A stretch of 64,000 nucleotides of DNA. Origin: a virus. The notes beneath the pieces are model-generated. The model was not told the origin of the DNA. It saw nothing but the letters and a program-made list of their open reading frames with translations, and searched no databases. How positions within the stretch are numbered: the first letter of the stretch is position 1; each line of letters opens with the position of its first letter. The stretch lies in IMG/VR virus record IMGVR_UViG_3300045988_183652, positions 1 through 64,000 of that record. One strand, written 5' to 3'. Below are positions 1 to 64,000 of the stretch, in pieces. Position numbers and translations under genes: made by a program.

Positions 1-1
1 C

Positions 2-280
2 TACGGTCGCGGAGGACGCCTCAGGAACGCCTACGACGGCGCGGAAGCGGCAGAGAAGGGTGGATACACCCGTAAGGGCGACGAAGCCTATGAGGAGGCT
101 CCCAGAGCCATTCAGGGCTTTATCCGAAAGGTGGGCGAGGGGAGAACGCCGTCCCGTGAGGCGGTGGAGTACGCGGAGGCTCTTGGGTACTCCCTCGCGC
201 CTGACGAAACCTATGTAAAACCATTCATCCGCAGAGTTCTTCGCTTGAAGCAAAAGGAAGCCGAGAACACAAATGGATAA
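2..280 (+). CDS. hypothetical protein, 5'-truncated by window edge
   Basis: Open frame from window edge to TAA at 278-280 (93 codons, no stops), followed by a rho-independent terminator; not in ORF track because it lacks a start in the window. Confidence 0.4.
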   Translation, partial: YGRGGRLRNAYDGAEAAEKGGYTRKGDEAYEEAPRAIQGFIRKVGEGRTPSREAVEYAEALGYSLAPDETYVKPFIRRVLRLKQKEAENTNG

Positions 281-286
281 GCGAAA

Positions 287-322
287 AAGACCGGTGGTGA
301 GCCCATCGGTCTTTTTTTCAAA
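287..322 (+). terminator. rho-independent terminator
   Basis: GACCGGTGG-N-CCATCGGTC hairpin followed by T7 run. Confidence 0.6.
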
Positions 323-391
323 AAAGGAAGCAACCCTTGGGCTGCTTCCTGAGAAATTTTAATTTTGAAATGTATTTGTCTTTGCAGGTTG

Positions 392-958
392 CTATGCGTC
401 CAGCTCGTACACGATAAGCCCAATACTATCAATAAACTGATAGTGGTTCGCATATTCACGCTGGATGAATTCCTCTCCCTTTGCCCTGCCCCACTTATTC
501 TCATCACAGATATCCGTAATCATGTCGGACATGGATTCGTAGATACTGGCAATAGGGGTAACAATGACATTTTCGCGCCTAAACAACCACATCCGCAGCA
601 CCTCGCGGGGAGAGAAAGCCCGACAGAGACTCTGCTCTTCGGGGACAAGGTCGTGCGGCGCACGGGTGCCGTAAATTTCGTGCTGCTTCACAAGGGTCTT
701 GAGGCGAAGCTCTGCCATGTCGAGAAGCCGCTTCGCTGTTTCGGGGTCGTCCCCTCCAAACTCCATAATGGATATCATCACATCCATAAGGGAAAGAGGG
801 TCGTTGACTGCCATTTCTACAGACTTCCGGACAGCGTCGCTTGTGCTGCCTGTGAATTGGCAAACGTCATCAATGAGGTCGTCATTATCTTTCTTGTTCT
901 GTTTTTCTTCGTTGCTGGTTCCGTGCTCATAGATTCTACTGTTCTGTTTTCGCTGCAT
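392..958 (-). CDS. hypothetical acidic protein
   Basis: 188-aa ORF; GGAGG RBS 10 nt upstream of ATG on minus strand; terminator hairpin (GGAAGCAGCccaaGGGTTGCTTCC + T-run) downstream at 319-360. The overlapping + strand ORF 365..967 looks like a low-complexity antisense artefact. Confidence 0.55.
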   Translation of the reverse strand: MQRKQNSRIYEHGTSNEEKQNKKDNDDLIDDVCQFTGSTSDAVRKSVEMAVNDPLSLMDVMISIMEFGGDDPETAKRLLDMAELRLKTLVKQHEIYGTRAPHDLVPEEQSLCRAFSPREVLRMWLFRRENVIVTPIASIYESMSDMITDICDENKWGRAKGEEFIQREYANHYQFIDSIGLIVYELDA

Positions 959-1464
959 TTCCCGTGACCTCCTTCTACGCTGCTACTTTTTCCTTTCTTC
1001 CTTTGAAAACGATGACGGTGGCGTGTTTTGTTCGCCATTCGAGATATTGCTCCCGCGTATTGGGCTGGCAAGAGTACATGGAAATAGCGCTGACAAGCCG
1101 CTGCTTCTATGCCGCAAAAGTGGAGTAAGTGCTTCCTGCGGCAGTGAAAGTCGTCTGCCAGCGCTTATGTTCCATATTCAATATCACTCTACCACGATTA
1201 CACAATTTTGTCAAGTTTACGACTTGTGAAAATTGGAACAATCATGTCTTTCGTGTTGACATTATTCCTAATATAAGCTGTGTTAATTTGTGGGATGTTA
1301 CAGTTTCGTGTAACATCTTTTAATCATTTGTTAAAGGATTCTGCTCGTTTTTGTACTAAATGTAGATATTCTTACCAAATTTTACGTTTTTAGACGTTTT
1401 GCTTTTCTCCCTTACGACTTAAATGATTTTGGCACATGAGCCACCCTTTTTACGCTCCGTGTAC

Positions 1465-1493
1465 TTGACATTATTTTATGTTCGTGCTAATAT
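1465..1493 (+). promoter_or_regulatory. sigma-A-like promoter, family-2 (TTGACA-ttattttatgttcgtgc-TAATAT)
   Basis: Perfect -35 TTGACA, 17-nt spacer, TAATAT -10; same 16-17 nt spacer sequence recurs at 9882, 40621 (+) and 9862, 40458 (-). Confidence 0.55.
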
Positions 1494-1515
1494 GAAATCG
1501 AAGAAATAAGCCCTT

Positions 1516-3828
1516 TTGGGAGCTTTTAACACCTGCTGTGAAAGGTCGTGTTTCCACATTAAACTAATACTGGCTGAAAAGAAACAGCTTGGCGACTTGA
1601 TTGCCCAAGCTATTCCCGGTACAGCACATTATGACCGTGGTGCAACCGTGAAAGGTGAATATGTAATCGTCTGTTCGCAAGGACATCTTCTTTCTCTGAA
1701 GGAGCCTGAGGACTATGATGTCGCGTTTGGGAAATGGGAGTTGTCTGCCTTGCCGATTTATTTCCCGAACTGGCAAACAAAGGTGAAAGAGTATAACGGG
1801 AGAGGCGTGAATCCCAACGAGCGCGTTTCGCGCATTGGGGAGCTTTTGAAGCAGTGTTCCTGTGTAATCCACGCAGGAGACCCTGATGAAGAGGGGCAGC
1901 TTCTTATTGACGAGCTGCTTCGCTGGCACGGTTATCGTGGCCCCGTTTACCGTTTGGCGACGGGCGACACCTCTATCCCTGCGCTGCAGCGTGCGCTCAA
2001 CAACCTCAAGGATAACCGTCTCTTTGAGAACATGGGGTGGTCTGCTTACGCACGGAGCGTTGCCGACCTTATGGTTGGTGTGAATATGAGCCGGTATTAT
2101 TCGCTGGTCAACAATGCTTCGCTGACAGTTGGACGTGTGCAGTCTCCTACCCTTGGGCTTGTGGTCGAGCGTGATATGCTTATCGAAAACCACGTAAAAA
2201 CTAAATACTATGAGGTCTCAGCGAAGACTTCTGTTGAGGGTAAGGTCGTTGAGACGAAGTACAGGCCGAAGAAAGATGACCCTCATCTGACTGACGGGCT
2301 TATCTTGGAAAGACCTTACGCGGAGAGCAAGTCTGCGATGATTTCCGGAAAACAGTTCTCTGGGGCTGCCGTTACAAAAAAGATTTCCAAAGAACAACCG
2401 CCTTTGCCGTTTGATATGCTGGAATTGCAGGGTTACTGTTTGAAGAGTTTCGGCTACAAGCTGGACGACACCATGGAAATCACGCAGTCTTTACGCGATA
2501 ACTACAACGCCATTACATATAACCGTACTCAGGTGCGATATCTCCCCGAAAACTACTTTGCGGAAGCTCCCGCCACCTCCCGTACCGTTATCGCAAACAT
2601 AAACACGGTAGGAAAGGGAAATTTCAACCCTATTCTTGGTATGGACTTCAAGACGAAGGGGCGGTGCTTCGACGATTCTAAAATTGAAGCGCATTTTGGT
2701 ATCATTCCTCAAAATGTGAATCTCGACCTCAACAAGATGACGGAGCGGGAACGAAACGTATATCTTGCCATTTGTAAGTATTATCTTATCCAGTTCTTTC
2801 CGCCCGCTGAGAAGGAAACAACAAAGCTGGTCGTCCCGCTACCGGACGGCGCCACTTTAGAGGCGTCCAGCACTGGTGTGCTGAAACCTGGTTATCTCGT
2901 GATGATGCGCGAAGGTGTAGATACGCCCACAGCGTTGAGTATGATACCCGCCGGCAGTTACGATGCTTTTATTTCCGACGCTCAGGTCTTAGAGAAGGAA
3001 ACAAATCCCCCTCCTCGTTACACACAGTACACGCTGGCGAAGGATATGAGCCGTATTGCCAAGTATGTTACAGACCCATTCATCAAGAGCACTCTGCTGA
3101 AGAAAGATGCCGACGTGGAGGAGAATAACGGGGCTATCGGCACCAGCGCAACACGGGACCAGATAATCTCCGGTCTCATTTCAAGAGGGTTCTTGCAGGA
3201 AAAGGGGAAGTCCCTTATTTCCACTCCGCTTGGACGCGAGTTGTATCGCATTCTCCCCGATTCCCTTCGTGGACCGGACCTCACCGCCTTGTGGTGGGTC
3301 ATCCAAGAGGAGATACATGAGGGAAAGGCGACGCCGGAGAAGCTGGAACAAAATGTTCTGGCTATGCTCAAAGATTTCCTGCAGCAACCGCATCCTAAAG
3401 TGGACCCCAACATTGTCCCGACAAGGAAGGGATTCACGCCGATAGGAGTCTGTCCTCGCTGTGGTGGGAACATCATAGAGGGGAAAATGGGCTTTGGTTG
3501 TTCCAACTGGAAGAGTGGATGTAAGTTTACAATCTGGAAAAAGCCAAAACCAACCCTGTTCCAGCACATCACATTCACAGAGAAGGATGTCAAAAACTTC
3601 CTCGCCGGAAAACCTGTCCATAAGACGAAGCTGACCAAGAAGGACGGCGGTACATTTGCGGCAGACCTTGTGATGGATGACAGTCAGCGCAGTGATTGGG
3701 GCCCGAACTTTACGCTTCAGTTCAACAGCACCAAACCCGCAGGAGCCTCCTCGCGCTCTGGTGGTCGTTCCGGTAGTCGCAGTACGTCGCGTGGTTCTTC
3801 GCGGAGTCGGCGCTCTGGACATCGGTGA
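1516..3828 (+). CDS. topB: DNA topoisomerase III (type IA) with C-terminal zinc ribbon and RGG/SR-rich tail
   Basis: N-terminal Toprim-like motif (ILAEKKQLGDLIAQAI), a long type IA topoisomerase core, a C-terminal CPRCGG...GFGCSNWKSGC zinc ribbon and an SRSGGRSGSRS tail. No canonical start codon lies in frame between 1516 and the conserved ILAEK motif, so the true start is uncertain. Confidence 0.8.
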   Translation: MGAFNTCCERSCFHIKLILAEKKQLGDLIAQAIPGTAHYDRGATVKGEYVIVCSQGHLLSLKEPEDYDVAFGKWELSALPIYFPNWQTKVKEYNGRGVNPNERVSRIGELLKQCSCVIHAGDPDEEGQLLIDELLRWHGYRGPVYRLATGDTSIPALQRALNNLKDNRLFENMGWSAYARSVADLMVGVNMSRYYSLVNNASLTVGRVQSPTLGLVVERDMLIENHVKTKYYEVSAKTSVEGKVVETKYRPKKDDPHLTDGLILERPYAESKSAMISGKQFSGAAVTKKISKEQPPLPFDMLELQGYCLKSFGYKLDDTMEITQSLRDNYNAITYNRTQVRYLPENYFAEAPATSRTVIANINTVGKGNFNPILGMDFKTKGRCFDDSKIEAHFGIIPQNVNLDLNKMTERERNVYLAICKYYLIQFFPPAEKETTKLVVPLPDGATLEASSTGVLKPGYLVMMREGVDTPTALSMIPAGSYDAFISDAQVLEKETNPPPRYTQYTLAKDMSRIAKYVTDPFIKSTLLKKDADVEENNGAIGTSATRDQIISGLISRGFLQEKGKSLISTPLGRELYRILPDSLRGPDLTALWWVIQEEIHEGKATPEKLEQNVLAMLKDFLQQPHPKVDPNIVPTRKGFTPIGVCPRCGGNIIEGKMGFGCSNWKSGCKFTIWKKPKPTLFQHITFTEKDVKNFLAGKPVHKTKLTKKDGGTFAADLVMDDSQRSDWGPNFTLQFNSTKPAGASSRSGGRSGSRSTSRGSSRSRRSGHR

Positions 3829-3921
3829 TGCTGCATCATAGTTGACATTTTAACATAGTCTATGGTATAGTACAAGTGTTCTATTCTACAAAGATGTACC
3901 AGAACATTTGTTCAAGATGCT

Positions 3922-3969
3922 TGTTATTTACCTGTGATTTCCGATATAAATAACAAGAATCTTGTTATT
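3922..3969 (+). promoter_or_regulatory. promoter with 21-bp perfect palindromic operator
   Basis: TTGTTA (-35, 3922) - 18 nt - TATAAA (-10, 3946) overlapping the perfect inverted repeat AATAACAAGA-a-TCTTGTTATT (3949-3969). A half-site copy GCTTGTTATTT lies at 3920. Confidence 0.5.
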
Positions 3970-4006
3970 GTGCTATACCCCGTTCAAAACATTAGGAGGT
4001 GAACCA

Positions 4007-4555
4007 TTGGACGGGCGAACCCATACTTTTGCCGGATACACGGCAGGATTACTTCTTGTGCAGGCACAAATCTTCGGAGCATTTGGACTTCCGGCGCCGG
4101 ACGGCATTCTTCCGTGTGTCGGAATGGTTGGACTGTCCATGGCGGGCTCCCTCGCGCCTGACATAGACCTTCCGCGTAGCAGAGCAGGACGACGCAATAG
4201 ACCCGTGTCCGCTGCCGTAAATGCTCTTTTTGGGCATAGGGGTATTACCCATGCGCCCTTCATTTGGGCGGCGCTGTACGCGGCCTTGAAGCTGCTCTTG
4301 GGTGCTGAATGGTTGACCTATATCCTTGCGTTTGTTATTGGTGGAGCAACTCATATTTTGCTCGACCTTTTCAATAAAGCCGGCGTTCCTTTGCTTTGGC
4401 CGATATCCCATCGCTTCTGGATATTCGGTATAAAGACGGACAGTGCTGCTGGTCACGCATTTTCTTTTGTATTGGCGTGTGTCGCAGTTCTTTGTACCAT
4501 CAATTTCTTCTACGAAGCCGGCGACTACTTAAAGGAGGCGATTTGGTTTGTTTGA
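4007..4555 (+). CDS. DUF457 / YdjM-like membrane-bound metal-dependent hydrolase
   Basis: TTG start at 4007 with AGGAGGT RBS 7 nt upstream (ORF track start 3962 is upstream of the RBS); polytopic hydrophobic protein with a THILLDLFNKAGVPLLWP motif typical of DUF457. Confidence 0.6.
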   Translation: MDGRTHTFAGYTAGLLLVQAQIFGAFGLPAPDGILPCVGMVGLSMAGSLAPDIDLPRSRAGRRNRPVSAAVNALFGHRGITHAPFIWAALYAALKLLLGAEWLTYILAFVIGGATHILLDLFNKAGVPLLWPISHRFWIFGIKTDSAAGHAFSFVLACVAVLCTINFFYEAGDYLKEAIWFV

Positions 4556-5258
4556 CGCTACAACAACAAAGTCTGAAAACGCACAATGGGGTGAGCGCAT
4601 GGCGACGTATATTGCGCTGATGCGGTGGAACGGCTACTCTGTGCAGGAAATTGCTGATACCTTTGGCATTTCCCGGCAGCAGGTGTATCTGCATCTGCAG
4701 AAGATTCCTTTTCCTAATGATAAGGCCAAAAGGTATCCCCGTCCCGCACTGAATGAAGAGCAGGTAAGGTCTGTGGTCGGTTTTTTTGTCGCGAATAAGG
4801 ACGCGCCCATATCCGCCGCTTCAGAGACAACGGGTATTCCTGTTGCGGATGTTGTGATGCTTTGCAACAATATCCGTGGCGCTCATTCGTGGTATTTCAG
4901 CGAGGGTTATCCTCTCATTGCGGATTATCTGAACAGGGAGGGAGTTACGCTTGATTATCTGGAACAGATGGCTGGCGTTCAGGGACTCGCACAGTATGTT
5001 TTTTCCACATACCCTTACAAGGAGATGCCGAAGGCTCGTGCTGCTGCGGTAGCCGCAGTAATTGACGTTCCCGCAGACAAGCTGATGGAGGTGGCTGTTG
5101 CGTCCGGAAATATGGCCACAGGTGTGGCAACATCGGATGAAATGGCATTGGTCATCGGCTCAGTAACCGGACGCGAAGCGAACTCGCGGCTCTTTTTCCG
5201 TGGACGCCGTATCAAACCTTCTTTCTCTGCAACTGGAGGTGGTTCTTGTGGTGAATAA
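4548..5258 (+). CDS. hypothetical protein with putative HTH (YSVQEIADTFGISRQQVYLHL)
   Basis: TTG start with AAAGGAGG RBS 9 nt upstream; overlaps the stop of the upstream gene by 8 nt (operon). Confidence 0.5.
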   Translation: MFDATTTKSENAQWGERMATYIALMRWNGYSVQEIADTFGISRQQVYLHLQKIPFPNDKAKRYPRPALNEEQVRSVVGFFVANKDAPISAASETTGIPVADVVMLCNNIRGAHSWYFSEGYPLIADYLNREGVTLDYLEQMAGVQGLAQYVFSTYPYKEMPKARAAAVAAVIDVPADKLMEVAVASGNMATGVATSDEMALVIGSVTGREANSRLFFRGRRIKPSFSATGGGSCGE

Positions 5259-5781
5259 ATCTGAGCCTGACCTCCAGAGCGATATCGTCGCCGATACTCG
5301 CGATTATCCTGAAGCTCTGCAGCGCCTCACGATGAAGGGAATCTTGATGGCCGGTGCCATTGTGGTTATCCTCATTGCAACGCTTTGCCTGCAGAAGTCC
5401 GAATTGAAGGCAATGCTTCCCTTTGCCGGCGTTATCCTCTTGCTGGCAGGATATGTTGTCTATTCTGCCCTACACTTGCGAACAGAATGGCAGAATGGGG
5501 ACATCGTGTGTCATATTGCTTTGTGCCGCTCTGTGCGGTCTCGGTCATGGCCACGGGACAGCAAAGAGGTTGTTTTTGTAACAGGGGAAGACGAAGGTCA
5601 AGAGGCCCATGTGTTTAATCTTCCTGACCGCAAGAACAAAGACCTGTATCCCGGCTTTAAGTACACCATCTATGTTCGTGCAAGAGATAATACGCATCTC
5701 TTGGCCTACAAAGAAATCTATGTGCCTTCCGATGCGAAGGACACAGAAGAAGTCAAGTCGGAGCTTTCTTCAGAAAAGTGA
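5200..5781 (+). CDS. hypothetical membrane protein
   Basis: ORF with two predicted TM helices. The true start is probably downstream, at GTG ~5250 or ATG 5332, because the 5' end overlaps the previous gene. Followed by a terminator. Confidence 0.4.
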   Translation: MDAVSNLLSLQLEVVLVVNKSEPDLQSDIVADTRDYPEALQRLTMKGILMAGAIVVILIATLCLQKSELKAMLPFAGVILLLAGYVVYSALHLRTEWQNGDIVCHIALCRSVRSRSWPRDSKEVVFVTGEDEGQEAHVFNLPDRKNKDLYPGFKYTIYVRARDNTHLLAYKEIYVPSDAKDTEEVKSELSSEK

Positions 5782-5782
5782 A

Positions 5783-5850
5783 AAAAGCCGGCCTACGGGC
5801 CGGTTTTTTGCGTTTAGAAGAGGCCTTGCCTTGTGGCAAGACCTCTTTCG
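5783..5850. terminator. two back-to-back terminator hairpins between convergent genes
   Basis: AAAAAAGCCGGCC-tacg-GGCCGGTTTTTT (5783-5812) and GAGGCCTTGCC-ttgt-GGCAAGACCTC (5817-5848). Confidence 0.6.
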
Positions 5851-5861
5851 TGTTGTGAAAG

Positions 5862-6308
5862 TTAATTGAAAAAGAAGGGCCTTCCGATTTCTGCATCCTC
5901 CTGAGGTTCAGACTCTTCCGGAGTAAAGGCGTTTTCCGGCGTATTGGCCTCGTTCACAAGGCCATCATCGCTGTCCTCGTCTTCTGTGGCTTCCGCTGCA
6001 ACAGGGGTCACGCCCCAGTTGAGAATAGCCTCATCCTCCTCGGACAGTGCAATACGCTGCCTTTCAGCGGTATCGCGGATTTTCTTGACCATTTTTTCGC
6101 GGAAGTTTTTCATGGCGGACTGGATACGTGTCGCGGCCTGTTCATCTACAACGATAGCAGGCTTTTTACGGCTTTTTGCCGATACCGTAAAGGCGTTATC
6201 CTTTGCAGCGATATCTAACATCGTATTGATGTCTGCGACTGCTTTTAGTCCGTCTGAGACCTGCTGGAGTGCCTGCTGCTGCTTGGAATCACTGATAATT
6301 GCGGGCAT
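5862..6308 (-). CDS. hypothetical acidic protein
   Basis: 148-aa ORF, last gene of the minus-strand operon 9853->5862. Confidence 0.45.
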   Translation of the reverse strand: MPAIISDSKQQQALQQVSDGLKAVADINTMLDIAAKDNAFTVSAKSRKKPAIVVDEQAATRIQSAMKNFREKMVKKIRDTAERQRIALSEEDEAILNWGVTPVAAEATEDEDSDDGLVNEANTPENAFTPEESEPQEDAEIGRPFFFN

Positions 6309-6331
6309 GATTTATCTCTCCTTTTCTTTTT

Positions 6332-7018
6332 TTAGTTAGCGAGTGCGGTATCTGTCTCAGTATCGGCGCCTTCAATGACCGCGCTCATATCTGCGAGGTA
6401 GTAAACATCCGCTGCCTTGTCGTAGTTGATGTGTGCGATAAAGCTGCCAAGGTCTTCGCCCGTAGCCTTATCACATACGCGGATTGTCAGCGTTTCATTG
6501 CCGTTATATCCATCCACAAGAATGGAGTCCTGCCACGCAACACCGAATTTGTTTACATCGCGGTAGGTCGCGTCAATTCCCAGCACATCGTCATACCAAG
6601 TAAAGGCTGCAATACTGTTGGTATCCATTGTGTAAAAATCTTGCCGCTTGACCGTTGCGTATTCTTCCGGCATAAAGTATAGGGGATATGTCGTACGCTC
6701 GCACTTGATATAGAACGCCGCACCGTTGGGGTCGTTGCAGGTGGGATTCAAGTAGATGGCGTTGACGCCGGCATCCTTGTCGCCCATACCCAGCGTGACC
6801 TCATAGCCGGATTCCAGCGTACAGCTCAACTTGATGTCGTTGCGGTACTTGCCATCCCCGATATATCCTTGGGAGTCCTCTTCACCGTCGGGGATGGGTT
6901 CGGGATTTTCGAGGTTGTACTGAGGTTCGCCGGTGTCCTCATCTTTATCTTTCTTTCCACAGCCCACAATGGTCAGAGCCATAAGCACGGCCAGAGTCAA
7001 TGCGATGAACTTCTTCAT
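6332..7018 (-). CDS. lipoprotein
   Basis: Signal peptide MKKFIALTLAVLMALTIVGC with lipobox (IVGC) then a K/D/E-rich linker. Confidence 0.6.
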   Translation of the reverse strand: MKKFIALTLAVLMALTIVGCGKKDKDEDTGEPQYNLENPEPIPDGEEDSQGYIGDGKYRNDIKLSCTLESGYEVTLGMGDKDAGVNAIYLNPTCNDPNGAAFYIKCERTTYPLYFMPEEYATVKRQDFYTMDTNSIAAFTWYDDVLGIDATYRDVNKFGVAWQDSILVDGYNGNETLTIRVCDKATGEDLGSFIAHINYDKAADVYYLADMSAVIEGADTETDTALAN

Positions 7019-7041
7019 ATAGGATTCCTCCTTACGGATTT

Positions 7042-8535
7042 TTACTGTACGGGGTTCGTGTTCTGAGGTGCGGTATCACCGCAGAGCACGCGGTCTACAA
7101 ATTGGCAGATGTTGAGCTGTGCGGCGCGTTCGGGAGTGTTTGCTTCCAGCTCCTCCAGTAGCTCCACGGTCGTAACCGTACCGCTGGTAAGTGTTGCATC
7201 TGCACCAGTGACCATGGCTGCGTCATACACGGTTGCAGCCTTTTCTGTCATACGGAATCTTACGATGGAGGGAACCATTTTTGCGATGCTAACATGGTTT
7301 TTCACATACTGTGTCAACTCGCCCTGCGGGATTGCTCCCAGCTTGGCATAGACATCAAACAGCAGCGTTCCGTCGGCGTTCAGGAGGTCGCTTACCACCG
7401 CATTCAGCTTAATGGTTTCATGCCTCCGGTTATGCTCGTCCTTATCGCTGATGGTGTACTCGATAGTGGGGTCATCCGCATAGAGTTCCTCGCGCAACGC
7501 GGGGTTGTTGTCGTCCACTGTGCGATTGATGGTAATGACAGCCTCGCGTCCAAACATGAGGAAGCTGGTATCCGTTTCCCACAGATAATCTCGCACATCT
7601 TCCTCATCAGTGGCCAGCCAAGGGTTGACGGCAACTGATGTTCCTCCTGTGCTGTTTACACTGAACTGGTCGATGCGGAGAATTTGACCGGCGCCGATAT
7701 ATTCAGTCGCGTATTTTCCCACCACAGTGGATGCCATGTCCACATTACACAGCTTGGAGCCAATGGCCACAGCGCAGTTGTAGACGTCGGCAGGAATGGT
7801 TGCTACGGCAAGATTATCCTTAGAGAACTGCGTTCCCGGCAGTATATCGTCTGTGACCTGAATCACCTGCACGCTATCTCCATGAACGTAGGACGTGGAA
7901 ACTGTCGTTCCATCAGAACGCTGGAGCGTCGTGGGGTACTGAAACCCGATAGGTGCAGAGCGGTTGGCCAGCGTGGTGTAGACGCAGAAGACAATAGCGG
8001 CACCGGCAATGATAGCTGCAGCAGGATAAACGACCTTTTTCAGAAACCGCTTCCCTTTACTTACAGGGACCATGCTCGTTCCTGCCGCATCACTTGCGGA
8101 TACGTTCTTTTCCGCCGGTTTGCGCTTCTGCTGCTTTTTCTGCTCCTTTTCCCGCAGTCTCTCGGCCTTCAGCCGTTCTTCCTCCTGCCGCTTGAGCTCG
8201 CGCCAGTCGGGGGTTTCTGCCGTGCCTGAGCTGGGCGTGTCGGTGCTGTGAGTGGGGGATTCCGTGCTCCGAGAGGCTTCCTTTTTCTCAGGTGCGGAAG
8301 GGGGCGCGTCGTCGCCGCCGTTTGCAGCGGGAACAACGATAGTCGTCTGCTTCTTTGCGCTACCAACGCGGCCAGTCAGCTCTCCGTCCTCCCTGCACTC
8401 GTAGAAGCGACTATTGGCGTCATCGAAATATCCGGTACAGATATTCCCAGCACCCAGCTTAAACTGGCGCTTAGGCAGCTTTTTGATTTGTGCGACTTCC
8501 TCAGCAGTGAAAGTCCATGTGTTATCTCTCGCCAT
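7042..8535 (-). CDS. membrane-anchored hypothetical protein (single mid-protein TM, K/E-rich charged region)
   Basis: 497-aa ORF in operon; coiled-coil-like KRQEEERLKAERLREKEQKK segment then TM helix AAAIIAGAAIVFCVY. Confidence 0.5.
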   Translation of the reverse strand: MARDNTWTFTAEEVAQIKKLPKRQFKLGAGNICTGYFDDANSRFYECREDGELTGRVGSAKKQTTIVVPAANGGDDAPPSAPEKKEASRSTESPTHSTDTPSSGTAETPDWRELKRQEEERLKAERLREKEQKKQQKRKPAEKNVSASDAAGTSMVPVSKGKRFLKKVVYPAAAIIAGAAIVFCVYTTLANRSAPIGFQYPTTLQRSDGTTVSTSYVHGDSVQVIQVTDDILPGTQFSKDNLAVATIPADVYNCAVAIGSKLCNVDMASTVVGKYATEYIGAGQILRIDQFSVNSTGGTSVAVNPWLATDEEDVRDYLWETDTSFLMFGREAVITINRTVDDNNPALREELYADDPTIEYTISDKDEHNRRHETIKLNAVVSDLLNADGTLLFDVYAKLGAIPQGELTQYVKNHVSIAKMVPSIVRFRMTEKAATVYDAAMVTGADATLTSGTVTTVELLEELEANTPERAAQLNICQFVDRVLCGDTAPQNTNPVQ

Positions 8536-8559
8536 ATGGCATCATCTTCCTTTCTCTGT

Positions 8560-9015
8560 TTAGCCCTCAAATCCCAATGCTTTCATCACCGCTATTGCAG
8601 CGATAATTGGGATAATATACATAAGAAGTTTTGATGGGCTTGAACTTACATCAGCTTCTGAAAAGACTTTGCCGTTATCGTAGTAGAGAGTAATTTTCAA
8701 AGGCGGCATACTATTTGAAGTCACAACCGTTTTTGTGTGCAAGCCATCAAGCTCATATTCGTATGTGGCTACATAATTTCTTGCACCAGAGCTCTTTTCG
8801 TGATAACGACATTTTACCTGTGTTGCAGAAAGCATATGCCCGCTTTCTTTTGCCTTCGCTATTTTTTTCTCGCCTCTCGAAAAAATGATTCCTTTTTTGT
8901 ATAAAACGATTTCAATAGCAAAAACAACGATAGCAGTAAAAACTCCTATCCAGACAGCAGGGTCATACGCCAGCAACTGTTCCCACGCTTCTTTGAGTCC
9001 AATTTGATTGTTCAT
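8560..9015 (-). CDS. small membrane protein
   Basis: 151-aa ORF with an N-proximal TM helix; in operon. Confidence 0.45.
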   Translation of the reverse strand: MNNQIGLKEAWEQLLAYDPAVWIGVFTAIVVFAIEIVLYKKGIIFSRGEKKIAKAKESGHMLSATQVKCRYHEKSSGARNYVATYEYELDGLHTKTVVTSNSMPPLKITLYYDNGKVFSEADVSSSPSKLLMYIIPIIAAIAVMKALGFEG

Positions 9016-9033
9016 ACAACTCTCCCAATTCTA

Positions 9034-9465
9034 TCAACCTACAGTCTCATCAGCCTTGGCTGAAACAGGTTTTTTTAAGAATGGGTTCGGTCCGGGGAAT
9101 TCGCCCTTGTACTCTGTGGCGTCAAAAGCAAGAATTGCAAGGACGATGAGCTGGAAGAAAATCATCCAAATAAAAAGTTTAGGGGTGTGGTAGCTGGTGC
9201 GACCTTGATATTCGACGCCAAGCATAGGTATGAACTTCACCCATATGATAATCCACATGATGAGGTTTACACCCGGTATGAGCATCAGCCATATATAGCG
9301 AAGGTTCCCAAAAACGGAATAGAATAGGCAAATGATGTTATACACGGGGATAAGCCCCGCCCAAATGGGATACTTGGCCTTTTTAAGAATAAAGGCAAGA
9401 AATATGCAGGTGGCAACGGTTCGGCCTACAATCCAAAGCAGGCGAAGAGTTTCATAGTGATTCAT
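9034..9465 (-). CDS. polytopic membrane protein
   Basis: 143-aa ORF with ~4 hydrophobic helices. Confidence 0.45.
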   Translation of the reverse strand: MNHYETLRLLWIVGRTVATCIFLAFILKKAKYPIWAGLIPVYNIICLFYSVFGNLRYIWLMLIPGVNLIMWIIIWVKFIPMLGVEYQGRTSYHTPKLFIWMIFFQLIVLAILAFDATEYKGEFPGPNPFLKKPVSAKADETVG

Positions 9466-9520
9466 AGTTTTGTCCTTTCAGTGTGGAGGCGTAGTTGACA
9501 GCCTCAGTGGGTTTAGTAGG

Positions 9521-9853
9521 TTAAATGATGCTCGTGAGCCAACCGAGAACAGTGTAGAAGATGCTCGGTACGAGGAAATAGAGTCCGGCCAGAACAGCCA
9601 GAATGGTCAATACAACAGACAGTCCCTTTTTCACTACTTTCCGCGCCGCATACAGTGCGGCAATGAGAATCAGCAGACTCGCGATTTGTGCGGGGGTAAG
9701 GGTCAATACCCAAACTTTGATACGTTCAAAAATATTGACAAGTTTTTCAAGCATAAAATACCTCCGTTGGCAGGTTCCCGCCACAGCCACATTCCCTAAA
9801 GACCGTGGCGGGACTTGCTTTTCTACATTTTCTATATTACCATATTCGAACAT
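9521..9853 (-). CDS. small membrane protein
   Basis: 110-aa ORF with two TM helices; first gene downstream of the minus-strand promoter at 9833-9862. Confidence 0.4.
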   Translation of the reverse strand: MFEYGNIENVEKQVPPRSLGNVAVAGTCQRRYFMLEKLVNIFERIKVWVLTLTPAQIASLLILIAALYAARKVVKKGLSVVLTILAVLAGLYFLVPSIFYTVLGWLTSII

Positions 9854-9910
9854 AATGTCAAGCGAAAAGCACCATGTAGACTTGACATTATTTTATATTC
9901 GTGTTATAGT
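9833..9910. promoter_or_regulatory. divergent family-2 promoter pair
   Basis: Minus strand: TTGACA-ttatgttcgaatatgg-TAATAT (reads toward 9853). Plus strand: TTGACA (9882) - ttattttatattcgtgt - TATAGT (9905), reads toward the nuclease/flotillin operon. Confidence 0.5.
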
Positions 9911-9952
9911 AAAATTGCGATAGAAACATAAAAGACTCGAAAGGAAAGCGTT

Positions 9953-10741
9953 ATGGTAAAGAATAATAACAAGAAAAACAACGGCACGAATGCCTTGCGA
10001 GGGCTCCTCGCTTTCCTTGTTGCCCTTGCTGTGTTTCTCGGAGTGGAACTCATTCCGCAGCTCACAGAGAACCTTGGCTCCGACAACCATCTGTCGTATA
10101 CAGAAGCGTCTGATATCTACGAGGGGAGTTATAAGAGCCGGCTTTCGTTAGACGACATTGCTCCATTTGACGGGGAGCCATATATCGTTGTAAACGGTAA
10201 TGTTCCATTTTTTACAGAAGCTGATATAACCACAGAGCCGTTCGAATTGTTTTCCGAGTTGGACGACCTTGGCCGCTGCGGGACTGCCTACGCAAACGTG
10301 TGTCAAGAGTTGATGCCCACGGAAAATCGAGGGTCTATCGGCATGGTAAAGCCATCTGGCTGGCAGCTTGCCAAATATGATTTTGTGGACGGCAAGTATC
10401 TTTATAACCGCTGCCATCTGCTGGGCTACCAACTCACAGGCGAGAATGCCAACGTCAAAAACCTCATCACCGGAACCCGTTACCTCAATGTAACTGGTAT
10501 GCTTCCGTTTGAAAATGAAATTGCTGATTACGTTCACGAGACAAACAACCATGTGCTTTATCGTGTGACTCCTGTTTTTGAAGGAGATAACCTTGTGGCG
10601 AACGGCGTCCTGATGGAAGCTCTCTCCGTAGAGGATGATACCATTGAGTTCTGTGTGTTTTGCTATAATGTGCAGCCCGGTGTCAAGATTGATTACGGCA
10701 CCGGCCTCAACTGGGCGGATGCGGACTACTCCGCTGATTAA
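9953..10741 (+). CDS. EndA-like DNA-entry / DNA-RNA non-specific endonuclease (Endonuclease_NS_2-type), membrane-anchored
   Basis: N-terminal TM anchor, then NRCHLLGYQLTGENANVKNLITGTRYLNV...VLYRVTPVFEG. This matches the DRGH...N.xP.T..LN...YRVTPVY signature of EndA-family nucleases. Confidence 0.65.
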   Translation: MVKNNNKKNNGTNALRGLLAFLVALAVFLGVELIPQLTENLGSDNHLSYTEASDIYEGSYKSRLSLDDIAPFDGEPYIVVNGNVPFFTEADITTEPFELFSELDDLGRCGTAYANVCQELMPTENRGSIGMVKPSGWQLAKYDFVDGKYLYNRCHLLGYQLTGENANVKNLITGTRYLNVTGMLPFENEIADYVHETNNHVLYRVTPVFEGDNLVANGVLMEALSVEDDTIEFCVFCYNVQPGVKIDYGTGLNWADADYSAD

Positions 10742-10764
10742 ATAGAACAAAAGGAGAAAGAACT

Positions 10765-12201
10765 ATGTTTGACCTGCTCTTTGGGAACAAGGCTGTTCTC
10801 ATTCCCGCAATTATCGTGATTGCGGTCCTCATCATCTGTATTCTGGGGTACATTAAGGCGCCGCCCGATATGGCATATATCGTCTCAGGTCTCCGTAAGA
10901 AGCCCAAAATCCTTATCGGTCGTGCCGGCGTTCGCGTTCCGTTTCTGGAGCGCGTCGATAAGCTAATTGTCCGTCAGATTTCCGTGGACATCAAATCCGA
11001 TGGCTACATTCCCACACTGGACTTCATCGGCGTTGATGTGGATGCTGTCGCTAAGGTCCGTGTTCGGACGGATGATGAGGGCATTAAGCTGGCTATGCGG
11101 AACTTTCTGAACATCACCGATGCCCGTGGCTTCGAGCAGGCGATTTCGGACTCTCTGCAGGGAAACATGAGAGAGATTATCGGTACTATAACGCTCAAGG
11201 AAATCTGCAATGACCGTAAGAAATTCGGTGATGAAATCCAGTCAAAGGCGCAGGTTGACATGAATGCGTTGGGTATCGAGATTATCTCCTGTAATATCCA
11301 GCGCGTGACCGACGAGAAGGGCCTTATCAATGCTCTGGGTCAGGATAATATGAGTCAAATCCAGAAAAATGCTTCTATCGCCAAGGCCGAAGCGGAGCGC
11401 GATATCCAGATTGCTCAGGCGGAGGCGGCTCGTCAGGCGAACGAGGCTCAGGTCGCATCCGATACACAGATTTCTATTCGTAAGACCGAACTGGCCGTGA
11501 AGCAGGCCGAGCTGAAGGAGACCTCCGACATCAAGAAGGCTGCTGCCGATGCTGCCTATAAGATTGAGGAACAGAAGCAGCGCCGGAGCCTCGATATTGC
11601 ATCTACCGATGCCGACATTGCGAAGCGCGAGAAGGAAGCAGAACTGGCCGAGCGTGAAATTACGCTGCAGGAGCGTCGGTTGGATGCTGATATTCGCAAG
11701 AAGGCAGATGCCGATAAGTACGCTGCCGAAAAGAAGGCCGAAGCAGAGCTGTACGCCCGCAAGCAGGAAGCCGAGGCCAAGCGCTTCGAGCAGGAGCAGA
11801 TTGCCGAAGGTATCAAGGCCGTCGGTGCCGCAGAAGCCGAGGCTATCAAGGCCAAGGCTCTGGCCGAAGCGGAAGGTATCGACCGTAAGGCTGAGGCCAT
11901 GAAGAAGTACGGTGAAGCCGCAGTGGTCGAGATGATTATGAACGCACTGCCCGAAATTGCCAAGAACGTGGCCGCGCCTCTCACTAATGTGGATTCCATC
12001 ACCATGTACGGCGAGGGTAACAGTACGAAGCTGATTGAGGACATCGTTTCCTCTACCACTCAGGTCTCCAACGGTATGCTGAACGGTCTGGGTATCGACC
12101 TGCGGAGCCTGCTGGCAGGTTTTGTCGGTGGTAAGGTTGCAGTTCCCGCATCTGCTTCCGGTGTTGAGCCTACCGCTACCGCTGAGGGCGATGCCGAGTA
12201 A
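10765..12201 (+). CDS. flotillin-like SPFH/band-7 protein
   Basis: AAGGAG RBS; N-terminal TM hairpin + SPFH domain + long EA-rich coiled coil ([22 protein letters not shown]...) + C-terminal flotillin domain, like Bacillus FloT/YuaG. Confidence 0.8.
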
Positions 12202-12242
12202 AAACAATATCCCGCCGTAGGCACTCCCTGCGGCGGGTATAC

Positions 12243-12327
12243 GGAGAGGTGGCCGAGCGGTTGAAGGCACCGGTCTTGAAAACCGGCGATGCGAAAGCAT
12301 CCGTGGGTTCGAATCCCACTCTCTCCG
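12243..12327 (+). tRNA. tRNA-Ser (anticodon TGA), CCA encoded (12328-12330)
   Basis: Cloverleaf with long variable arm (GGCGATGCGAAAGCATCC), anticodon loop cTTGAAa, T-arm GTGGGTTCGAATCCCAC. Confidence 0.85.
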
Positions 12328-12343
12328 CCAAAAGTAAAAAATA

Positions 12344-12477
12344 AGTACGGACGGTATAACCGGAATTAACGCCTGTGGAGATGCATGGTCATCGTGGAAG
12401 CAGGAATACTCTGTTAGCTGGTCATTCATGTGAGAGATGATGTCAGCACTTTTAGGGAACTGAATATGCCTGTGTCG
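12344..12477 (+). ncRNA. conserved ~135-nt array-leader / putative scaffold RNA element, copy A
   Basis: AGTACGGACGGTATAACCGGAATTAACGCCTGTGGAGATGCATGG...GGAATACTCTGTT..GCTGG..GTGAGAG...GGGAACTGAATA, shared at ~85% with copies at 43010, 44159, 45545 and more divergently 12711. Starts immediately 3' of tRNA-Ser. Confidence 0.5.
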
Positions 12478-12635
12478 GGTGTATGAAACCCTGAAAAAGC
12501 AGTGGTGTATACCATCAACGCAGTCCCATTAGAGTGCCGGAGAGGTATATAAAGCCCCGAAATAGCAGGGTTGTATACCATGTTGACTACGGGAATCACA
12601 GTATACAGGGCCTTAAAACAATAGGGTTATACACC
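12478..12635 (+). CRISPR. CRISPR-like mini-array A (3 degenerate 36-nt repeats, spacers 30 and 21 nt)
   Basis: Repeats at 12478-12513, 12544-12579 and 12601-12635, consensus GGTATAyAnnnCCCnGAAAnAnCAGGGTTGTATACC. Each repeat is an imperfect hairpin (GGTATACA...TGTATACC). Confidence 0.45.
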
Positions 12636-12685
12636 ACTCACGCATTCCTGTTGCTTGTGAGCACAAGATGCCAAATTTTGAAAAA

Positions 12686-12704
12686 GTGTGCAATGATTGC
12701 ATAC
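12686..12704. promoter_or_regulatory. palindrome GTGTGCAATgATTGCAtAC upstream of leader copy B
   Basis: A perfect version, GTGTGCAATGATTGCACAC, sits at 42971-42989, ~20 nt upstream of leader copy C. Confidence 0.35.
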
Positions 12705-12710
12705 TTAAAA

Positions 12711-12850
12711 AGTACGGATGGTATAACCGGAATTAACGCCTGTGGAGACGAACTCCGTCGCTAAAGCAGGAACTTGCCATGAGCTGAATTCTGCGTGAGA
12801 GGCGGTGCAACGCCGAGGTGGGAGTACCTTGGGGGAACATTAGCAAGCGC
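12711..12850 (+). ncRNA. conserved array-leader element, divergent solo copy B (no array)
   Basis: AGTACGGATGGTATAACCGGAATTAACGCCTGTGGAGACGAACTCCGTCGC...GTGAGAGGCGGTGCAACGCC...GGGGGAAC. It has the same architecture as the other copies but different internal hairpins. Confidence 0.4.
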
Positions 12851-12899
12851 ACAAAAATCAAAAATCGGTGGAATGGCATGGAAGGCAGGTGACTTGTAA

Positions 12900-13298
12900 A
12901 TGGCAGACTATTTCAAAGTTGTTTACTCGCGGGAGCTTTCCGCTGAATATAACCCTCGCTACATCGTGATACAGCCCAAGACTGGCGCGGTTTTAGATGA
13001 TGCCCAAGGCTTCGGCTATACAAGCCGCGAGAAGGCGGCAAAGGCATACACCTACAAGAAGATGCCGCATCCCGAACAGCGGTCTCTGGCGGCCCGCAAA
13101 CGCCGCGTAGAGAAGTGGTGTCTGGAACACCTTGATGTGGTAGATGGTTATGCTGACATCTGCTTACAGCATATGAAGGCATCGGGAGATGGACGTATCA
13201 GTATGAGTTCTGCTGTTGTCTCCCGTTATCTGAAGGACTGCGGATACGATAATCTGCCGTTCTCGGCACAGGACTTTATCCGCTACTGTAAAACTTAA
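12900..13298 (+). CDS. hypothetical protein
   Basis: 132-aa ORF, first gene after leader copy B. Confidence 0.4.
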   Translation: MADYFKVVYSRELSAEYNPRYIVIQPKTGAVLDDAQGFGYTSREKAAKAYTYKKMPHPEQRSLAARKRRVEKWCLEHLDVVDGYADICLQHMKASGDGRISMSSAVVSRYLKDCGYDNLPFSAQDFIRYCKT

Positions 13299-13320
13299 AT
13301 TTGGGGTGAGGTGAAAGGAC

Positions 13321-15501
13321 ATGAAAAACACCATATTGGGGACGGTGCGCTTTAATGACATCGGGGCGTACAAGAATGAGTGGGCGGCGAGAAGCCGTGA
13401 ATGGCGCTTTGAAAAGGCCCGACAGGAGGAAACCCACATTATCAGAGAGAATGACAGAGACGATGCAACGCTCTTTTCTGGACTCACAGACCTGTCCAGT
13501 CTCTCGCGAGATAATAGTGACACCAATGAGAGATGGTGGCGGAAACGCATTGAGGACTACCTCAAGAACCTTTCTGAGTTCATCGACTACTGTAAGACCT
13601 ATGAGCAGCCTGCCAACATATATAGCATTTATGAGGGCATTGGTATGGTCGTCGGCCTCGGCAGTCGTAGGTTCTTTCTCTACCAGCCGGACTCTCTGGT
13701 GGCGGAGTATGTGCCGGTCAAGGACTATTCCGCAATGTCCGTGAGCGAGATGCGAGCCCTCGCAACGCACGGCGCTTCATCGACGCTGCCGGCATCCGTG
13801 CCTGAGTCTCTTTCGGTCTCTCAGGTGCGTGAAGGCCTGTCCGACCGTGAGGCGGAGCTGAACGCTCTCAAAGCCAATATCGAAGATACCAAGAACGGAA
13901 CCAGTGATGAACTCCGCGCCCTCAAGGAAGAGGTCGAGCGTGCCATGGCCGCCTTGGAGCAGAAAAAGGAAAAACTGATGGCAGAGCTGTCCGCCAAACG
14001 CGAGGCTCTGGAGGAACAGGTAGAAATGATGAACAATCAGATTTACCTGTTGGAATCTCAGATTTATGCTATCCGCTGCTACATGGGTGAGACAATCAAC
14101 TTTACCCGTATCCGCACTGGCCGGAACGCACCGGAAAAGGAGCCGGTCGTCCTGTTCCAGAAGCTCCGTTTTCTCGATGAAGAGATGGGGCGTCTTGCTT
14201 CCATTTACAACATGAAAGAAAGCAAGCTGAAGTATTTCGAGGAGTTTCTCGCAGCGTCTCCTGTTGCGCTGGATACCTTTGCTCCCAGTGAGAAGTGCGT
14301 GGCACTGGTTCGTCTCAGCAAGACCGGCAAGCATTTCTTTGGACATGAGGCGTGGAGCAATATGCTGGATAGCTATAATATCTACCACGGGAACACCATC
14401 GGTATCACTATCCGAAACGGAGAAAATGTCTATATCGGTTGGACTGACCCGGAGGAAGTCCATGTGACAGATGACTTCATTATGGAAGTAAATCCAAAAG
14501 ATTTCCGCGTCAATACGGAGTATATCGGGCAGGAGGATGAATACCAGCGGAAGCAGCGTGTCAAAGAGGAACGTTCACAGGCACGAAGTATGGTCGTGGA
14601 AATGGTTTCCAGAATTTTCCTGTTCAATATCCTACAGGGTGTGGTGGATAGCTCCAACATCCTTTCTCTGCCGGCTGGCGTCAAAATCTCCAAGTCCTCC
14701 GAGTATGTCGTGTTTTCCATGGCTGACCGCTGGTTGACCGACAACCGCTACGGCAGCTTTGTGGACATTGTGGAGCGATGCAACAAGCCTGACGCAAAGA
14801 AGGGTGATAGTATCTTGACCGTTCTTTCTTTGACTCCGGAGAGAGAATACAGGTATAGGCCTTACTGGAATGACCGTGGCAGGGGAGACCGCAACCGTAC
14901 CCACGACTGTTCCGTTGATGACTGCGCCATCTATCCCATCAATCTGGTGGAGTATGACGCACCGGAGCAGCGCACCTATTATCTCTTTAATGGCATTCGC
15001 TACTCCACATATGGCGATGGCAGTAATCTCACAGATGACGCTGAAATCATCGAAACTGTCATGGAGCCTAAGCCGCATTTCTTCGTATCTGTGGAGAAGG
15101 GCGAGTCCATAAACCGCCGTTGGTATGATGACGAGGGCAAGAAACGCGCCCGTTCCAATTTTGAGGTATTCCGCGACGAATACATCAACCTCACTTTTAT
15201 GAACTCCGAGTGGCTGACTTACGCCATCAACACCAAGAACCTTGGTGGATGGATTATCGGAGGTAAGTGCGTGGATTACGCCTATGGTATCAAGTACCTG
15301 AACGTGGCCCTGCAATACATCCGCCAGCGCGAGGCATCCGAGAAAGAGCACATCGACCGCGCTTGCCCCTGCTTTACGGAGAAGCACCCTTCTTGGATGG
15401 TAGACCTGTCCGAGTGGAAGCTCGCCAAAGATGTCCATAGTCTTCATTCCCGCAACGTATCGAAATTTGTGAGCTGGTATGCTCAGAAGGAGGCGTCCTA
15501 A
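13321..15501 (+). CDS. large hypothetical protein with central coiled coil
   Basis: 726-aa ORF; RBS GGTGAGGTGAAAGGAC upstream; coiled-coil segment (ELNALKANIEDTKNGTSDELRALKEEVERAMAALEQKKEKLMAELSAKREALEEQVEMMNNQIYLLESQIYAIRCYM). Confidence 0.5.
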   Translation: MKNTILGTVRFNDIGAYKNEWAARSREWRFEKARQEETHIIRENDRDDATLFSGLTDLSSLSRDNSDTNERWWRKRIEDYLKNLSEFIDYCKTYEQPANIYSIYEGIGMVVGLGSRRFFLYQPDSLVAEYVPVKDYSAMSVSEMRALATHGASSTLPASVPESLSVSQVREGLSDREAELNALKANIEDTKNGTSDELRALKEEVERAMAALEQKKEKLMAELSAKREALEEQVEMMNNQIYLLESQIYAIRCYMGETINFTRIRTGRNAPEKEPVVLFQKLRFLDEEMGRLASIYNMKESKLKYFEEFLAASPVALDTFAPSEKCVALVRLSKTGKHFFGHEAWSNMLDSYNIYHGNTIGITIRNGENVYIGWTDPEEVHVTDDFIMEVNPKDFRVNTEYIGQEDEYQRKQRVKEERSQARSMVVEMVSRIFLFNILQGVVDSSNILSLPAGVKISKSSEYVVFSMADRWLTDNRYGSFVDIVERCNKPDAKKGDSILTVLSLTPEREYRYRPYWNDRGRGDRNRTHDCSVDDCAIYPINLVEYDAPEQRTYYLFNGIRYSTYGDGSNLTDDAEIIETVMEPKPHFFVSVEKGESINRRWYDDEGKKRARSNFEVFRDEYINLTFMNSEWLTYAINTKNLGGWIIGGKCVDYAYGIKYLNVALQYIRQREASEKEHIDRACPCFTEKHPSWMVDLSEWKLAKDVHSLHSRNVSKFVSWYAQKEAS

Positions 15502-15720
15502 ATGGAAGCTACACCTACCATAACCTCGCGGTTGCCTTATAGACATTGTGCCAAGTGCTTCAACCGTATCGTACTTCACGCATTCTCCGAAAGCCATTGT
15601 CTCGAATGCGGCAAAGTCATCATCTGCTTTAATACCCCGGCAGATTCGCTCTGCCCTGAATGTGCCATCAAACTGAACCGCTGCATCCATTGCGGCGTTG
15701 AACTGGATAAGGAGAATTAA
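15502..15720 (+). CDS. small zinc-ribbon protein (4 CxxC pairs)
   Basis: 72-aa ORF, ATG overlaps the upstream stop (TAAATG); CAKC...CLEC...CPEC...CIHC. Confidence 0.45.
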   Translation: MEATPTITSRLPYRHCAKCFNRIVLHAFSESHCLECGKVIICFNTPADSLCPECAIKLNRCIHCGVELDKEN

Positions 15721-15723
15721 ATC

Positions 15724-15996
15724 ATGCGTAACATTGTCATCATCAAGCACCCCAAATGCCCGCAGACCTTCCTGTTCTCCGTCCCTGACGGTTGTGCGCT
15801 CCATACCGGCGATTTCGTGACGGTGGACACAAAGAAGGGCAAGACCGTTGGCATCTGTGCCTCGGACAGCTTCTCCGTTCCTGAGAGTGCTTTGAAGCAC
15901 ATCGTTACTGCTTTTGGCGGTTCTGAGCCCCTGCGTACAGTTGTCGGTATGTTGGAGGAGCGCCCGCTGGTCAGCGCTGTTAAGGAGGCATCTTAA
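15724..15996 (+). CDS. hypothetical protein
   Basis: 90-aa ORF, translationally coupled in operon. Confidence 0.4.
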   Translation: MRNIVIIKHPKCPQTFLFSVPDGCALHTGDFVTVDTKKGKTVGICASDSFSVPESALKHIVTAFGGSEPLRTVVGMLEERPLVSAVKEAS

Positions 15997-16205
15997 TGGC
16001 CGCCGGCAAACAGCGTGCAGGCGCCGACCGACGCTATATCGTCTTCTGTACCGCTTGCGGGCAGGTTGCCCCACTGACCGATAAGGTGGATGTGGATGGA
16101 CACCTCATGTACGACTGGCACCGCCCTTGCCCGCGCTGCGGTAAGGAGGACTGGGCAACTCGCTTCATTGAGCCTCTCGGAGCTGCAAAGAAAACGCAAA
16201 GTTGA
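15996..16205 (+). CDS. small zinc-ribbon protein
   Basis: 69-aa ORF, CTACGQ...CPRCGKED; ATG overlaps the upstream stop. Confidence 0.4.
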   Translation: MAAGKQRAGADRRYIVFCTACGQVAPLTDKVDVDGHLMYDWHRPCPRCGKEDWATRFIEPLGAAKKTQS

Positions 16206-16304
16206 GTTTGAGTTTCTCTTTGCTTATTTACCCAATCTCTTAGCTTTTTCCTTGGAATTTAGTTTGATTTGTCGCAAGTTGGTTGCAACCTTGAAAAATA
16301 AGCA

Positions 16305-16340
16305 AAAAGCACCTCTCAAAAGAGAGGTGCTTTTGTGTTT
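16305..16340. terminator. bidirectional terminator between convergent operons
   Basis: AAGCACCTCTC-aaaag-AGAGGTGCTT flanked by A-run and T-run. Confidence 0.6.
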
Positions 16341-17712
16341 AGAATTTGAGTTGCTCTTCAGTTATTTTTGCGATTTGCGGCAACTTGCGAGCTTCTTCGG
16401 TACGGAGCTGGAACATATCCAGCTCATAATTGCCGAGCCGGACGCGGTCAAGCCCATCAGCGTCTTTGAAAATATCAAAGAGTGTTTTGACGCGCAGCGC
16501 ATCCTGCCTATCCCTCCAGTGTTCCGAGATGAAGTCGTAGCCTTCCTTATCGGGGCGGCAGTGATACTCCATCAGAAACAGTGTGATGGGGTCCGTATCA
16601 GGATATGCTTCCTGCAGCATCCTTGCGCTCTCGCCACCGTGGGTATTATCCTCGGAATCGCTACGTCTGCCTGTGTCGTGATACAGTGCAGCCTCAATCA
16701 GAATTTCCTTGTCTTCCAAGTCCAGACCCTTCATATACGCCAGCAGCATACACATGAATAGGACACGGCCAGCGTGAGCCTTTCCATGCAGTTTGCCTGC
16801 CATCTGGAATGGAACGGCGTCATAGTCAGCAGTCTTCTGATAGAGCCAGAAGTCGTCTATTGCACCGTCATCCGCTGCCTCGTTGAGCCAGTCGATACCA
16901 TAGAAGGGGAAGTCTTCAACCTCCTTGATGTCATCAGGAGATACAATAACTTCAGCCTCCACACCTTCGAAATACTCAATGACAGAGGCTTTTTCGACTG
17001 TAGCCCGATATACCTTTGCATGGTCAGACGGAAAGCGCGTGGCGAAGAACACGGCTACGGCAGGGTCCAGCGTCCAAGAGAACGCTTCCTCCAGACTTGC
17101 GCTTTCATCGCCGGCGCCACGGTAAACCGTCAGCGTGTCAGGATACTTCTTGAGCCCCTTCTCCGTTGCCTGAACCTGTTCCGGCGTTTTCATGCTTTTG
17201 AGCTTCAGTATACCATCCCGTCTGAGTGCGGAGCATCCGTAATCGGAAAAAGGGTAGACATCGCAGAACAGTTTGTAAGCACCATCAAAGCCCTCATCAA
17301 CGAGTTTCTTCAGATACTCTATCCGCATCCGGTCGTTGAGTGCCGTGATGATGAAGTTACAGTTGCCGGAAGCAATTTTCTCCTTCAGTTGCTCAACAGC
17401 CCCTCGGATTTCAGGCGTTTTATCTTCACCGTCGGCTGCCATTGTAAGACTGTTGCAGGGGAATATGACCTTATCCTTATCCCAGTAATAAAACGGGGTA
17501 AAGCCGCAGCCGTAGTAGAGGTTCTCAATGATGTCGTCGGTTAGATGAAACTTCTTCCGCAGTTCATCGGCTGTATAGGGCGCCATATATCCGTTCCGAC
17601 TGGCAACTGCCTTTGATTTCTCTGATGTGACAGATGTAACAGGGAGGAGGTTGTTGAACGATTCAACATTGCGGGACTTCATCACCACATCAGTGATGTT
17701 CATACTTCTCAA
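16339..17712 (-). CDS. HD-domain phosphohydrolase with large N-terminal domain of unknown function
   Basis: C-terminal H..H...YHDTGR...DADGLDRVR HD motifs; 457 aa. Confidence 0.55.
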   Translation of the reverse strand: MRSMNITDVVMKSRNVESFNNLLPVTSVTSEKSKAVASRNGYMAPYTADELRKKFHLTDDIIENLYYGCGFTPFYYWDKDKVIFPCNSLTMAADGEDKTPEIRGAVEQLKEKIASGNCNFIITALNDRMRIEYLKKLVDEGFDGAYKLFCDVYPFSDYGCSALRRDGILKLKSMKTPEQVQATEKGLKKYPDTLTVYRGAGDESASLEEAFSWTLDPAVAVFFATRFPSDHAKVYRATVEKASVIEYFEGVEAEVIVSPDDIKEVEDFPFYGIDWLNEAADDGAIDDFWLYQKTADYDAVPFQMAGKLHGKAHAGRVLFMCMLLAYMKGLDLEDKEILIEAALYHDTGRRSDSEDNTHGGESARMLQEAYPDTDPITLFLMEYHCRPDKEGYDFISEHWRDRQDALRVKTLFDIFKDADGLDRVRLGNYELDMFQLRTEEARKLPQIAKITEEQLKF

Positions 17713-17899
17713 TCTCCTTCAATAATTTTTCTATCACATCGGCAGCATCCGCTTCAATGTCGTTGATGTTACAGGCACCGTCCACATCGCGGTACTTGCA
17801 CCGCTTATCGCCGCAGCCGAGGTTGTCTTCAGCGTCCGTGCCGTAGCAGCGGAGCTTCTTGATAACTCTCAGCGCATCGCTTTTCAGCTTTGCAGTCAT
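17690..17899 (-). CDS. small hypothetical protein
   Basis: 69-aa ORF overlapping the downstream gene start by 23 nt. Confidence 0.35.
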   Translation of the reverse strand: MTAKLKSDALRVIKKLRCYGTDAEDNLGCGDKRCKYRDVDGACNINDIEADAADVIEKLLKEIEKYEHH

Positions 17900-17992
17900 T
17901 ATGCTTTCTCCTTTCTACAATACCGGCTTCTTTTGCATATCATTATATATTCTTATATGCAGAAACTCAACTCCTTTCTGTAGCAAACAGAA

Positions 17993-18229
17993 TCAAAGGG
18001 TCTCATCGGCAATGACTTCCTTTGAAACCGTGTTATTCCACATCCGCACACTCTTCCTGATACTGCTGGCATAGATTTTTGTGCCGGCATAGGTCTTCAG
18101 GCTTGCGTGGAACGGAAACCCCTTTTTGCAACTCTGACATACAGCCTTACAATCGGGCTTGCCACAGTGGGAATACAGCTTGATTTTGCCACCACACACG
18201 GGGCAGGGAGCAATGTAACCTAAATCCAT
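17993..18229 (-). CDS. small zinc-ribbon protein
   Basis: CPVCGGKIKLYSHCGKPDCKAVCQSCKK; 78 aa. Confidence 0.4.
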   Translation of the reverse strand: MDLGYIAPCPVCGGKIKLYSHCGKPDCKAVCQSCKKGFPFHASLKTYAGTKIYASSIRKSVRMWNNTVSKEVIADETL

Positions 18230-18283
18230 AGCATTATCTCCTTTCGAAGAGAGCCACCCCGAAAGGTGGCTCTTTAGTTGTAG

Positions 18284-20509
18284 TTAGACCTTCAGCCGTT
18301 TCTTGACGATTTTGACCATTGCCTTGGGGAAGGTGGACAGGTCAGTAATGTCAAGGAACTGGTCGCCGTAAATCTTCTTGAGGTACGCTTTGTCGTCGCC
18401 AATAGCTGCTGCAACAATCTCAACACCGCGCCGGCGATTGCGGGCTACGATGTCCTTGATATCCTTCGCCGCAGAATCTCCACCATAGGAATCGTCGTTC
18501 GGCTTACCGTCCGAGATGATAATGAGGAGCTTCGTGCGCTCAGGTCTCGCATTCAGCAGATTCGCAACGACCTCCAGTGCTGCACCGTCGCGGTTACAGC
18601 CTCCAGTGGAGAGCTTGGCAAGGCGATACTTGTCACGCTTACCGGCCTTCAGGAAGTCTGTGTAGACGAACAGGTTGACCCTACCATGCATGGTCACATT
18701 GTGACCGTACACAGCGACAGGAACATGAACACGCTCTGCAAAGTCATGCAGGAGCATGGTAGCCTTCATAGCGGCGCCCATGCGCTGTCCGTACATCGAG
18801 CCAGACTGGTCAACCAGCACGGAAACTGCCATATCGGGCAGGTCCTGCGGCAACTTTGTGTCGCTGAAGAACCGGCAATCCGGACGCCACATTTCACTTG
18901 CAACGATATCTCTACCGTACATTCGGTTTCTGCGGACATCGCCGTCCTGCAGGTCCTTCAACTCCTGCTGCATCAGCTTTGCCAGACGCTTGGAATACTG
19001 CGACACATCCTCCATCATTTCACCGTAGAGCTTGATGTTGGAAGGTGTTACTTCAACCTCGCGTTTGACGTCGATGCTATGGCCCTTGTGCGTAGAGCTA
19101 CGGTCCATGATGTCAACATCAGCGATGATTTGAGACTTCAAATCCTGCTCCATCTGTGCTTCGGCCATGTTTCCGGCAACGGAGGAAATAATGGTCTGCA
19201 GGACATTCGCCAACATACTGTCGGCTTGCGCCTGCTTTCCGTTTTTATCCTGTCCATCGCCGCTCTTGCCGGCCACAGCAGCGGGGACGTTGCCCTTATT
19301 GGCATCATTCCCGCCGGAACCACTACCGCTGTCGTTTTTCTTGCCCTTCTTCTTGTCGGCAGACTGGGCATCCTTGGTAGCTTGCTTGGCTACGTTGGAC
19401 GCCTTCTGGTTCTGAGGCATCTGAGAACCACCGCCATTCTGTGCGCCCTGAGCAATTTGCTGGAGCACCTGCTGAATGGCATTGGTGCTGGGCTGGGAGA
19501 TGCCTCCGCCGCCCTGCTGCTGGTTCTGACTGCCTTGACCACCGCCGGAAGAGGACTGGCCCTGCTGCCCACCCTGACCGTTCTGGTCGGAGCCGGACTG
19601 CTGACCTTGCCCCTGCTGGCCTTGGCCTGCCTGAGCATTCTGCTGCTTGTCACACTTATCTATTGCATCCTTGATGTAAGGCCACATAAAGAGAAGCATC
19701 ACATTGATTTGAGCATACAGCTCTTTCGGGTTATCCGTGTTGGTGGCAAGCTCAATGGCCTGTGAGATGTCTGTCAGCTTCTTGGCGTACTCATTGGTAT
19801 AGAGCGTCTGCTCATCCGCAACGAGGATTTCACCAAACCGTGCAAACTGAAGTACAAGGCTTGTCATAATGGACAAAGGCTCTTTCTTGTTGTTCACATA
19901 GCCCTCAAGCGTCTTGAGTTGACCCTGAATGGAAGATGCCACCATCTCAATGCTGCGAGAGACGATGCCACCATAGTAATCGCTCATGCGTTCCTCATCG
20001 TGTGCGTCGATGATACAGTTGATGAGTTCATCTCGCAGCGTCTTGAACACCTCTCGGTATTCAGGGTGCTTTAGAGCTTCCTTCATCTCATCCAGCTCTG
20101 TTTCATCGTCCGGCTCAGGCATTCGTCCGTAAAGTGTGCCGTTTTCCTTCAACTCCCTGTCTGCCAGCACGTCGGCGCGGAAGTCATGGAATCGAATGTG
20201 AGCCAACTCGTGATAGACGTTACCCATGACCGTTGCGAAACGGGAGGAGGGGAGCTTATACCACCTTATGACGCCATTCGCCGTATTCTGATAAAGATTG
20301 TTCCCATCAGTTAAGGCGGTGATGTCAGATTTCGGGTCATGCATCAGGGAGACAGAAATGTGTTTATCGAGGTCTTTTGTCATCGAATCGACCGTGGCCT
20401 GTACGTGGCTCCGAAATGCTTCGCTGGTGTAAATGTCAGCATCTGTGAGTTTTTCGCTCATTTCCTTGGCGCCTACGCGGATTTGCCTCCAGATAGATTT
20501 CTGGTTCAT
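18284..20509 (-). CDS. HExxH metallopeptidase-like + Q/G-rich linker + C-terminal von Willebrand factor A domain protein (CobT/CoxE-like)
   Basis: VYHELAH motif at ~aa 100. Low-complexity QGQQGQGQQSGSDQNGQGGQQGQSSSGGGQG linker. vWA MIDAS-like DQSGSM...TGG at the C-terminus. Confidence 0.6.
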   Translation of the reverse strand: MNQKSIWRQIRVGAKEMSEKLTDADIYTSEAFRSHVQATVDSMTKDLDKHISVSLMHDPKSDITALTDGNNLYQNTANGVIRWYKLPSSRFATVMGNVYHELAHIRFHDFRADVLADRELKENGTLYGRMPEPDDETELDEMKEALKHPEYREVFKTLRDELINCIIDAHDEERMSDYYGGIVSRSIEMVASSIQGQLKTLEGYVNNKKEPLSIMTSLVLQFARFGEILVADEQTLYTNEYAKKLTDISQAIELATNTDNPKELYAQINVMLLFMWPYIKDAIDKCDKQQNAQAGQGQQGQGQQSGSDQNGQGGQQGQSSSGGGQGSQNQQQGGGGISQPSTNAIQQVLQQIAQGAQNGGGSQMPQNQKASNVAKQATKDAQSADKKKGKKNDSGSGSGGNDANKGNVPAAVAGKSGDGQDKNGKQAQADSMLANVLQTIISSVAGNMAEAQMEQDLKSQIIADVDIMDRSSTHKGHSIDVKREVEVTPSNIKLYGEMMEDVSQYSKRLAKLMQQELKDLQDGDVRRNRMYGRDIVASEMWRPDCRFFSDTKLPQDLPDMAVSVLVDQSGSMYGQRMGAAMKATMLLHDFAERVHVPVAVYGHNVTMHGRVNLFVYTDFLKAGKRDKYRLAKLSTGGCNRDGAALEVVANLLNARPERTKLLIIISDGKPNDDSYGGDSAAKDIKDIVARNRRRGVEIVAAAIGDDKAYLKKIYGDQFLDITDLSTFPKAMVKIVKKRLKV

Positions 20510-20526
20510 GCGTCAACTCTCCTTTC

Positions 20527-20949
20527 TTACTTTTTCCGGTTCTTGAAAATTTCAACGGTAAATTCGAGGCAGAAGTCTGCCACCTGCAGGCGGTCGGTGG
20601 AATCTCCGGTAAAAACAGGTCCGATTCCATTTGCTGCCGCCATCCGGTTAATGATATTGCAGCTATCGCAAGCAGCGTCATGGTAGCATTTACGGAGCCT
20701 GTCGATGGTCTGCAATGCGTCGCGGAGGTCTTCGCCCTCAAGACGGTTGTGAGCAATGATGATGCGGGTCTCACCCATATCAACTGTGTTCACATAGTCG
20801 AGGAAGGCAGCGCATCGCCCTTCAAGGCTCTCAAGCAGCTTATCTGCATTGGGAATACCCTTCTTGACGCATTCGCCGACCTTGGCGCAGAGCGCGTTGT
20901 AATTTTCACGATTGAAAAAGTTGATGTTGTTATAGTTCTTAGTCATGGT
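20527..20949 (-). CDS. hypothetical protein
   Basis: Start reassigned to ATG 20949 (MTKNYNN...) with AAAGGAG RBS. The longer track ORF to 21252 would overlap the ATPase gene by 230 nt. Confidence 0.45.
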   Translation of the reverse strand, partial: TMTKNYNNINFFNRENYNALCAKVGECVKKGIPNADKLLESLEGRCAAFLDYVNTVDMGETRIIIAHNRLEGEDLRDALQTIDRLRKCYHDAACDSCNIINRMAAANGIGPVFTGDSTDRLQVADFCLEFTVEIFKNRKK

Positions 20950-21022
20950 GCTTTTTTCTCCTTTCTTTCTTATCCGAAAAGAAAGAAAAGAGGCACCATG
21001 CCTCTTTTCTCCTTTCGGACCC

Positions 21023-22888
21023 TTATGCCACCTTGCTGATGACTTGTGCTGCGTTGGAACGAATTTCGTTCTGTTCAACGGGGTCGTTCGTGCATTTCGA
21101 GATGAGGCACGTGTCAATATACTTTTCAAGATTTGCCAGATAGCGGTCATCACACTGCACGCAGCACACGAGGGATTCGAGCTCGCAGATGGTGCAAGAA
21201 CCCTCAGTGATTTCCTTGTCTGCACAGTAGCTGCGAATCTGCTCGTACACATCGTAGAGCGCGTACAATGTTCTGTCGTCGCGGCTCCAGCCGGTGTTGT
21301 ACTTGATGCGCTCCAGCATGGCTTTCTTCTCGATTTCCGTACTGTCGAAAATCATACGGCAGCGACGGAGAACCGACTGGTCAATGGGGCGGCAGGAAGC
21401 ATATCCGACGTTATCTGTGAATACCACAACGGCGTCCTTCTGGCGATAGGTAAATCCACCATCTACCAGAGGAATCATAGCTCCCGGCAAATCGTACTGG
21501 TTCAGCGCGACCATAACACCGGAATCCTTGATTCGGCTGACCTCCTGAATCTCGCAGATGTATCCGCGAGAAACGGCCTTCACAAAAGCGGATTCAACCA
21601 CCTTCACGGGGGAAGTGCAGCCGGCACGTGCAACCAACAGCTCGGAATACTTTGCAAAGCACTCCTCGGAGGTAATGCCCGTGCCATCTTCTCCTGTCAT
21701 GTTGTTCCACGCAGATTCGGGGTCGAAGGAAATCTCCTCAAAGGAGGGGAGTTCTCCTCGTACCGCATCCACAGGATTGCAGGGAACGAACTCGGAAATC
21801 AAGTCCTTTGCCAACATATCAGTATGACAGGTCAGCTCCAAACGGGGGGTGTGCAGGATGCACGCCAACACCTTCGTACCGGTAGACTTGCCGTAACCGG
21901 TGATACCGCGCCACAGGAAGTTGCGGAACGGAACGCGCATATTAGACGTTGCGACGATTTTATCTGCGATTTCGATTACCTCCGGCTGGACCTTGAAGTC
22001 GTCGTCAAAGGTGGGAATCAGCAGTTCTTCGTCTTGCGTCCACGTATGTGTGTTTGTCCATGCAGCATATCTGAGCTTGGCATCCTTCACGGTCATGCTC
22101 TTTTCAGACGAGCCGGCGTTTGAGGCCATGGTGCCACCGATAATGGTCGGGGAGCCAACGATGACGGTGCCGTTAAAGGCTCCGCTGTTTACCTTCTGCC
22201 GGGTCAGAATGTTCATATTGCCGTTCTGGATATTGAGAGGGATTTTTCCGTCTTCACAACCGTAGTAGAACATATCACTGAATGTGTAGAGAAAGTCTCT
22301 CGCATCAGGAATCTCATCCATATGGTTGCCCCAGTCGGCGGGGTACTTGGTGCTCAGGTCAAGGATGTCCGTCTGTACCTGCTTGAGCTCCACATTGTTT
22401 GCGACAACAGCCAGTTCAGGTGCGCCGTAATACGTTGCGAGGGTGAACGGGGTCATCGCAAGGAAAGCACCGCTCAGGTCGAGAGTGTCCGACTCCGAGC
22501 CAATAGACGGGGTTCCCGCCCACTGTCCGGAAGGTGCCGCTGACGCAGCCGCCAGCTTACCTACTGCCGGCGCATTCGTTTGAATGACCGTCTTGTAGGT
22601 GAAAAGATACGTCCTCGATTCCGTGGCGTCTCGATATTCCGCGCTCCACAGGTTATCAGAAACCTGCAAAAGAGCGTAGTCATCGACAAAATTGGGAATT
22701 CCCAGATACGCCAAAAGAGCTCTGGTCGCATAGTTGTGAAGGGTAGAATACCCCTTTGCAGAGGGGCGCTTGGGAGCACTCCATTTGGACACCGTACTTG
22801 TGTTTCTATTGGGAAGCGAGTTCAGCCCGTACGGAAGGGTACTGATATCGAACCCTTTCTTCCCTCGGAAGAGTACACAGTTTGCCAT
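21023..22888 (-). CDS. AAA+ ATPase (AAA_5 / MoxR-CobS-like)
   Basis: Walker A GITGYGKSTGTK; sensor region CRPIDQSVLRRC; 621 aa; directly upstream of the vWA gene in the same operon. Confidence 0.6.
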   Translation of the reverse strand: MANCVLFRGKKGFDISTLPYGLNSLPNRNTSTVSKWSAPKRPSAKGYSTLHNYATRALLAYLGIPNFVDDYALLQVSDNLWSAEYRDATESRTYLFTYKTVIQTNAPAVGKLAAASAAPSGQWAGTPSIGSESDTLDLSGAFLAMTPFTLATYYGAPELAVVANNVELKQVQTDILDLSTKYPADWGNHMDEIPDARDFLYTFSDMFYYGCEDGKIPLNIQNGNMNILTRQKVNSGAFNGTVIVGSPTIIGGTMASNAGSSEKSMTVKDAKLRYAAWTNTHTWTQDEELLIPTFDDDFKVQPEVIEIADKIVATSNMRVPFRNFLWRGITGYGKSTGTKVLACILHTPRLELTCHTDMLAKDLISEFVPCNPVDAVRGELPSFEEISFDPESAWNNMTGEDGTGITSEECFAKYSELLVARAGCTSPVKVVESAFVKAVSRGYICEIQEVSRIKDSGVMVALNQYDLPGAMIPLVDGGFTYRQKDAVVVFTDNVGYASCRPIDQSVLRRCRMIFDSTEIEKKAMLERIKYNTGWSRDDRTLYALYDVYEQIRSYCADKEITEGSCTICELESLVCCVQCDDRYLANLEKYIDTCLISKCTNDPVEQNEIRSNAAQVISKVA

Positions 22889-22959
22889 GATGTTTTCTCC
22901 TTTCTCCCAGCCTGTGATAAGGACTTACGGGAAACCAAAATAAAATGTATATATAGAAA

Positions 22960-23095
22960 AAGACAATCACTGCCCGAAAAGGGAAGTGATTGTCTGAATT
23001 TGTGATGTGACTTGAAAAACGGAGATAAAACTCCTTATAAAAATATCTTCGTAATTATACTATTATACTACCACGTTTCGCTATTTTGTCAACAG
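22960..23095 (-). promoter_or_regulatory. promoter + leader-hairpin cassette M1 (family-1)
   Basis: Minus strand: TTGACA-N16-TAGTATAATAGTATAAT, then GGAGTTTTATCTCC hairpin, then the hairpin GACAATCACTTCCC-ttttc-GGGCAGTGATTGTC + U-rich tract before the RBS. Homologous cassettes are M2-M6. Confidence 0.55.
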
Positions 23096-23107
23096 CAGCA
23101 ACGTAAA

Positions 23108-23140
23108 AAAAGAAGCTCCCGAAGGAGCTTCTTTTGAAAT
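23108..23140 (-). terminator. terminator of operon 2
   Basis: GAAGCTCC-cgaa-GGAGCTTC hairpin with T7 on minus strand. Confidence 0.6.
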
Positions 23141-23159
23141 TTAGTTTTTTATCTTGCTT

Positions 23160-23801
23160 TTAGCATTCCCTTTTAACCATGCGCTCCTGATACTCCTTCA
23201 GAACCCTTTGGCCGTACCCATCAGCGTCGTTGCGATAATCCAAGGAAAACGCTGCGAAGGCGTCTCGCAGTACGGCGGCGCTTCTGGAAATGGTCAGGAG
23301 CAGTTCATCTTCCTGATGGCTCATTGCGGAGAGCGTGTTGTCGAAATCATCATGGTACTGAGCCGTCCAAGCGGTCGTAAATGTACCATCATCATCCCAA
23401 ATCCACAAAGGGTCATTATGCTGCCCTTTTGCCTTGTAGAGTATATCCGTGCAATGCGACACATGGACGATATACTCGCACAGCGCAAAGTACAACTCGT
23501 GGTAGGCTTTGATGGATTTCTGCTTGCTCTCACAGTCGCTGCGGAACAAAATACCGGAAATCAGGAGATGGGCGTAGTTCTGTTCGACGAAGCCGTATAA
23601 CTCAGCCAGTTCGCGCTTCCGCAGAACCAGTTCCGCCGCGTCTTGCGGCAGGTCAGACAGCTTCGGACGAACCTGTAAGGACGCACCCATCCCGACGATT
23701 GCGGCAATGGCTTCAGCCGCTTTCTCATAGCGGTTGATATACAGAATGGTCTCTCTTATCTTCGGTATAACAAAATGGCGAATGTCGGAAGTATCCAGCA
23801 T
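23160..23801 (-). CDS. hypothetical protein
   Basis: Start moved to ATG 23801 (MLDTSD...) with AAAGGAGGG RBS; the track start at 24002 overlaps the upstream gene. Confidence 0.45.
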   Translation of the reverse strand: MLDTSDIRHFVIPKIRETILYINRYEKAAEAIAAIVGMGASLQVRPKLSDLPQDAAELVLRKRELAELYGFVEQNYAHLLISGILFRSDCESKQKSIKAYHELYFALCEYIVHVSHCTDILYKAKGQHNDPLWIWDDDGTFTTAWTAQYHDDFDNTLSAMSHQEDELLLTISRSAAVLRDAFAAFSLDYRNDADGYGQRVLKEYQERMVKREC

Positions 23802-23826
23802 TTTCGTTTGTCCCTCCTTTCGTGGC

Positions 23827-24888
23827 TTAAATGGAGCAAGTAAATGTGTCATTGCAGCCAGACTTTTCCGTCTCTTTTTCCCATGCCTCAGTAATCTTGT
23901 TGCTGGGAGCGCCGGATGCCTTCTTCCATACAATAGTATCACCGCTGACTTCCAGCGCATCATCGCAAAAGACAAGCGAATTAAAGGTATGCTCGTCTTC
24001 ATAGAGTGCCAGATGCATCGGGTTCAGCATGACTGCGCCTTCCGTCAGCAGCATACGGGCCCAGAGCTGGTATTCAAGAGACCAGCGGGACGTTTCCGTC
24101 GGCAGGTCGCCATACAGCTCGTCCAGCTTTCGCAGGATGGAGGCGCAAATCACGCAGCCTGCGGGAGTTCCGTGATGCGTACCGAGATACGGCAGCTTGG
24201 CGAAGAATAGGGGACTCTCAGCATACTCGTCTTCCGCATAGGCGTAAAACGTTAGCTCCATGTCCGCTGCTGCGAAGAACCGGTCGGGAAGGATATCCTT
24301 CACTTTGCAGTTGCTCCAGACAACATCATCCGAAAGGAATCTGAAGCCAAGAGGCTCCGTCCTATCAGGTGTGAGGTACTTCCGTGCCATATGTCGGACG
24401 AGGGCAACGAAACCCAGCTCATGCCGCAGCGTCGGCACATCGTCAAAGATTCTGTGAATGTTTGCCCACAGCTTCTCTTCGCTTCGTTCCACGCACTCGA
24501 AAAAGAGTTTGCAGGACGACCCGTGTGTGAACACGACACTCAGGGTCACGAGCCAAGGTGCGAAATCATCAGGCTTCAGAACATACTCTTTCTGCCCAGT
24601 ACAGGCGACCGGCACAAACCAACCACCCGCACGAGCTTCGCTATACGAAGCGTCCTCCGCAGCATAGGCGGTTGTTCTGAAGGCATCGTCGGTGTCCTTA
24701 TCGGGAATTTCAATGGCATCGCCCTTGCAGATACACTTGAAGGGGACATACATTTCCACCTCTCTAATGCCGTCGCCATCTGTATCATCCGTATCACGGC
24801 AGTAACGCACGATATGGACTAATACGTTCTCGTCGCAATGCAGCTTTCGCTTGTTCGAAATTAGATTATCCATGTTTTCTCCTTTCAA
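23827..24888 (-). CDS. hypothetical protein, paralog 1 of tandem pair
   Basis: 353 aa; shares ELTFYAYAEDEYAESPLFFAKLP...LEYQLWARMLLTEGAVMLNP with the adjacent 344-aa gene. Confidence 0.5.
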   Translation of the reverse strand: MKGENMDNLISNKRKLHCDENVLVHIVRYCRDTDDTDGDGIREVEMYVPFKCICKGDAIEIPDKDTDDAFRTTAYAAEDASYSEARAGGWFVPVACTGQKEYVLKPDDFAPWLVTLSVVFTHGSSCKLFFECVERSEEKLWANIHRIFDDVPTLRHELGFVALVRHMARKYLTPDRTEPLGFRFLSDDVVWSNCKVKDILPDRFFAAADMELTFYAYAEDEYAESPLFFAKLPYLGTHHGTPAGCVICASILRKLDELYGDLPTETSRWSLEYQLWARMLLTEGAVMLNPMHLALYEDEHTFNSLVFCDDALEVSGDTIVWKKASGAPSNKITEAWEKETEKSGCNDTFTCSI

Positions 24889-24890
24889 CG

Positions 24891-25925
24891 TCAGCCAGTT
24901 ACGATGCAGGTAAAAGCCTCATCGCCGGACTCACTCATGTCATTCTCCCACGCCTCGGCGATTACGCTGATAGGTGTTTTGACAGCCTTTGTCCACGCAA
25001 TACCGTCACCGCTGTCTTCCAGCATTTTATTACCGAAAGCCAGCGTTTTGAATTCGTAGGCGCAGTCGGGGAGGTCGAGGTGCTTCGGATTCAGCATGAC
25101 CGCACCTTCTGCCAGCAGCATACGAGCCCAAAGCTGATATTCCAGAGCCCATTTTGTTGTGTCTTCAGGCAGGTCGCCGTACATCTCATCCAGCTTCTGC
25201 AGCAGTTCTGCGATTGCAGCACGTCCCTCAGGCTCGTTGTACCGTTCGCCCAAATCGGGCAGTTTGGCAAAGAACAGAGGAGACGCTGCATACTCGCCGT
25301 CGGAATAGGCGAAGAACGTCAGCTCTATCCCAGAAGAGGCAAGGACCTTTTCTGGAAGGATATCCTTTACATCGCACTTTGCGTGGTTCACACTGTCCGA
25401 GATGAGACGGTATCCGAACTGTTCCGTCCATTCACGGGAGAGTTCCTGCACTGCCATGTCTGCGGCGATAACGGGACGACGCCCACTGTACGTATTTACC
25501 CCATCCTCGAATCTTGTTCGCATATTGCTGATGATGTCTTTGGTGTCGCTGAGAACGCTTTCGATAAGAAGCCGACAGCCGCGCCAATCCTCTTCTTCAG
25601 TGATGAGGAGGGATGTGATATATGGTGCAAAATCGGTGGGATAGAGAATCAGCTCAGTCTCATCACCGTCCGCTGTAGCCTTCACAATCCAACCGCACTC
25701 GTTCTCTTCTCGGCATCTTTCCTCGAAATAAGCGTTTGTGAGGGCGGAAAAGTGCAGCTCGCATCCGTCGTCGCCAAAGACACTCACAGAATCGCCATTA
25801 CGGATTTCCTTGAAAGGAACGAATGTGTCCTCGAAACGGTCGTGCTTGGGGTTTTTGCGGGAGACCTTAACCAGCGTGTTCTCGTCGCAGAAAGCTGCGG
25901 CGGCTCTGATAGATGCATTGTTCAT
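24891..25925 (-). CDS. hypothetical protein, paralog 2 of tandem pair
   Basis: 344 aa; ELTFFAYSDGEYAASPLFFAKLP...LEYQLWARMLLAEGAVMLNP. Confidence 0.5.
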   Translation of the reverse strand: MNNASIRAAAAFCDENTLVKVSRKNPKHDRFEDTFVPFKEIRNGDSVSVFGDDGCELHFSALTNAYFEERCREENECGWIVKATADGDETELILYPTDFAPYITSLLITEEEDWRGCRLLIESVLSDTKDIISNMRTRFEDGVNTYSGRRPVIAADMAVQELSREWTEQFGYRLISDSVNHAKCDVKDILPEKVLASSGIELTFFAYSDGEYAASPLFFAKLPDLGERYNEPEGRAAIAELLQKLDEMYGDLPEDTTKWALEYQLWARMLLAEGAVMLNPKHLDLPDCAYEFKTLAFGNKMLEDSGDGIAWTKAVKTPISVIAEAWENDMSESGDEAFTCIVTG

Positions 25926-25989
25926 AGTTTTCTCCTTTCTTTTTGTGAAAGCAGGGGAGAGGCAGAGTGCCTCTCCCGCTGTCTTTGAT

Positions 25990-26199
25990 TTAACCGGTTA
26001 TGACCGCTACAATAACCAAAACAATGGTGAGCGCAATAGTGCCAAAGGCAGCCGGAAGCATTTCTGGCTGGTCTGATTTTTTTGCGGCTATGACTGAGAC
26101 GACCATTGCGGCGATGATGAGAACGACATAGGCTATAAACAAGGGGTTCGTCAGCATTTTGAACACGTCTTTCTCACCTCCGTTAATACCACCGAACAA
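25990..26199 (-). CDS. small 2-TM membrane protein
   Basis: 69 aa, hydrophobic. Confidence 0.35.
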   Translation of the reverse strand: MFGGINGGEKDVFKMLTNPLFIAYVVLIIAAMVVSVIAAKKSDQPEMLPAAFGTIALTIVLVIVAVITG

Positions 26200-26392
26200 G
26201 TGCGAACAGTTCCACCATAATAACGCCCACAGAAACGCTGCAGACGATTGGCGGCAAGAGGTCCTGTGTGTCCAGTCTCCTTATGCCAAGGAATATGCCG
26301 CACATCACGAGAATGGTCAGAGCGAAGTAAAGAATAATCGACATTAGAGTTACTCCACCTCGCTCTTTTCCAGCTCGGAAAGGTTGTAGCAT
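26183..26392 (-). CDS. small 2-TM membrane protein
   Basis: 69 aa, hydrophobic; overlaps its neighbour by 17 nt. Confidence 0.35.
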   Translation of the reverse strand: MLQPFRAGKERGGVTLMSIILYFALTILVMCGIFLGIRRLDTQDLLPPIVCSVSVGVIMVELFALVRWY

Positions 26393-26991
26393 TCAAATCC
26401 GCAGGTCATGCAGTGATACGGACCGTAGGGGTCAGACGACTCGTAAATGTTAGATTCGATTTCGTCGTTGATATTTCCGAGGAAATCTCCCGTTTCGATG
26501 TCAACCAACACATCAATGTGGAGAACCTGATGACCAGAGAAAGATACGCCACCACAGTTGGGGCAGCAGCGGGTATACACCTTCTGCTCCCGCTCTGATG
26601 TACCAGATTCGATGTCTTCAAACGCTTCGGCGAGTGTGAGAAGCATCTCGTTGATTTCCTTGGCGTCCTCGACAAGCACTGACAGCTTCGGAACGCCTGA
26701 CGTGCCCTTTACGGAAGCCTCCGCAAACAGAGCGACGTGCTCGTCAACGTCGAAGTCCTCGTAGACGCGGCGCACAGCAGCGGCCACTCCATCGCCGAAA
26801 TCATCATCGGCGTACAGGTCAAAGGAGTAGTCCTCGCCGGCAGGCGACCCCTGTCTGAACGTGAACACACCACAGACCTTGTCTTCGTCGATGACCCAGC
26901 CCAAATCTTCTGCCTTTTCGCGGTAGTTGACCGGAATCAGGTCAGGAACGCTGGTCTGGACCTCCGCAGCGTTTTTTTGGATATTCTCCAT
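26350..26991 (-). CDS. hypothetical protein with C-terminal zinc ribbon (CCPNCGG...CMTCGF)
   Basis: 213-aa ORF. Confidence 0.45.
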   Translation of the reverse strand: MENIQKNAAEVQTSVPDLIPVNYREKAEDLGWVIDEDKVCGVFTFRQGSPAGEDYSFDLYADDDFGDGVAAAVRRVYEDFDVDEHVALFAEASVKGTSGVPKLSVLVEDAKEINEMLLTLAEAFEDIESGTSEREQKVYTRCCPNCGGVSFSGHQVLHIDVLVDIETGDFLGNINDEIESNIYESSDPYGPYHCMTCGFECYNLSELEKSEVE

Positions 26992-27015
26992 GATTTTTCT
27001 CCTTTCTTTTTTCGT

Positions 27016-27885
27016 TTAGGCCTCGGTGCCGAACACCTTTTTGCAGATAGAGTGGATAGCCACGAACTGTTCCTGAAGCTGTGCCGGCACGAGAGAGAAG
27101 GAGAGTCCTGCGTCGCGCCATACACTATGTCCCGCAAAGGCTTTGTCCCACAGTTCTCCGCGTTCATGCTGTGCCTCCATCAGCCGTTCGTTCTGCTCTT
27201 CCTCTGTGCGCCCAGAAACAATATATTCCTGTGTGAACGCATCAAAAGACGAAGTGCTCATTTCCGTCTGGTCGGTGTACTCAAAGCGGGGATATGTGGA
27301 GTCGATGAAACGGGCTGTCTCTCTGGTGAGATTGAACCCTTTCATGTAGGTACTGCCATTATCGCCCTTGAGGAACAGCAATGATGTCTGCCAATCACGG
27401 GAGACAATTTCGTAGACCTCAGTGATGACGGCAAGCAGATTTTTCTCCTGCTCTACTGTCAATGAAATCTTCCGTTTCTGTGCCTCATTCTGCAGAAGCT
27501 CTTCCGCAGAGCTTCTGACGCTATCCGTCATCGTGAAAGACGGAATCCACTCGTACATCAAAACGCACTTGTGAACGACGTTCGCGGCGATTGACGCAAA
27601 AACAGGCCTGAGTTCCTCGACATTCTCTACAGACTTTTTGGCGAAGATAATGGCGAGCTGGCAGAAGTCAAGTGAGCTGTAGACGGCATCCACGAAGGAT
27701 TTTTTCTGTACTCCTCGAATCTCGTTGCCGAGGTTGACCAACTCTCCAATGTCGGTAGAATTGATGCGCCAAGCGTCAAAGATTTTCGTGCTCATTTCAA
27801 ACACCCGCTTTCTTTCAGCATATCCATGACCTTCTCCAGCACAGGCAGGGGGGCGTTGAAGTTGAAGTTTCTCACCGCCCTGCAA
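27016..27885 (-). CDS. hypothetical protein
   Basis: 289-aa ORF. Confidence 0.45.
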   Translation of the reverse strand: MQGGEKLQLQRPPACAGEGHGYAERKRVFEMSTKIFDAWRINSTDIGELVNLGNEIRGVQKKSFVDAVYSSLDFCQLAIIFAKKSVENVEELRPVFASIAANVVHKCVLMYEWIPSFTMTDSVRSSAEELLQNEAQKRKISLTVEQEKNLLAVITEVYEIVSRDWQTSLLFLKGDNGSTYMKGFNLTRETARFIDSTYPRFEYTDQTEMSTSSFDAFTQEYIVSGRTEEEQNERLMEAQHERGELWDKAFAGHSVWRDAGLSFSLVPAQLQEQFVAIHSICKKVFGTEA

Positions 27886-28157
27886 AGCGTCACACGCAGT
27901 TCCGCTTGCCGAAGGTAATCCTTGGCGGCCTGCTCTGTCTGATACAGCCGGTAGTCCATGCAGTACGTGGTGTTGAGCTGGAAGTAGAGGTTTCGGTTTG
28001 CGTCCTCAAGCGGTGCCTTGTAGTAACGCCGACCGTTATCGTCCGTCAGCCACTTGGTTCCGACCTTGACTGTGACCTCATCCACCACTTTTCCACGCTG
28101 CCTCTCGGCATTGCTGCCGATAACCGTTACGCGGTAAAGTCTCATTTCAGCGGCCAT
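27792..28157 (-). CDS. hypothetical protein
   Basis: 121-aa ORF; the 5' end may be shorter because it overlaps the upstream gene. Confidence 0.35.
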   Translation of the reverse strand: MAAEMRLYRVTVIGSNAERQRGKVVDEVTVKVGTKWLTDDNGRRYYKAPLEDANRNLYFQLNTTYCMDYRLYQTEQAAKDYLRQAELRVTLCRAVRNFNFNAPLPVLEKVMDMLKESGCLK

Positions 28158-28356
28158 TGTTCTTACTCCTTTCTTCGTCTGTCAGCCCGCCATCCACAGC
28201 CATGTCCATCAGTGTATTGATGACGCTGGTGAGACGCTGTGCGAACGGGGTGTAGGGATTCGACAACTCACTGCGGCGCTCCATCAGAATCGCCATAGCA
28301 AACTTAGCGTCATTGACGCTCTTCAGCTCTTCGATTGTCCAGCGATGCTTACTCAT
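28147..28356 (-). CDS. small hypothetical protein
   Basis: 69 aa. Confidence 0.35.
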   Translation of the reverse strand: MSKHRWTIEELKSVNDAKFAMAILMERRSELSNPYTPFAQRLTSVINTLMDMAVDGGLTDEERSKNNGR

Positions 28357-28661
28357 GCTCTTGCACCCCCTTCCATAACAGGCTGGTCGGCATAAACCGA
28401 CTGCAACGCGAATTCCATAGCGGAGATGACCTGTGCGATTGAGGGCGTAGGCTTACTCAAATCGCGGGCATATCCGCACCTGTCGTTCAGGTGGGTAGTC
28501 AGGGTGTCCCTGACCTTTCCCTGTACTCCCGTTATTTCCAGCAGCCGCCTCAGAGCGTCGTTGACGTCTTTTGCGGGCAACTTCTTGCGGGGGTGGAACA
28601 ACAACTCGTTCCGATACTGAGACAATGTGCTGTCAACAAAGTGCAGCGAAGATGTATCCAT
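28353..28661 (-). CDS. hypothetical protein
   Basis: 102 aa; first gene after cassette M2. Confidence 0.4.
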   Translation of the reverse strand: MDTSSLHFVDSTLSQYRNELLFHPRKKLPAKDVNDALRRLLEITGVQGKVRDTLTTHLNDRCGYARDLSKPTPSIAQVISAMEFALQSVYADQPVMEGGARA

Positions 28662-28889
28662 TTTATTCTCCTTTCTCTAAATCTGCTTGTAAGGCCCAAG
28701 TGTGATAGACAGGTTGTAGATATAATTACCACAACGCACACATTCGTCGTTCTTTCCCCACAAGCCGCTTGCTTTCATACCGCGCACGCTGCCTGTATAA
28801 TGGATAGACGGGTGTGTATCGCACTCGTGCTGGGTAAGCTCCTTTTGTTTCATGCGTTTTCTCCTTTCGTTTTTATTTGTTCTGAATAT

Positions 28890-29030
28890 ATAAAAAGACA
28901 GTCGTTCCCAAATGAGAACAACTGTCTTGAATATGATGATGTGACTGAAAACGGAGATAAATCTCCTTATAAAAATATCTTCGTAATTATACTACTATAC
29001 TACCACAATTCTTTATAATGTCAACGGAAA
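28890..29030 (-). promoter_or_regulatory. promoter + leader-hairpin cassette M2
   Basis: Minus strand: TTGACATTATAAAGAATTGTGGTAGTATAGTAGTATAATTACG; GGAGATTTATCTCC; AAGACAGTTGTTCTC-atttg-GGAACGACTGTCTT + UUUUUAUAUAU. Confidence 0.55.
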
Positions 29031-29039
29031 CGGTACAAA

Positions 29040-29075
29040 AAAAAGAAGCCCCCGAAAGAGCTTCTTTTTAAGTTA
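29040..29075. terminator. bidirectional terminator
   Basis: GAAGCCCCC-gaaa-GAGCTTC hairpin flanked by A8/T5. Confidence 0.55.
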
Positions 29076-29078
29076 AGG

Positions 29079-29582
29079 TTATTCGTTCTTTGCAGTCTTA
29101 TCGGCGATACCATCGAAGATGTTGCCAACAACACGGATTTCGGTGCCGAGCAGCTTACAAAACGGAACAAAATGTCCGTTGTCGTAAGCCTCGTCCATCA
29201 GCTCTGCTGCCGTTTTTGTTTTCAAAGACTCACTAACCAGCAGGCCAAAGGAACCATTTCGGAACACAACCGTGTTCTCGTTGAAGAGAGGAGTGGGGCG
29301 GAATCCTTCAAAGGTCTCCACGATGTCTCCTTCGAACACCTTTGCGCCGTCCTTGTCGATGATGCCGGTGTATTGTGTTACGGTATCCGCGTAGACGCCG
29401 CAAACATCGCGGCTTTCAGCCGTGTCGGACAAGTACGTGTAGATGATGGCGAAGTCCTTCGGGCTATTATGGGGACGTGCGGCGCCCCCGTAGACCCAAA
29501 TTCCCGGCAGGGGTGCTCCGGTTGCCATGCGAACTTTCTCGCCATGCCGACGGACCTGACCACGAAACAGGATTTCTTTCAT
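29079..29582 (-). CDS. hypothetical protein
   Basis: 167 aa. Confidence 0.45.
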   Translation of the reverse strand: MKEILFRGQVRRHGEKVRMATGAPLPGIWVYGGAARPHNSPKDFAIIYTYLSDTAESRDVCGVYADTVTQYTGIIDKDGAKVFEGDIVETFEGFRPTPLFNENTVVFRNGSFGLLVSESLKTKTAAELMDEAYDNGHFVPFCKLLGTEIRVVGNIFDGIADKTAKNE

Positions 29583-29594
29583 TTTTTTCTCCTT

Positions 29595-29903
29595 TCAAAG
29601 CTGAGGTACTCCGTGAAGTTTGTTCCACGTGGCTTTTTCCATCCACGGACCGTCAAAGCTGTCGTCAACGCACTCAATTCTGAGGCAATTTGGACAAACA
29701 AGACAGTCAACTGCTCGCTTCACGCGACCCGTCTTGAACCGCATCCCGTTCTGCACAATCTCCTCTTCCATCACAAAGTAGTTTGGTTCGAGGGCACATT
29801 CACAGGTGGGACAAACGCCGAATGGGTTTGGGGCCGGTTTGTAGGTGCCGTTGTACTTCTGGATGTTTTCTTGAATCATCACACGATAATCTATCTCTGC
29901 CAT
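29595..29903 (-). CDS. small zinc-finger protein
   Basis: CPTCEC...CLVCPNCLRIEC; 102 aa. Confidence 0.4.
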   Translation of the reverse strand: MAEIDYRVMIQENIQKYNGTYKPAPNPFGVCPTCECALEPNYFVMEEEIVQNGMRFKTGRVKRAVDCLVCPNCLRIECVDDSFDGPWMEKATWNKLHGVPQL

Positions 29904-30640
29904 CAGAACCGCACCTCCTCAAATTCAATGACCCATACCCACGGGTTTCCTGCCCACTTCGAGAGAGCCTTATGCTTCGGAATAGTGCCGTCCCACAGCT
30001 TAGTGAACTTATCCTGAAGGGACATGATGTTCTTGGAGGAATCCTCATCGCGAGTGACACCCTCCTTTATGAAGTCCTCTTCGCTCATGTCATTAAGCCG
30101 GTCCAACCGAACATCCGTCACACGCAGAAAAATGCGTGCAGCCTCCTTGGGCATATGGATAGATGGCGTCCAGCGAATGAGAGAGCTTACCTCAGGGGAG
30201 TTTTTCAGGTCCTCGTCAGTGTAGTCGGCCTTATAGAGCCAGCGGTTCTCGGCGCAGGCACAGGTCGTTTCGCGAACATACAGGATGTCTCCCTTGTCAA
30301 ACGGAGCACAGAAGCTGCGAATGACGGTGTTCTCATCAGCGAAAGCGGCCACGAGACGTCCGTCTCCGTCGCGATACAGTCCATCCGCTCTCTTTCCCGC
30401 GAAGTGGAATGCACCACGGCGAGTCACTGTCTTGCGACCCTCCCGGATGGCTCGAACCATCTCTCCGTTGAAGATAATGGGCTTGGGATTTTTGCCCTTA
30501 AAAGCATCAGGGTCAAAGTGGACACCGGCTTTCTCGCGCAGTTCCTTGCAACGAGAGCCACGATAGATGTCCGTGTCACACTCTTTGACAGGACAATGTG
30601 AGAGGCAGATTCGCCGCTCATAAGGTTCCTTTCTGGGCAT
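29903..30640 (-). CDS. ASCH-domain protein
   Basis: FNGEMVRAIREGRKTVTRR motif typical of ASCH; 245 aa. Confidence 0.5.
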   Translation of the reverse strand: MPRKEPYERRICLSHCPVKECDTDIYRGSRCKELREKAGVHFDPDAFKGKNPKPIIFNGEMVRAIREGRKTVTRRGAFHFAGKRADGLYRDGDGRLVAAFADENTVIRSFCAPFDKGDILYVRETTCACAENRWLYKADYTDEDLKNSPEVSSLIRWTPSIHMPKEAARIFLRVTDVRLDRLNDMSEEDFIKEGVTRDEDSSKNIMSLQDKFTKLWDGTIPKHKALSKWAGNPWVWVIEFEEVRF

Positions 30641-30670
30641 ATATTTTCTCCTTTCTTTTCCTCGGCGGGG

Positions 30671-31123
30671 TCATTCATATTCTTGACAGCAAAGGTCGTA
30701 GACCTTATGCAGCGCAGCCAGCGCCGCCTCAGGAATATCCTGAGTGTCCATATCAAACCATTCGCCGAGCAATCCGGTAACATCTCCAAGGAACAGGAAC
30801 TCGTCGAACACCTCTGACGGTGTATTGGTGCCTTCTACGCTTACCTTGCGCCTCTTATGTGGTGCAGTTCCGCGACAGGCATCCAGCGCGTCCTGCAGGA
30901 GCGATATCGCACCCTTGGGAATTTCGCTGGTATCCATTTTCAACCAATTCGCCAGAGTCTCGATGACATCATCGATGAACACATAATTGCACTCGCAGAT
31001 AATTCTTGCCATCTGCAAATGTCGAATTGCGTCCGTTGGGATGTCGTCAATGTCGTACTCGGTGAGCTGCCTCTTCAGGCTCTTTACGACCTCATCGCGG
31101 GACAAAATCTTGTTTCTTCCCAT
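30671..31123 (-). CDS. hypothetical protein with internal duplication
   Basis: 150 aa; two similar halves (DTSEIPKGAISLLQDALDAC / DTQDIPEAALAALHKVYDLC). Confidence 0.4.
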   Translation of the reverse strand: MGRNKILSRDEVVKSLKRQLTEYDIDDIPTDAIRHLQMARIICECNYVFIDDVIETLANWLKMDTSEIPKGAISLLQDALDACRGTAPHKRRKVSVEGTNTPSEVFDEFLFLGDVTGLLGEWFDMDTQDIPEAALAALHKVYDLCCQEYE

Positions 31124-31151
31124 GTTGTTCTCCTTTCTTTTTTTGCGGATT

Positions 31152-31703
31152 TCAACTGCTCTGCCTCAACGTATCAGGCACGGCACCGTAGCTCTGTGCG
31201 GCTGGGTAGGCGGGAGGGAAGGGGATAGCCCCTCCTCTCGCTACCTGAGCCACCACGAGGGTGCTAATGCCGCCAGAGGGCGTTCTGTATTGCTGAACGC
31301 TTGGCGTGTAGAGAAACCCATCTACCGCTTGTCTCACGGTCATTGTGGGGTATTTTGGTGCCCGCCAACGATGCTCCTTGGAATAGTAGATTTCCCTAAC
31401 CCGACACGTTGCAACTGTGACGGGAATGAGGGGATTGTCTACCGTATGTTCACACACGATGGCGATAGATGTCTTTCCAATTCTGGAAGCATCCTCCACC
31501 ATGCGCTGGAGCGCGAGTCTCTGACCATAAGGCATTGCGGCATTACGATGCTTTACCTCAAAGAAAACATACCCCTTGTCGTGATACTCAATGAGTCCGT
31601 CGATGTCGGTAGGATAACAGTTACCCTTGTTTTCAATAGTCATGCCCGTGAAGCTGACGAGCTGTTTCATCCTTGCGGGAAATCTAATGTAGTCCTTCCT
31701 CAC
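31152..31703 (-). CDS. hypothetical protein
   Basis: 183 aa. Confidence 0.4.
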   Translation of the reverse strand: MRKDYIRFPARMKQLVSFTGMTIENKGNCYPTDIDGLIEYHDKGYVFFEVKHRNAAMPYGQRLALQRMVEDASRIGKTSIAIVCEHTVDNPLIPVTVATCRVREIYYSKEHRWRAPKYPTMTVRQAVDGFLYTPSVQQYRTPSGGISTLVVAQVARGGAIPFPPAYPAAQSYGAVPDTLRQSS

Positions 31704-31733
31704 GGGAGCCTCCTTTCTCTGCAGGCATCCCCC

Positions 31734-32066
31734 TCAGCGGGGGATGCCTTTGCCGTTTTTGAGCATGGAAATGACTTTTGCGGCCAAGAAATCGTCGGCC
31801 ACAAACTGGTTATAGCCGTTTTTCAGACCGTTGCTGGAGAAATCCTCTGTGTTCTTGGCATAGCGGCACATAGACTGGCTGGAAATCGGGCCGTAGATGG
31901 AGTGCTCGGTATTTACGTAGACGCAGCTATCGCCGCAGGTCACGAAACCGGAGCATCCGCGCCGCTGCCCATTGACAGCGATGTTTTTCAGCTCGACCTT
32001 GATTTCCATACCGTGCTGCTCTGCCAGCTTGGTGAGACTGTTCTTCAGCTTAGTTGCAAACAACAT
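31734..32066 (-). CDS. hypothetical protein
   Basis: 110 aa. Confidence 0.4.
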   Translation of the reverse strand: MLFATKLKNSLTKLAEQHGMEIKVELKNIAVNGQRRGCSGFVTCGDSCVYVNTEHSIYGPISSQSMCRYAKNTEDFSSNGLKNGYNQFVADDFLAAKVISMLKNGKGIPR

Positions 32067-32069
32067 AGT

Positions 32070-32822
32070 TCACACCGCCTTTCTTTCCACCCATACGTCG
32101 CCCAGCTTTGCACACTCATAGTGGTAGGGGCAGTCGTGATAGGTTTCACAACCCTCATCAACGAAGGTCTGGCAGGTGCCACAGTCCAAATTGTGATGCA
32201 GAAGACGCCGGATAACATCCCGCGCATTTTCGGTTTCTACCGCAAGGTAGGAAAAGGCTCTCGCCTTGACGCTTGCATCGTACTCATCCGTGTAGTAGAG
32301 GGAATACGCACAGAGAACCTTTGCGCCGAACACACGGCGGCACTCCTCATCGGAGAGCATTTCACCGGCAAACGGGAAAAGACCGCGTCTGCCTCTGAAC
32401 TGGTTGCTGACGTGTGTGTGCGCGTTCTTTACCAACTCAACGCCCACGCGAGTCTCATCCAGTGTGTCGAAGGACAACGCACACACATCCACAAGAGAAC
32501 CTTCGCCGATAGGGGAGTGGTTCACAAAAAGCATCGCGTATCTTCTGCTGGGAAGGGTTGCAGTTCTCGCTGCATCCTCGCCTTCGAGACACACGTAACG
32601 CGCCACTTTGTCGTCCCACACATACTTCTCACAGGAGGTGCAGGTGTTCTCTGCCTTATCACATCCGGATTTCGACGCAACGACCTTCAGCTCGGCTGCT
32701 TTTTTTTCTGCCTCACACTTATCCACAGCGGCAAAGCACACTTTTCGTCCCTTTTCCTCATCGAAACGATAGTGCTCACATAACGCACAGGAACCAGCAG
32801 GCTTTTCACAGATATATGCCAT
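32070..32822 (-). CDS. Cys-rich hypothetical protein
   Basis: Start set to ATG 32822 (MAYICEKPAGSCALCEHY...) with AAAGGAG RBS; many CxxC pairs. Confidence 0.45.
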   Translation of the reverse strand: MAYICEKPAGSCALCEHYRFDEEKGRKVCFAAVDKCEAEKKAAELKVVASKSGCDKAENTCTSCEKYVWDDKVARYVCLEGEDAARTATLPSRRYAMLFVNHSPIGEGSLVDVCALSFDTLDETRVGVELVKNAHTHVSNQFRGRRGLFPFAGEMLSDEECRRVFGAKVLCAYSLYYTDEYDASVKARAFSYLAVETENARDVIRRLLHHNLDCGTCQTFVDEGCETYHDCPYHYECAKLGDVWVERKAV

Positions 32823-32884
32823 ATTTTTCTCCTTTCTCCCAGCCTGTGATAAGGTCTTACGGGAACAAAAATGTAGTGAATATA

Positions 32885-33025
32885 TAAAAAGACAGTCGCT
32901 CTCAAAAGAGAACAACTGTCTTGAATGTGATGATGTGACTGAAAACGGAGACAAAGCTCCTTATAAAAATATCTTCGTAATTATACTACTATACTACCAC
33001 ATTTCCTTATAATGTCAACGGTTTC
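32885..33025 (-). promoter_or_regulatory. promoter + leader-hairpin cassette M3
   Basis: TTGACA...TAGTATAGTAGTATAATTACG; GGAGCTTTGTCTCC; AAGACAGTTGTTCTC-ttttg-AGAGCGACTGTCTT + U-tract. Confidence 0.55.
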
Positions 33026-33036
33026 GACGCAAAAGA

Positions 33037-33068
33037 AAAGAGCCGCATAGCGGCTCTTTTTTTTAGGC
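33037..33068. terminator. bidirectional terminator
   Basis: AGAGCCGC-ata-GCGGCTCT + T8. Confidence 0.6.
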
Positions 33069-33075
33069 TTGTTGT

Positions 33076-34035
33076 TCACGCTTCTACGTAAACTGGTTTG
33101 AGATACTGTGCGCTGAGAAATTTGCCTCGCAAGGAAGAAATCTTTGCCTCAGCGTCTTTCTCACTGATAAACCTCTGAGCATCATCCACGGAGGACGTGT
33201 ACTGGAGGTTGTTCTTCACGGATTTCTTCACATACTTCCCTGCGTATGCCTTTTCCGTACACATAACGACATAGGGCCGAGGCGCCGTCATCTTGCGCGT
33301 TACGGTCTTGAACTCAAGTCCCATTACGCTGATAACCTCTCCCATTGCTGCCGTAGCTGCTTCCGCAGACGGGTAGTGAATGGCATCTCTGACATCCTTT
33401 GTGAAATGCACAGTTATTCTTCCATTCACATTATCAAACGCACGCACATAGCCCGCGTTGCGCTTTTGAACTACAAGCGGACCCTTTACATCCCGCGCTC
33501 TGGCAGGTCGCAGGCGCTCGCCGCGCTGTGTTCCGCTGAACGACATGAAGATGTAGTGGTCCTTGTGTTCTTTTACCAGTTCCCGTGCCTCATCCAGCCA
33601 GACTTCCAGCTCATCCGTTGTTCTGACATACCTCCACAGCAGATGGTCGCCGGACGTATAGGGCATCAGCCCTACATTCAGGTCGTTGACGCCGGGATTG
33701 GCGGCGAGGATGTCCTCCAGCGTGGCGGCATCCTTTGCGGCGCGAGCAAACCATTTCCGTGCCTGAGAGCAAGTGACCCACTTGCTGTTCATCTTCCAGC
33801 ACTCATCATCGGTGTCGGGGAAGGTGGTATTCACCTTCGCCACAAATTCGTCCTCAGGAAGTTCCAGAAGATTGATTCCTCCCAGCAAGAACCAGTGGCG
33901 CTCGCGAACCTCTCGCGGCTTGAAATTCCTGTCGTAGATAAACTCGGAGCAGTTGTTGCTGCCACCCAAGGCAAGGGGAATGATACCACGAGTTGTCTTG
34001 ATGAAAGAGCGGGCATCAATGATAGTGTATCCCAT
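33076..34035 (-). CDS. hypothetical protein
   Basis: 319 aa. Confidence 0.45.
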   Translation of the reverse strand: MGYTIIDARSFIKTTRGIIPLALGGSNNCSEFIYDRNFKPREVRERHWFLLGGINLLELPEDEFVAKVNTTFPDTDDECWKMNSKWVTCSQARKWFARAAKDAATLEDILAANPGVNDLNVGLMPYTSGDHLLWRYVRTTDELEVWLDEARELVKEHKDHYIFMSFSGTQRGERLRPARARDVKGPLVVQKRNAGYVRAFDNVNGRITVHFTKDVRDAIHYPSAEAATAAMGEVISVMGLEFKTVTRKMTAPRPYVVMCTEKAYAGKYVKKSVKNNLQYTSSVDDAQRFISEKDAEAKISSLRGKFLSAQYLKPVYVEA

Positions 34036-34056
34036 TTTTACATCTCCTTTCTTCCG

Positions 34057-34326
34057 TTACATCTCGCCATCCTCGGCAGCGGTTATAATGCCGAATCTGA
34101 GGTTGTTGTTGATGTCGTAGATACTTAATCCGCTATCAAAGTCCTTGCGGAGCTGCGTCGCAGCGGCCTCTACGGAGTCTTCGCCGTACTCAAACGTCTC
34201 GGACTCGACGCAGGCCGCCACGAGTTCCTTCAGCTTTTCGCGGGAAGTCGTCGCAGAAACCAGACGCATGGAGTCTGTTGCTTTCCAAGCGTCACAGGCA
34301 AACACGATGAAGATAGGATTACTCAT
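34057..34326 (-). CDS. small hypothetical protein
   Basis: Start set to ATG 34326 (MSNPIFIVFACDAW...) with AAAGGAG RBS. Confidence 0.4.
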   Translation of the reverse strand: MSNPIFIVFACDAWKATDSMRLVSATTSREKLKELVAACVESETFEYGEDSVEAAATQLRKDFDSGLSIYDINNNLRFGIITAAEDGEM

Positions 34327-34897
34327 TTTCGGCTTGCTCCTTTCTTCTTCCAACGGTGGCTGCGGGGTACGGTGTGGCCCGCTTGTTGTTGCTGTCCATG
34401 ATTCGCATAACATGGACAAGCATCTCGGAATATGCCCTGTGCATGGTTTCATACCGCGCACGCCATGTATTATCATCATTGTCGTTCACGCGAGCACTCA
34501 GCCCCATGCTGTAGTACAGCGCGGCGTCGATGTCTACCAGCTCCGCTTCAGTCAGGTGGCAGATATAGGCTCCCAGCTCATTGACAGAAACTGCCATCGG
34601 CTGCTCGCACAGTGCTGTGCTTGGGCGGCTCGTGCTCGTGATGAGTACATGGGAGGGCTGCTGCATCTTTGGAGATGATGTCGTAAATACGACCTCCACT
34701 ACACTGCTGTAGCGGTTCAGGTCATCCGAAGATACAACGATTGCGGGACGATGCCCTCTGATAACAGAGCTATTGGAAGGATGTCCGTCTTTATCGCGGA
34801 ACTGACTTCCTTCCGGGGCCCAAGGGGAAAAGATTTCGATTTCTTTCGCATTGACCCAAAATACATCGCCCCTGCGGATATTTCCATTTCTACCCAT
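34319..34897 (-). CDS. MazF/PemK-like endoribonuclease toxin with ~75-aa C-terminal extension
   Basis: RRGDVFWVN...GHRPAIVVSSDDLNRYSSVVEVVFTTS matches the PemK/MazF fold signature. Confidence 0.5.
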   Translation of the reverse strand: MGRNGNIRRGDVFWVNAKEIEIFSPWAPEGSQFRDKDGHPSNSSVIRGHRPAIVVSSDDLNRYSSVVEVVFTTSSPKMQQPSHVLITSTSRPSTALCEQPMAVSVNELGAYICHLTEAELVDIDAALYYSMGLSARVNDNDDNTWRARYETMHRAYSEMLVHVMRIMDSNNKRATPYPAATVGRRKEQAENE

Positions 34898-35105
34898 AGA
34901 TTCTTGTCTCCTTTCCTTCAGAATTGGTTACACACGACGGAATGCCGAAAAAAGACAGAACCGCTTTAAGCGGCTCTGTCTCCATGCAGTCGATATGACA
35001 CTGCTTGTTTTCGTAGGGTGCCTCGACATATTCTTCGCCAACCTCAATGGGTTCGTGGCAAATGCAGCATTCGCCGGCGTAACGAATTTTCTTTTTTACT
35101 TTCAC
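34890..35105 (-). CDS. small zinc-ribbon protein (candidate cognate antitoxin/partner)
   Basis: 71 aa, CCICHEP...CHIDC; overlaps the MazF-like start by 8 nt. Confidence 0.35.
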   Translation of the reverse strand: MKVKKKIRYAGECCICHEPIEVGEEYVEAPYENKQCHIDCMETEPLKAVLSFFGIPSCVTNSEGKETRIYG

Positions 35106-35323
35106 AATGAATTTACTCCTTTCTGCCGTTGGCCTATTGTTGCGATTGCTTGCCGGCGCCGTCTTTCACAGAGTTTTCGCTGCTCTTCGATAGCTTCGCG
35201 AGCCTCCGCAATACACTGCTTCGCACGCCTATCCTGTTCAGAAGAGAAGGAAGCGTAGCGTTCGGAGTAGACGGAATCCATACGCTCGGCTCTCTCAATT
35301 AACTCATACAGCGGTGTAGACAT
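35102..35323 (-). CDS. small hypothetical protein
   Basis: 73 aa, coiled-coil-like. Confidence 0.35.
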   Translation of the reverse strand: MSTPLYELIERAERMDSVYSERYASFSSEQDRRAKQCIAEAREAIEEQRKLCERRRRQAIATIGQRQKGVNSL

Positions 35324-35339
35324 AGCTTCTCCTCCTCGT

Positions 35340-35612
35340 TTATTGAATGTTCATGCCTACGGCGCGAGGACCTTCTTTGGACCAAGTTTCCTTGAGCCAG
35401 TGATAGGTGATTGTGCTATCTTCGGGACTCTTGTCTGGATAGCAGGGGAGGTATGCTGCGGAGTACAAATCTCTGCACTGACTGAAATACACATGATTCC
35501 AGTCAGCCCACACATCGCCAAGAGAACGGATAGCTCGCTTGAACGACCGAAAGCTCTGCGGCGTGTGAACTACGATGGCATTTGCTCCGTTCCACTTTCC
35601 ATTCCACATCAT
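35340..35612 (-). CDS. small hypothetical protein
   Basis: 90 aa. Confidence 0.35.
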   Translation of the reverse strand: MMWNGKWNGANAIVVHTPQSFRSFKRAIRSLGDVWADWNHVYFSQCRDLYSAAYLPCYPDKSPEDSTITYHWLKETWSKEGPRAVGMNIQ

Positions 35613-35875
35613 TGCGCTTCACCTCCGCGATACGAAGGCCTCCGCTTGGACCTGAACGGCGGCATTATCGGTGCGTTGTAGCTTGTCAACTCACCCGTCA
35701 TTTTGACAGGCACACACTGGAGCAATCCGCGCTGTTTTCGATACTGGTGAGCCAAGTTGTTGCGAGCCTGTTTCTCAGAAACCGCCATAGTCGTCCCGCC
35801 CCACTTATTTGTGGTAATGTCGTCATAGACACGAACGGGGCCGAGATAGCTGAAAACCATTTTTGCCTGTGCCAT
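35609..35875 (-). CDS. small hypothetical protein
   Basis: 88 aa; first gene after cassette M4. Confidence 0.4.
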   Translation of the reverse strand: MAQAKMVFSYLGPVRVYDDITTNKWGGTTMAVSEKQARNNLAHQYRKQRGLLQCVPVKMTGELTSYNAPIMPPFRSKRRPSYRGGEAQ

Positions 35876-35919
35876 TATGTTTTCTCCTTTCTTATTGTGT
35901 TTGTAATGTAAAAAAATAT

Positions 35920-36058
35920 ATAAAAAGACAGCTATCCCTGTTTTGGGATAACTGTCTTGAATACTTGGTGTGACTGGAAGCGGAGATAAGTCTCCTTATA
36001 AAAATATCTTCGTAATTATACTATTATACTACCACAATTATTTATAATGTCAACAATA
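35920..36058 (-). promoter_or_regulatory. promoter + leader-hairpin cassette M4
   Basis: TTGACATTATAAATAATTGTGGTAGTATAATAGTATAATTACG; GGAGACTTATCTCC; AAGACAGTTATCCC-aaaac-AGGGATAGCTGTCTT + U-tract. Confidence 0.55.
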
Positions 36059-36062
36059 GCAG

Positions 36063-36095
36063 AGAAAAAAGAGGCGGCTTTCGCCTGCCTCTTTT
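36063..36095. terminator. bidirectional terminator
   Basis: AGAGGCGG-ctttcgcc-TGCCTCT + T7. Confidence 0.55.
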
Positions 36096-36096
36096 T

Positions 36097-37269
36097 TTAC
36101 CTTATTTCCTCGGAGTATTGTGCCATCCAGCAGTCGCAAAGGGCTTCCGCTACGACCTCACTTCTATCGTTATCGTCAGAAATCATCAGGATTGAAGAAA
36201 GGGCTGACCGCATACCTTCATCAAGCGTGAACTCCCTCTCGTTTCCACTTTTATCTGGGACATTTGTTCGAGCAAGCAGCGTCGAATATTTCGTATAATC
36301 AGGGGAAATGAAATAGTCCACAGCCGTGTCAAGGCCAATACTCAGCATCATAAGATTGCCGGTCGTTCCCATTGGTTCTTTCTTTCCGGACTTCTTCTCC
36401 GGTCTCATAAGAGTTCCGTTCTTGTCAAAGAATATTGCCCTATCTGACTTTTCAAATGTGTCTACAGGAACGCTAAAGCATCTGATTGCCATGTTCTTAA
36501 AAGGAGCACTGGCGTCTTCGCCGAACAGTGAGGAAGCATTACAGCAGTCATTTTCCATCTTCTCGTTAAGCCGCTTTATATAAAGCTCCTGAAAATCAAT
36601 GGGAGCACCTGCGCTGTCCGCGTATACGTAGTTTTCTGGCTTTTTGCCGTCTGCCGTTTCCCTTACCATGTACTGCTCGTACTGCTTGCACATTTCTTTA
36701 ATCTTAACTTGTATCCGCAAGGAATCGGAAAACGGAACTGCTGAGATTTGGGAGAAAAGGGAGGAGTAGTTATGAGGGAGGTGGATGGGCGCACACTCAT
36801 CTCCGAATAAGACTTTTTCGCAGGACTTGTCAAGGAAAAAGTATGAGGTTTTGTAAAGACCTTCAACAGACGCATAAAACCCTTCAGGCAGCCGTCGCGT
36901 CTGCTTGCCGTCTGCTGGAGGCGAAATGCGTAACTCAAACGGTCCCACAGAGGTAAGCGCACCGTCCTCAGGCTCCTTGAGGCGCGACATTTTAGTTGCG
37001 TCCATGCCGATTTCTGCACCAATTTGCTTCACATTCCATTCTCCATAGACACGTGGCATTTTGGTAATGGCAAACAGCTCTTCGTACACTCTCGCGGAAA
37101 CAAGCCTGCGTACCAAAGTAAGCTCATCGCTGAATTCGGCATATATTCCGAGCATTTCCTTGTAATTCAATTTTTCCGACTTCTCGGCGGAAGAGAACCG
37201 CGTATTGAGTTTTGTCGCCCATTTATTGCAGTCGATATATGCGTTGACTGCACTATCCTTTTTTCTCAT
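36097..37269 (-). CDS. hypothetical protein
   Basis: 390 aa, last gene of the RecG operon. Confidence 0.45.
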   Translation of the reverse strand: MRKKDSAVNAYIDCNKWATKLNTRFSSAEKSEKLNYKEMLGIYAEFSDELTLVRRLVSARVYEELFAITKMPRVYGEWNVKQIGAEIGMDATKMSRLKEPEDGALTSVGPFELRISPPADGKQTRRLPEGFYASVEGLYKTSYFFLDKSCEKVLFGDECAPIHLPHNYSSLFSQISAVPFSDSLRIQVKIKEMCKQYEQYMVRETADGKKPENYVYADSAGAPIDFQELYIKRLNEKMENDCCNASSLFGEDASAPFKNMAIRCFSVPVDTFEKSDRAIFFDKNGTLMRPEKKSGKKEPMGTTGNLMMLSIGLDTAVDYFISPDYTKYSTLLARTNVPDKSGNEREFTLDEGMRSALSSILMISDDNDRSEVVAEALCDCWMAQYSEEIR

Positions 37270-38234
37270 TTGTTTTCCTCCTTAAAGTGTTCAAGTCTTT
37301 CGGAAAACTTTTGCAGCGCTTTTCTAAACTCAATTTTGCAGGTGGTTGACATGAAATAATAGGCGGAAACAATATCTTCTGTCGTAGAGTTTTTCGCATA
37401 AAGTCGCATTGTGCTTGGCATCCCCATGAGCCAGTGTAAAGAGACGCCAAAGGCAGCCGCTATATGCGGCAGAATTCTTTCGTTGCTTGTGGAGCAGGAG
37501 GGTCTCACCAACATGATATTCGCCAACTCGTGAATGACATCCTTTTGTTTATCATCTAATTCAAAATTGCCTTTTCCGGACTGAATCAATTCATCCAAAT
37601 CGAGAATATCCTGTCGCTTAAATGAACATCTATGGGAAAAAACGTACTGTACTCGCGCAGAAGGGCGCAGCAATAAGCTGCGTTTTTTATCATCCCAGAA
37701 TTGATGTATCCACATCGTATCAATCATGCCGAGAGCTGACTCTCTTATGCATCCGTCTCTTATCGTTTCTGGAAAGCTATCTACAAGATTATAGACTTCT
37801 TGAACATCTGGCGGCAGGCTGCTGAAAGCTGGAAAGTTTTTATCTCCGAATCGAATCATTTCCTCGTAAGATATGTCCAACTCGGCAAGAATCCGAAAAA
37901 CGATTTGCCAGTTAAATCCCTGCCAGCCTATAAATCGCTGTGTTTCTCCGTTTGTAATGGGAGTTTTATCAAATAAAAGGGCTGGCAGCTTTTCTTCTGG
38001 ACAATTAAGCTGTTCGGCTAACCGCAGCTTTTTCATTTCTGCCCTGTATGGCGTGGTGTCTGTGATAATGTTGTTTACTCTTGCCATGTTGCCTGCATCC
38101 TCCGCAATTCTTAATTTGCGGAGGAGCAGGACTATAGAGGTATAGACAGTTGTTGAGACGTTTTCTCCGTACCTTATATCGTCTCCAGCTCGTGCCGGCT
38201 TTGTAGGATTTGTTCTTTTATAAATAGCACTCAT
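37266..38234 (-). CDS. hypothetical protein with C-terminal XRE-type HTH
   Basis: VIHELANIML...ERILPHIAAAFGVSLHWLMG resembles a Cro/C1 HTH; 322 aa. Confidence 0.45.
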   Translation of the reverse strand: MSAIYKRTNPTKPARAGDDIRYGENVSTTVYTSIVLLLRKLRIAEDAGNMARVNNIITDTTPYRAEMKKLRLAEQLNCPEEKLPALLFDKTPITNGETQRFIGWQGFNWQIVFRILAELDISYEEMIRFGDKNFPAFSSLPPDVQEVYNLVDSFPETIRDGCIRESALGMIDTMWIHQFWDDKKRSLLLRPSARVQYVFSHRCSFKRQDILDLDELIQSGKGNFELDDKQKDVIHELANIMLVRPSCSTSNERILPHIAAAFGVSLHWLMGMPSTMRLYAKNSTTEDIVSAYYFMSTTCKIEFRKALQKFSERLEHFKEENK

Positions 38235-40306
38235 TTTCTTGATGCCTCCTTTGCGGTATTGTCGGTCTCCTGACCTCCCGCGATTATGGAATCGACCATT
38301 TTGCAGGAACCTTTTCCTCTGTTCAAAAGTGTCTTTGCGTCCTCCTTTGCCTGTTCGTACTCAGCGGGGTATGCCATCATAAGGGTCATATATCGGTTCC
38401 ATCCGGATTGTTCTGTGCCGAGAAAATCTCCGGCACCTCTAATGCGGAGGTCCGCCTCTGCAATTTCAAACCCGTTATTGGTCTGTACCATGGCGTTCAG
38501 TCTCTCCATCGCAGCCGGCGTGGGCGCCGCGCCTGCTTCCAGCACACAATAGGACTGTACGCTGCTCCGCCCTACACGCCCTCTCAACTGGTGCAGACTG
38601 GAAAGCCCGAAACGGTCCGCGTTTACAATGACCATCATTGTCGCGGTAGGGACATTTACGCCAACCTCCACAACGGTTGTACTGACAAGCACATCTACTT
38701 GACCATCCTTGAAGCGCGAGAGAATGTCCTCCGTTTCTGTCTTTCCCATCTTGCCTGTTACTGTTTCGATGCGGACGCCATACGGTTCCAGAACAGAACG
38801 GTATTCTGCGCTGACTTCCTCGACAGACTGTACGCCTTCCAGCTTCTCGCTTCTATCAATAAGCGGACAGACAACATAGGTTTGATACCCCTTTTGTTTC
38901 TGCAGCAGAATGAAACGAAAGATTTTTTCTTTACTTGTGGCAATACCGGTAATAACCGGAAGACGTCCGTCCGGCATCGTTTTAATGGTGTGGAGTTGTA
39001 CGGTATCCCCATAAATTACCTGAGCCAAACTGCGGGGGATGGGGGTGGCAGACATAGTAATAGAATGAACACCGCCTGAAGCCTTTTCGATGAGCGCTGT
39101 ACGCTGGTCAACGCCAAACTTGTGTTCCTCATCCGTTACGGTTAAGGCGAGATTTTTATACTCCACATCTTCTCCAATGATGGACTGTGTTCCAACAATG
39201 AGTTGTGCCTTGCCTTCCTTGATGACGGCCAAGGCTTTTTTCTTTTCGCTCGTCTTCAAATCGCTGCCAAGCCAAACAACACTTACGCCAAACGGTTCCG
39301 CCAGAGCAGAGAGGTCCTCGTAGTGCTGACGCGCCAACACCAGCGTTGGGGCCATCACCGCTGCCTGATACCCATTCTCAGCCATGGTCATCATAAGGCA
39401 GAAGGCGACGATACTCTTTCCACAACCGACATCACCCTGCACAAGCGCGTTGATGCGATGCCCGTCTGCTGCAAATTGAGTCATGCTCTCAATCGCGTCC
39501 ATCTGGTCTTTTGTGAGAGAATAGGGCAGGGACTTCTTAATCTTTTCAATCCAACCGTTTGTTTTGACGGAGAATTGGCTACCTTTAGAAATCTTTCGTG
39601 CGGCCCATTCGTTAGCCATAGCAAAATATACGAGGTCTTCCTGAAGGAGTCGGGATTGCCCGTCCTTAATATCCTGCTCGGAAACGGGGAAGTGCAGCTT
39701 CTTGAGTGAAGTCCAAAGGCTTGAAAGACCTTTTTTGTCGAGGAAATCATTGGGAAGCGTTTCAATAAGTCCGATAGTTCTGTCGGAAGCCTCCTGAATC
39801 TTTTCTCTCAGGTAGGCATCGCTCACGCCTCCGATTTGAGCGTACACAGGACGAATGCCCGGTGCCTGCCCATAGGCAGGCTCGAAAATCTCCGGTGCCG
39901 TCATGGTGTAGTTGTTGTATTTCTCGCTGTATCCGACCTTTCCGGCCACATAAACCTCCTGCCCTGTGCAAGTGGAAATCTTGCGGAAAAGGTAGTTTTG
40001 CCGGAACCATGTAATAACGAGTTTTTCTCCGCTCGGAAGCACCGTGCAGTGTGCGATAATCATAGGGACATGGGAGGAAGTCTGCACATAAGAACCCTTA
40101 TAGCGCAGTTCTTGGCCGAAGGACTTCACTTCGTCTACGCGCACAAGACAAGCCTGCTCCGCACCATCTATGAGATGCGTTGCAAGCTGCCGGTAGTCCT
40201 TATAGCTTTTTGGGATATAACGCAGAAGGTCTTCTGCTGAGTGGATACCTTTTTTCTCGAAACGCTTTTCCTTTTGTGCGTTTACTCCAATGACGGATAG
40301 CTTCAT
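38231..40306 (-). CDS. recG: ATP-dependent DNA helicase RecG
   Basis: Start set to ATG 40306 (MKLSVIGVNAQKEKRFEKKGIHSAEDLL...) with GGAGGTGA RBS. Wedge/OB N-terminus, Walker A GDVGCGKS, DEEH box, helicase C motifs. Confidence 0.8.
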   Translation of the reverse strand: MKLSVIGVNAQKEKRFEKKGIHSAEDLLRYIPKSYKDYRQLATHLIDGAEQACLVRVDEVKSFGQELRYKGSYVQTSSHVPMIIAHCTVLPSGEKLVITWFRQNYLFRKISTCTGQEVYVAGKVGYSEKYNNYTMTAPEIFEPAYGQAPGIRPVYAQIGGVSDAYLREKIQEASDRTIGLIETLPNDFLDKKGLSSLWTSLKKLHFPVSEQDIKDGQSRLLQEDLVYFAMANEWAARKISKGSQFSVKTNGWIEKIKKSLPYSLTKDQMDAIESMTQFAADGHRINALVQGDVGCGKSIVAFCLMMTMAENGYQAAVMAPTLVLARQHYEDLSALAEPFGVSVVWLGSDLKTSEKKKALAVIKEGKAQLIVGTQSIIGEDVEYKNLALTVTDEEHKFGVDQRTALIEKASGGVHSITMSATPIPRSLAQVIYGDTVQLHTIKTMPDGRLPVITGIATSKEKIFRFILLQKQKGYQTYVVCPLIDRSEKLEGVQSVEEVSAEYRSVLEPYGVRIETVTGKMGKTETEDILSRFKDGQVDVLVSTTVVEVGVNVPTATMMVIVNADRFGLSSLHQLRGRVGRSSVQSYCVLEAGAAPTPAAMERLNAMVQTNNGFEIAEADLRIRGAGDFLGTEQSGWNRYMTLMMAYPAEYEQAKEDAKTLLNRGKGSCKMVDSIIAGGQETDNTAKEASRK

Positions 40307-40428
40307 ATATGTTCTCACCTCCGTATGGTGGGAAAATGTCAGGGTGTCGGGGTGCTTTTCGTGAACTACTCGGCAATAAATCACCGAGGATTCTTGCTTA
40401 CTTCTTATAAAGAGGGCTTACACACCCT

Positions 40429-40458
40429 TATTATAAACACGAACATAAAATTTTGTCA
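40429..40458 (-). promoter_or_regulatory. family-2 promoter driving recG operon
   Basis: Minus strand: TTGACA-aaattttatgttcgtgt-TTATAAT. Confidence 0.5.
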
Positions 40459-40620
40459 AGTGCGTTAGAGAGAAAATTTACTGGATGTCAACCTTTATTC
40501 TTTTGCATATTCGTTATTATTGCCAACTATTTTTTCGTAAAATACAGCTTGCTTTAGTTTGCGCGGCACGCTTTGCGGCGTATAAACTCGCGGTATAGCT
40601 TTTTTTACTGATAATTAGAC

Positions 40621-40649
40621 TTGACATTTTTATATGTTCGTGTTAGTAT
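40621..40649 (+). promoter_or_regulatory. family-2 promoter driving the long leader + tRNA cluster
   Basis: TTGACA-tttttatatgttcgtgt-TAGTAT. Confidence 0.5.
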
Positions 40650-41144
40650 AACAGCGTGGACAGGGCAAGAAAGGCTCGTTCGAAGGGCTTGTACCTAAAA
40701 TGACAATATTCTTGCGATTGTAAGAATAAGCGCCTAAGTTGCCCGTCCCGTTTTCTTCTTTCTTTATTTACACTCATAAGCACAATAAAGTCAGCTCCCT
40801 GAGGGAAGTGTGCGGGAGCTGCTTCGACTTTCGCGTTGTTCTCCATGCGGGGAGGTTCTGGCGGTTCGAGTCCGCACGGCGCGCCTTCTGTTTTCGCTGC
40901 TTCTATCTTCGCCTCCGTCTTTTTTAACGAGCAGCGGACACGGAAACATCTCTCAATATGATAGCGTAGCATAACTGGTAATGCCGTACCTCTCTCACAG
41001 GTAACGATATGTTGGTTCAACTCCAGCCGCTATTGCCAGCCGGCGTTCTACCCACCCCGCCGACATCAACTCTCTTCGGCGCTGGCGGCCTCCGTGCAGA
41101 CGGGATTACACGTGATAAGCGGAGGCTGCCAGCACCACCAAAAT

Positions 41145-41217
41145 GCTGGTGTAGCTCAGTAGGCAGAGCGGCGCATTCGTAACGCGCAGGTCGTGGGTTC
41201 GACCCCCACCGTCAGCT
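41145..41217 (+). tRNA. tRNA-Thr (anticodon CGT), CCA encoded
   Basis: 73-nt cloverleaf GCTGGTG/TAGCTCAGTAGGCAGAGC/anticodon loop tTCGTAa/GTGGGTTCGACCCCCAC; A31:C39 mismatch. Confidence 0.75.
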
Positions 41218-41302
41218 CCATTCCATACTCATTCTCCTTCAAGTGAAGCCCCCGTGTAACAGGTCTTTTGAAAAGTGCTTTCAGCCTCGTTGTGCGGGGG
41301 CT

Positions 41303-41375
41303 TCACGACTATGCTGATGTAGCTCAGTTGGCAGAGCGGCGGATTTGTAAACCGCAGGTCGGGGGTTCAAGGCCC
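41303..41375 (+). tRNA. tRNA-Thr (anticodon TGT), CCA encoded
   Basis: GCTGATGTAGCTCAGTTGGCAGAGC...anticodon loop tTTGTAa...GGGGGTTCAAGGCCCCC. Confidence 0.75.
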
Positions 41376-41423
41376 CCCATCAGCTCCATTAAAACCATGT
41401 GCTTTTGTGGTGTTTTTATATGC

Positions 41424-41497
41424 GCGGATGTCGTCTAATTTGGTGAGACACCAGCCTTCCAAGCTGGTCATTGCGGGTTCGAGTCCCGTCGTCCGCT
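41424..41497 (+). tRNA. tRNA-Gly (anticodon TCC), CCA encoded
   Basis: GCGGATG..anticodon arm CCAGC-cTTCCaa-GCTGG..GCGGGTTCGAGTCCCGT. Confidence 0.75.
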
Positions 41498-41500
41498 CCA

Positions 41501-41532
41501 AGGACACCGTAAAGTGTGTCCTTTTTTCTTTA
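41501..41532 (+). terminator. terminator after tRNA cluster
   Basis: AGGACAC-cgtaaagtgt-GTCCT + T6. Confidence 0.6.
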
Positions 41533-41889
41533 TCTGCTTGTTTGTCCTGTGTTTTTCGGACAACATCGGCGAGCGCAAAAGTCGCCTGAAGCGTGAGAAG
41601 CGAGCTGCCTGCACCTGTTTTGCGGGCGGTGGCGTGATAAGGGTGAAACTCTGCGCTTTCAGTAGCCGAAAGCAGATGAGCAAAAGTCTCCGCGAACGCC
41701 TGCATGGTTCGCGGGACAAGGGAAGCCGGAAAAATAAGTAAACGCGGACCGTGCGCAGAGGTTGGTGGCGTATTCCAGACGTGGGTGCTGCCTTTTATGC
41801 TGTGCTTGTTTGCGTGGGGTCCGGTGTTCTCGCAGTCTGGATGGTTGCTGCGAGAGGTGCCAAAACTTATTGCGAAAGGACGGAGTTCT

Positions 41890-42948
41890 ATGCCAACTAC
41901 ATTTCAAGCGTTTAAGTATCGCATTTACCCGACTGATGAGCAGGTCGAAATCATTGAAAAGACATTCAAGTGCTGCCGGTTTGTGTGGAACCATTTCCTT
42001 GAGCGAACCTCCAAAATCTATGACCGTCGGCAGGAAAAGATGACGACCTTCGACTGTATGAAGGTTCTCACGGAGATGCGGGAGCGCTGGCCTTGGCTTG
42101 CGGACTGCGGCTGTACGGCAGAGAGATATGCCATCATTGATTTGTTTGAGGCGCGAAAAGCGTTCTTCCGCCGCATTAAAGCGGGGGAGAAGCCCGGTTA
42201 TCCCAAATTTAAGGGCGCGTCCCATCCGACACAGAGTTTTACGACCGCTGGTACTATCTATGTGACGGACGATTACATTCAGGTTCCGTTTGGAGGACAG
42301 TATCAGAAAATCAACAAGCTCAGGCGAGGGACGGGGCGCCCCATCGAAGGGTCTCCCCGCGAGGTCACTATTTCTCGGTCTGCTACCGGAAAATACTGGG
42401 CATCTGTCTGCTGTAAAGTAGAGCGAGACACGCTGCCTATTGTGGACGGCGAGGTGGGAATCAGTCTCGGACTGAAGGAGTTGGCTATTGACAGCAACGG
42501 CGTTCACTATGAGAACCCGAAGCATCTGAGCAAGTCTGCAAAGCGGCTGGCCCGTGAGCAGCGGCGTCTATCCCGCAAGAAGAAGGGCTCTGTCAACTAC
42601 GAGAAGCAGCGGCGCAAGGTAGCCGGCGTCCATGAGCATATTGCCAATCAGCGCAATGACTACCGGCATAAAATCAGCCGTGAACTTGTCAACGCAAACC
42701 AGCTTATTGCCGTTGAGAAGGTGGCCGTTAAGCCCTTAGTTGAGGGCAATGAGCAGGCTAAAAGCATCCTCGATGCCGGCTGGTCTGAACTTACCGGTAT
42801 GATAAAGTATAAGGCGGACTGGGCTGGACGCACTCTGGTGGACGTAGATACCGCCACCGTAGCACCGGAAGCCAAGCATGATGAGGCACTGGCACAGGTC
42901 GTGCTGTCCGAAGGTCAGCGCAAGGCATCCGAGCAGAATCCTGCCTAA
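41890..42948 (+). CDS. TnpB-like protein, nuclease-dead and C-terminally truncated (TldR-like candidate)
   Basis: Start at ATG 41890 (MPTTFQAFKYRIYPTDEQ, classic TnpB/OrfB N-terminus; GGAG RBS). RuvC-I motif GxDxG reads GISLG (Asp->Ser). The RuvC-II Glu is retained (IAVEKV). The protein stops just after the YKADWAGR motif, with no zinc finger or RuvC-III. There is no tnpA nearby. Confidence 0.7.
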   Translation: MPTTFQAFKYRIYPTDEQVEIIEKTFKCCRFVWNHFLERTSKIYDRRQEKMTTFDCMKVLTEMRERWPWLADCGCTAERYAIIDLFEARKAFFRRIKAGEKPGYPKFKGASHPTQSFTTAGTIYVTDDYIQVPFGGQYQKINKLRRGTGRPIEGSPREVTISRSATGKYWASVCCKVERDTLPIVDGEVGISLGLKELAIDSNGVHYENPKHLSKSAKRLAREQRRLSRKKKGSVNYEKQRRKVAGVHEHIANQRNDYRHKISRELVNANQLIAVEKVAVKPLVEGNEQAKSILDAGWSELTGMIKYKADWAGRTLVDVDTATVAPEAKHDEALAQVVLSEGQRKASEQNPA

Positions 42949-42970
42949 AGCCCTATGGCGAGCAAATAAA

Positions 42971-42989
42971 GTGTGCAATGATTGCACAC
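42971..42989. promoter_or_regulatory. perfect palindrome GTGTGCAATgATTGCACAC
   Basis: 9+1+9 inverted repeat 22 nt after the TnpB-like stop and 20 nt before leader copy C; a homolog sits at 12686. Confidence 0.4.
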
Positions 42990-43009
42990 ATTGCCAAGGA
43001 AATAAAAAC

Positions 43010-43143
43010 GAGTACGGACGGTATAGCCGGAATTAACGCCTGTGGAGATGCATGGTCGTCGTGGAAGCAGGAATACTCTGTTGGCTGGTTTGTTATGTGA
43101 GAGGTGGCGACCAGCACTTTCGGGGAACTGAATACCTGTGCTT
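43010..43143 (+). ncRNA. conserved array-leader / putative guide-scaffold element, copy C
   Basis: GAGTACGGACGGTATAGCCGGAATTAACGCCTGTGGAGATGCATGGTCGTCGTGGAAGCAGGAATACTCTGTTGGCTGG...GTGAGAGGTGGCGACCAGCACTTTCGGGGAACTGAATACC. Confidence 0.5.
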
Positions 43144-43177
43144 GGTATACACCACCCGGAAATAACAGGGTTTTACC
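43144..43177 (+). CRISPR. single CRISPR-like repeat (array C, degenerate 3' end)
   Basis: GGTATACACCACCCGGAAATAACAGGGTTTTACC directly abutting leader copy C. Confidence 0.35.
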
Positions 43178-43277
43178 ATTCGTAATTATAGTTCTTCCCT
43201 CCGCTGTGTGGAGCGTTTTGTCGAAATGACAAAACATTCCTCTTAAATTCTTAAAAACAAGAAAGGAAATAAAGAAT

Positions 43278-43853
43278 ATGGAACCTTCTATCAACAGAAC
43301 TCTCACCGTCAGCGTCGTCAGCTATGGCGTCGTATCTGTCGTCAATGGAGTCATCAACGTTGACAACCAGAACCCCATCGAGTTTCCCGCCGTGCTGGAC
43401 GAGGCATCCGCTGCCAAACTGCTGAAGAGCAGATACGGCGGCAAGCTGTTCCCCGTGGACGCAAACATTGTCGTGTCTTCCATCCGGCATGAGAAATGGA
43501 AGTTCTCTATGGACCTGAGCCAGTTCGTTGCTACCGCTGCCCGCAGCCGCGTGGATGGAACCGAGTCCGGTGCTGATGATACCCCCGCAGAGGACGTTCC
43601 CGCCACTGAGCCGGCTGTTCCTGCGCCTGAGGGGACACCCGTTGCTTCTTCTATTCCCATGCCTCTGACGTCTGAGCCTGAGGAGAGTTTTACACCTACG
43701 CCCCCCGAAGTGCCTGCTTCAGCCGGCGGCTTCGCCCCTGAGTCTCCCACTGCTGCGCCTGCCGCTCCCGCAAAGGAAGTTCCCTACGGCGGCAACTTCA
43801 ATTTCCCCTCCGAATTTGGCGGAGACTTCGGTTCCGGCTTCTTTGGCGGATAA
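43278..43853 (+). CDS. hypothetical protein with Pro/Ala/Glu-rich C-terminal half
   Basis: AAAGGAAATAAAG RBS; 191 aa. Confidence 0.45.
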   Translation: MEPSINRTLTVSVVSYGVVSVVNGVINVDNQNPIEFPAVLDEASAAKLLKSRYGGKLFPVDANIVVSSIRHEKWKFSMDLSQFVATAARSRVDGTESGADDTPAEDVPATEPAVPAPEGTPVASSIPMPLTSEPEESFTPTPPEVPASAGGFAPESPTAAPAAPAKEVPYGGNFNFPSEFGGDFGSGFFGG

Positions 43854-43860
43854 TGGGCCG

Positions 43861-44028
43861 ATGGACATTGTGAACGTTGGCCGGGGGTGTCTTGATTGCA
43901 TCAACAAGGAGAATCCTACGACCAAAGAGCCGTGCAAGAGCTGTTCGCGCTGGAGCAGGTGGGAGCCGGATGATAAGTCCAAAGAAAAGGTGACGGTACA
44001 GGACGCAAGGAAAAGGGCGAAGAAATAA
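43861..44028 (+). CDS. small CxxC...CxxC protein
   Basis: MDIVNVGRGCLDCINKENPTTKEPCKSCSRW; start chosen downstream of the track start; weak RBS. Confidence 0.3.
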   Translation: MDIVNVGRGCLDCINKENPTTKEPCKSCSRWSRWEPDDKSKEKVTVQDARKRAKK

Positions 44029-44100
44029 TACGGCTCAAAAATGATGATGAGCACCTGCGGCGCAAGCTCGAAATCGTTGCTGTCTTTGGCGACAAACATA

Positions 44101-44140
44101 CAGCGGCGCAGGCCCTTATCCGGCGCCTGCGCCGCTTTTC
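44101..44140 (+). terminator. terminator
   Basis: GGCGCAGGC-ccttatccg-GCGCCTGCGCC + GCTTTTC. Confidence 0.5.
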
Positions 44141-44158
44141 ACTGAAAATCTCAAAAAC

Positions 44159-44290
44159 GAGTACGGACGGTATAACCGGAATTAACGCCTGTGGAGATGC
44201 ATGGTCGTCGTGGAAGCAGGAATACTCTGTTGGCTGGTCTTCACGTGAGAGGTGATACCGGCACTTTCGGGGAATTGAATACCTATGCTG
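44159..44290 (+). ncRNA. conserved array-leader element, copy D
   Basis: Near-identical to copy C. Confidence 0.5.
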
Positions 44291-44457
44291 GGTATACACC
44301 ACCCGGAAATAACAGGGTTGTATACCACTCGACCGCCCCACTAACCCCGTGGGGGAGGTATACACCCCCAGAAATAACAGGGTTGTATACCATTGCAAAT
44401 GAGCTCTTTTGCGGTCTTGAGGGTATATACCACCCGGAAATAACACCGTTGCATACC
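44291..44457 (+). CRISPR. CRISPR-like array D (3 repeats of 35-36 nt, 2 spacers of 30 nt)
   Basis: Repeats at 44291-44326, 44357-44391 and 44422-44457. Spacers are actcgaccgccccactaaccccgtggggga and attgcaaatgagctcttttgcggtcttgag. Confidence 0.5.
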
Positions 44458-44494
44458 ATATAAATAAGATAGTCTACAGGGAGGAGGGAGCTTA

Positions 44495-45016
44495 ATGGCC
44501 TCGAAAAAGATATATAGTTCCCCTGAGCTCTATGAAGATAAGCTGGTGCGCGTGATGGCGCGTCTTGGTATTGAAGTTGGTGACTACAACTACGACTGGA
44601 GTCGTCAGGAATGTTGGGTCGAGTTCAGATACAAGGGGGAATATTATCGCTTTTCTCACAGTGTAAAGAACGCTCAAGAGCACGGCATCTCCCTGCAGTA
44701 CGGCTCCGATGCCTTTGCACAGGTCGTGCTCTCTTTGGAAGACCTCGCCCGTATGGTCGAACGAGGCATCTACGACCTGTCTACATGGGTGGCCGGCATG
44801 AAAGCCCTGCCGAAGCGCTCCGAGTCATTAGATGCCTGCTTTATTGCTCTCGGTTTCGTAGAGCCGCCAACATCCAAGGAAGAAATCACACTCCACTATC
44901 GGCGGCTGGCAAAGGTATATCACCCTGATGCCGGCGGCGATAGCTGCTCATTTGATGCGCTATCTAACAACTACACAAAATGCATGGAGATGTTCGAGGA
45001 GGCTGCCGAGAAGTAA
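44495..45016 (+). CDS. J-domain (DnaJ-like) protein
   Basis: C-terminal ITLHYRRLAKVYHPDAGGD (HPD motif); GGAGGGAG RBS. Confidence 0.5.
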   Translation: MASKKIYSSPELYEDKLVRVMARLGIEVGDYNYDWSRQECWVEFRYKGEYYRFSHSVKNAQEHGISLQYGSDAFAQVVLSLEDLARMVERGIYDLSTWVAGMKALPKRSESLDACFIALGFVEPPTSKEEITLHYRRLAKVYHPDAGGDSCSFDALSNNYTKCMEMFEEAAEK

Positions 45017-45522
45017 TGTATATGTCTCAGAAAGAGTTCAATGCAATGATGAAGAAAAACCCCCGCCTCCGTGTTCACGGTGCAAACAACACACGCGAAC
45101 ATCGTTCCAAGGCGAACAAGGCGGCAAAATATAGAAACGTAAAGGTCTACGAGTACGCCGATGGGCTGTCCTTTTTCGGTAAGCCCCGCAATAGTGGTGA
45201 ACTCCCTATCGCTGTCTATGACAGTAAGAAGGAGTACCACCGCTGGAAAGAGCTTCAGATTCTGGAGCGCGGCGGACATATCCACGACCTTCGCCGGCAG
45301 GTGCCTTTGACCATCATTACCGAGTTCGAGTATCGTGGTCAGAAGGTCTCCGGTATTACTTACAAAGCCGACGCCGTCTATGTGCGCGACGGCAAGTGTG
45401 TGGTAGAGGACGTGAAGCCCTTCGATACCACAACGCAGAAGTATCGAACTACAAAGGATTTCAACCTCAAGTGGAAGCTGCTCAAGGCTGAATATCCTGA
45501 GTGGAGCTTCGAAATTTTTTAG
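45016..45522 (+). CDS. hypothetical protein
   Basis: Start at TAATG overlap (MYMSQKEFNAMMKKNP...); GAGGAGG upstream. Confidence 0.45.
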   Translation: MYMSQKEFNAMMKKNPRLRVHGANNTREHRSKANKAAKYRNVKVYEYADGLSFFGKPRNSGELPIAVYDSKKEYHRWKELQILERGGHIHDLRRQVPLTIITEFEYRGQKVSGITYKADAVYVRDGKCVVEDVKPFDTTTQKYRTTKDFNLKWKLLKAEYPEWSFEIF

Positions 45523-45544
45523 CGTAACAGGTTTCAAGAACAAC

Positions 45545-45678
45545 GAGTACGGACGGTATAACCGGAATTAACGCCTGTGGAGATGCATTGTCGTCGCGGA
45601 AGCAGGAATACTCTGTTGGCTGGTAGTCACGTGAGAGGTGGCACCAGCGCTTTGGGGAACTGAATATATCCTGTGCCG
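45545..45678 (+). ncRNA. conserved array-leader element, copy E
   Basis: GAGTACGGACGGTATAACCGGAATTAACGCCTGTGGAGATGCATTGTCGTCGCGGAAGCAGGAATACTCTGTTGGCTGG... Confidence 0.5.
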
Positions 45679-46118
45679 GGTGTATGAGGGCCTGAAATGA
45701 CAGGGGGTATACCCTAACAGCGCAGTAACGTTTAGTGAAGTACGGGTGTATAGAGTCCTGAAACAGCAGGGTTGTATACCATGGAAATGTTCGGCTGACG
45801 GTGCAACACAAGACCACGTGTATACACCACCCAGAAATAACAGGGTTGTATACCCCTTGTTATATGAAAACACCATGGAAAACAGGTATACACCACCCCG
45901 GAATAACAGGGTTGTATACCATGGAGGATGGGCGCTTCACCTTGCAGGTGGGCGTATAAAGCCCTGAAATATCAGGGTTGTATACCTGACTCGTGATGAT
46001 ATTCTCACCGCAGTACGGTATATAGAACCCCGAAATAGCATGGTTGTATACCCTCTCGACTGCAATGAAAAAGCACTACAAAGGTATATAGAGCCCTGAA
46101 ATAACAGTGTTGTATACC
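45679..46118 (+). CRISPR. CRISPR-like array E (7 degenerate 33-37-nt repeats, 6 spacers of 30-38 nt)
   Basis: Repeats start at ~45679, 45745, 45818, 45885, 45954, 46017 and 46083. All end in GTTGTATACC (or GGGTATACCC) and begin with GGTrTAyA. Spacers are unique. Confidence 0.5.
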
Positions 46119-46238
46119 CGCAATACGCCACAGTCCATGTAATACAGGAGGCGGTATTTTCCTCGCTTACTTCGACCTTGTGCAGTAAGAGATTGCACCG
46201 GTCGCTTGCTTGCTCCGCAAATTTGTTCGCTCGAAGAA

Positions 46239-46318
46239 CTTGACAAAATATCGAAATATAGTAGTATAGAATTATAAGGAAGGACAGTCTAACACAGACT
46301 GTCCTTCCGCTTTTTTAT
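46239..46318 (+). promoter_or_regulatory. promoter + leader-hairpin cassette M6 (plus-strand version)
   Basis: TTGACA-aaatatcgaaatatag-TAGTATAGAATTATAA, then GGAAGGACAGTCT-aacac-AGACTGTCCTTCC + GCTTTTTT, an intrinsic-terminator-like hairpin a few nt after the predicted TSS. Confidence 0.55.
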
Positions 46319-46341
46319 GCTCTGAAAGGGGATGACAATTT

Positions 46342-47139
46342 TTGGAAAGCACAAGCAAAAAACAAGTAAAATGGGGGATTTTCAAGACTGCACTCTTTAC
46401 GTTCCTGTTCGTCGCCGTATCCGCTTTCTACTTTCTCTCCGCCAACGTGACACTCGCACAGGCCGAAGAGCACTCAAACCACGAGGTGCCTCCTGCTGGA
46501 GCAGCGGTTGCCACCCAGATGGACGACACCAAGCTGTCGGAAAAAGCGCAGCAAGATGTTCTGGAACTGAAGGAAGGAGTTCTCGACCCTCTTTCCGACA
46601 TCACAGAAGCAGAGAACTCTGAAGATGACCCCGACGCCGTGGAGGAAGTACAGGAAGTCGTTCCGACAGTCTGTTCCTACTGCGGCTCTGAGAACCATAG
46701 TTCCTCAATCTGTGCAAAGAGGTCTATCGCCAATGGTGCCTATGGGCGCTGGGCGATTCCGTCTGTTGGCTGTAATGTAGCGGCCTACTCGTGTAACTGG
46801 GATGCAGACCAATCCTATATTCAGGAAATTACTGACAGCTCCGACAGTGCAGCTTTTTTGACTTGCGGCGGCGTTGGTGTTCTTGCAGACCACAATAACC
46901 AAGGTTTCTTGGGACTTTCCAATGTTTCTGTTGGCACGAAAGCCTACATGGACTTTGGTGATGGCGCAACTTACTACGAGTGCTATCAGGTTGAATACGG
47001 ACACAATACCGGCGAAAAGATGCTCGATGGAAATGGAAACATAATGAGCTACAGTAACTATTCTTCCGGCACTGTGATTTGTTACACCTGCCTTGACCAC
47101 TGGACCAACATTTACATCACTTACTGGACGCCGGTATAA
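46342..47139 (+). CDS. secreted/membrane-anchored CCHC zinc-knuckle protein, paralog 1
   Basis: TTG start with GAAAGGGGA RBS. N-terminal signal/TM segment, acidic linker, CSYCGSENHSSSIC (CX2CX4HX4C), then a conserved C-terminal domain (ADHNNQGF...YxCxxxxYGHN...YTCxDHW). Confidence 0.55.
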   Translation: MESTSKKQVKWGIFKTALFTFLFVAVSAFYFLSANVTLAQAEEHSNHEVPPAGAAVATQMDDTKLSEKAQQDVLELKEGVLDPLSDITEAENSEDDPDAVEEVQEVVPTVCSYCGSENHSSSICAKRSIANGAYGRWAIPSVGCNVAAYSCNWDADQSYIQEITDSSDSAAFLTCGGVGVLADHNNQGFLGLSNVSVGTKAYMDFGDGATYYECYQVEYGHNTGEKMLDGNGNIMSYSNYSSGTVICYTCLDHWTNIYITYWTPV

Positions 47140-47180
47140 GTGCCAGACACCCACTCTCTACTCTAAGAAAGGACGAAACC

Positions 47181-47981
47181 ATGAAAACGAAATTCAAAAT
47201 CCCTCGGTGGGCACTCTTCACCGTTATCATTCTGGCCTTTATCGGTGGTCTCTTTGCCATCTCCATGCTGCCTGCTTTCGCATCACGTGAAAGCTCTCCG
47301 CCTTTGGCAGTAGCAGAAGCCGCGCAGAACGAGGAAAAGGACGCAAATTCTGATGCTCAGACTCCCGAAGCAGACAAGACGACAGATGAACAGGGAAGTG
47401 CTGAAGCCCCCGCAGAGGCCGCGTCTCAGGCAGACGACGCCGTCGTTGTCGAAGAGACTCCCGCCGAAGCGCCTGTTCAGGAAACCCCGACTACCTGTTC
47501 CTACTGCGGCAGTGCAGAACACACCAGAGACTACTGCGCCGTTCGTGCCGTTGACAATGGTGCCGTTGGCCGGCTCCGGATTCCCTCTGTCGGTGTTGAC
47601 GTGGCTGTCTACGACGTTACTTGGTACTCTCTGCAGCATACCACCGAGAGTGACAACTACACGCAGGCCGTTACAGATGCATGGGACAGCGCAGCACAAA
47701 TCGTCTATCTCGGCCAGACCGTTATTGGCGACCATAATAATCAGGGCTTCTCCACCATCAACAACTGCTCCGAAGGCACCTACGCTTACATCGACATGGG
47801 CGACTCTGTCCTGACCTATGTTTGCACCGGCATCCAGCATGGTCGTAACCCCGGTGGCTATCTCACCGGTGCCGATGGCGATAGCATCTATACCTCTTAC
47901 TTCAATCCCAACGGTCTGACGCTGTATACCTGTCTCGACCACAACTTCAATGTTGCCCTCGTGACATTCCAGCCTGCTTAA
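47181..47981 (+). CDS. secreted CCHC zinc-knuckle protein, paralog 2
   Basis: Signal/TM anchor, A/E-rich linker, CSYCGSAEHTRDYC, GDHNNQGF...YTCLDHN. Confidence 0.55.
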   Translation: MKTKFKIPRWALFTVIILAFIGGLFAISMLPAFASRESSPPLAVAEAAQNEEKDANSDAQTPEADKTTDEQGSAEAPAEAASQADDAVVVEETPAEAPVQETPTTCSYCGSAEHTRDYCAVRAVDNGAVGRLRIPSVGVDVAVYDVTWYSLQHTTESDNYTQAVTDAWDSAAQIVYLGQTVIGDHNNQGFSTINNCSEGTYAYIDMGDSVLTYVCTGIQHGRNPGGYLTGADGDSIYTSYFNPNGLTLYTCLDHNFNVALVTFQPA

Positions 47982-47997
47982 AGGGGGTGCAGCTTTA

Positions 47998-48771
47998 ATG
48001 AAAACAAAGAAGATTTCCCGCCGCGCTGTTACGCTGGCTGCCTTTTTGCTGGTAAGCGCATCATCTTTACATATGGCTTGTGCAGAGGCTGCGGTGCCGT
48101 TCGATTACTTTACTGATGACCTCTCTGTGTCCGCTGCCGCCGTTGCTGAGGAAGATAAATACCTGCCTCCTGAGTGGTTCACAAAAGAAAATGCTGTAAG
48201 TGAAGTAGACTCAGACACGCCTCCGGTGGAGACTCCTACCCCTGCGGGCGAATCCTCTGTGGCGACCCCCGTGCCTGAGCCCGCACCGGAAACCGCAGCA
48301 GCCTGCAGCTATTGCGGCAGCGCAGGGCACTCGCAGAATAGGTGTGCCGTTTACGCTGTCGAACAGCGAGGTGCCGTTGGGCGTTGGTCTATCCCTTCTA
48401 TTGGAATAGATGTCGCTTGCTTCACCTATGTGCTTGGAAGCGATTCCTTCGAGTACGGACAGGCAATTTGTGACGCTGCCGATAGTGCCGGCTACAGTGC
48501 GTATGGGAGCCAGTATCTCATTGCAGACCACAACTATCAGGGCTTTTCTGCCATAGCCAACTGCGCGGTCGGTGCGGTGGGATATATGGATTACGGAAAC
48601 AGTCGAACAGAATATGTTTGTACTGGGGTGGAGTATGGGCACAATGAAGGCACGGAACTGACTGATAATGACGGAAACGATGTTGCGTACAACAACAGTG
48701 GAGGAATTACCCTTTACACCTGTTACAACGGCTGGCAAAACGTCGTCATAGCGTATTTTACTCCGGTTTAA
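47998..48771 (+). CDS. secreted CCHC zinc-knuckle protein, paralog 3
   Basis: Signal peptide, CSYCGSAGHSQNRC, ADHNYQGF...YTCYNGW. Confidence 0.55.
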   Translation: MKTKKISRRAVTLAAFLLVSASSLHMACAEAAVPFDYFTDDLSVSAAAVAEEDKYLPPEWFTKENAVSEVDSDTPPVETPTPAGESSVATPVPEPAPETAAACSYCGSAGHSQNRCAVYAVEQRGAVGRWSIPSIGIDVACFTYVLGSDSFEYGQAICDAADSAGYSAYGSQYLIADHNYQGFSAIANCAVGAVGYMDYGNSRTEYVCTGVEYGHNEGTELTDNDGNDVAYNNSGGITLYTCYNGWQNVVIAYFTPV

Positions 48772-48855
48772 CCGCTGGCCGCTGATGCTGAAGGATATTT
48801 GAGGTTGGTTGTGCGGCGGCGCATCCAATCTTACATATCCCAGTTCTGAAAGGAA

Positions 48856-49053
48856 ATGATAAAAATGGCACGTCCCGTTGAAACCATAGACCCCAAGTTA
48901 GAAACGAGCAGATATATAACTGTTGATGGGGAGTATGAAGAACGAGAATCCTTTGCCGGAATGGTTTACAGCGACTCTTTACTGCAATCATTCTTCAGGA
49001 GGACTTGGAAGCGGCTTGAAGATGCCGCGAACGCCCATCAGGATACTCCCTGA
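48856..49053 (+). CDS. small hypothetical protein
   Basis: 65-aa ORF with AAAGGAAATGA upstream; weak support. Confidence 0.3.
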   Translation: MIKMARPVETIDPKLETSRYITVDGEYEERESFAGMVYSDSLLQSFFRRTWKRLEDAANAHQDTP

Positions 49054-49157
49054 TGGGCATTTTTCCCAAGAACTTACGACTTGTCATTTTTTTATGTGGG
49101 TTGTATAATATAGGTGAACGTCTTTGCAGAGGGCGTAACTTATAGGAAAGGGGACTT

Positions 49158-50735
49158 ATGCCTACAGAAAGAAAGAAGAAAACAACAAAAGAAGAAAACG
49201 CAAAAAATAACTCAACAAAAAACACAATAAAAAAACCAAGAAACTCAACAAGTAACGCGAAAAGCAAGAAAGAAAGCAAGTCTCTTTTGGGGTTAAAGGA
49301 CCTGATGGAAGATACGTCTCCGGAAAAGGTCGTCGGCTGTTATGTTCGCGTGTCTACCGATGCACAGGCGGAGCAGGGATATTCTATACCTGACCAAACA
49401 GCCAAATTGCAGGCCTTTTGCACCGTAAAAGGCTGGGAGAACGCGAAATTCTACACGGACCCCGGATTCAGCGGCAGCAACTTAAATCGACCGGCAATGC
49501 AGGAAATGATATCCGATGCGATGGAAGGGAAGCTGAAGGCGGTTGTCGTCTTCAAGCTGGACCGCCTCTCCAGAAGTCAGAAGGATACTCTTTATTTAAT
49601 AGAAGATGTATTTCTTCCGAACGAGGTGGATTTTGTAAGCATTTCCGAGGCCCTCGACACTACCACTCCTTATGGACGAGCGATGATAGGCATTTTGAGC
49701 GTCTTCGCCCAGTTGGAACGCGAGAATATCTATATGCGAACCCGTATTGGAATGATGGGTCGTGTAAGTGCGGGGTATTGGCGTGGCGGTGGAAAAGTTC
49801 CGTTTGGCTATGATTATGATAAGGAAAGCAAATCCCTTATCCCAAACGCTGACGCACCAAAAGTGCCGCAGGCTTACGACCTCTACATCAAGGGCTATAG
49901 TTGCCAGAAAATTGCGGATATGCTCGGACTAAGTTGCGAACAGCTCGTGAGGAATATTCTCACCAAGCGCACATATTGCGGCTACATCAACTACAAAGGT
50001 AAAGACTATAAGGGTTTCCACGAGCCTTTGATTGATGAAGAGCGGTTCATGCTCGTGGCCGCAGAAATGGAACGCCGTGGGAAGGAAAATCTCGCAGTAT
50101 GCGGCAACAATAAATATTATCTTCTTACCGGGCTTGTTTTCTGCGGAGATTGTGGAGCCAGAATGCGGTACATGAAGTGGGGGAAGTATATCCGTATCGT
50201 CTGCTACTCGCACACGTGTAAAAAGAACATGGTTAAGGACCCCGATTGTCCGAACAAGGGAGTTCGCGCAGAAGAACTTGAGAAGGTTGTTGTCTCAAAA
50301 CTTTTTGACATTGGTACTGACATTTCTCTCGACGATTTTGACGACACCCACGTGCCTGCAAGTGCAGCAGAAATCCTGACGAACCGGATAGATGAGCTGA
50401 AGGAGTCTCTCAGGCGCCTATATGGGCTCTATGCCGACATCGGAGACCCCATGGTGTACGAGCGCATTGAGGATGTGCGAGGACAGCTCCACGTATTGCA
50501 GAGACAGCTTGCAAGCGAGGAAACGCAGAAACTCAAGGAAGAGCACATCAACTACGTCCGTGAGAAAATTCAGACTATTGGAGACCTCTGGCCCCATCTT
50601 ACTCCTATGGAGCGCCAAACTCTTGTTCGTGATTGTGTTGAGAAGGTTATTTTGCATCACAACGGACGTGTTGAGGTTTACTACACTTTCCATACTGAGA
50701 AAGATAGTAAAATTCTCAAAAGGAAAGGCGCATAA
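49158..50735 (+). CDS. large serine recombinase (integrase/resolvase family) with Lys-rich N-terminal extension
   Basis: Catalytic domain VGCYVRVSTDAQAEQGYSIPDQ (Ser nucleophile), recombinase and zinc-ribbon domains (CGDCGARMRY...C...C), coiled-coil C-terminus; GGAAAGGGGA RBS. Confidence 0.8.
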   Translation: MPTERKKKTTKEENAKNNSTKNTIKKPRNSTSNAKSKKESKSLLGLKDLMEDTSPEKVVGCYVRVSTDAQAEQGYSIPDQTAKLQAFCTVKGWENAKFYTDPGFSGSNLNRPAMQEMISDAMEGKLKAVVVFKLDRLSRSQKDTLYLIEDVFLPNEVDFVSISEALDTTTPYGRAMIGILSVFAQLERENIYMRTRIGMMGRVSAGYWRGGGKVPFGYDYDKESKSLIPNADAPKVPQAYDLYIKGYSCQKIADMLGLSCEQLVRNILTKRTYCGYINYKGKDYKGFHEPLIDEERFMLVAAEMERRGKENLAVCGNNKYYLLTGLVFCGDCGARMRYMKWGKYIRIVCYSHTCKKNMVKDPDCPNKGVRAEELEKVVVSKLFDIGTDISLDDFDDTHVPASAAEILTNRIDELKESLRRLYGLYADIGDPMVYERIEDVRGQLHVLQRQLASEETQKLKEEHINYVREKIQTIGDLWPHLTPMERQTLVRDCVEKVILHHNGRVEVYYTFHTEKDSKILKRKGA

Positions 50736-50894
50736 AAATTAGAAACGCGCCTCTTCTGAGGCGCGTTTGCTTTTCAAAAAAACTTAAAACCAATTCCAGC
50801 AAAAGGGTCGTTTTTTTCTCCTTTCCAACACCATGCCGATGGTGTTGTGAAGATGAAAAAACTCTGAGGCTGGTATTCCGAGGAGCGTGTTTTC

Positions 50895-51986
50895 GTGAAA
50901 ACCAAACTCTACCTCCTACAAAACGAAGCATTTGACGTAATTCTTGATTATTTCAAGAACAATTCTAACTCATGTTCTATGAGCGACGACCTCTGCCTTG
51001 CTTTGAAAAAATTGGAGGAAATCAAGCAAAATAACCAGTCCCTTACGTGGAAGCAGCTCGGTATAATTGCTTCTGTTGAGAGCTACCTCGCAAACAGTGA
51101 GGGTAAACCTCTAACGAGACAAAGTTTCCTTGAAAACCATTCACTTCCGTCTGCGGACGTTTTTAAGAACTCGTTTGGTAAGACATCTTTCAAATGGCTA
51201 TTGGAAAGATATCCTTGTCATACAAAAAAATCTTCCACAGATTTAATTTATGGTGGAAAGGCGTATGATGATGTGGATGAAGTAAAGGATGCTTTTATAA
51301 AAGAGTATTACAGAATAAGGCCTGCAACGCAGCACGAGTTCAACTCAAAGAAAAGTAAAACTATCCCATACTGGGAGTCCTTAGCCGCACGATTTGGCAT
51401 TGCGTCATGGATAGCCCTTATCGACCTCTTGGAGCTGCCGAGGTACAACAAGCGTGGTGACAATCCGCTGAGAGTTATAGAAACTAATTTGTGCATAACG
51501 GACGATAGGGTGTCCTTCGCAGGGAGGAAAAGACCTCATGTGTTTAGACGAACATTTTGGACAAAAGAGCTTATTCGTCAGCGTGTCGAAGGTTTCATTA
51601 TTCAAAATGGACGTACCCCAAGCAGGGAAGACCTCCTTGGCATCCCTGAGTTGCCTTCGCCGGAGACATTCAATAATGTGGTGAAGATGAATTGGCGGCT
51701 TTGGATTAAAGAAACATTTCCTGACTGTATTCCCGATAACTGGCGGTATGACCTATTATCCAGCAAGAAAATAGACAAAAAGAAGTGGCTGGAACTATTC
51801 AAAAAGGAATACAAGAGAATTAAGCCGGCAACGGGCAATCAGTACAATCAGCAACGCACTCAAGGAACGCCTACATGGAACACAATCGCAAAACTCATAG
51901 GAGAAAGCGAACACAAATGGAGCAACATGAAAAAGGTTGCAGGGGTAGAGGATGTTCCCATTTCCACCAATAAGCCGTCCACGTAA
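50895..51986 (+). CDS. hypothetical protein with internal duplicated motif, AT-rich
   Basis: 363 aa. The motif (F)IKEYYRIRPATQHEFN..K..TIPYWESLA recurs as FKKEYKRIKPATGNQYN..RTQGTPTWNTIA. Local GC is lower than the surroundings. Confidence 0.5.
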   Translation: MKTKLYLLQNEAFDVILDYFKNNSNSCSMSDDLCLALKKLEEIKQNNQSLTWKQLGIIASVESYLANSEGKPLTRQSFLENHSLPSADVFKNSFGKTSFKWLLERYPCHTKKSSTDLIYGGKAYDDVDEVKDAFIKEYYRIRPATQHEFNSKKSKTIPYWESLAARFGIASWIALIDLLELPRYNKRGDNPLRVIETNLCITDDRVSFAGRKRPHVFRRTFWTKELIRQRVEGFIIQNGRTPSREDLLGIPELPSPETFNNVVKMNWRLWIKETFPDCIPDNWRYDLLSSKKIDKKKWLELFKKEYKRIKPATGNQYNQQRTQGTPTWNTIAKLIGESEHKWSNMKKVAGVEDVPISTNKPST

Positions 51987-51987
51987 A

Positions 51988-52017
51988 AAAAGACCACCGT
52001 AAGGTGGTCTTTTTTTT
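51988..52017. terminator. bidirectional terminator
   Basis: AAAAAAAGACCACC-gtaa-GGTGGTCTTTTTTTT. Confidence 0.65.
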
Positions 52018-52030
52018 GTATTTTGTGGTT

Positions 52031-52582
52031 CTAAATTGACTCGTCCTCCGTCTCATCCAAACGTTTGATGCGTTGAAAGCCATTTGCAGAGACCTTCTTT
52101 CGACTGCCATCTGCTCTATGGAAAAAATCGCCGATAATAATGCCTTCTTCAACGTATCGTTTTGAACTCGGATGGTTTCGAGTTCCGCCCCACACCAAGA
52201 AAGAACAAAGCCATCTTTCAGGAACGGTTCGGTGGTTCTTCGCCTGAGACTGTTCTTTCCTGCATCTTTCAACGTCTTCATTGATTCTCTTGTCTGTAAG
52301 AGAAGCAAGATAATCAGTATCTAAAGAGTAGAAGTCGGTTCCGTTGAAATACTTGCTCGTATGGTGCCATGACGCATACTGCAGAACCTTTGTCCGCAAG
52401 AAAGAAAGCGGGGCTTGCTTGAGCTTTTCAATGTTGCATTGAAGAGACAGCGTTCCGTTCAAAACCTCGGCCTCGATTGCGTTCAGTATGGCTGCTTTGG
52501 TCCACTTGGAACGCGGTTTTTCGCCGGATTCATAAGCATCCACAGCGTTGTTGCTCATCGAGTAGCCGGAATACCCGGCCAT
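52031..52582 (-). CDS. hypothetical protein
   Basis: 183 aa, last gene of operon 6. Confidence 0.45.
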   Translation of the reverse strand: MAGYSGYSMSNNAVDAYESGEKPRSKWTKAAILNAIEAEVLNGTLSLQCNIEKLKQAPLSFLRTKVLQYASWHHTSKYFNGTDFYSLDTDYLASLTDKRINEDVERCRKEQSQAKNHRTVPERWLCSFLVWGGTRNHPSSKRYVEEGIIIGDFFHRADGSRKKVSANGFQRIKRLDETEDESI

Positions 52583-53517
52583 TACACATTCCCTCCGTCA
52601 TCGGAGATACCCTGCAGAAGCAGGTTCTCGTCGATATATGTAGCTGTTTCATCTGCGCGATGCAGAAGAAAAGCCAGAGGATAGCGCGTAAAGGCCGCTG
52701 AGGTATTCTTATCTGTGGAATACTCTCCCATGTGGAAACGGATTGCAAAAGCCTCCGGCATCGTCAGGCGAATATAGCGTTCTGCAAGAAACACAGATTT
52801 ATCGCCGTGGCTGCCGAACGGGAGCTTCTCGTCATAGGAAATCCAAGGCACCTTCTTCCACTGTCCGGTTTTGGGGTCCTTCACATTTCTGCTGTCCCAT
52901 TTATAGAAATCGGCCTTGCAGATATCGTGAAGAAGTGCGGAGATGGCAATGCTATCATTGACCATCTTCCTCTCCCCCTCGGAAAGCGTCTTTCCATTCC
53001 GCTCAATTTCCGTGAAGTATGTGTCGTTCAGACGCATAAATACGTTGACTGAGTGGTCCAGAAGCCCGCCGCAGTAGCTTGAGTGATACTTAGCACTTGC
53101 GGGCGCCGTGAAGAAATCCGTCTTCTCCAGCAGCCACAGCACAAGGTCTCTGATGCCTTTGCGTCCCGTACTGACAAGTGCGCCAATGAACGCGATGGCC
53201 TTAGACTCATACTCCTTATCGGGAGTTGTGCCGGCAGGGTCCTCTACCGTAGGGCGGTAGTCCCCGCCGTGCGCCGTGTACTTTGCGAGCGCCTGAGCTG
53301 CTGCCCATTTAATGAAGTCTTCCAATCTGTCGGGGTCGCCATTGTTAGACTGCTCGACAGTGCGGGAGAAGGCGTCATAGTCATCGAGGGCAGCTTGGCA
53401 GACGTCATCGTGACAAGCTCCCTTTTCAAACTGTCCGGAAATAGCTATCAACGCAGCTTCAGCACGCTCGTGCAGCTTTTGAATCCTCTCGAATTCAGGG
53501 GGGTAGTTGTAACCCAT
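52582..53517 (-). CDS. HD-domain phosphohydrolase
   Basis: SAKYHSSYCGGLLDHSVNV...ALLHDICK motifs; 311 aa. Confidence 0.55.
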   Translation of the reverse strand: MGYNYPPEFERIQKLHERAEAALIAISGQFEKGACHDDVCQAALDDYDAFSRTVEQSNNGDPDRLEDFIKWAAAQALAKYTAHGGDYRPTVEDPAGTTPDKEYESKAIAFIGALVSTGRKGIRDLVLWLLEKTDFFTAPASAKYHSSYCGGLLDHSVNVFMRLNDTYFTEIERNGKTLSEGERKMVNDSIAISALLHDICKADFYKWDSRNVKDPKTGQWKKVPWISYDEKLPFGSHGDKSVFLAERYIRLTMPEAFAIRFHMGEYSTDKNTSAAFTRYPLAFLLHRADETATYIDENLLLQGISDDGGNV

Positions 53518-53519
53518 AG

Positions 53520-54059
53520 TTATTCTCCTTTCTTGATGAAGTCCTCAGCCCTGATAGTACCGGAAGTCCATGCGCTTGTCGGGAAGCTGATTTCGGGGAC
53601 TCTCTCCAGCATAGCATCCCTCAAAGCGTCTCTATAACGCTCGAAATGCCGTTTCTGGAAGCCGAGAATTCTTTCGTCATACTTTACTTCCTTCTGAAGA
53701 AGTTCAACGGCAAGAGAGTTCTCGTTGTCCTCGACCGCGATGGCAAAAAGCTCGTTTTCCATAATCACCCGCTGTGTTCTGGAAACCCACTTTTCGCCCA
53801 ACACAGGCGTCATGCTGCGGAAGCGGTGTCCCAGTGTATCAACGATACACTCCAACACATCGGCCTCCTCGTTCATAGAGCCCTCCTCATCGAACAGCCA
53901 CCGGCAGGTGTCCAGTTCACAGCAGGGGATATCATTCAGCAGACGAACTTCCGGTTCCTCTTTATAGGGCTCATCCTCTCGATAGACATGAAGGAAGCTG
54001 TTGGAAATGTAGTAGACGGCCTCATAAGGACCATGAACAGAAACATTACCATTGCCCAT
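53520..54059 (-). CDS. hypothetical protein
   Basis: 179 aa. Confidence 0.4.
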   Translation of the reverse strand: MGNGNVSVHGPYEAVYYISNSFLHVYREDEPYKEEPEVRLLNDIPCCELDTCRWLFDEEGSMNEEADVLECIVDTLGHRFRSMTPVLGEKWVSRTQRVIMENELFAIAVEDNENSLAVELLQKEVKYDERILGFQKRHFERYRDALRDAMLERVPEISFPTSAWTSGTIRAEDFIKKGE

Positions 54060-54091
54060 GATTCGTTTCTCCTTTCTTTTTTTGCGACCTT

Positions 54092-54283
54092 TCAGGTGCG
54101 GCTGACGGTGTGGAGCTTCTGCTCCAGCAGCTCTGCCTTCTCACGGGTCGCTCCACAGGTACACATCTGCGGACAAACAAGAGGGTCGTAGTAGTCCTCG
54201 TTCTTCTCAGGGAAGAATGGCTTTCCGCCCTCATTTACACGCACCACATTAGGGCGCGGGCAGTTGTGACAGGGGTTATACAT
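54092..54283 (-). CDS. small Cys-rich protein
   Basis: 63 aa, CHNCPRP...CPQMCTCG. Confidence 0.35.
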   Translation of the reverse strand: MYNPCHNCPRPNVVRVNEGGKPFFPEKNEDYYDPLVCPQMCTCGATREKAELLEQKLHTVSRT

Positions 54284-54298
54284 CTGTAGGTTCTCCTT

Positions 54299-54589
54299 TC
54301 AAATGAGCGTTTTGTGGCGTTCTGTTTCTTTGCGAAAGCGCAGAATACTGAAGTATGCGTCAGCAGGGTGCTGTGGCAAATCAGCAACTGCCTTAAACAC
54401 CTCATCAATGCAATGTACGGCGAGTTCACGCTCACGAAGCAGGGAAGAAAGCATCTCCGCTGCGGCCAGCAGTTCAGTGCTGCCGGAGGCAGCACCGGAC
54501 CGCTGAAGGCGGACGACCATTGATTTTACTTCTTCGCTTGGAATGTAGGTCTTTTCCATGTCGTCCTCCACCGCAATTACGGTCTCCAC
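54299..54589 (-). CDS. hypothetical protein
   Basis: 96 aa. Confidence 0.35.
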   Translation of the reverse strand: METVIAVEDDMEKTYIPSEEVKSMVVRLQRSGAASGSTELLAAAEMLSSLLRERELAVHCIDEVFKAVADLPQHPADAYFSILRFRKETERHKTLI

Positions 54590-54831
54590 GGTGAATTGTG
54601 GAGTTCTTCATTGATTTGCTTTATTGTTTTTTCCTGCCACCGGTTGACGTGCTTCGTCCTTGTGAGATTAAGCTCACCAACCTTGTGAAGAGTGATACCA
54701 ACTGAGCCAAAGTGCAGCCACGTACCCTCGGAAACGGATACTGTGCAGCCTTTTTTCGCACCCTTCAGCCGCTTCTTCACCGACGTGACCATTGCTTGCG
54801 TGACAATGCTCTTAGGACGTCCGGCCATCAT
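54577..54831 (-). CDS. small basic hypothetical protein
   Basis: 84 aa. Confidence 0.35.
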   Translation of the reverse strand: MMAGRPKSIVTQAMVTSVKKRLKGAKKGCTVSVSEGTWLHFGSVGITLHKVGELNLTRTKHVNRWQEKTIKQINEELHNSPWRP

Positions 54832-55382
54832 ACATACCTCGGACGGTACTCGCAGAGTCCCTGTTCAGGGTCCCATTTACTCGGAGGAAGTTCCTCATAG
54901 CAAATACCTGTCTTCTTGCTGGTAATCTTGATGGGATAGGGGAGAGATGCGTTATCCTCGTCATAGCACGCAATGTCAATGCCGATGCTGCGGATTTCCG
55001 TTCTGTAGGGCGCGAACTTATCGCCAAGCTCCTTCTTGAGATGTGCAATGAGCGCATCATGCAGGTCTTCGAAGGGAATCGACAGGTCGGCGACGACAGG
55101 ATACCATGGGAAATCCTTCAGCCGATAGGTCGTTCTTACCAAAGCACCATCTTTCGTCCAGCAGTGGACGTGGGGAAGCAGGTGGTCAGGGTTTTCGGCG
55201 ATAAACTTACGGTTCCAATCTACGACCAAGTCGTAGATATCCTTGCCATCGAAGATACCGTAGGTTTCATAGCATGGTTCGCAGATGAATGTCCCGTCGG
55301 GACACGCAACGTAACCCCTGCGGGATGCGCGGAGGTTTTTGGTGTTGTTCGTGTCGGCAAACAGCCAAGAGAAACTGCCCAT
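54828..55382 (-). CDS. hypothetical protein
   Basis: 184 aa. Confidence 0.4.
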   Translation of the reverse strand: MGSFSWLFADTNNTKNLRASRRGYVACPDGTFICEPCYETYGIFDGKDIYDLVVDWNRKFIAENPDHLLPHVHCWTKDGALVRTTYRLKDFPWYPVVADLSIPFEDLHDALIAHLKKELGDKFAPYRTEIRSIGIDIACYDEDNASLPYPIKITSKKTGICYEELPPSKWDPEQGLCEYRPRYV

Positions 55383-55385
55383 GCC

Positions 55386-55832
55386 TCACACCCCCTCCAT
55401 CTCGATACATGGCGTCGGGTACTTTACCGTCATGCCACAGTTCGGACAAAGAGAGGGCATTTCGCCGGCATCGTTACACACCAGCTCCTCTCCGCAGATA
55501 CAGCAACGGAAAACGCCATCGTCGCTGAGGTCAGCGACGGAAGGCCCCTTGAAGAAAACCGTCTTCAGTGCCTCCATCAGCTCTTCGAAGGTCAGCTCAA
55601 TGTTATCTACCAGATAGACCTTGCCGTCGGGCGTGCCGATGGTGACACCGTGGACATACTCTCCGTTCTCAGGGCACATCCTGCAGTCGGAGAACCGGTT
55701 CTTATAGAGTGCCTTGGCATCCGCCGTGACAGTGGCGTAGGAGTTGTCCATGCGCTCAAAAGTGAAGCGCACGTCAACACATTCAGCGGGCCAGTCACGC
55801 TTAACTGTAGCAAGTGCAAATTTCAGGTCCAT
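55386..55832 (-). CDS. hypothetical protein with C-terminal zinc ribbon
   Basis: CCICGEELVC...CPNCG; 148 aa. Confidence 0.4.
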   Translation of the reverse strand: MDLKFALATVKRDWPAECVDVRFTFERMDNSYATVTADAKALYKNRFSDCRMCPENGEYVHGVTIGTPDGKVYLVDNIELTFEELMEALKTVFFKGPSVADLSDDGVFRCCICGEELVCNDAGEMPSLCPNCGMTVKYPTPCIEMEGV

Positions 55833-55851
55833 ACCTTAAAACTCCTTTCCT

Positions 55852-56304
55852 TCAAACGGCGAATGTGTCGAGAACGCTTTTGTTCAAGCTAACCTTGACA
55901 AGATGCGCTCGCAGTGCCTCCTTAATGCGCGGCCACTCACGCAGCAGCGCCATACCCGCTTCAACGTAGGTATCGAAAGAGGAGCCGCTGTCGTTGTCCT
56001 TTTTGACAATGGCGAGCCCAAGGTATCCGGTTCGACCACTGACGGATTTATCCGTGACCGTGATATGGTATTTGTTCTCAATCCCATTTTTATCACCGTA
56101 GTACATCTTCTCTTCGCCGAAATCTACCGTCACGCTTGTGCCGCACATATGGGGGCAAATCTCAGACACAATGTAGTCTTCGATTTTTTGAAGATTACTT
56201 CTCAGTTTCTGATGTTCTTCACTTGTAAGTCTCATATCCATTTCTCCTTTCTTAAAAAAGCATTTAGGCGAAAAGTGGGGTCTCGATACGATTCGAGACC
56301 TCAC
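55852..56304 (-). CDS. hypothetical protein
   Basis: 150 aa. Confidence 0.4.
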   Translation of the reverse strand: MRSRIVSRPHFSPKCFFKKGEMDMRLTSEEHQKLRSNLQKIEDYIVSEICPHMCGTSVTVDFGEEKMYYGDKNGIENKYHITVTDKSVSGRTGYLGLAIVKKDNDSGSSFDTYVEAGMALLREWPRIKEALRAHLVKVSLNKSVLDTFAV

Positions 56305-56347
56305 CCTTCTCTTGCCTTACAGAAATTTTGCGGGGAAATCAGATGGC

Positions 56348-57331
56348 TTAGAACGGCAGGTCGCTGTCATCCACATCGTTCAGCTCATAGAAGCCGTTGG
56401 GAGCGGGCTGGCCGTAGGTCATGTTCGGCTGACCCTGCTGCTGAGGCATGGGGGCGGGCTGACCCTGCTGAGGCATAGCCTGCTGGGGGGGATAGCCGCC
56501 CTGAGGAGCCTGCTGCGGCGCGGACTGCGGATACGCAGGGGCACCATTGGCAGCGGGGGCGCCGAAGGAAGACTGGTAGCCCTGAGGAGCCTGCTGCTGG
56601 GCATTGGGGTCCATGCAGGAGCCGCTCCGGTTGCGGATGAAGTGGAAGTCGCTGACAGAGATGCTCAGGCTTGTGCCGGGAGTACCATCCTTGCGCGTAT
56701 ACTGCTGAATCTTCGCGGAACCGGACAGCCACAGCACAGGATTGGCGTAGTTGCCGTTTTCCGCCGTCACCATACGCATGAACCGCTCGGCGGTCTTCTC
56801 CCACATGGTGCAGTTGGCCCACACGACGTTCTTCTCGTTCTCCACGAGAGTCCCCTCGCCAAACGTATAGTCCAGATTGCTCTTCCTGTTCTGGATGGGG
56901 ATGGAGAAGTTGACGTAGGCCTTGCCCTCCGCCGTGTGCTTCAGACCGGAGCAGCGAGTGACAGCACCCTCAATATCGGTATAGATATAGGGCTCGCCGT
57001 TGCTGTTCATGGCATTGATGAAGTGAGCGGTCGTGTAGAACTTCCGGCCCTGCTGCTGACCGTTCTGCGGTGCAGCCGGCTGCTGAGGCGCAGGAACGGG
57101 CTGACCCTGCTGCTGGGGATAGACTCCCTGCTGGTGATAACCCTGCATCTGCTGCTGAGGGTAGCCATAGGCGGGCTGACCCTGAGGCGCACCGTACTGG
57201 GGCTGTGCCGGAGGGTACTGGCCCTGCGCCTGAGGATACCCATACTGAGGAGCCTGCTGCATACCACCGTTGTTGTTCTGATAAGACATAATTTTCTCCT
57301 TTCTTCCGCACGAAGGCGGACCAAATCCCAA
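56348..57331 (-). CDS. ssb: single-stranded DNA-binding protein with Q/P/G/Y-rich low-complexity N- and C-terminal regions
   Basis: Central OB-fold-like core and a C-terminal acidic tail ...DVDDSDLPF (the SSB DDDIPF-type tip). The N-terminal ~90 aa and a ~70-aa pre-tail region are Q/P/G/Y repeats. First gene after cassette M5. Confidence 0.6.
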   Translation of the reverse strand: MGFGPPSCGRKEKIMSYQNNNGGMQQAPQYGYPQAQGQYPPAQPQYGAPQGQPAYGYPQQQMQGYHQQGVYPQQQGQPVPAPQQPAAPQNGQQQGRKFYTTAHFINAMNSNGEPYIYTDIEGAVTRCSGLKHTAEGKAYVNFSIPIQNRKSNLDYTFGEGTLVENEKNVVWANCTMWEKTAERFMRMVTAENGNYANPVLWLSGSAKIQQYTRKDGTPGTSLSISVSDFHFIRNRSGSCMDPNAQQQAPQGYQSSFGAPAANGAPAYPQSAPQQAPQGGYPPQQAMPQQGQPAPMPQQQGQPNMTYGQPAPNGFYELNDVDDSDLPF

Positions 57332-57389
57332 AAATGTTTTGTTTTTTGTGAGGTTGAGATTTGGTTATTGATGTAGTTTTTTTATATTA

Positions 57390-57527
57390 AAAAAGACAGC
57401 TATCCTTCAAAAAGGATAACTGTCTTTGATAAATGATGGTGTCTTGAAACGGAGATAAATCTCCTTATAAAAATATCTTCGTAATTATACTACTATACTA
57501 CCACGTTTCATTATTTTGTCAACAGGA
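57390..57527 (-). promoter_or_regulatory. promoter + leader-hairpin cassette M5
   Basis: TTGACAAAATAATGAAACGTGGTAGTATAGTAGTATAATTACG; GGAGATTTATCTCC; AAGACAGTTATCC-tttttgaa-GGATAGCTGTCTT + UUUUUAAUAUA. Confidence 0.55.
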
Positions 57528-57621
57528 CAAGGCGAGAAAAAATGAGGTTTTTCCCTGTGGTTATTGCACGTGTGAAATTCTTCTGATATACTTTATAGCA
57601 CGATAGAGAGGGGGCTTTTGT

Positions 57622-58173
57622 ATGGGCCATTATGAGCGTATTTCGGTTGGCGATAAGATAAAAGAGCTCGCCACCAACGAGATTATGATTCGGATGTCCT
57701 TTGATTCCTCGGTAGGATGGAAGCTCGTTGTCGGCTTCCCTGAAATGAGAAAGGAAGAGAACGACGCCTTTATATACGGAGATTTACTGGCGGCTTTCAC
57801 TGTGGTCATGGATACACCATTCTTCTTGTTCTCCTTCGGAGGCGGGCCGTGGATGGATACGCCATTTGAGCCGCGTATTGATGCCTCGCTGCCCTCCTTT
57901 GACATACAACTCGATGACGGTGACGGACTTGGCCTTCTCGTCATGTCTGTTGACACGAAGTATGGTGAGGTAAAGGGCTTCAGGCAGGTGGGGCTTGGGC
58001 ATGGACTCAGCATGAAGATACTCTCCGTTATGCGAGAGCTTCAGCAGCGTCCGCCCATAACACAAGAGGAACACAGGAGAAACATCGAGCGAGCCTATCG
58101 TACATACGGGCTGCCGGAAGATATGCTTCGCACGGTGAAACCCGATGAGGTGTTTGCCATCATTAACACCTAA
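57622..58173 (+). CDS. hypothetical protein
   Basis: 183 aa; GAGAGGGGG RBS; lone plus-strand gene between two minus operons. Confidence 0.45.
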   Translation: MGHYERISVGDKIKELATNEIMIRMSFDSSVGWKLVVGFPEMRKEENDAFIYGDLLAAFTVVMDTPFFLFSFGGGPWMDTPFEPRIDASLPSFDIQLDDGDGLGLLVMSVDTKYGEVKGFRQVGLGHGLSMKILSVMRELQQRPPITQEEHRRNIERAYRTYGLPEDMLRTVKPDEVFAIINT

Positions 58174-58187
58174 ATAATTGCAAATAA

Positions 58188-58215
58188 GAAAAAGCAGGGT
58201 GCTATGCACCCTGCT
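58188..58215. terminator. bidirectional terminator
   Basis: AAAAAGCAGGGTGC-tat-GCACCCTGCTTTTT. Confidence 0.65.
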
Positions 58216-60523
58216 TTTTGTTTGTGTCGGCGTCAGACTCGTGCAACTCAGTGTAGAGCCAGTCGCCAAGCAGCGTATAACGCTTGTCGGTTTTGTTGTT
58301 CAGGATAGCCTTTTTTAAGGCTTCGGCTTTTCCGACCATGATAACACAGTCCTTTGCGCGGGTAATGCCAGTATATACCAGATTCCGACGCAGCATGGCT
58401 TTGTGTTCGGGAGATACGACCATGATAACGATGGAATATTCACTTCCTTGGCTCTTGTGTACTGTAGTACAGTAGGCCAAGTCAATGTTTTCCATTTGCT
58501 CTGCATCGTAACGGAGCTGATGTCCGTCGTCGTTAAACTCAATCGTCACGACGTCTACCTTTTTTGTCGGGTCGTCCTTGGCGGATTCAAAGGAGATGGA
58601 GTGAATCACGCCGATGTCGCCATTCTTGGCAAAATCGGTATTTTTCGTCTGCATCACTCTGTCGCCCTCACGGAACAACTTGTTATTGAAGATTGCAAAG
58701 TTCTTTGTAGGACTTTGGGGATTGATACGTTCCTGCAGCAGCTTGTTGAATCGGTTCACATTCAATGCACTCTTGTGCCGATAGGGGCAAAGAAGGGCTA
58801 CATTGGAAGCACCTTTTGACAGAATAGCCCGCTGGTAGAGTTCGCATACAGCGTTCTCAATAACGGCGGGGTCTCCGGTGTTATCTTCCATGAACATAAA
58901 CTGTTTTCTCGCAAAACGCAGGTTCACATCCCCCATTTGCATCTTCTGTGCGTTCTCCACGATGGGGTTTCCTTTGGCCTGACGATAGATAACGTCCAGC
59001 TTTGTGATAGGCACCACGCCGCTGCGAATCATTTCGTACAGGACATTACCGGCGCCGACGGAGGGCAACTGCTCAGGGTCTCCAACAAAGACAACCTGTG
59101 TTCTGCCCGGAATCTTCTGCAGCAGGTTATATGCTACAAAAGAATCCATCATGGAACACTCGTCAATGATAAAGATGTTCCCAAACAGTGGTCCGTCACA
59201 ATCTGTGCCGCCCACACAGTCATCGCCACGCAACCCAATAGCAGAGTGAATGGTAGATGCCTCTACGCCGGTCTGCTCCGTCATACGGCGTGCAGCGCGG
59301 CCTGTGGGTGCCAGCAGACAGGGGAGGGAGTTATCCTCTCCGTAAATAGCCTTATGCACATACAAAACAGCTTTTGTAACAGTCGTTTTGCCTGTACCCG
59401 GTCCACCGGTAATGATGCTCACAGGGTTCTGGAAACAGCTTATCACGGCCTCTTTCTGCTTTTCAGCGAGGGTGATGTCGTTGTCCTCCTGATACTCCTT
59501 CAGTGCCCTGTTGATGCGCTCCGTGGAGATGGGCTTATGACTCCGCATGAGCCGTTTGATGTGGCGGCTGATGCCGTATTCCTGCTCAAATCGGCTGGCG
59601 GAGTAGAGCATGGGTCCGGCCATGCGAATGTCCCTGCGCTGGCATCCACTGTTGATGGCCTTTTTACAGACCTCCTCAGTGATGCCTTTGCTTCGAACAT
59701 TTTTATTGGCCACCCTTGCCATCAAGGAAGGCAATTCAGACACTGGGACACACATATGACCGGCGGAAGCCGCCAAGTCCAAAGTGTATCGCAGTGCCTC
59801 CCGTAGACGAGCCGGATTGTCGATAGCGACGCCCTGTTCCAGAGCGAAGCTGTCTACCATATCGAAGGAAAACCCCTTTACCTCGCAGACACGGTAAGTG
59901 TCGTGCTTCAGGATTTCCACCACATCCTCGTCTGGGAATGCCTTGAGTAGTGTTTGTACCTTCCGAAGAGAGAGGTTCGCATTGCGAAGAAGCCTTGTGA
60001 CCTCGCGCTCTTTCTTCGTCTCGCTCAGAGCCACCTTCAGTCTGTTGACCATCTTCTTGGATACAGTGCGCCGTCCATACTTTACACCAATCAGCCGTTC
60101 AGGTTGGGTGTCCAGTATATCCCACGTCATATCCCCGAAGGTCTTCCATACTGCCTCGGAAGCAGCGGGACCGAACCCGCAGCGCAGGCTCGATAGGTAC
60201 GATATTGTGGCGTCCTTGGTTTTCTTGAACTGGTACTCAAAGGATTCGACCTTGAAGGATGAGCCGTACTTACTTCCTACAGACCAGTATCCGGTCATTG
60301 TAATGACCGTGTTCCGGTTTACGTTACGGTCCTCCGCATAGGGCAGACCATCGCCGGTGGCGACAAATGTAACGTCTGTTTGTGTGTTCTGGCACTTAAT
60401 GACCTTCCAGCCATCCTTTTCGTACAGTCGATAGATAGGAACGCAGGTGATTGTTTCAAGATTCTTGCTCATCACGCACGCGCTCCCTTCAGGGGAGGCG
60501 GCGAATGGGATTATAGTTGCCAT
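58202..60523 (-). CDS. RecD2-like SF1 ATP-dependent DNA helicase (RecD/TraA family)
   Basis: Walker A GGPGTGKTT, motif DECSMMD, C-terminal SH3-like region YTGITRAKDCVIMVG; 773 aa. Confidence 0.7.
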   Translation of the reverse strand: MATIIPFAASPEGSACVMSKNLETITCVPIYRLYEKDGWKVIKCQNTQTDVTFVATGDGLPYAEDRNVNRNTVITMTGYWSVGSKYGSSFKVESFEYQFKKTKDATISYLSSLRCGFGPAASEAVWKTFGDMTWDILDTQPERLIGVKYGRRTVSKKMVNRLKVALSETKKEREVTRLLRNANLSLRKVQTLLKAFPDEDVVEILKHDTYRVCEVKGFSFDMVDSFALEQGVAIDNPARLREALRYTLDLAASAGHMCVPVSELPSLMARVANKNVRSKGITEEVCKKAINSGCQRRDIRMAGPMLYSASRFEQEYGISRHIKRLMRSHKPISTERINRALKEYQEDNDITLAEKQKEAVISCFQNPVSIITGGPGTGKTTVTKAVLYVHKAIYGEDNSLPCLLAPTGRAARRMTEQTGVEASTIHSAIGLRGDDCVGGTDCDGPLFGNIFIIDECSMMDSFVAYNLLQKIPGRTQVVFVGDPEQLPSVGAGNVLYEMIRSGVVPITKLDVIYRQAKGNPIVENAQKMQMGDVNLRFARKQFMFMEDNTGDPAVIENAVCELYQRAILSKGASNVALLCPYRHKSALNVNRFNKLLQERINPQSPTKNFAIFNNKLFREGDRVMQTKNTDFAKNGDIGVIHSISFESAKDDPTKKVDVVTIEFNDDGHQLRYDAEQMENIDLAYCTTVHKSQGSEYSIVIMVVSPEHKAMLRRNLVYTGITRAKDCVIMVGKAEALKKAILNNKTDKRYTLLGDWLYTELHESDADTNKKQGA

Positions 60524-60583
60524 GTCGCCGGCCTCCTTTATAATTTATTTTTTTTTTGAAAAAACTACTTTACCTGAATGGGA

Positions 60584-61996
60584 TTATGCGGGCTTCATCT
60601 TGCTCTTCTTAATGCTGAACGTCCGCGTTTTACACGGGATGTCCACGATACAGTCGCGGAACTTTTCTGCCAAATCGGGGTTTGTTCCGTAGAGCGTGTC
60701 AATGAGCAAATCCAGAACATCACGCTTAATCTCCGTGCCCTTACGAGGACTGTTCTTGACCTCGTAGGTCTCGTCGTTGATGGTGATGAGTCCTGTATCC
60801 ATGTCGGGACCCAGCGCCTCAATAAGAGGCAAGGACGCTGACTTTCGCTTTTCGTCAAGAGCCTTTTTCTGCTTATCCAGCAGGGAAGACTGCTCAGACA
60901 GCTCCAGCCATTCAGAGACCTTACCGGCGAGGTCATCGGGAAGCGTGCGCGTAACGGCGGCCTTTCCAACAGTGGAAGCCAGTCCGTTGAGCACCTGAAT
61001 TTCCTTCTCCATGTCACCGGTATACTGGGGAACGCTGTTGTTCTCAACGTAAGTTTCCCACCAGTCTGCCTCAGCCTCAAGCTGGTCGTGCTCTGCTTCC
61101 GCATCACGGGGCATAAACCGCCGCTTGAACTCAGACAGGTCATAGGAGGAGCCCATATACAGGTCTCCAGCCTCGTAATCGTGCGTCAGGATGGCGCCGA
61201 TAAACGTACCCTTGATGCGCTCGTCGTTCAAAACAGCGGGATACTGCCGCATCTGGGGGATATACTGGGGAGGGACTTTGTTGTTGACCCACGCCGCGAA
61301 GTTCTGCTCCTTGGTCGTTTTCGCTTCGAAGACGAACAACTCGTTGTTCAGCTCCACGATGGCGTCAATGTTCGCCGTAACACAAGGAAACTCCTTACTG
61401 CGGAACATTCTGTATTCGGGGATGCGCTTGGCGCCGGTAAGCGCACAAAACGTATTCACGACTACATCTTCCAAGAAGTGACCACGAACAAACACGGAGC
61501 TGTTGCTATCCTCCCGTTTCAGGTTGGGATTTCCAACCTTGTCATGGTACAACTCCGTCTGCGTGCGATAGTGGGACGAGCCCATAATCACAGCCGCATC
61601 AGAACCGCCAATGCCGAGATGACGGATAGCCTCCCATTCATGGGTGGAAACAAAGCGGCAGTCAACGACGGTCTCCGCGTTGGGCCACTCCATACGGGGC
61701 TGGGGCAGAGGCTTCGTTTTGCCGTAGAGATTGCTCTCGAAGAGAACGGCATCGCGCAGCTCCTCCGGCGTCAAAGCGTCAAAGTCGCCATTCTCTGCCT
61801 GCATCCTCTTGAACACATCCGCTGCGGTTTCCGCGAACGACTCAACCGGCAACAGAGCAGCGACGCAGAGGTCCTTCGCCGCCTCCAATACCTCCATGCG
61901 CTGCCGAATGGCAGCCATGGTGTTGATGAACGGGATTGCAGCACGCGGGTCCATCCACATGGGAACCGCTGTGGGGAGATTGCACTCAAAATACAT
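60584..61996 (-). CDS. YqaJ-like (lambda-exonuclease-type PD-(D/E)xK) recombination exonuclease domain protein
   Basis: Start set to ATG 61996 (MYFECNLP...) with AAAGGAG RBS. GIGGSDAAVIMGSSHYRTQTELYHDKVG matches the YqaJ N-terminal signature. Long C-terminal extension. Confidence 0.55.
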   Translation of the reverse strand: MYFECNLPTAVPMWMDPRAAIPFINTMAAIRQRMEVLEAAKDLCVAALLPVESFAETAADVFKRMQAENGDFDALTPEELRDAVLFESNLYGKTKPLPQPRMEWPNAETVVDCRFVSTHEWEAIRHLGIGGSDAAVIMGSSHYRTQTELYHDKVGNPNLKREDSNSSVFVRGHFLEDVVVNTFCALTGAKRIPEYRMFRSKEFPCVTANIDAIVELNNELFVFEAKTTKEQNFAAWVNNKVPPQYIPQMRQYPAVLNDERIKGTFIGAILTHDYEAGDLYMGSSYDLSEFKRRFMPRDAEAEHDQLEAEADWWETYVENNSVPQYTGDMEKEIQVLNGLASTVGKAAVTRTLPDDLAGKVSEWLELSEQSSLLDKQKKALDEKRKSASLPLIEALGPDMDTGLITINDETYEVKNSPRKGTEIKRDVLDLLIDTLYGTNPDLAEKFRDCIVDIPCKTRTFSIKKSKMKPA

Positions 61997-62036
61997 TTTT
62001 CGTTTTCTCCTTTCTATGTGTGAGGGTAGGGTGCGG

Positions 62037-62294
62037 CTAACGCCGCACCGCACCCTCCATATACGCTTCAATGCTCCACTTGTTCTTAAACCGCTTATTT
62101 ACGGTACTGATGGGGTCGGTGCTCATAAAATCATCGCGGAGGCGACGGATTTGTGCCGCTTTGGTGCCTGCACAGTATTCCATAGAGCCCGTGCGAATCA
62201 TCTTTGTGATATGACGCTTCATGCCGTTGGGAGTGAAGGAAACCATTGTGGGACGTTTACTGTCCTTATGAAACAGTAAATATACGACTTTCAC
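62037..62294 (-). CDS. small hypothetical protein
   Basis: 85 aa. Confidence 0.35.
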   Translation of the reverse strand: MKVVYLLFHKDSKRPTMVSFTPNGMKRHITKMIRTGSMEYCAGTKAAQIRRLRDDFMSTDPISTVNKRFKNKWSIEAYMEGAVRR

Positions 62295-62905
62295 TGGCCA
62301 TCACCGTCCTCATCGTCCTCGTCGGCGTCATAGACGTCGTCGGAAAAGACCAGCGTGGTATTGAAGTCAACGACTTCAGACACGCCATACGTGAAGCTCA
62401 TCAGCTCGAAGCCGTGCCTCGTGCAGATTTCGTCGGGGACGTTGAGGAAGTCGCCGTAGTTGAATTCTCCACAGTTGTGCTCGTACATATCCAAGCCGTC
62501 CTTCGTGTGGCAGAATTCGACAGCGGCGTCACGAATGGCCCTTTCGAGGTCGAAATCCTCGTAGGGGATGGAAAACACCATTGTGGTGATATCCACATTC
62601 AGCCCATCTCGGTCCACCGCGTTGATGACCTTCGTGACTCTCGTAATCATATCCGCGTAGTATCCATCACCATTTTCGTCATAGACAACATACAGCTCCT
62701 CGCCATTGTCAGTATCGTCGCAGAGATGTGCGTCACCATCTACATCAACAGTGAAAGACATCTCGCGCTTATCGGGAAGACGGTGGCAAACCTTGTCACC
62801 GCCCCTCAGCTCGCGGAACGGAACGTAAAGCATAACACCATCGCGCTCGACGCGGACGGGGGTGTCCCCGTTCCCGAAAGTTTCAAAAACTGAAGCCATA
62901 TTCAT
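62291..62905 (-). CDS. acidic hypothetical protein
   Basis: Start set to ATG 62905 (MNMASVFETF...) with AAAGGAG RBS; D/E-rich C-terminus. Confidence 0.45.
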   Translation of the reverse strand: MNMASVFETFGNGDTPVRVERDGVMLYVPFRELRGGDKVCHRLPDKREMSFTVDVDGDAHLCDDTDNGEELYVVYDENGDGYYADMITRVTKVINAVDRDGLNVDITTMVFSIPYEDFDLERAIRDAAVEFCHTKDGLDMYEHNCGEFNYGDFLNVPDEICTRHGFELMSFTYGVSEVVDFNTTLVFSDDVYDADEDDEDGDGQ

Positions 62906-62918
62906 TTTTCTCCTTTCT

Positions 62919-63422
62919 TTACTTGGTGGTGGGCACAGGCTTAAAATCCACAGGCTTAAACAGCCTTGCAACCTCGTCAATCTCATCAGGGAGCCTTTTG
63001 GTGACGCGATTCAGTCCGTTATAAGCACCGAGGGAACCCTCAGGATAGGTGGTATCCACCTCGCCAGTCTCATAGCGAAGATACGTCGCAATGAGTCCGT
63101 CCTCAATGGAATCGAACTCCGGCTCGACCGTGAGTGTCTCCGCTTCAGAGAAATCGTACAATCGGCAACTCTCGTCGTCGAAGGGACTATGAAGGGTGAT
63201 ATACACTTTAGCACCGAGCCCGCAAGGGCCGATGATATAAGGCTTTTTGCCCTTCATAGTGGCGATGCTTTCCACCATGGGAACGACAACCTCATCATAC
63301 CAGAACGGCATTTTGATGTTGTCTGCTTCCTTTTTTCTGCCCTCAGCGAGAAACCGCTTACGTTCGGCATCAGCCGCCGCGTACTTCTCGTCAAAAGCAG
63401 CGGTATATTCGCTCACTTTCAT
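62919..63422 (-). CDS. hypothetical protein
   Basis: 167 aa; AAAGGAG RBS. Confidence 0.45.
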   Translation of the reverse strand: MKVSEYTAAFDEKYAAADAERKRFLAEGRKKEADNIKMPFWYDEVVVPMVESIATMKGKKPYIIGPCGLGAKVYITLHSPFDDESCRLYDFSEAETLTVEPEFDSIEDGLIATYLRYETGEVDTTYPEGSLGAYNGLNRVTKRLPDEIDEVARLFKPVDFKPVPTTK

Positions 63423-63443
63423 GTGTTTCTCCTTTCTTATGTC

Positions 63444-63806
63444 TTATGCAATACAGACAGCACGGTCATCCCAGTATTCGTCCGCACCGATTTTACGTCC
63501 GTCGCCGCCAAAGAAGGCGACTCGGAGAGGCTCTGCCTCGTTGACGTAATCGAAACTAAGGCCTACTTCCGCGCAGGCGCGGAGAGCATCCTCAAGATGC
63601 TCTCCGTGCCGGCAGGTCCATAGAATGAGGACAGTACCCTTAGCCTGCTCTGCCTTGGCGCGGTTGATAACGTCCCACTTCGGCTCGACGATGTGAGGGA
63701 AGTCCGTGACGAACAACGTACCATCAAAATCGACGGCGATGCAGCGGGGGTATGGTGGAGTGGCTGCTGCCTGAGCCACATTGCTTGTGGTCAGGTCAGT
63801 TGCCAT
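63444..63806 (-). CDS. small HAD-like phosphatase
   Basis: CIAVDFDGTLF (DxDGT motif I); GGAGGG RBS; 120 aa. Confidence 0.45.
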   Translation of the reverse strand: MATDLTTSNVAQAAATPPYPRCIAVDFDGTLFVTDFPHIVEPKWDVINRAKAEQAKGTVLILWTCRHGEHLEDALRACAEVGLSFDYVNEAEPLRVAFFGGDGRKIGADEYWDDRAVCIA

Positions 63807-63817
63807 ACAGTTCCCTC

Positions 63818-64000
63818 CTCACTTCGCTTTACGAGCTTCATAGTGCCACGTGTGCAGGGCTTGGTAAGTTTACCATCCTCCCAACGCACATTGGCGCAAG
63901 GACTGACGCGCCCACACGCAGCACAATAGCGGACAGAAAGCCCAACTACGGTCCCTTTTGCGCTCCCGTCTCTGCTCAGAACGGCGTCGCCAAAGCAAAT
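63818..64000 (-). CDS. hypothetical protein, 5' end beyond window
   Basis: Open minus-strand frame running to the window edge, ending at TGA ~63818, Cys-rich; weak support because there is no start in the window. Confidence 0.25.

Follow-up and report, generated by a model that had tools for sequence, protein, structure and literature searches.

A TnpB homologue with a degraded RuvC site is accompanied by scaffold-headed CRISPR-like arrays on a mobile element of human-gut bacteria

Results

We analysed a 64-kb stretch of DNA (the window) that lies on a large mobile element of human-gut bacteria. It encodes a TnpB-derived protein of 352 residues, dTnpB, and carries five copies of an omegaRNA-like scaffold, four of which continue into CRISPR-like arrays. 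We consider it probable that dTnpB and these arrays form a minimal, nuclease-dead type V-like system, in which RNA-guided dTnpB silences rival elements.

The dTnpB gene occupies positions 41890..42948 of the plus strand. It is intact up to its stop codon and has a ribosome-binding site, GGACGGAG, upstream, as an earlier note on this DNA had described. Pfam detects HTH_OrfB_IS605 (E=1.6e-17) and OrfB_IS605 (E=3e-25) in the product, and a phmmer search of the PDB aligns residues 6-322 with ISDra2 TnpB (E=1.9e-49). Foldseek matches the AlphaFold2 model (pLDDT 88.4) to the ISDra2 TnpB structure 8exa_A (TM 0.85/0.88). The protein has both the domains and the fold of a TnpB/IS200-IS605 OrfB protein, and its designation in that note as unmistakably TnpB/OrfB is borne out.

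The RuvC-I motif GxDxG reads GISLG in dTnpB, with Ser192 at the position of ISDra2 D191, and the RuvC-II glutamate is kept as Glu276 (IAVEKV). Both readings agree with the earlier note, and the alignment shows no canonical RuvC-I aspartate. The same note described the protein as C-terminally truncated, ending right after ...KADWAGR and lacking both the zinc finger and the RuvC-III aspartate. The zinc finger is indeed absent: all four of its cysteines (both CxxC pairs) are missing, and the zinc-ribbon/TNB profile matches at 24 of 60 positions with 18 bits, below the cut-off of 26.3. The remainder of that description does not hold. The ORF runs for 38 residues beyond ...KADWAGR, and in an alignment of 117 sequences its last 24 residues align with the RuvC-III helix. 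Residues 329-349 (KHDEALAQVVLSEGQRKASEQ) correspond to the helix DRDENAAKNILxEGLRLL of full-length relatives, placing D331 in the column of ISDra2 D361, the second aspartate of DRDENAA; AlphaFold2 predicts a helix at 331-349 with pLDDT ~85. The alignment therefore indicates that the lesion is an internal deletion of ~28 residues that removed the zinc finger and kept the RuvC-III Asp position, and not a C-terminal truncation. Two stretches 3' of the stop codon that resemble zinc-finger remnants in other frames, KVCNDC and GINACGD, were rejected as such: the former is a DNA palindrome and the latter part of the conserved omegaRNA core, and full-length relatives likewise have both of them 3' of their stop codon.

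The resulting triad, S192-E276-D331, departs from the intact D-E-D of TnpB, and DNA cleavage has most likely been lost. Ser192, Glu276 and Asp331 could keep some catalytic activity, which counts against reading the protein as dead. Cas12c, for instance, uses RuvC for pre-crRNA processing.

Orthologues of dTnpB were found at 99%, 87% and 78% amino acid identity, all from one lineage of one element family, and all share Ser192 and the zinc-finger deletion. Each orthologue occupies the recG-tRNA locus. All related contigs found carry a single copy of the gene in conserved synteny, and it is intact in every strain recovered. Its dN/dS is about 0.08 against the 87%-identical clade (0.075-0.084 at dS ~1.1), and the C-terminal tail is constrained as well, with values of 0.06-0.08 when it is included. 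The substitution pattern thus indicates that the gene is under purifying selection and is not a decaying IS. The dTnpB gene does not have the make-up of a mobile IS, which would show tnpA or transposon ends, several copies and a changing position, and its orthologous loci do not carry a full-length TnpB with frameshift remnants. The shared lesion, the fixed locus and the dN/dS values agree with the suggestion in the earlier note that this is a domesticated gene and not an IS pseudogene. Two apparent cases of deep divergence were rejected. The 78% identity of P0003 is due to a recombined segment, the flanks around it being 96-98% identical. P0085 is a 67%-identical remnant with the same deletion, in which both RuvC aspartates are lost (GVCLG, with Cys in RuvC-I, and PHG); we rejected it as a functional orthologue, as it is N-terminally truncated, adjoins an HU gene and lacks arrays.

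Upstream of dTnpB, a cluster of tRNA genes (Glu-ctc, Thr-cgt, Thr-tgt and Gly-tcc) spans 40960..41500 of the plus strand, with a sigma-70-like promoter at 40621-40649 and a terminator-like hairpin at 41500-41523. The earlier note had placed the gene next to such a cluster and reported no tnpA; both statements stand, the Pfam scan of the window ORFs having returned no Y1 transposase. Likewise, Pfam finds no cas1, cas2 or cas4 in the 64-kb window and no tnsB, tnsC or tniQ among the window ORFs scanned, and at gathering thresholds Rfam reports only tRNAs in the window.

The first scaffold copy, scaffold B (43009..43143, plus strand), occupies the canonical omegaRNA position just 3' of the dTnpB gene. 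Its start lies ~60 nt past the stop codon and a repeat follows from 43144, so that the conserved element and the repeats of the earlier note are where it had put them. Between the stop codon and scaffold B lies a near-perfect palindrome, GTGTGCAATGATTGCACAC (42971..42989), which recurs at 12686-12704. It is no zinc-finger remnant and could serve as operator or terminator. Array B (43144..43235, plus strand) consists of one repeat (43144-43179), degenerate at its 3' end, and a terminal guide-like flank, and terminator-like hairpins occupy 43199-43235 on the same strand.

Two further units follow on the plus strand. The first (44158..44457) comprises scaffold C (44158-44290), the array C repeats at 44291-44326, 44357-44391 and 44422-44457, and between them spacers C1 (44327-44356) and C2 (44392-44421). 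The second (45544..46118) comprises scaffold D (45544-45678) and seven array D repeats starting at 45679, 45745, 45819, 45885, 45951, 46017 and 46083; a strong bidirectional terminator lies 3' of it at 46278-46308. The small co-oriented genes between the arrays (43278..45522, plus strand) are tied to the system by position only: a Pro-rich gene (43278-43853), a small gene between arrays B and C (43816-44028), a gene with a weak J-domain match (44495-45016) and a DUF1064 gene of a phage resolvase-like family (45025-45522). Far upstream, at 12243..12635, scaffold A (12337-12477, plus strand) begins 6 nt after a tRNA-Ser(tga) gene (12243-12330, plus strand) and leads into array A, with repeats at 12478, 12544 and 12600. 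The fifth scaffold copy is divergent, lacks a repeat and forms, together with the second palindrome, the segment 12686..12830 of the plus strand. A consensus scan gave no convincing promoter candidate before the scaffolds, which counts against the proposed dTnpB-array system.

In this locus an effector gene thus precedes an array in which unique spacers separate regular repeats, as in type V CRISPR-Cas loci. The repeats are 36 nt long, form hairpins (-14.3 kcal/mol for the repeat alone) and recur with a period of 66 nt; the modal spacer length is 30 nt (49 of 84 internal spacers). We compared 39 scaffold copies and found a common multi-stem fold, with compensatory changes in one stem. No anti-repeat was detected in the scaffold, the duplex of -25 kcal/mol comparing with -21.6 +/- 2.9 for shuffled repeats. 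Full-length relatives with 51-56% identity to dTnpB carry a single omegaRNA that shares the blocks GCCTGTGGAG, GAAGCAGGAAT and GTGAGAG with the scaffold, and the 3' end of this omegaRNA is homologous to the array repeat. At the level of sequence, scaffold B is thus an adjacent omegaRNA-like guide RNA of the kind that accompanies TldR proteins. The scaffold core GGAATTAACGCCTGTGGAGA proved too generic as a specific probe, matching TnpB omegaRNA regions in Bacillus, Methanosarcinales and others.

Array content differs between strains. At the array B locus, where the window has a single repeat, other strains have 2-5. In five of them (L139, L153, L101, L149 and L002) the scaffold-proximal spacers are unique and lie between perfect repeats, and the distal spacers are shared and lie between degenerate repeats. 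The first guide varies even among strains whose flanks are 97-98% identical, and the tRNA-Ser/array A locus is hypervariable. Novelty is found at the scaffold-proximal (leader-proximal) end; distal repeats and spacers decay, the distal spacers often being 15-20 nt long. Strain comparison thus indicates that the arrays change in a polar manner resembling that of CRISPR arrays. The first guide of each array is possibly the only working one.

Arrays of sister strains provided the evidence on targets: their spacers match 18 protospacer sites on small integrative elements with Rep-like, FtsK-like and Xis genes, 11 of them with at least 26 matching positions. All 17 good matches have G at -1 of the protospacer, and 16 of 17 protospacers lie on the coding strand. 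Spacers against foreign elements and an adjacent motif, the expectation for type V CRISPR-Cas, are thus both present. Many arrays contribute spacers that match a 7-kb integrative element adjoining ychF; this element carries HTH_3, a 107-aa gene, a 340-aa Rep-like gene, FtsK/SpoIIIE, Tn916-Xis and Int. Two spacers match a Xis-like gene (HTH_17) that precedes a tyrosine integrase gene, one at the start codon (30/30) and one in the 3' part (29/30). Guides and mRNA are of the same sense, which suggests that the target is DNA and not the transcript, and the coding-strand placement makes the TAM-proximal end face the promoter. For a TnpB or Cas12 protein, a TAM of one base is unusually weak, which counts against the proposed system.

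The spacers of the window itself have no full-length match; the best is a 13-nt partial match of C1 to the terminator region of the targeted element. No window spacer matches the window, and no spacer of any array examined matches ~1 Mb of related loci outside arrays. PLSDB contains no match to the region or the spacers, and INPHARED a single matching record, MT835962.1, which is probably a chromosomal fragment. Protospacer scans of IMG/VR with four spacers returned array copies only, and IMG/VR yielded no relative of the targeted integrase.

Discussion

We propose that dTnpB is an RNA-guided DNA binder derived from TnpB and most likely unable to cut DNA. Its guide RNA would consist of an omegaRNA-like scaffold of ~135 nt ending in a 36-nt hairpin and followed by the guide. 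Duplication of this terminal hairpin-plus-guide module may have given rise to the CRISPR-like arrays, and the whole scaffold-plus-array unit appears to have been duplicated at several sites of the element. Guided by the RNAs, dTnpB would bind spacer-complementary DNA preceded by a 5' G, in genes for the regulation, replication, transfer and excision of small integrative elements, where the bound protein would act as a roadblock to transcription or replication and so silence the rival element. As one possibility, the hairpin loop might be cleaved and the 5' half-repeat of the scaffold might pair in trans with any 3' half-repeat.

An extended form of this proposal is possible, though doubtful. 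It holds that the system is adaptive and self-contained in the absence of Cas1-Cas2: the scaffold would serve as a leader, new 30-nt G-adjacent spacers would be inserted at the scaffold-repeat junction, and the 352-aa cleavage-dead effector would use guides matured partly by tRNA-processing enzymes, as the array fused to tRNA-Ser suggests. The locus would then be a living intermediate of array birth from omegaRNA, silencing rival integrative elements. To our knowledge, dTnpB would be the smallest CRISPR-type effector.

The proposal has to be weighed against other uses of the protein and the repeats. An unlikely one is that dTnpB is a classic TldR with a single guide directed at a fixed host or element gene, so that only scaffold-proximal guides work and the downstream repeats are inert fossils of replaced guides. 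The RuvC lesion, the loss of the zinc finger, the non-transposon context and the adjacent scaffold are all compatible with this, as are the degenerate distal repeats with their short spacers and the lack of an anti-repeat; one target, moreover, is promoter-proximal, covering the RBS and start codon of the Xis-like gene. However, the first guide is not fixed between strains with nearly identical flanks, spacers at internal array positions match their targets well too and with the same G motif, and most protospacers lie inside genes of foreign integrative elements and not in one conserved host promoter. That dTnpB is still a DNA or RNA nuclease, and the locus a cleaving type V CRISPR or TranC-like system in miniature, we regard as quite unlikely. 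Glu276 and Asp331 do remain in the RuvC-II and RuvC-III columns under purifying selection, and examples of TnpB and Fanzor with a rearranged catalytic site are known; yet the RuvC-I aspartate is serine in all orthologues, the P0085 remnant has cysteine there and has lost the RuvC-III aspartate as well, the entire zinc-finger module is gone, and TnpB no longer cleaves once any one of its DED residues is mutated (bioRxiv 10.1101/2023.11.30.569447).

The arrays might instead serve another effector, such as a host Cas12 or TnpB, with dTnpB a bystander remnant. A candidate exists in a full-length TnpB IS, 51% identical to dTnpB, that is inserted nearby in some strains and polymorphic; four of the five window scaffolds are not adjacent to any tnpB-like gene, and in one chimeric copy the array scaffold is fused to the omegaRNA of this IS. 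That omegaRNA is nevertheless distinct and lacks the repeat hairpin, and the IS is absent from the syntenic region of many array-bearing strains, in which dTnpB is, as in every strain recovered, intact and constrained (dN/dS ~0.08), with scaffold B in the cognate 3' position. We therefore find this reading highly improbable. Least credible, and almost certainly wrong, is the idea of a decaying IS200/IS605 remnant whose repeats are functionless transposon-end hairpins or PATE-like debris. The repeat is a palindromic hairpin reminiscent of IS605 subterminal structures, and pieces of scaffold turn up dispersed in related DNA. The selective constraint on the gene, 30-nt spacers at a 66-nt period and the polar turnover of the arrays speak against decay, and the 18 foreign protospacer sites with flanking G and strand bias contradict it.

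If dTnpB uses the arrays, it would be a natural, programmable and multiplexed DNA binder of just 352 residues with a relaxed 5' G requirement, of interest for compact CRISPRi and epigenome tools. The locus would also capture an evolutionary step so far inferred by comparison, from an omegaRNA 3' hairpin-plus-guide to a CRISPR array that is still fused to its scaffold, and the strain-level data suggest that such scaffold-fused arrays already turn over in polar fashion. This raises the question how new spacers enter arrays that have no adaptation module close by. A cleavage-free RNA-guided weapon would be added to the conflicts among mobile elements of the human gut, here between a large element and small Xis/Int/FtsK/Rep islands. 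Parallels are the CRISPR system of phage ICP1 directed against PLE islands and the type IV systems of plasmids.

Among known systems, the Cas12k-type analogy drawn in the earlier note is unsupported, as no Tn7-like genes (tnsB, tnsC, tniQ) occur among the scanned window ORFs. Cas12k of type V-K CAST is similarly a nuclease-dead type V effector with short arrays, a tracr-like scaffold and tRNA genes nearby, but its Foldseek TM to dTnpB is 0.41-0.47, and the spacers described here target genes of rival elements and not attachment sites. TranCs, as cited in PMC13565253 (Jin et al., Cell 2025; PDB 9jfo), resemble the locus in having a TnpB-like protein between an omegaRNA and a CRISPR array whose repeat is homologous to the omegaRNA 3' end. 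TranCs are active nucleases with split tracrRNA and crRNA, whereas dTnpB is probably inactive and has a scaffold that continues unsplit into the first repeat; the phmmer match of LaTranC to dTnpB is weak (E=1e-11 over 80 residues). Altae-Tran et al. 2023 (PMC10691335) describe ~50 independent transitions from TnpB to Cas12, some inactivated branches, arrays 3' of the gene that lack cas1/2 and were born from duplication of an omegaRNA segment, and a non-canonical RuvC-I in V-U24. Strain-level polar turnover, multiple scaffold-headed arrays, a tRNA-fused array and targets like those reported here are not known to figure in that survey.

The TldRs characterised so far rely on what is essentially a single fixed guide, encoded next to the protein gene, and with it repress a host promoter such as that of fliC or oppA (Wiegand et al., bioRxiv 10.1101/2023.11.30.569447; Xiao et al., bioRxiv 10.64898/2026.09.22.753285). 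Like them, dTnpB is of TnpB size, combines a degraded RuvC site with loss of the zinc finger, has its gene on a mobile element outside a transposon, is conserved (dN/dS ~0.08), and has an adjacent omegaRNA-like guide and a TAM-like flanking base; its target orientation, with the TAM side facing the promoter, is the one reported as effective for TldR roadblocks. In contrast to TldRs, at least five scaffold copies occur per 64 kb, four of the five in the window extended into repeat-spacer arrays, the guides are many and vary between strains, the targets are foreign integrative elements and not a single host promoter, and the RuvC-III Asp position is retained. Of the TldR-like label, the part denoting a domesticated, probably nuclease-dead homologue is therefore apt; a fixed-guide TldR is not what the multiplied guide RNA genes and the variable arrays against mobile elements describe.

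Cas12m and Cas12c share with dTnpB the descent from TnpB, a non-canonical RuvC, arrays without an adaptation module, carriage on mobile elements, spacers against other mobile elements and, as proposed here for dTnpB, binding or silencing in place of cutting (PMC10442227, PMC11013384). Cas12m is larger, at ~600 against 352 residues. Membership of dTnpB in the Cas12m clade finds no support: phmmer gave no match to Cas12m chains at E<=0.01, and Foldseek places Cas12m2 at TM 0.59-0.70 (rank 26th and below), compared with 0.85 for ISDra2 TnpB. The two systems also differ from this locus in having a short crRNA handle, where a full omegaRNA-type scaffold is fused here to the first repeat, and the many dispersed mini-arrays are a further difference. 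By analogy, the logic of dTnpB nevertheless appears closer to cleavage-free immunity of the Cas12m or Cas12c type than the TldR label conveys.

Results

The dTnpB gene, encoding a TnpB-derived protein of 352 amino acids, is an intact open reading frame on the plus strand at 41890-42948, with GGACGGAG upstream. Pfam assigns residues 6-48 to HTH_OrfB_IS605 and residues 172-283 to OrfB_IS605; a Cas12f1-like TNB zinc-ribbon domain scores below threshold, being matched over only the first 24 of its 60 positions. Using phmmer against PDB sequences, we aligned residues 6-322 with ISDra2 TnpB (E=1.9e-49). A confident AlphaFold2 model built from 117 homologues (mean pLDDT 88.4, pTM 0.81) has the same protein, 8exa_A, as its top structural match (TM 0.85/0.88, rmsd 2.7 A). 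The TnpB/OrfB identity proposed in the earlier note is thus borne out, as is its reading of RuvC-I and RuvC-II: in the phmmer alignment the RuvC-I motif GVDVG of ISDra2 is GISLG in dTnpB, placing Ser192 opposite D191, and the RuvC-II glutamate is retained (E276 in IAVEKV). The same note had the frame stopping right after ...KADWAGR, with the zinc finger and the RuvC-III aspartate both lost by C-terminal truncation. Instead, 38 further residues are present. The DRDENAAKNILxEGLRLL helix of full-length relatives is the aligned counterpart of residues 329-349 (KHDEALAQVVLSEGQRKASEQ), and 331-349 is helical in the model (pLDDT about 85). Counted along the alignment, catalytic D361 of ISDra2 is the second Asp in DRDENAA, and D331 of dTnpB occupies the same column. 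The zinc finger is indeed gone: about 28 internal residues with both CxxC pairs are absent. Judged by the alignment, dTnpB has an S-E-D triad and a zinc finger deleted internally, not truncated away.

Gut metagenome assemblies and IMG/VR contigs contain many exact and near orthologues of dTnpB, in three groups: one at 98-99% identity, one at about 87%, and a recombinant at 78%. The lesion recurs, with GISLG, E276, the identical deletion and the tail in all orthologues found, which also share the order recG - tRNA cluster - gene - arrays. Nei-Gojobori comparison with the 87% clade gives dS of about 1.06-1.13 and dN of about 0.083-0.089 (dN/dS 0.075-0.084); inside the 99% group dN/dS is 0.03-0.08. 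The tail (codons 321-352) is constrained too (pN/pS 0.11-0.14). The constraint and the shared locus agree with the earlier view that the gene is not a decaying IS. The RuvC site of Cas12c has a role in RNA processing; E276 and D331, kept under selection, may serve similarly or may be structural.

The closest proteins that keep GxDxG, the zinc finger and the DRD motif intact are just 51-61% identical to dTnpB and occur in phages and other mobile elements, with one omegaRNA each. P0085, a 67% identical fragment, lacks the zinc finger in the same way and no longer has Asp at either position (GVCLG, PHG); truncated at its N-terminus, it is a remnant that has no arrays. The shared deletion implies that the zinc-finger-less lineage predates this element, the only one in which it is demonstrably maintained. 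Among the aligned homologues, P0022 and P0026 represent a separate clade of 320-aa TnpB relatives (44-46% identical) that has no GxDxG (…VTIRRDDVDF…) and stops after the last RuvC strand, with zinc finger and RuvC-III absent; this may be an independent inactivation. Some strains carry a 1.38-kb element whose sole gene is a full-length TnpB, 51% identical to dTnpB, with an intact D-E-D triad, a zinc finger and its own omegaRNA. It lies at 2372-3752 of locus L101 (equivalent to window 40854-40861), at the end of L002 (inside the Pro-rich gene 43278-43853) and in L133 (between window positions 8563 and 9022). As the site differs by strain, an active relative coexists with the domesticated dTnpB. 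The insertion flanks (GGTTCTGG, GATTTTA) display no clear TAM, the flanking motif.

About 60 nt past the dTnpB stop begins a conserved scaffold of about 135 nt, followed by CRISPR-like repeats, as the earlier note had described. Further copies start at 44158, 45544 and 12337, with a divergent one at 12699; the last two fall outside the coordinates of that note. The blocks GCCTGTGGAG, GAAGCAGGAAT and GTGAGAG are common to the scaffold and the omegaRNAs 3' of full-length relatives. Four of the five window scaffolds continue unbroken into a 36-nt palindromic repeat (consensus GGTATACACCACCCGGAAATAACAGGGTTGTATACC), homologous to the final module of those omegaRNAs, which recurs at a 66-nt period with unique spacers between. 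Array B (43144-43235) has one repeat, arrays C (44291-44457) and A (12478-12635) three each, and array D (45679-46118) seven. RNAalifold on 39 non-identical scaffold copies predicts a closing stem, three internal hairpins and a terminal repeat hairpin; one stem shows compensatory changes (TCAC/GTGA, GTCAG/CTGAC), the copies being too similar for strong covariation statistics. An Rfam search returned no family for the scaffold. The repeat alone folds at -14.3 kcal/mol, and no anti-repeat was detectable in the scaffold. The repeat being palindromic, a cut in its loop would allow the scaffold 5' half-repeat to pair in trans with any 3' half-repeat, and downstream units could be loaded in this way. 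All arrays and intervening small genes are co-oriented; 46278-46308 holds a strong terminator, and a consensus scan found no convincing promoter directly 5' of the scaffolds.

At L107 3318-3503, an array-scaffold 5' half is fused at GAAGCAGGAAT to an IS-type omegaRNA 3' half, a chimera that points to recombination of these two RNA genes. Omega-RNA-like scaffolds are also represented by orphan 5' halves (…CCGGAAT[CT]AACGCCTGTGGAGAC…GAAGCAGGAA…), just upstream of the dTnpB gene in the 87% clade (L097 1140-1250, L106, L145) and just upstream of an Xis-like gene targeted by spacers (L166 9780-9870, L164 2626-2701).

The locus at 12243-12830 comprises tRNA-Ser(tga), a 6-nt gap, a scaffold with the 3-repeat array A, the GTGTGCAATGATTGCATAC palindrome and the divergent, repeat-less scaffold. 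The tRNA directly precedes the array in every strain with sequence covering the tRNA gene, an arrangement that suggests co-transcription and tRNA-type end processing. This array is the most variable across strains, and in sister strains holds the two anti-Xis spacers. Past the last repeat lies DNA at 43180-43235 (array B), 44458-44497 (array C) and 46119-46150; array B runs into terminators, and array C into the RBS and start codon of the gene that follows (ATATAAATAAGATAGTCTACAGGGAGGAGGGAGCTTAATG). As the arrays run into their own flanking DNA, a terminal 'guide' would match its own locus.

A single related contig of 120-170 kb can have as many as nine or more copies of the scaffold, spread over several loci. 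Among 127 distinct spacer-position sequences from 101 arrays, the length of internal spacers has a sharp mode at 30 nt (49 of 84; 29-32 nt in 67 of 84). At a given locus, spacer content differs between strains with 97-98% identical flanks. In array B of five strains (L139, L153, L101, L149, L002), the distal spacers CGTGAGGCACGAAAA and CCATATGACG... are common to all, and the scaffold-proximal spacers, flanked by perfect repeats, differ per strain; at the distal end the repeats are degenerate and some spacers cut down to 15-20 nt. The pattern is one of addition at the leader end and loss from the interior, the scaffold taking the place of the leader. Pfam found no Cas1, Cas2, Cas4, Y1 transposase or Tn7 genes among essentially all plausible window ORFs, in keeping with the tnpA-less locus first noticed.

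Neither the window nor about 1 Mb of related loci yielded a spacer target. A pooled BLAST search of phage records gave one record matched by two spacers, and the protein encoded there led to chromosomal contigs. The first spacer of the L136 tRNA-Ser array matches 30/30 over the RBS and start codon of the Xis-like gene (80-aa HTH_17, upstream of a tyrosine integrase), and an L098 array spacer matches 29/30 near its 3' end. A metagenome scan with one spacer recurrent in many arrays recovered ten copies in arrays and a single true target, L180, a small integrative element adjoining ychF. In relatives L191-L196 the gene order is HTH_3, an 88-aa gene, a 107-aa gene, a 340-aa Rep-like protein (SF3-helicase domain in some family members), FtsK/SpoIIIE, Tn916-Xis and tyrosine integrase. 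Spacers from many arrays and strains match this type of element. With the Xis-like gene included, the protospacer sites number 18; 11 of them match at 26 or more positions, and three are perfect (30/30). The base directly 5' is G in 17/17 good matches, and A is rare at position -2. The coding strand of the target element's operon holds 16 of the 17; the guides are then of mRNA sense, so pairing must be with DNA. The TAM-proximal end lies toward the promoter, an orientation in which TldR roadblocks inside transcribed regions are reported to be effective (Wiegand et al., 10.1101/2023.11.30.569447). Since the target searches gave no full match for the window's own spacers, the target evidence stands on sister strains of the same element. 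Spacer C1 has 13 nt and a similar hairpin in common with the terminator after the 107-aa gene.

The window encodes a Topo III-like topoisomerase, an SSB-domain protein, a MobH/TraI_2-like HD protein and a VWA protein, together with PemK, YopX, a DUF1064 resolvase-like protein, a large serine recombinase, a RecD/Dda-like helicase, a RecE-like exonuclease and three sortase-like paralogues; many ORFs have no family. IMG/VR classes related contigs as viral, and the carrier has no match in PLSDB or among named phages. The window is not typical chromosome, and we take the carrier to be a large element, phage- or plasmid-like, from bacteria of the human gut. The tandem paralogues (257-266 aa, 46342-48771; weak sortase-domain matches in two) lie directly 3' of array D, after a strong terminator and promoter. 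A dispersed 110-190-nt repeat (22870-23120, 28850-29060, 32860-33050, 35930-36070, 57370-57560; also 40621-40649 and 46240-46267) has, read on the minus strand, a near-consensus TTGACA-N17-TATAAT promoter, a conserved leader hairpin (GGAGATTTATCTCC) and a preceding terminator hairpin, and looks like a promoter cassette that the element reuses. Part of it is similar to the sequence flanking array B on its distal side (TCGTAATTATAG...).

Discussion

We consider it probable that a nuclease-dead TnpB-derived effector with scaffold-headed guide arrays binds and silences rival or parasitic integrative elements, whose excision, replication and transfer genes would be the targets. A single-guide TldR (a TnpB-like nuclease-dead repressor) whose arrays are fossils is unlikely, set beside arrays whose spacers differ between strains. 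Residual nuclease activity in dTnpB, which keeps E276 and D331 and has Ser192 in RuvC-I, is a shade less likely. It is quite improbable that the arrays, one of which follows the dTnpB gene, serve another effector. Inert IS debris deserves almost no credence, given the constraint on the gene (dN/dS 0.075-0.084 against the 87% clade).

Altae-Tran et al. (PMC10691335) inferred about 50 TnpB-to-Cas12 transitions, an array origin by omegaRNA-segment duplication and some inactivated V-U branches, e.g. V-U24 with a non-canonical RuvC-I; the TranC intermediates of Jin et al. (cited in PMC13565253) are described as nuclease-active. A literature search found no published description of this particular arrangement; dTnpB may belong to one of the unnamed V-U groups. 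In its proposed action, the silencing system resembles Cas12m and Cas12c (PMC10442227, PMC11013384) in cleavage-free interference and TldR (10.1101/2023.11.30.569447) in repression, whereas dTnpB itself belongs to the TnpB clade, far nearer ISDra2 TnpB than any Cas12.

Follow-up and report, generated by a model that had tools for sequence, protein, structure and literature searches.

Whether CRISPR-like arrays that lie beside a nuclease-dead TnpB, with no Cas1 or Cas2, supply guides to that protein or have some other role is the question raised by the locus described here. It was found in a 64-kb window (the whole stretch of 64,000 nt that was analysed) of an uncultured mobile element of ~133 kb from the human gut, and the family is common in human gut samples. 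The best explanation, which we hold at a probability of about 60%, is that the scaffold-and-array units may supply multiple guides to a TldR-like repressor, which would silence the recombination genes of co-resident elements.

The ~133-kb element encodes RepL, ParA, ParB and a SHIRT-domain surface protein. A phage identity was first taken from the IMG/VR labels and is weakened by the presence of RepL, ParA and ParB and by the finding of no virion genes in about 100 kb of element sequence. Megablast of the locus against INPHARED gave no match; in PLSDB, no match to the scaffold was found and the best TnpB match was 40% identical. As the first-pass annotation had stated for cas1 and cas2, neither Cas1 nor Cas2 was recognized among the best 25 families listed in a PADLOC scan of 74 window ORFs or in Pfam scans of 26 window ORFs, nor in 35 kb of additional sequence beyond the window. 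The PADLOC scan also gave a "Csx1" match in the window, for which the responsible ORF was not located. The J-domain protein named in the same annotation has a Pfam score of 24 bits, which is below the cutoff of 27.8, and at Rfam gathering thresholds tRNAs were the sole matches in the window.

Scaffold copies and the TnpB derivative

All five copies of the ~133-nt element first noticed at 12344, 12711, 43010, 44159 and 45545 were recovered on the + strand by alignment and nhmmer (E-values from 1e-42 to 4e-15). Copy A (12344–12477) begins 13 nt after tRNA-Ser (12243–12330), and not exactly at its 3' end as had been noted. Copy B (12711–12838) is diverged and has no array, copy C (43010–43143), which is omegaRNA-like, lies 61 nt past the stop codon of the dead tnpB, and copies D and E occupy 44159–44290 and 45545–45678, respectively. 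All of the units are intergenic and have the same orientation as the flanking genes, and unrelated genes lie downstream of different copies. A promoter-like box was found upstream of copy B (12678–12705), and for the other four copies (A, C, D and E) the predictions gave no strong promoter of their own. Neither the would-be guide of copy B nor the constant scaffold-repeat junction has a second site within the window.

Judging from the alignment, the + strand of the scaffold appears to specify a structured RNA, in which 98.4% of the cells are paired and many G-U pairs are invariant. Covariation, proposed earlier as a check on this leader, was evident: compensatory change was counted in 26 cells versus 3.0 ± 2.6 in shuffles (0/500), mostly in the GTGAGAG hairpin. 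By sequence comparison, the scaffold is a homologue of the IS200/IS605 TnpB guide-RNA scaffold (omegaRNA). Its 5' module aligns just past the stop codons of the active TnpB copies (372 aa) that sister elements carry (E = 1.5e-4, 4.8-kb search), and its GCCTGTGGAG, GAAGCAGGAAT and GTGAGAG-loop hairpin recur in the 3' region of one active relative (P0005).

The gene upstream of copy C (41890–42948, + strand) encodes a 352-aa nuclease-dead, TldR-like derivative of TnpB, as identified by Pfam, alignment and a structure match. It has the Pfam domains HTH_OrfB_IS605 and OrfB_IS605, with the TNB domain covering 24/60 positions only, and scores 252.7 bits for NCBIfam guided_TnpB (cutoff 100); its nearest solved structure is that of ISDra2 TnpB (8H1J, E = 2e-49, residues 6–322). 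The earlier description of this TnpB as dead was borne out by the alignment, in which the RuvC-I Asp is replaced by Ser (GISLG where GIDxG is expected; the Glu is kept) and both the zinc finger and RuvC-III (the DRDxNAA segment) are missing. Syntenic orthologues, 87–99% identical, exist in many related contigs and always adjoin scaffold C. The neighbours of the gene, a RecG-like helicase gene upstream and a Pro-rich gene downstream, recur in three of the related contigs (L001, L002 and L010). No TnpA was seen with the dead tnpB, and no second copy of the gene exists within the 64-kb window; it lies outside any transposon, in a fixed genomic context.

Hairpin repeats and their arrays

Four of the five scaffold copies lead within 0–5 nt into 36-nt hairpin repeats with a spacing of 66 nt, all on the + strand, and the repeat positions in the four arrays are exactly those first stated. 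Array A (12478–12635) has three repeats (12478, 12544 and 12600), the third of which is degenerate, and two spacers of 30 and 20 nt. Array C (43144–43175) consists of a single, truncated repeat (32/36 nt), and the same locus holds 2–4 repeats in sister elements. Array D (44291–44457) has three repeats (44291, 44357 and 44422) and two spacers of 30 nt, and array E (45679–46118) has seven repeats, starting at 45679 (35 nt), 45745, 45819, 45885, 45951, 46017 and 46083, with six spacers, one of which is 38 nt. The conserved 21-mer GAAATAACAGGGTTGTATACC (up to three mismatches) has 10 sites in the window, all on the + strand and within arrays, versus 0 expected by chance in 100 shuffles, and no further copy of the repeat lies on either strand of the window. 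The arrays were not detected by Tandem Repeats Finder, which is the expected outcome for unique spacers. Among 155 related human-gut loci, 213 of the 224 arrays begin 0–20 nt past a scaffold, and the remaining 11 are single repeats or sit at the ends of loci.

Set side by side, the repeat and the last hairpin (terminal module) of an omegaRNA resemble each other: the active IS ends on its right with ...GGTATATTC...AAAAGGTTGAATATCC followed by the flank, and the repeat is GGTATACA...CAGGGTTGTATACC followed by the spacer, and therefore each spacer lies at the TnpB guide position. The cassettes of hairpin and spacer have no central scaffold helices. The 3' half of the repeat is nearly invariant and the 5' half changes by wobble-compatible transitions only, with no two-sided compensatory change in the repeat hairpin; degeneracy is greatest in the last repeats of arrays. 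The resemblance of the 5' part of the scaffold to the repeat, pointed out in the first-pass annotation, fits a repeat that is a reduced scaffold, made of the 5' module and the 3' terminus. The accompanying idea of a tracr-like anti-repeat was not borne out, as no extended anti-repeat was found by RNAduplex or cofolding: scaffold-repeat complementarity is short (about 6–9 bp, GGTATAACC with GGTTGTATACC) and cofolding was not convincing. The sequences past the last repeat, considered as guides, were found to be conserved flanks and not variable.

The likeness to the active IS raises the question of whether the arrays guide an active nuclease in trans (that of the 372-aa TnpB IS, a host TnpB, TranC or Cas12), in which case the targets would be cut, leaving the dead protein as a bystander or competitor. 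In some sister elements, active TnpB copies, 51% identical to the dead protein, do lie no more than a few kb from the dead gene, and the 5' module and terminal GGTTGAATATCC motif of the scaffold and repeat are present in their omegaRNA as well. However, the active IS is missing from the window and from most related loci, its location varies between sister elements, as expected of a mobile insertion, and its RNA is unlike the scaffold in the central part, whereas the dead gene is kept at the high identity given above, always beside scaffold C. We consider an active nuclease unlikely as the user of these arrays.

Spacers and their matches

The 155 related loci contain 157 unique spacers, and 30 nt is the commonest spacer length (249 of 439 spacers). 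The arrays differ between elements with 99% identical dead TnpB; spacers vary between strains, whereas conserved spacers had been named as the sign of structured repeats of another kind. Spacers at the trailer end are shared and scaffold-proximal ones vary, a pattern that polarised acquisition would give and that recombination between arrays could give too.

About 5% of the spacers (~8/157) have any match, and the matched sequences lie in a xis/int locus, in serine recombinases and in a single sister-element gene. Five or six spacers, including one from the window, match one 1.7-kb excisionase/tyrosine-integrase locus in gut-bacterial contigs, and a 1.5-kb stretch of MT835962.1 is matched by four different spacers from different contigs; at the same sites in six bacterial contigs (L156–L161), the matches are 30/30, 31/31 and 29/30. 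Spacer 5 of array E (45987–46016, + strand) matches the sense strand of a tyrosine integrase at its TRDDILAAV motif (L157, 10565–10594), with 24/30 nt identical and four of the six differences at synonymous third positions; the peptide match is 8/9, versus a shuffled-spacer maximum of 6. A further spacer has a peptide-level integrase match of 7/9, and another matches a conserved large serine recombinase motif at 29/29 in five records, the element's own serine recombinase having no site for it.

The match sites are located over the RBS/ATG of an excisionase-like HTH gene, inside ORFs and in an RNA-like leader upstream. Seven of the eight matches are in the coding-strand or operon sense, and therefore simple antisense pairing with mRNA is ruled out. 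A 5-nt TAM is normally needed by ISDra2-like TnpBs and TldRs; 5' of seven protospacers, no TAM consensus was recognized, there being a weak A at -3 only. The spacer searches proposed at the outset were thus fruitful for foreign recombinases and negative for self-targets, as no internal spacer matched elsewhere in the window, and for PLSDB, in which the spacers had no match. Two window spacers searched against IMG/VR returned arrays and no targets, and the GTDB representative genomes contained neither the conserved spacer core of the sister elements nor the xis protospacer.

These spacers also bear on the possibility that the units are decoy RNAs, that is, an anti-CRISPR or anti-TnpB sponge that mimics host scaffold and repeat and soaks up host RNA-guided nucleases. 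Repeat mimics are known on mobile elements and provide a precedent, and the units are multi-copy and highly conserved. A decoy has no need of unique spacers, yet the 157 distinct spacers turn over between strains and several of them specifically match one locus; moreover, a matching protein is encoded by the element itself, and we regard decoys as quite improbable. Alternatively, the units could be cis-acting RNA structures (5'-UTR, processing or termination) for the downstream cassettes, with the "spacers" as linkers, as would suit their intergenic, co-oriented position and the lack of a strong predicted promoter for units A, C, D and E. Linkers, however, are not expected to be hypervariable between near-identical elements or to match foreign integrase/excisionase genes at 29–31 of 30–31 nt, and unrelated genes lie behind the same unit type; such a role seems very unlikely. 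Decaying IS200/IS605 right-end remnants or REP-like hairpin clusters (the latter among the options first proposed), now without a function, can be dismissed as scarcely credible, for although the scaffold descends from an IS end and orphan or partial scaffolds exist (copy B, contig L074 and partial nhmmer matches), scaffold conservation is about 90% over more than 100 copies with compensatory changes, the repeats lie strictly on one strand at a 66-nt period, always downstream of scaffolds and with unique spacers, and not as the alternating, dispersed, scaffold-free hairpins of REP/BIME clusters, and the family is widespread.

Candidate function and relation to known systems

The preferred reading, of multi-guide RNAs for a TldR-like repressor, corresponds to the TldR-like or type V-U-like option of the first-pass annotation and is favoured by the omegaRNA-derived scaffold, the dead ISDra2-like TnpB, the 213/224 linkage and the foreign recombinase matches. 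According to this reading, the units would be guide-RNA genes for the dead TnpB, each read on the + strand as a full omegaRNA-type scaffold followed by 1–9 cassettes of a 36-nt hairpin and a ~30-nt spacer. The hairpin would be a cut-down scaffold copy, consisting of the 5' module and the guide-adjacent 3' end (...GGGTTGTATACC), with every spacer in the guide position. Once expressed and processed, the unit RNAs would be bound by the non-cutting protein, which would then occupy matching DNA, pairing for the most part with the template strand within genes or where they begin, and transcription would be blocked as it is by TldR and Cas12m/Cas12c. The putative targets would be the excisionase-like HTH gene, its tyrosine integrase, the RNA-like leader upstream and the large serine recombinase motif, and the ~133-kb element might benefit by interfering with the excision or integration of co-resident elements. 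The spacer matches to integrase/excisionase genes of other elements suggest such RNA-guided silencing of rivals, and point to inter-element control in the human gut that is programmed by mobile elements.

More tentatively, the locus could be a surviving intermediate stage in the origin of a CRISPR array, in which the omegaRNA terminal hairpin-plus-guide was duplicated serially behind an intact scaffold, spacers are gained at the scaffold-proximal end without a Cas1-Cas2 of its own, and a plasmid- or phage-like gut element silences resident integrases/excisionases via a dead TnpB; we see this as possible, though not as the probable course. With a full omegaRNA scaffold in cis and repeats that are a visibly reduced terminal module, the locus links dead single-guide TnpB repressors (TldR) with TnpB-sized CRISPR effectors (TranC), and gives a concrete, testable picture of the passage from a single-guide transposon RNA to a multi-guide array. 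A putative DNA-binding protein of 352 aa whose 30-nt guides are naturally multiplexed, and whose TAM may be relaxed, would also suit a compact CRISPRi scaffold.

The locus combines features of TldR, TranC and Cas12m, and we regard it as a new variant. It resembles TldR (Wiegand et al., PMC10705468; 10.64898/2026.09.22.753285) in having an ISDra2-like TnpB derivative with deteriorated RuvC and lost zinc finger and RuvC-III, in being outside a transposon and borne by a mobile element, and in the omegaRNA-derived guide scaffold just downstream, with a proposed RNA-guided transcription block. Known TldRs, which are associated with fliC or oppF, have one adjacent gRNA with a 9–16-nt guide and a promoter target at a 5-nt TAM (PMC10705468; 10.64898/2026.09.22.753285). 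This situation is different from that found here, in which 5–9 dispersed scaffold units per element bear arrays of hairpin-plus-30-nt-spacer cassettes, and the matches are mostly within or at the start of recombinase genes (RBS/ATG, ORF and leader sites) and not on promoters with a cognate TAM, no shared 5' motif being evident.

TranC/type V-U effectors are reported to be active nucleases, and their tracrRNA is a separate RNA that base-pairs with the repeat (Jin et al. 2025 via 10.64898/2026.03.27.714800; PMC10691335). These systems share with this locus a TnpB-sized effector, repeats of 32–38 nt, short arrays (3–20), no adaptation genes so far as recognized here and omegaRNA-derived guides, and they occur in gut Clostridia and a Caudoviricetes genome; here, in contrast, the effector is dead, a full scaffold stands in cis before every array and the repeat is a self-complementary hairpin. 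The dead TnpB has marginal similarity to LaTranC (80 residues, E = 1e-11), and an independent origin is therefore indicated. Of type V traits in general, direct repeats with unique spacers of fixed length (66-nt period) and spacers matching foreign elements are present, and an active RuvC effector is not.

Cas12m (V-M) and Cas12c (V-C) are likewise borne by mobile elements, usually without adaptation genes, non-cutting and engaged in inter-element competition (PMC10442227, PMC12669027, PMC11656645). They are, however, much larger proteins of other branches, with RuvC-dependent crRNA processing and near-identical repeats in regular arrays, whereas adjacent repeats here are identical in 16% of pairs. 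Sigma-factor-associated dead TnpB/Cas12f systems also join a dead effector with irregular guide arrays, thought to be omegaRNA duplications, but in these whole omegaRNAs (>60 bp) are repeated and an ECF sigma factor is the partner in activation (PMC10691335; PMC13472631); here, repetition is confined to the terminal module, with no adjacent sigma factor. The mini-CRISPR arrays of viruses and plasmids are similarly short, borne by mobile elements, devoid of cas1/cas2 and aimed at other mobile elements, but copy the host repeat and borrow the host Cas (PMC11656645). In contrast to this, the repeat described here derives from the omegaRNA of the element itself, and its 21-mer is confined, within IMG/VR, to contigs of this element family.

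Scaffold units and the nuclease-dead TnpB

Based on alignment and nhmmer, five copies of an element of about 133 nt, here called the scaffold, lie on the + strand of the window at 12344, 12711, 43010, 44159 and 45545 (units A to E). In four of the five, 36-nt repeats start within a few bases of the scaffold with a period of 66 nt; also on the + strand, three repeats follow the copy at 12344 (array A), one truncated repeat the copy at 43010 (array C), three the copy at 44159 (array D) and seven the copy at 45545 (array E). The conserved half of the repeat, with up to three mismatches allowed, occurs 10 times in the window, always on the + strand, and never in 100 shuffles; no repeats were found in the window outside the arrays. 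Tandem Repeats Finder did not detect the arrays, because their spacers are unique, and an Rfam search of the window returned only tRNAs, with nothing for scaffold or repeat.

The five scaffold copies and four hairpin-repeat arrays of the first-pass annotation are thus confirmed by alignment, nhmmer and the repeat scan. Its single repeat in array C stands as a count, but that repeat is truncated. Unit A adjoins tRNA-Ser as described, but starts 13 nt after it rather than exactly at its 3' end, and the DnaJ match for the J-domain protein among the gene cassettes is sub-threshold. As had been stated, cas1 and cas2 were not found: neither appears among the best 25 PADLOC families listed for the 74 window ORFs, nor in 35 kb of additional sequence. 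One of the 74 ORFs matches the PADLOC model "Csx1 (found elsewhere)" (E-value = 3.5e-26); a rescan of ten large unannotated ORFs did not include it. Five tRNA genes (Glu, two Thr, Gly and Ser) occupy 40960-41500 and 12243-12330.

Scaffold copy C begins 61 nt past the stop codon of an ORF (41890-42948) that, with its start codon corrected, encodes a 352-aa ISDra2-like TnpB (NCBIfam; PDB 8H1J, E-value = 2e-49). The inactivity proposed for this protein upstream of copy C was upheld by alignment: RuvC-I reads GISLG where active relatives (49-53% identity) have GIDxG, and in place of the zinc finger and of the DRDxNAA block of RuvC-III there is a short unrelated tail. Orthologues of 78-99% identity carry the same lesions and the same neighbor genes. 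Judged from its sequence, the protein is a TldR as defined by Wiegand et al. (PMC10705468). Two further proteins, P0022 and P0026, form a second clade of truncated (about 320 aa) TnpB derivatives without the RuvC-I motif. Their identity to the window protein is 44-46%, and they may represent another independent TldR-like lineage.

Origin, structure and distribution of the scaffold-array family

The sequences GCCTGTGGAG and GAAGCAGGAAT, as well as a hairpin whose loop is GTGAGAG, are common to the scaffold and the 3' region of P0005, an active relative, and the 5' module of the scaffold aligns with the stretch directly past the stop codon of an active 372-aa tnpB in sister elements. By this homology the scaffold is a derivative of omegaRNA. 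When 59 distinct scaffold-plus-first-repeat sequences were folded with RNAalifold, 98.4% of cells were paired and many G-U pairs, which work only in the + strand RNA, were invariant. The covariation check proposed earlier gave compensatory change in 26 cells, mostly in the GTGAGAG hairpin, compared with 3.0 +/- 2.6 for shuffled controls (0 of 500), for a fold derived from the same 59 sequences on which it is scored and with most helices invariant. At the end of one related contig (L002, 12957-13038), an inverted scaffold copy lies directly past an array, and is probably an assembly artefact.

An active IS carried by sister elements (described below) ends in ...GGTATATTC(34 nt)GAATATCC, beyond which the flank changes from one insertion to the next; the repeat is laid out as GGTATACA(20 nt)TGTATACC, with the spacer coming next. 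The 3' half of the repeat (CAGGGTTGTATACC) hardly changes, and its 5' half varies between A and G and between C and U with pairing kept through wobble (92.8% of cells paired); no two-sided compensatory change was seen in the repeat hairpin. The likeness of its 5' part to the scaffold 5' module, remarked on earlier, was borne out (GGTATAACCGGAATTAAC), and its 3' part resembles the end of the scaffold (GGGGAACTGAATACC). The repeat is thus read as the guide-adjacent module of the omegaRNA-type scaffold RNA. Read directly from the sequences, a pentamer of the 5' module can base-pair in several RNA types with the five bases that immediately precede the guide: the main scaffold type has GGUAU:AUACC, a diverged copy B in L042 has GGUAC:GUAUC, the active IS has GGAUG:UAUCC, and L003 has GGGUA:UACCC at a putative boundary. 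These few cases suggest a guide-adjacent helix that the repeat hairpin would reproduce in cis.

Searches with an exact scaffold 20-mer and a 23-mer gave 69 IMG/VR stretches and 75 human-gut metagenome stretches, respectively. The 155 loci contain 255 scaffold matches and 224 arrays, 213 of which start 0-20 nt past a scaffold, the other 11 lying at locus ends or being single repeats. The arrays have one to nine repeats and 157 unique spacers, most commonly of 30 nt. Complete-looking contigs are 132-134 kb long and carry seven to nine units and one dead tnpB each, and in IMG/VR the repeat is confined to this family. Array content differs even between elements whose dead TnpB is 99% identical; when orthologous loci are compared, they have spacers in common at the trailer end and different ones next to the scaffold. 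Since the same spacer families recur at different loci, recombination between arrays could explain this pattern. Just 16% of neighboring repeat pairs are identical, and degeneracy is greatest in the last repeats.

Spacer targets and the proposed use of the units

The self-target check recommended earlier, internal spacers against the window itself, gave no match. Three distinct spacers, each from a separate contig, have matches in the INPHARED record MT835962.1. Comparing all spacers with that record by local BLAST revealed a fourth, whose match is an omegaRNA-like leader immediately upstream of the genes targeted; all four sites fall in a 1.5-kb stretch. The targeted locus, kept in conserved chromosomal context in six gut-bacterial contigs, consists of an excisionase-like HTH_17 gene and a gene for a tyrosine integrase, adjoining giant surface-protein genes. 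In these contigs, spacers match the ribosome binding site and ATG of the HTH gene (30/30), the 3' part of that gene (29/30), the integrase gene (31/31, antisense) and the leader (21/22). The window spacer at 45987-46016 matches the integrase at 24 of 30 positions, four of the six differences being synonymous third-position changes, and another spacer matches it at the peptide level (7/9; maximum of 6 for shuffled spacers). A further spacer, from a sister element, is identical (29/29) to the sequence for the VIVKDMSRLG motif of large serine recombinases in five phage-like records, a protospacer absent from the element's own serine recombinase gene (49158-50735). A spacer of a sister element (L130) matches window 58003-58032, within the ORF at 57622-58173, on the sense strand (27/30, with conservative codon differences), which could be targeting between relatives or self-regulation.

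Seven of eight matches have the same sense as the coding strand or operon, so the guide would anneal to the template strand of the DNA and be unable to pair with mRNA. No TAM consensus emerged from the protospacer flanks, and no targets were found for two window spacers in IMG/VR or for the conserved spacer core of sister elements in GTDB representatives. On a gut-bacterial chromosome, some 220 nt upstream of the excisionase and integrase genes that are targeted, lies a solitary 5' module of omegaRNA type (L157 9777-9860, equal to L074 1782-1860). This module is itself matched by a spacer, and may represent a remnant of an IS, a leader RNA or a decoy.

We favor, with a probability of roughly 0.6, the reading that the units supply multiplexed guides to the dead TnpB, which would silence matching genes by binding DNA. 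Alternatively, and less probably, an active nuclease could use the units in trans; sister elements do carry a mobile, TnpB-only IS whose 372-aa protein has an intact DED triad and zinc finger, at varying sites (L010 2373-3754; L042 8143-9521; L001 11908 onward). In L010 the IS lies immediately upstream of the tRNA cluster and is flanked by an 8-bp duplication, GGTTCTGG; such a duplication is unusual for IS200/IS605. Also less probably, the units might be decoy RNAs, cis-regulatory structures or dead IS remnants.

Parts of the favored concept, multiplexed guiding of a dead TnpB, are already known: TldR is the dead-TnpB precedent (PMC10705468), TranC and about 50 independent TnpB-to-type-V events are reported in 10.64898/2026.03.27.714800, PMC10691335 and PMC12669027, and silencing by Cas12m and Cas12c and mobile-element competition have been described (PMC10442227; PMC11656645). 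We found no description of the combination of an ISDra2-like dead TnpB, several dispersed arrays that each have a full scaffold in cis, repeats formed by a cut-down scaffold, and spacers aimed at integrase and excisionase genes.

The carrier element

The element contigs are labeled viral in IMG/VR. No capsid, terminase or tail genes were seen in the approximately 100 kb examined, and the genes present include RepL-like, ParA, ParB, several DNA methyltransferases, a PemK/MazF toxin, a large serine recombinase (Resolvase, Recombinase and Zn_ribbon_recom domains), several helicases and a 1120-aa SHIRT-domain surface protein. The RepL-like, ParA, ParB, methyltransferase and SHIRT genes are from loci L132, L139, L148 and L152 (contigs of about 133 kb). 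The carrier is possibly a plasmid, or a phage-plasmid, with a host in the Bacillota; either the viral label may be wrong or the element may be a phage-plasmid. No close relative was found in INPHARED or PLSDB.

Three tandem paralogous genes (46342-48771) encode secreted proteins of 265, 266 and 257 aa with common CSYCGS..H and DHNNQGF motifs and no Pfam match. Five copies of a 173-nt direct repeat, unrelated to the scaffold and 62-89% identical to the reference copy, are found at 22946-23118, 28878-29050, 32872-33044, 35907-36079 and 57376-57548. A 36-nt promoter-like box, ACTTGACATTATTTTATGTTCGTGCTAATATGAAAT, occurs at 1463, 9880, 40619 and 49079; it resembles TTGACA with an extended -10 element, and is perhaps a promoter type that belongs to the element itself.

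Follow-up and report, generated by a model that had tools for sequence, protein, structure and literature searches.

Three tandem genes of predicted exported sortase-fold proteins with a putative zinc knuckle adjoin the integrase gene of a phage-like element

The gene triplet and its surroundings

The window analyzed here is a whole 64-kb stretch of DNA of a phage-like element. Three consecutive genes on its plus strand, S1 (46342-47139, 265 aa, TTG start), S2 (47181-47981, 266 aa), and S3 (47998-48771, 257 aa), are situated between a repeat array (45677-46123), which lies upstream of S1, and the gene of a large serine recombinase, i.e., the integrase (49158-50735, plus strand; matches to Resolvase, Recombinase, and Zn_ribbon_recom). 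The initial annotation of this DNA had placed the three ORFs, their lengths, and their position between the array and the recombinase gene exactly there. The intergenic gaps are 41 nt (S1-S2) and 16 nt (S2-S3) long, and both contain a Shine-Dalgarno-like sequence.

The three proteins have a mutual identity of 34-36%; S2 and S3 are 34-35% identical to S1. As was noticed initially, they share one architecture: a hydrophobic N-terminal segment (anchor or signal) is followed by an acidic linker, a CX2CX4HX4C motif, and a C-terminal domain, which has about 135 aa by the present analysis. In S1 the anchor or signal occupies approximately aa 11-41; the acidic linker, the CCHC motif (aa 111-124, nt 46672-46713), and the sortase-fold domain described below (about aa 132-265) follow. 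The CCHC motif and the domain are found at aa 106-119 (nt 47496-47537) and about aa 127-266 in S2, and at aa 103-116 (nt 48304-48345) and about aa 124-257 in S3.

Export of S1-S3 is plausible. Each N-terminus is basic and continues into a hydrophobic 19-mer (Kyte-Doolittle means 1.93, 2.58, and 1.76 for S1, S2, and S3), and residues 5-46 form a helix in the first AlphaFold2 model. The hydropathy and the positive-inside pattern, as judged by reading the sequences, fit export. An AXA-like motif at the end of each hydrophobic stretch allows cleavage as well as anchoring. The anchor of S3 is weakly hydrophobic and rich in Ala and Ser, and on direct reading it resembles signal-anchor-release sequences. 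A hydrophobic N-terminal segment is present in 142 of the 167 examined sequences of the domain family.

Upstream of S1 there is a sigma-70-type promoter-like site (46240-46267, plus strand; TTGACA, 16 nt, TAGTAT; 10 of 12 matches in a consensus scan only). It belongs to a conserved block of about 125 nt upstream of S1; the DNA from about 46192 to 46341 is nearly identical in 28 variants of the locus, while that upstream of about 46192 is a mosaic among them. A GC-rich hairpin of 13 bp followed by a U-run (46278-46318, plus strand) separates the promoter-like site from the start codon of S1. The hairpin is kept in all variants, has a fold energy of -35.4 kcal/mol (z = -5.0), and is terminator-like on both strands. 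It could be a 5'-terminal stabilizer, an attenuator, or a terminator of the upstream array transcript. The position of the triplet suggests that it may be expressed in the lysogen; such a strong hairpin with a U-run between the promoter-like site and S1 counts against this suggestion. The assignment of the triplet to a recurring "family-1" expression cassette was not confirmed, as a search of the window at up to three mismatches found the 34-nt promoter-like segment only once. Rfam at gathering thresholds gave four tRNAs only and no match for the leader, the array, or the hairpin.

Downstream of S3 lies a small ORF of 62 aa (48865-49053, plus strand), which is also a gene call in related contigs; it has no family match and is possibly the operon's final gene. 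A terminator-like hairpin with a T-run (49033-49066, plus strand) closes the unit before the promoter-like site of the integrase (49081-49109). We consider it fairly probable, jointly with the rest of the explanation proposed below, that S1, S2, and S3 form one operon.

The carriers of the locus are phage-like IMG/VR genomes of 172-192 kb. The triplet is 0.4-2.8 kb away from the integrase gene and less than 4.6 kb away from the attachment site (attP core CCAACACCATGCC/GATGGTGTTG, 50825-50847, plus strand). The element integrates into sigG right after the integrase gene, and integrated copies switch to the host sigG sequence after ...CATGCC. No virion genes were found in the 64-kb window; thus the label "phage" is based on the inclusion of the element in IMG/VR and on a few matches to PHROGs.

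Of 28 related loci outside the window, 27 have the full triplet and the remaining one (L062) has two of the genes. The three copies are old duplicates. Among orthologues, purifying selection acts on both the C-terminal domain (dN/dS 0.06-0.15) and the knuckle (0.07 in S1 and S2); the S3 knuckle has no substitution at all. The linker is the sole relaxed part, and there is no hypervariable segment. Thus the tandem diversification of a host-range type that had been suggested for these genes is not seen among orthologues, and a diversity-generating or host-range cassette was rejected on the same grounds. Pseudogenes or decaying duplicates were rejected in view of the low dN/dS and the intactness of all copies in the 28 loci.

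Fold and active site of the C-terminal domain

The AlphaFold2 model (pLDDT roughly 80-97 over the domain) shows the C-terminal domain as a predicted eight-stranded sortase β-barrel. Foldseek against the PDB gave 127 matches at E <= 0.001, and the best 50 of the 127 are all sortases with probability 1.00. The matches include structures 2w1j and 2w1k of class C (pilus) sortases. A search in BFVD, a library of viral structures, gave one significant match, an unnamed one. The relationship to sortases, which was not recognized in the initial annotation, explains most of the architecture, namely the anchor, the linker, and the catalytic domain. Sortases (MEROPS C60; PF04203; classes A-F; e.g., those of S. 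pyogenes and S. agalactiae and SrtA of S. aureus) have an N-terminal anchor or signal and a linker that keep the domain outside the cell, an arrangement that is plausible for S1-S3 as well.

At the level of sequence the proteins stay under all curated sortase cut-offs. S2 and S3 score 20.4 and 17.3 bits against Pfam Sortase (PF04203, cut-off 26.6) and S1 gives no match; with this profile, E falls below 0.001 for no more than 3 of the 122 family members. The best NCBIfam match of S2, a weak one, is to class C sortases (21.3 bits vs a cut-off of 160), and the TIGR01076 score is 15.8 bits vs a cut-off of 39.35. Comparison of the family profile with S. aureus SrtA by hhalign gave a probability of 83-85%, pairing GRWAIPSVG with GYIEIPDAD and YTC with ITC. 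A sequence-profile search of the PDB returned sortases at E 0.2-0.7, so that the assignment rests on fold and not on sequence. A PHROGs match of S2 to a Zot-like family (E 6e-4) was rejected as spurious, being a low-complexity match over the anchor and the linker. No match was obtained for S2 by tblastn against annotated phages and annotated plasmids, for the 25 kb around the locus by megablast against annotated phages and plasmids, or for S1-S3 and the neighboring cassette proteins with the PADLOC models of defense systems. In the library of papers searched, none mentions both "sortase" and "zinc knuckle", and nothing relevant turned up on phage-encoded or sortase-like proteins.

Cys and His residues of a catalytic type had been noticed in the domain before, and they do occupy the sortase catalytic positions: as in sortases, strand β4 ends with the His, and the Cys is part of a TLXTC-like motif where β7 ends. 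These are His184 (nt 46891) and Cys250 (nt 47089) in S1, His185 (nt 47733) and Cys251 (nt 47931) in S2, and His178 (nt 48529) and Cys242 (nt 48721) in S3. Both residues are invariant in 122 family representatives. Strand β4 (residues 178-184) ends in an invariant D183-H184, and the motif is DH-x2-Q-G-F where sortases have GH. The hhalign register near the His is shifted by a 5-residue loop difference, and therefore its equivalence to the sortase His rests on the strand position and the motif. The Cys stands in the motif TLYTC in S2 and S3 and VICYTC in S1, which aligns to LITC of S. aureus SrtA; T and C of this motif are invariant in the 122 representatives, and the preceding Y is found in more than 90%. 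The β1 motif G-x-h-x-IP is also common to sortases and S1-S3. The motifs that had been called invariant are real but near-invariant, e.g., GRWAIPSVG, GRLRIPSVG, and GRWSIPSIG or YTCLDHW, YTCLDHN, and YTCYNGW in S1, S2, and S3, respectively.

The Arg of strand β8 binds the sorting signal and stabilizes the oxyanion in sortases, and the His-Cys-Arg triad is reported to be common to all sortases (PMC8225981). Unlike sortases, S1, S2, and S3 have neither Arg nor Lys C-terminal to the Cys. SrtA R197 aligns to I257/N256, where the family consensus is N (76%) and V/I. The absence of the canonical Arg means that catalysis of the sortase type may be impaired or changed. Further differences from sortases are a β7-β8 loop of just 4-5 residues and a conserved polar set of the family's own (R136, Q161, D165, D168-S-A, Q187, C214, G220-x-N222, and N256), in which R136, Q161, D165, D168-S-A, C214, and N222 are invariants.

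The β6/β7 loop determines specificity in sortases. In the triplet its base is conserved (GHNTGxxLxD) and its distal part differs among S1, S2, and S3, which suggests one chemistry with three specificities. A loose scan of protein C-termini in the window and within ±10 kb of homologues gave no convincing candidate for a protein with a sorting signal, and there are no pilin genes beside S1-S3.

The putative zinc knuckle

The exact CX2CX4HX4C motif reported initially is present in all three proteins, as CSYCGSENHSSSIC in S1, CSYCGSAEHTRDYC in S2, and CSYCGSAGHSQNRC in S3. Its conservation in orthologues is complete, the C, C, H, and C being unchanged in every copy across the 28 related loci. In the wider family the knuckle marks one clade: it is found in 50 of 167 sequences, and about 70% of the domain family lacks it. 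One branch (P0017-P0019) has a Cys-rich ribbon-like module in its place. The spacing from the knuckle to strand β1 is fixed at 10 residues in 43 of the 50 cases. The knuckle region of the AlphaFold2 model is moderately confident (pLDDT 50-79).

The likeness to retroviral-type knuckles (PF00098; HIV NC, Ty3 Gag, Arc) was confirmed as a resemblance of sequence: the spacing is the same, a Gly follows the second Cys, an aromatic residue stands between the first two Cys, and there are weak matches to the Ty3 Gag and Arc knuckle profiles (E 0.03-0.17). All three proteins are below the Pfam gathering cut-off for zf-CCHC (PF00098; S1 has 13 bits vs 20.8), while the match of one relative has E 7.7e-4. 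The sequence around nucleocapsid knuckles is basic. Unlike them, the knuckle of S1-S3 is single, is predicted to be outside the cytoplasm, and has acidic flanks (mean net charge -4.2 for the 25 residues that precede it and -0.6 for the knuckle itself), so that its context is not the basic intracellular one; it is also rigidly spaced from the catalytic domain, and its metal binding is putative.

The fixed spacing and the acidic flanks make a structural metal module more likely than a nucleic-acid binder. Together with the predicted location and the absence from most of the family, they make the nucleic-acid binding that had been supposed for the knuckle unlikely. The knuckle is best read as a probable small metal-stabilized addition to the catalytic domain. 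In the hosts, which are of the gut Clostridia type and presumably anaerobes, extracytoplasmic thiols could stay reduced. In class C sortases a "lid" element is situated just before β1, and in S1-S3 the knuckle occupies that place.

Family distribution and possible role

The domain family, which has no name in any database, is sizeable: clustering at 50% identity leaves about 1,344 representatives. All members whose names were checked are "hypothetical protein". Its carriers are mobile elements of gut Clostridia and Bacilli, in which homologues adjoin genes of relaxase or MobL, a Dam-type methylase, HU, and toxin-antitoxin systems. In some members the domain is part of a fusion, and the partners are extracytoplasmic surface modules only: SH3_3 (9), Flg_new (6), Big_2 (5), SLH (2), and Cna_B. 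Some relatives bear it distally on Cna_B or Big_2 stalks. Like the knuckle extension of S1-S3, the fusions to SH3_3, SLH, Big_2, and Cna_B distinguish the family from sortases.

It is rather probable, for the explanation taken as a whole, that S1-S3 are exported Cys/His enzymes of sortase fold that alter the envelope of the carrier. The N-terminal hydrophobic segment would take each protein across or into the membrane, and the acidic disordered tether of about 60 residues would hold a compact catalytic module outside the cell. With the His at the end of β4 as a general base and the Cys at the end of β7 as a nucleophile, the Cys thiolate would most likely attack a peptide bond of an envelope substrate to form a thioacyl intermediate, as in sortases; an amine would resolve this intermediate in a transpeptidation, or water would do so in a cleavage. 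The lack of the β8 Arg, the very short β7-β8 loop, and the family's own polar set imply that the substrate, and perhaps the outcome, is probably unlike LPXTG sorting. The likely role would be remodeling of the envelope of the carrier cell to the benefit of the mobile element, e.g., removal or masking of receptors (exclusion) or trimming of wall or surface proteins. We infer an envelope role from the position of the genes beside the integrase gene and the attachment site of a phage-like element and from the presence of relatives on conjugative elements. PrgA of pCF10 and Ltp of phage TP-J34 are envelope proteins of mobile elements that act in surface or entry exclusion or in lysogenic conversion. 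They may be functional analogues of S1-S3, being exported or membrane-tethered, encoded near the end of a mobile element, and active on the carrier surface; there is no kinship of sequence or fold, and the exclusion role of S1-S3 is by analogy only.

A broader version of this explanation is tentative. The DH-x2-QGF...YTC domain might define an unrecognized mobile-element branch of the sortase superfamily, in which the Arg was replaced and the envelope reaction is a different one (e.g., cleavage or editing of wall-linked proteins or peptidoglycan stems). It would serve exclusion or envelope takeover by phages and conjugative elements of gut Clostridia, and the knuckle of one clade would be an integral part of it, possibly sensing redox state or metal.

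Alternatively, the triplet could encode ordinary sortases that link phage or host surface proteins with LPXTG-like signals to lipid II or peptidoglycan. This is supported by the sortase fold with a His and a Cys at the catalytic positions, the anchor and linker, the agreement of TLYTC in S2 and S3 with the sortase signature TLXTC, and the weak preference of S2 for class C. Tandem copies also recur in the family (two in locus L001), and several diverged sortase-fold genes in a row are known in pilus islands; the rlrA islet of S. pneumoniae has three tandem srtC genes of class C pilus sortases. Unlike class C sortases, S1-S3 have no DPW/DPF/DPY lid motif, no Arg, and no pilin genes alongside, and they are encoded on a prophage-like element next to an integrase gene. 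The triad Arg would be expected in such enzymes (PMC8225981), and no copy has Arg or Lys past the Cys. The scores below every curated cut-off and the lack of nearby sorting-signal proteins also do not agree with this possibility. Moreover, display on Cna_B or Big_2 stalks and fusion to SH3 or SLH wall-binding modules are hard to reconcile with an enzyme whose encounter with lipid II has to take place at the membrane. We therefore regard ordinary sortases as unlikely.

It is also improbable that S1-S3 are directed at peptidoglycan, as endopeptidases or cross-link-editing transpeptidases that open or re-tailor the wall for the passage of conjugative or phage DNA or for lysis. Fusions to SH3_3 and SLH are typical of wall hydrolases, one homologue is encoded directly 3' of a MobL relaxase gene and others in relaxase-bearing elements, and the S3 anchor with its likeness to signal-anchor-release sequences would suit such a function. 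However, the triplet adjoins an integrase gene and is not in a recognizable lysis or type IV secretion module, simple opening of the wall needs no three old paralogues, and we know of no sortase-fold peptidoglycan hydrolase that could serve as a precedent.

Non-catalytic binders of sortase fold, e.g., decoys that trap the sorting signals of the host, proteins that inhibit its sortases, or adhesins, would be compatible with the loss of the catalytic Arg and with stalk display in some relatives. However, the His, the Cys, and a further dozen polar residues are conserved across 122 diverse representatives, which is the pattern of an active site and not of a degenerate one, and dN/dS in the domain is low (0.06-0.15); thus this reading is very unlikely. 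Finally, exported nucleic-acid-binding or interaction proteins with the knuckle as the functional heart and with tandem diversification that tracks host range are scarcely credible: the exact retroviral-type spacing, the Gly after the second Cys, and the weak Ty3 Gag, Arc, and zf-CCHC matches are outweighed by a single net-negative knuckle with acidic flanks in a predicted extracytoplasmic location, by its absence or replacement with a Cys-rich module in other branches, and by purifying rather than diversifying selection on orthologues.

Sortases are textbook enzymes that serve both as a drug target and as a tool of protein engineering. All six recognized sortase classes are reported to have the His-Cys-Arg triad (PMC8225981). 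Here a large family, carried in gut Firmicutes by phage-like and by conjugative elements, retains the fold with its His and Cys but lacks the Arg. Should its members prove to be plain sortases whose Arg is relocated, the finding would shrink to a better annotation of about a thousand clusters of hypothetical proteins. A putative metal knuckle that is predicted to be outside the cytoplasm and is rigidly fused to an enzyme is in itself an unusual feature. If the exported sortase-fold enzymes proposed here are active, they would extend the chemistry or the specificity known for this fold and might be a source of new ligases or proteases. They would also point to an unstudied route for mobile elements to remodel the cell surface of abundant gut anaerobes.

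Organization and expression of the tandem genes

The three tandem genes, designated S1, S2 and S3, lie on the + strand at 46342-47139 (TTG start, 265 aa), 47181-47981 (266 aa) and 47998-48771 (257 aa), exactly as in the initial annotation. The gaps between them are 41 and 16 nt long and carry ribosome-binding-like sequences; therefore the genes look like one operon. All 28 variants share a conserved block of ~125 nt, beyond which the upstream DNA is mosaic. In this block are a site resembling a promoter (46240-46267), a hairpin of 13 bp followed by a U-run (46278-46318, z = -5.0) and the ribosome-binding site. The interval from the hairpin to S1 is too short for a promoter. Thus transcription must read through the hairpin, which may be a 5' stabiliser or an attenuator. 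A terminator-like site (49033-49058) closes the unit.

S2 and S3 are 34-35% identical to S1, and all three proteins have the architecture that had been proposed for them. A basic stretch is followed by a hydrophobic segment (Kyte-Doolittle 19-mer means 1.93, 2.58 and 1.76 in S1, S2 and S3), an acidic linker rich in Ala/Glu/Pro (disordered in the S1 structure model, pLDDT <50, residues 42-106), an exact CX2CX4HX4C knuckle (aa 111-124, 106-119 and 103-116, respectively) and a terminal conserved domain of ~135 residues. Judging by sequence, the N-terminus is of the export type. The anchor-linker-domain order is the usual layout of sortases. The domain motifs initially regarded as invariant are conserved in the alignment of the copies, being near-invariant rather than strictly invariant.

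The C-terminal domain and its relation to sortases

An AlphaFold2 model of S1, obtained from a 17-sequence alignment, has eight strands in the C-terminal domain, where pLDDT is roughly 80-97. The initial annotation had left a choice between a peptidase and a nuclease fold; a Foldseek comparison with the PDB gave 127 matches at E <= 0.001 (best E 1.4e-8), and the best 50 of them are all sortases, of classes A to D, with probability 1.00. Pfam Sortase scores S2 and S3 at 20.4 and 17.3 bits, below the cut-off of 26.6, and does not match S1; the NCBIfam class C sortase score is 21 bits, below the cut-off of 160. A profile of 152 family domains aligns with S. aureus SrtA at 83-85% probability, placing GRWAIPSVG of β1 opposite GYIEIPDAD and (C/L)YTC of β7 opposite LITC. 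The invariant D183-H184 (S1 numbering) ends the fourth strand, which is the place of the sortase His. Cys250 ends the seventh strand in the motif TLYTC (S2, S3) or ICYTC (S1), corresponding to the sortase TLXTC signature. The model, the motifs and the alignment show a predicted sortase fold with a conserved His/Cys pair at the sortase positions, and therefore the suspected Cys/His catalytic set is real.

All sortases have been described as having a His-Cys-Arg triad in common (PMC8225981). Unlike in sortases, the triad Arg is absent from S1-S3: there is no Arg or Lys among the 15 residues after the Cys, and SrtA R197 aligns with I257/N256. The family consensus at these positions is V/I and N (76%), and the position just before them is a mix of Q, R and K. 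The β7-β8 loop of the model has only 4-5 residues. The family has near-invariant polar residues of its own: R136, Q161, D165, D168-S169-A170, Q187, C214, G220 and N222. The segment aligned to the β6/β7 specificity loop of SrtA has a conserved beginning, GHNTGxxLxD, after which S1, S2 and S3 differ. Because the defining Arg was tested for and not found, we do not assign S1-S3 to sortases proper but class them with a sortase-fold family that lacks the Arg.

A profile search against 1.84 billion cluster representatives gave 1,344 members of this family at E <= 0.001 and 1,059 at E <= 1e-10. Members with a descriptive name in their source are all called “hypothetical protein”. Pfam Sortase was detected at E < 0.001 in only three of 122 scanned members. 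The additional Pfam domains in scanned members are SH3_3 (9), Flg_new (6), Big_2 (5), SLH (2), Cna_B and fn3, every one an extracytoplasmic surface module; one member of 1,404 aa has five Cna_B repeats followed by the sortase-fold domain. An N-terminal hydrophobic segment is present in 142 of 167 sequences examined. Genome matches are to MAGs and isolates of gut and rumen Clostridia and Bacilli.

The knuckle and the conservation of the copies

The CCHC residues are identical in every copy of 28 related loci, so their conservation in orthologues is confirmed. In profile comparisons the CCHC motif weakly matches the Ty3 Gag (E 0.03) and Arc (E 0.17) knuckles, which makes its likeness to retroviral-type knuckles genuine at the motif level. 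The initial annotation also emphasized nucleic acid binding. The knuckle occurs in 50 of the 167 sequences, chiefly the closest ones, and in 43 of these 50 its last Cys is placed exactly 10 residues ahead of the G in the β1 GR motif. The mean net charge is -4.2 over the 25 residues upstream and -0.6 in the knuckle itself. Its position, charge and location speak against a nucleic acid binder and favour a small extension of the catalytic domain that would be stabilised by metal at a putative site. One distant homologue (P0016) has two knuckles. A branch of three proteins (P0017-P0019) is devoid of the knuckle His and last Cys; additional Cys residues upstream make up another Cys-rich pattern, C-x9-C-x-C ... 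C-x2-C, in the corresponding position.

A comparison of orthologues, with 18-21 distinct sequences for each gene, gave dN/dS values of 0.06-0.15 for the domain and 0.22-1.1 for the linker; for the knuckle the value is 0.07 in S1 and S2, and the S3 knuckle has no substitution at all. S1-S3 are under purifying selection and are old duplicates, each conserved. They are not a diversifying cassette, and the orthologues show no sign of the suggested tandem diversification. A variant with two copies only (L062), a chimera of the S2 N-terminal and S3 C-terminal parts (P0008) and a 494-aa ORF with RuvC-like and HNH motifs (IscB-like) inserted between S2 and S3 (L046, 11842-13326) are, taken together, signs that the tandem copies recombine.

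The mobile element and a proposed role of the operon

Exact S2 copies are present on many human-gut contigs, and IMG/VR contains genomes of 172-192 kb with the same triplet. In two contigs the element sequence switches to host sequence after CCAACACCATGCC, just past the serine recombinase gene (window 50825-50847; L034 13587-14144; L036 13651-14142), and the host flank matches positions 95-257 of 258 of SigG (E 1e-74). The integration target of the element is therefore sigG, a sporulation (forespore) sigma factor gene, and the window is the element's joined form, excised or episomal. The crossover lies within the imperfect palindrome CCAACACCATGCC|GATGGTGTTG, ~90 nt after the recombinase gene. 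The arrangement is analogous to skin in sigK, with an intervening element of ~180 kb in a forespore sigma gene. The triplet, 0.4-2.8 kb from the integrase gene, is thus at one end of the prophage. PHROG matches in the window are of unknown function and no virion genes were found in its 64 kb, so we term the element phage-like. Distant knuckle-bearing homologues, a tandem pair in one case, adjoin genes of relaxases or MobL, a Dam-type methylase, HU and toxin-antitoxin systems, i.e., are in conjugative-element contexts. The mobile-element context of the triplet is evident.

Other features of the window were also recorded. The cassette upstream of the triplet (44495-45016, 44980-45522) has genes for two proteins, one that partially matches DnaJ (J-domain) and one with DUF1064. 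In L037 (8751-9404) a DnaJ-like gene is likewise two genes upstream of P0016, beside an FtsH-like protease gene, which is a possible recurring association. A TnpB/OrfB_IS605 ORF (41704-42948, +, 414 aa) matches the PADLOC Cas12f and Cas12u4 models at ~1e-42. Downstream are repeated units of a conserved ~120-nt leader (43004-43122, 44153-44271, 45539-45657) and repeats (about 43144-43175, 44280-44460, 45677-46123), interleaved with small gene cassettes. Two further leader copies (12337-12455, 12707-12748; array 12467-12582) are 31 kb away, one directly after a tRNA. The repeats are 36 nt long, hairpin-forming and somewhat degenerate, with a 66-nt period and ~30-nt unique spacers. Together with the ORF these units, which have no Rfam match, look like a guide array in miniature, type V CRISPR-like or OMEGA-derived, carried by the element. 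Three of the four tRNA genes are clustered just upstream of the TnpB-like gene (41145-41497), and one precedes a leader copy (12243-12327). Five direct repeats of ~173 nt (22946-23118, 28878-29050, 32872-33044, 35907-36079, 57376-57548), 62-89% identical to the reference copy and some of them with a terminator-like hairpin at the end (23105-23150, 29038-29083), may represent a further repeated module of intergenic regions or cassette boundaries. The adjacent minus-strand ORFs 23827-24888 and 24891-25925 (segments 24004-24312 and 25071-25379 are 71-77% identical) are another tandem paralogue pair and match no PHROGs family.

S1-S3 are a mobile-element-borne, knuckle-bearing, Arg-less branch of the sortase fold. 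A loose scan for sorting signals in the window and within ±10 kb of the homologues found no convincing substrate near the genes. We suggest as the most likely mechanism that the Cys would attack a peptide substrate of the envelope, giving a thioacyl intermediate that an amine or water would resolve; the knuckle would be a metal-stabilised structural part, and the specificities of S1, S2 and S3 would differ through the distal β6/β7 loop. The operon may remodel the envelope of the carrier cell to the benefit of the element, by exclusion or surface trimming.
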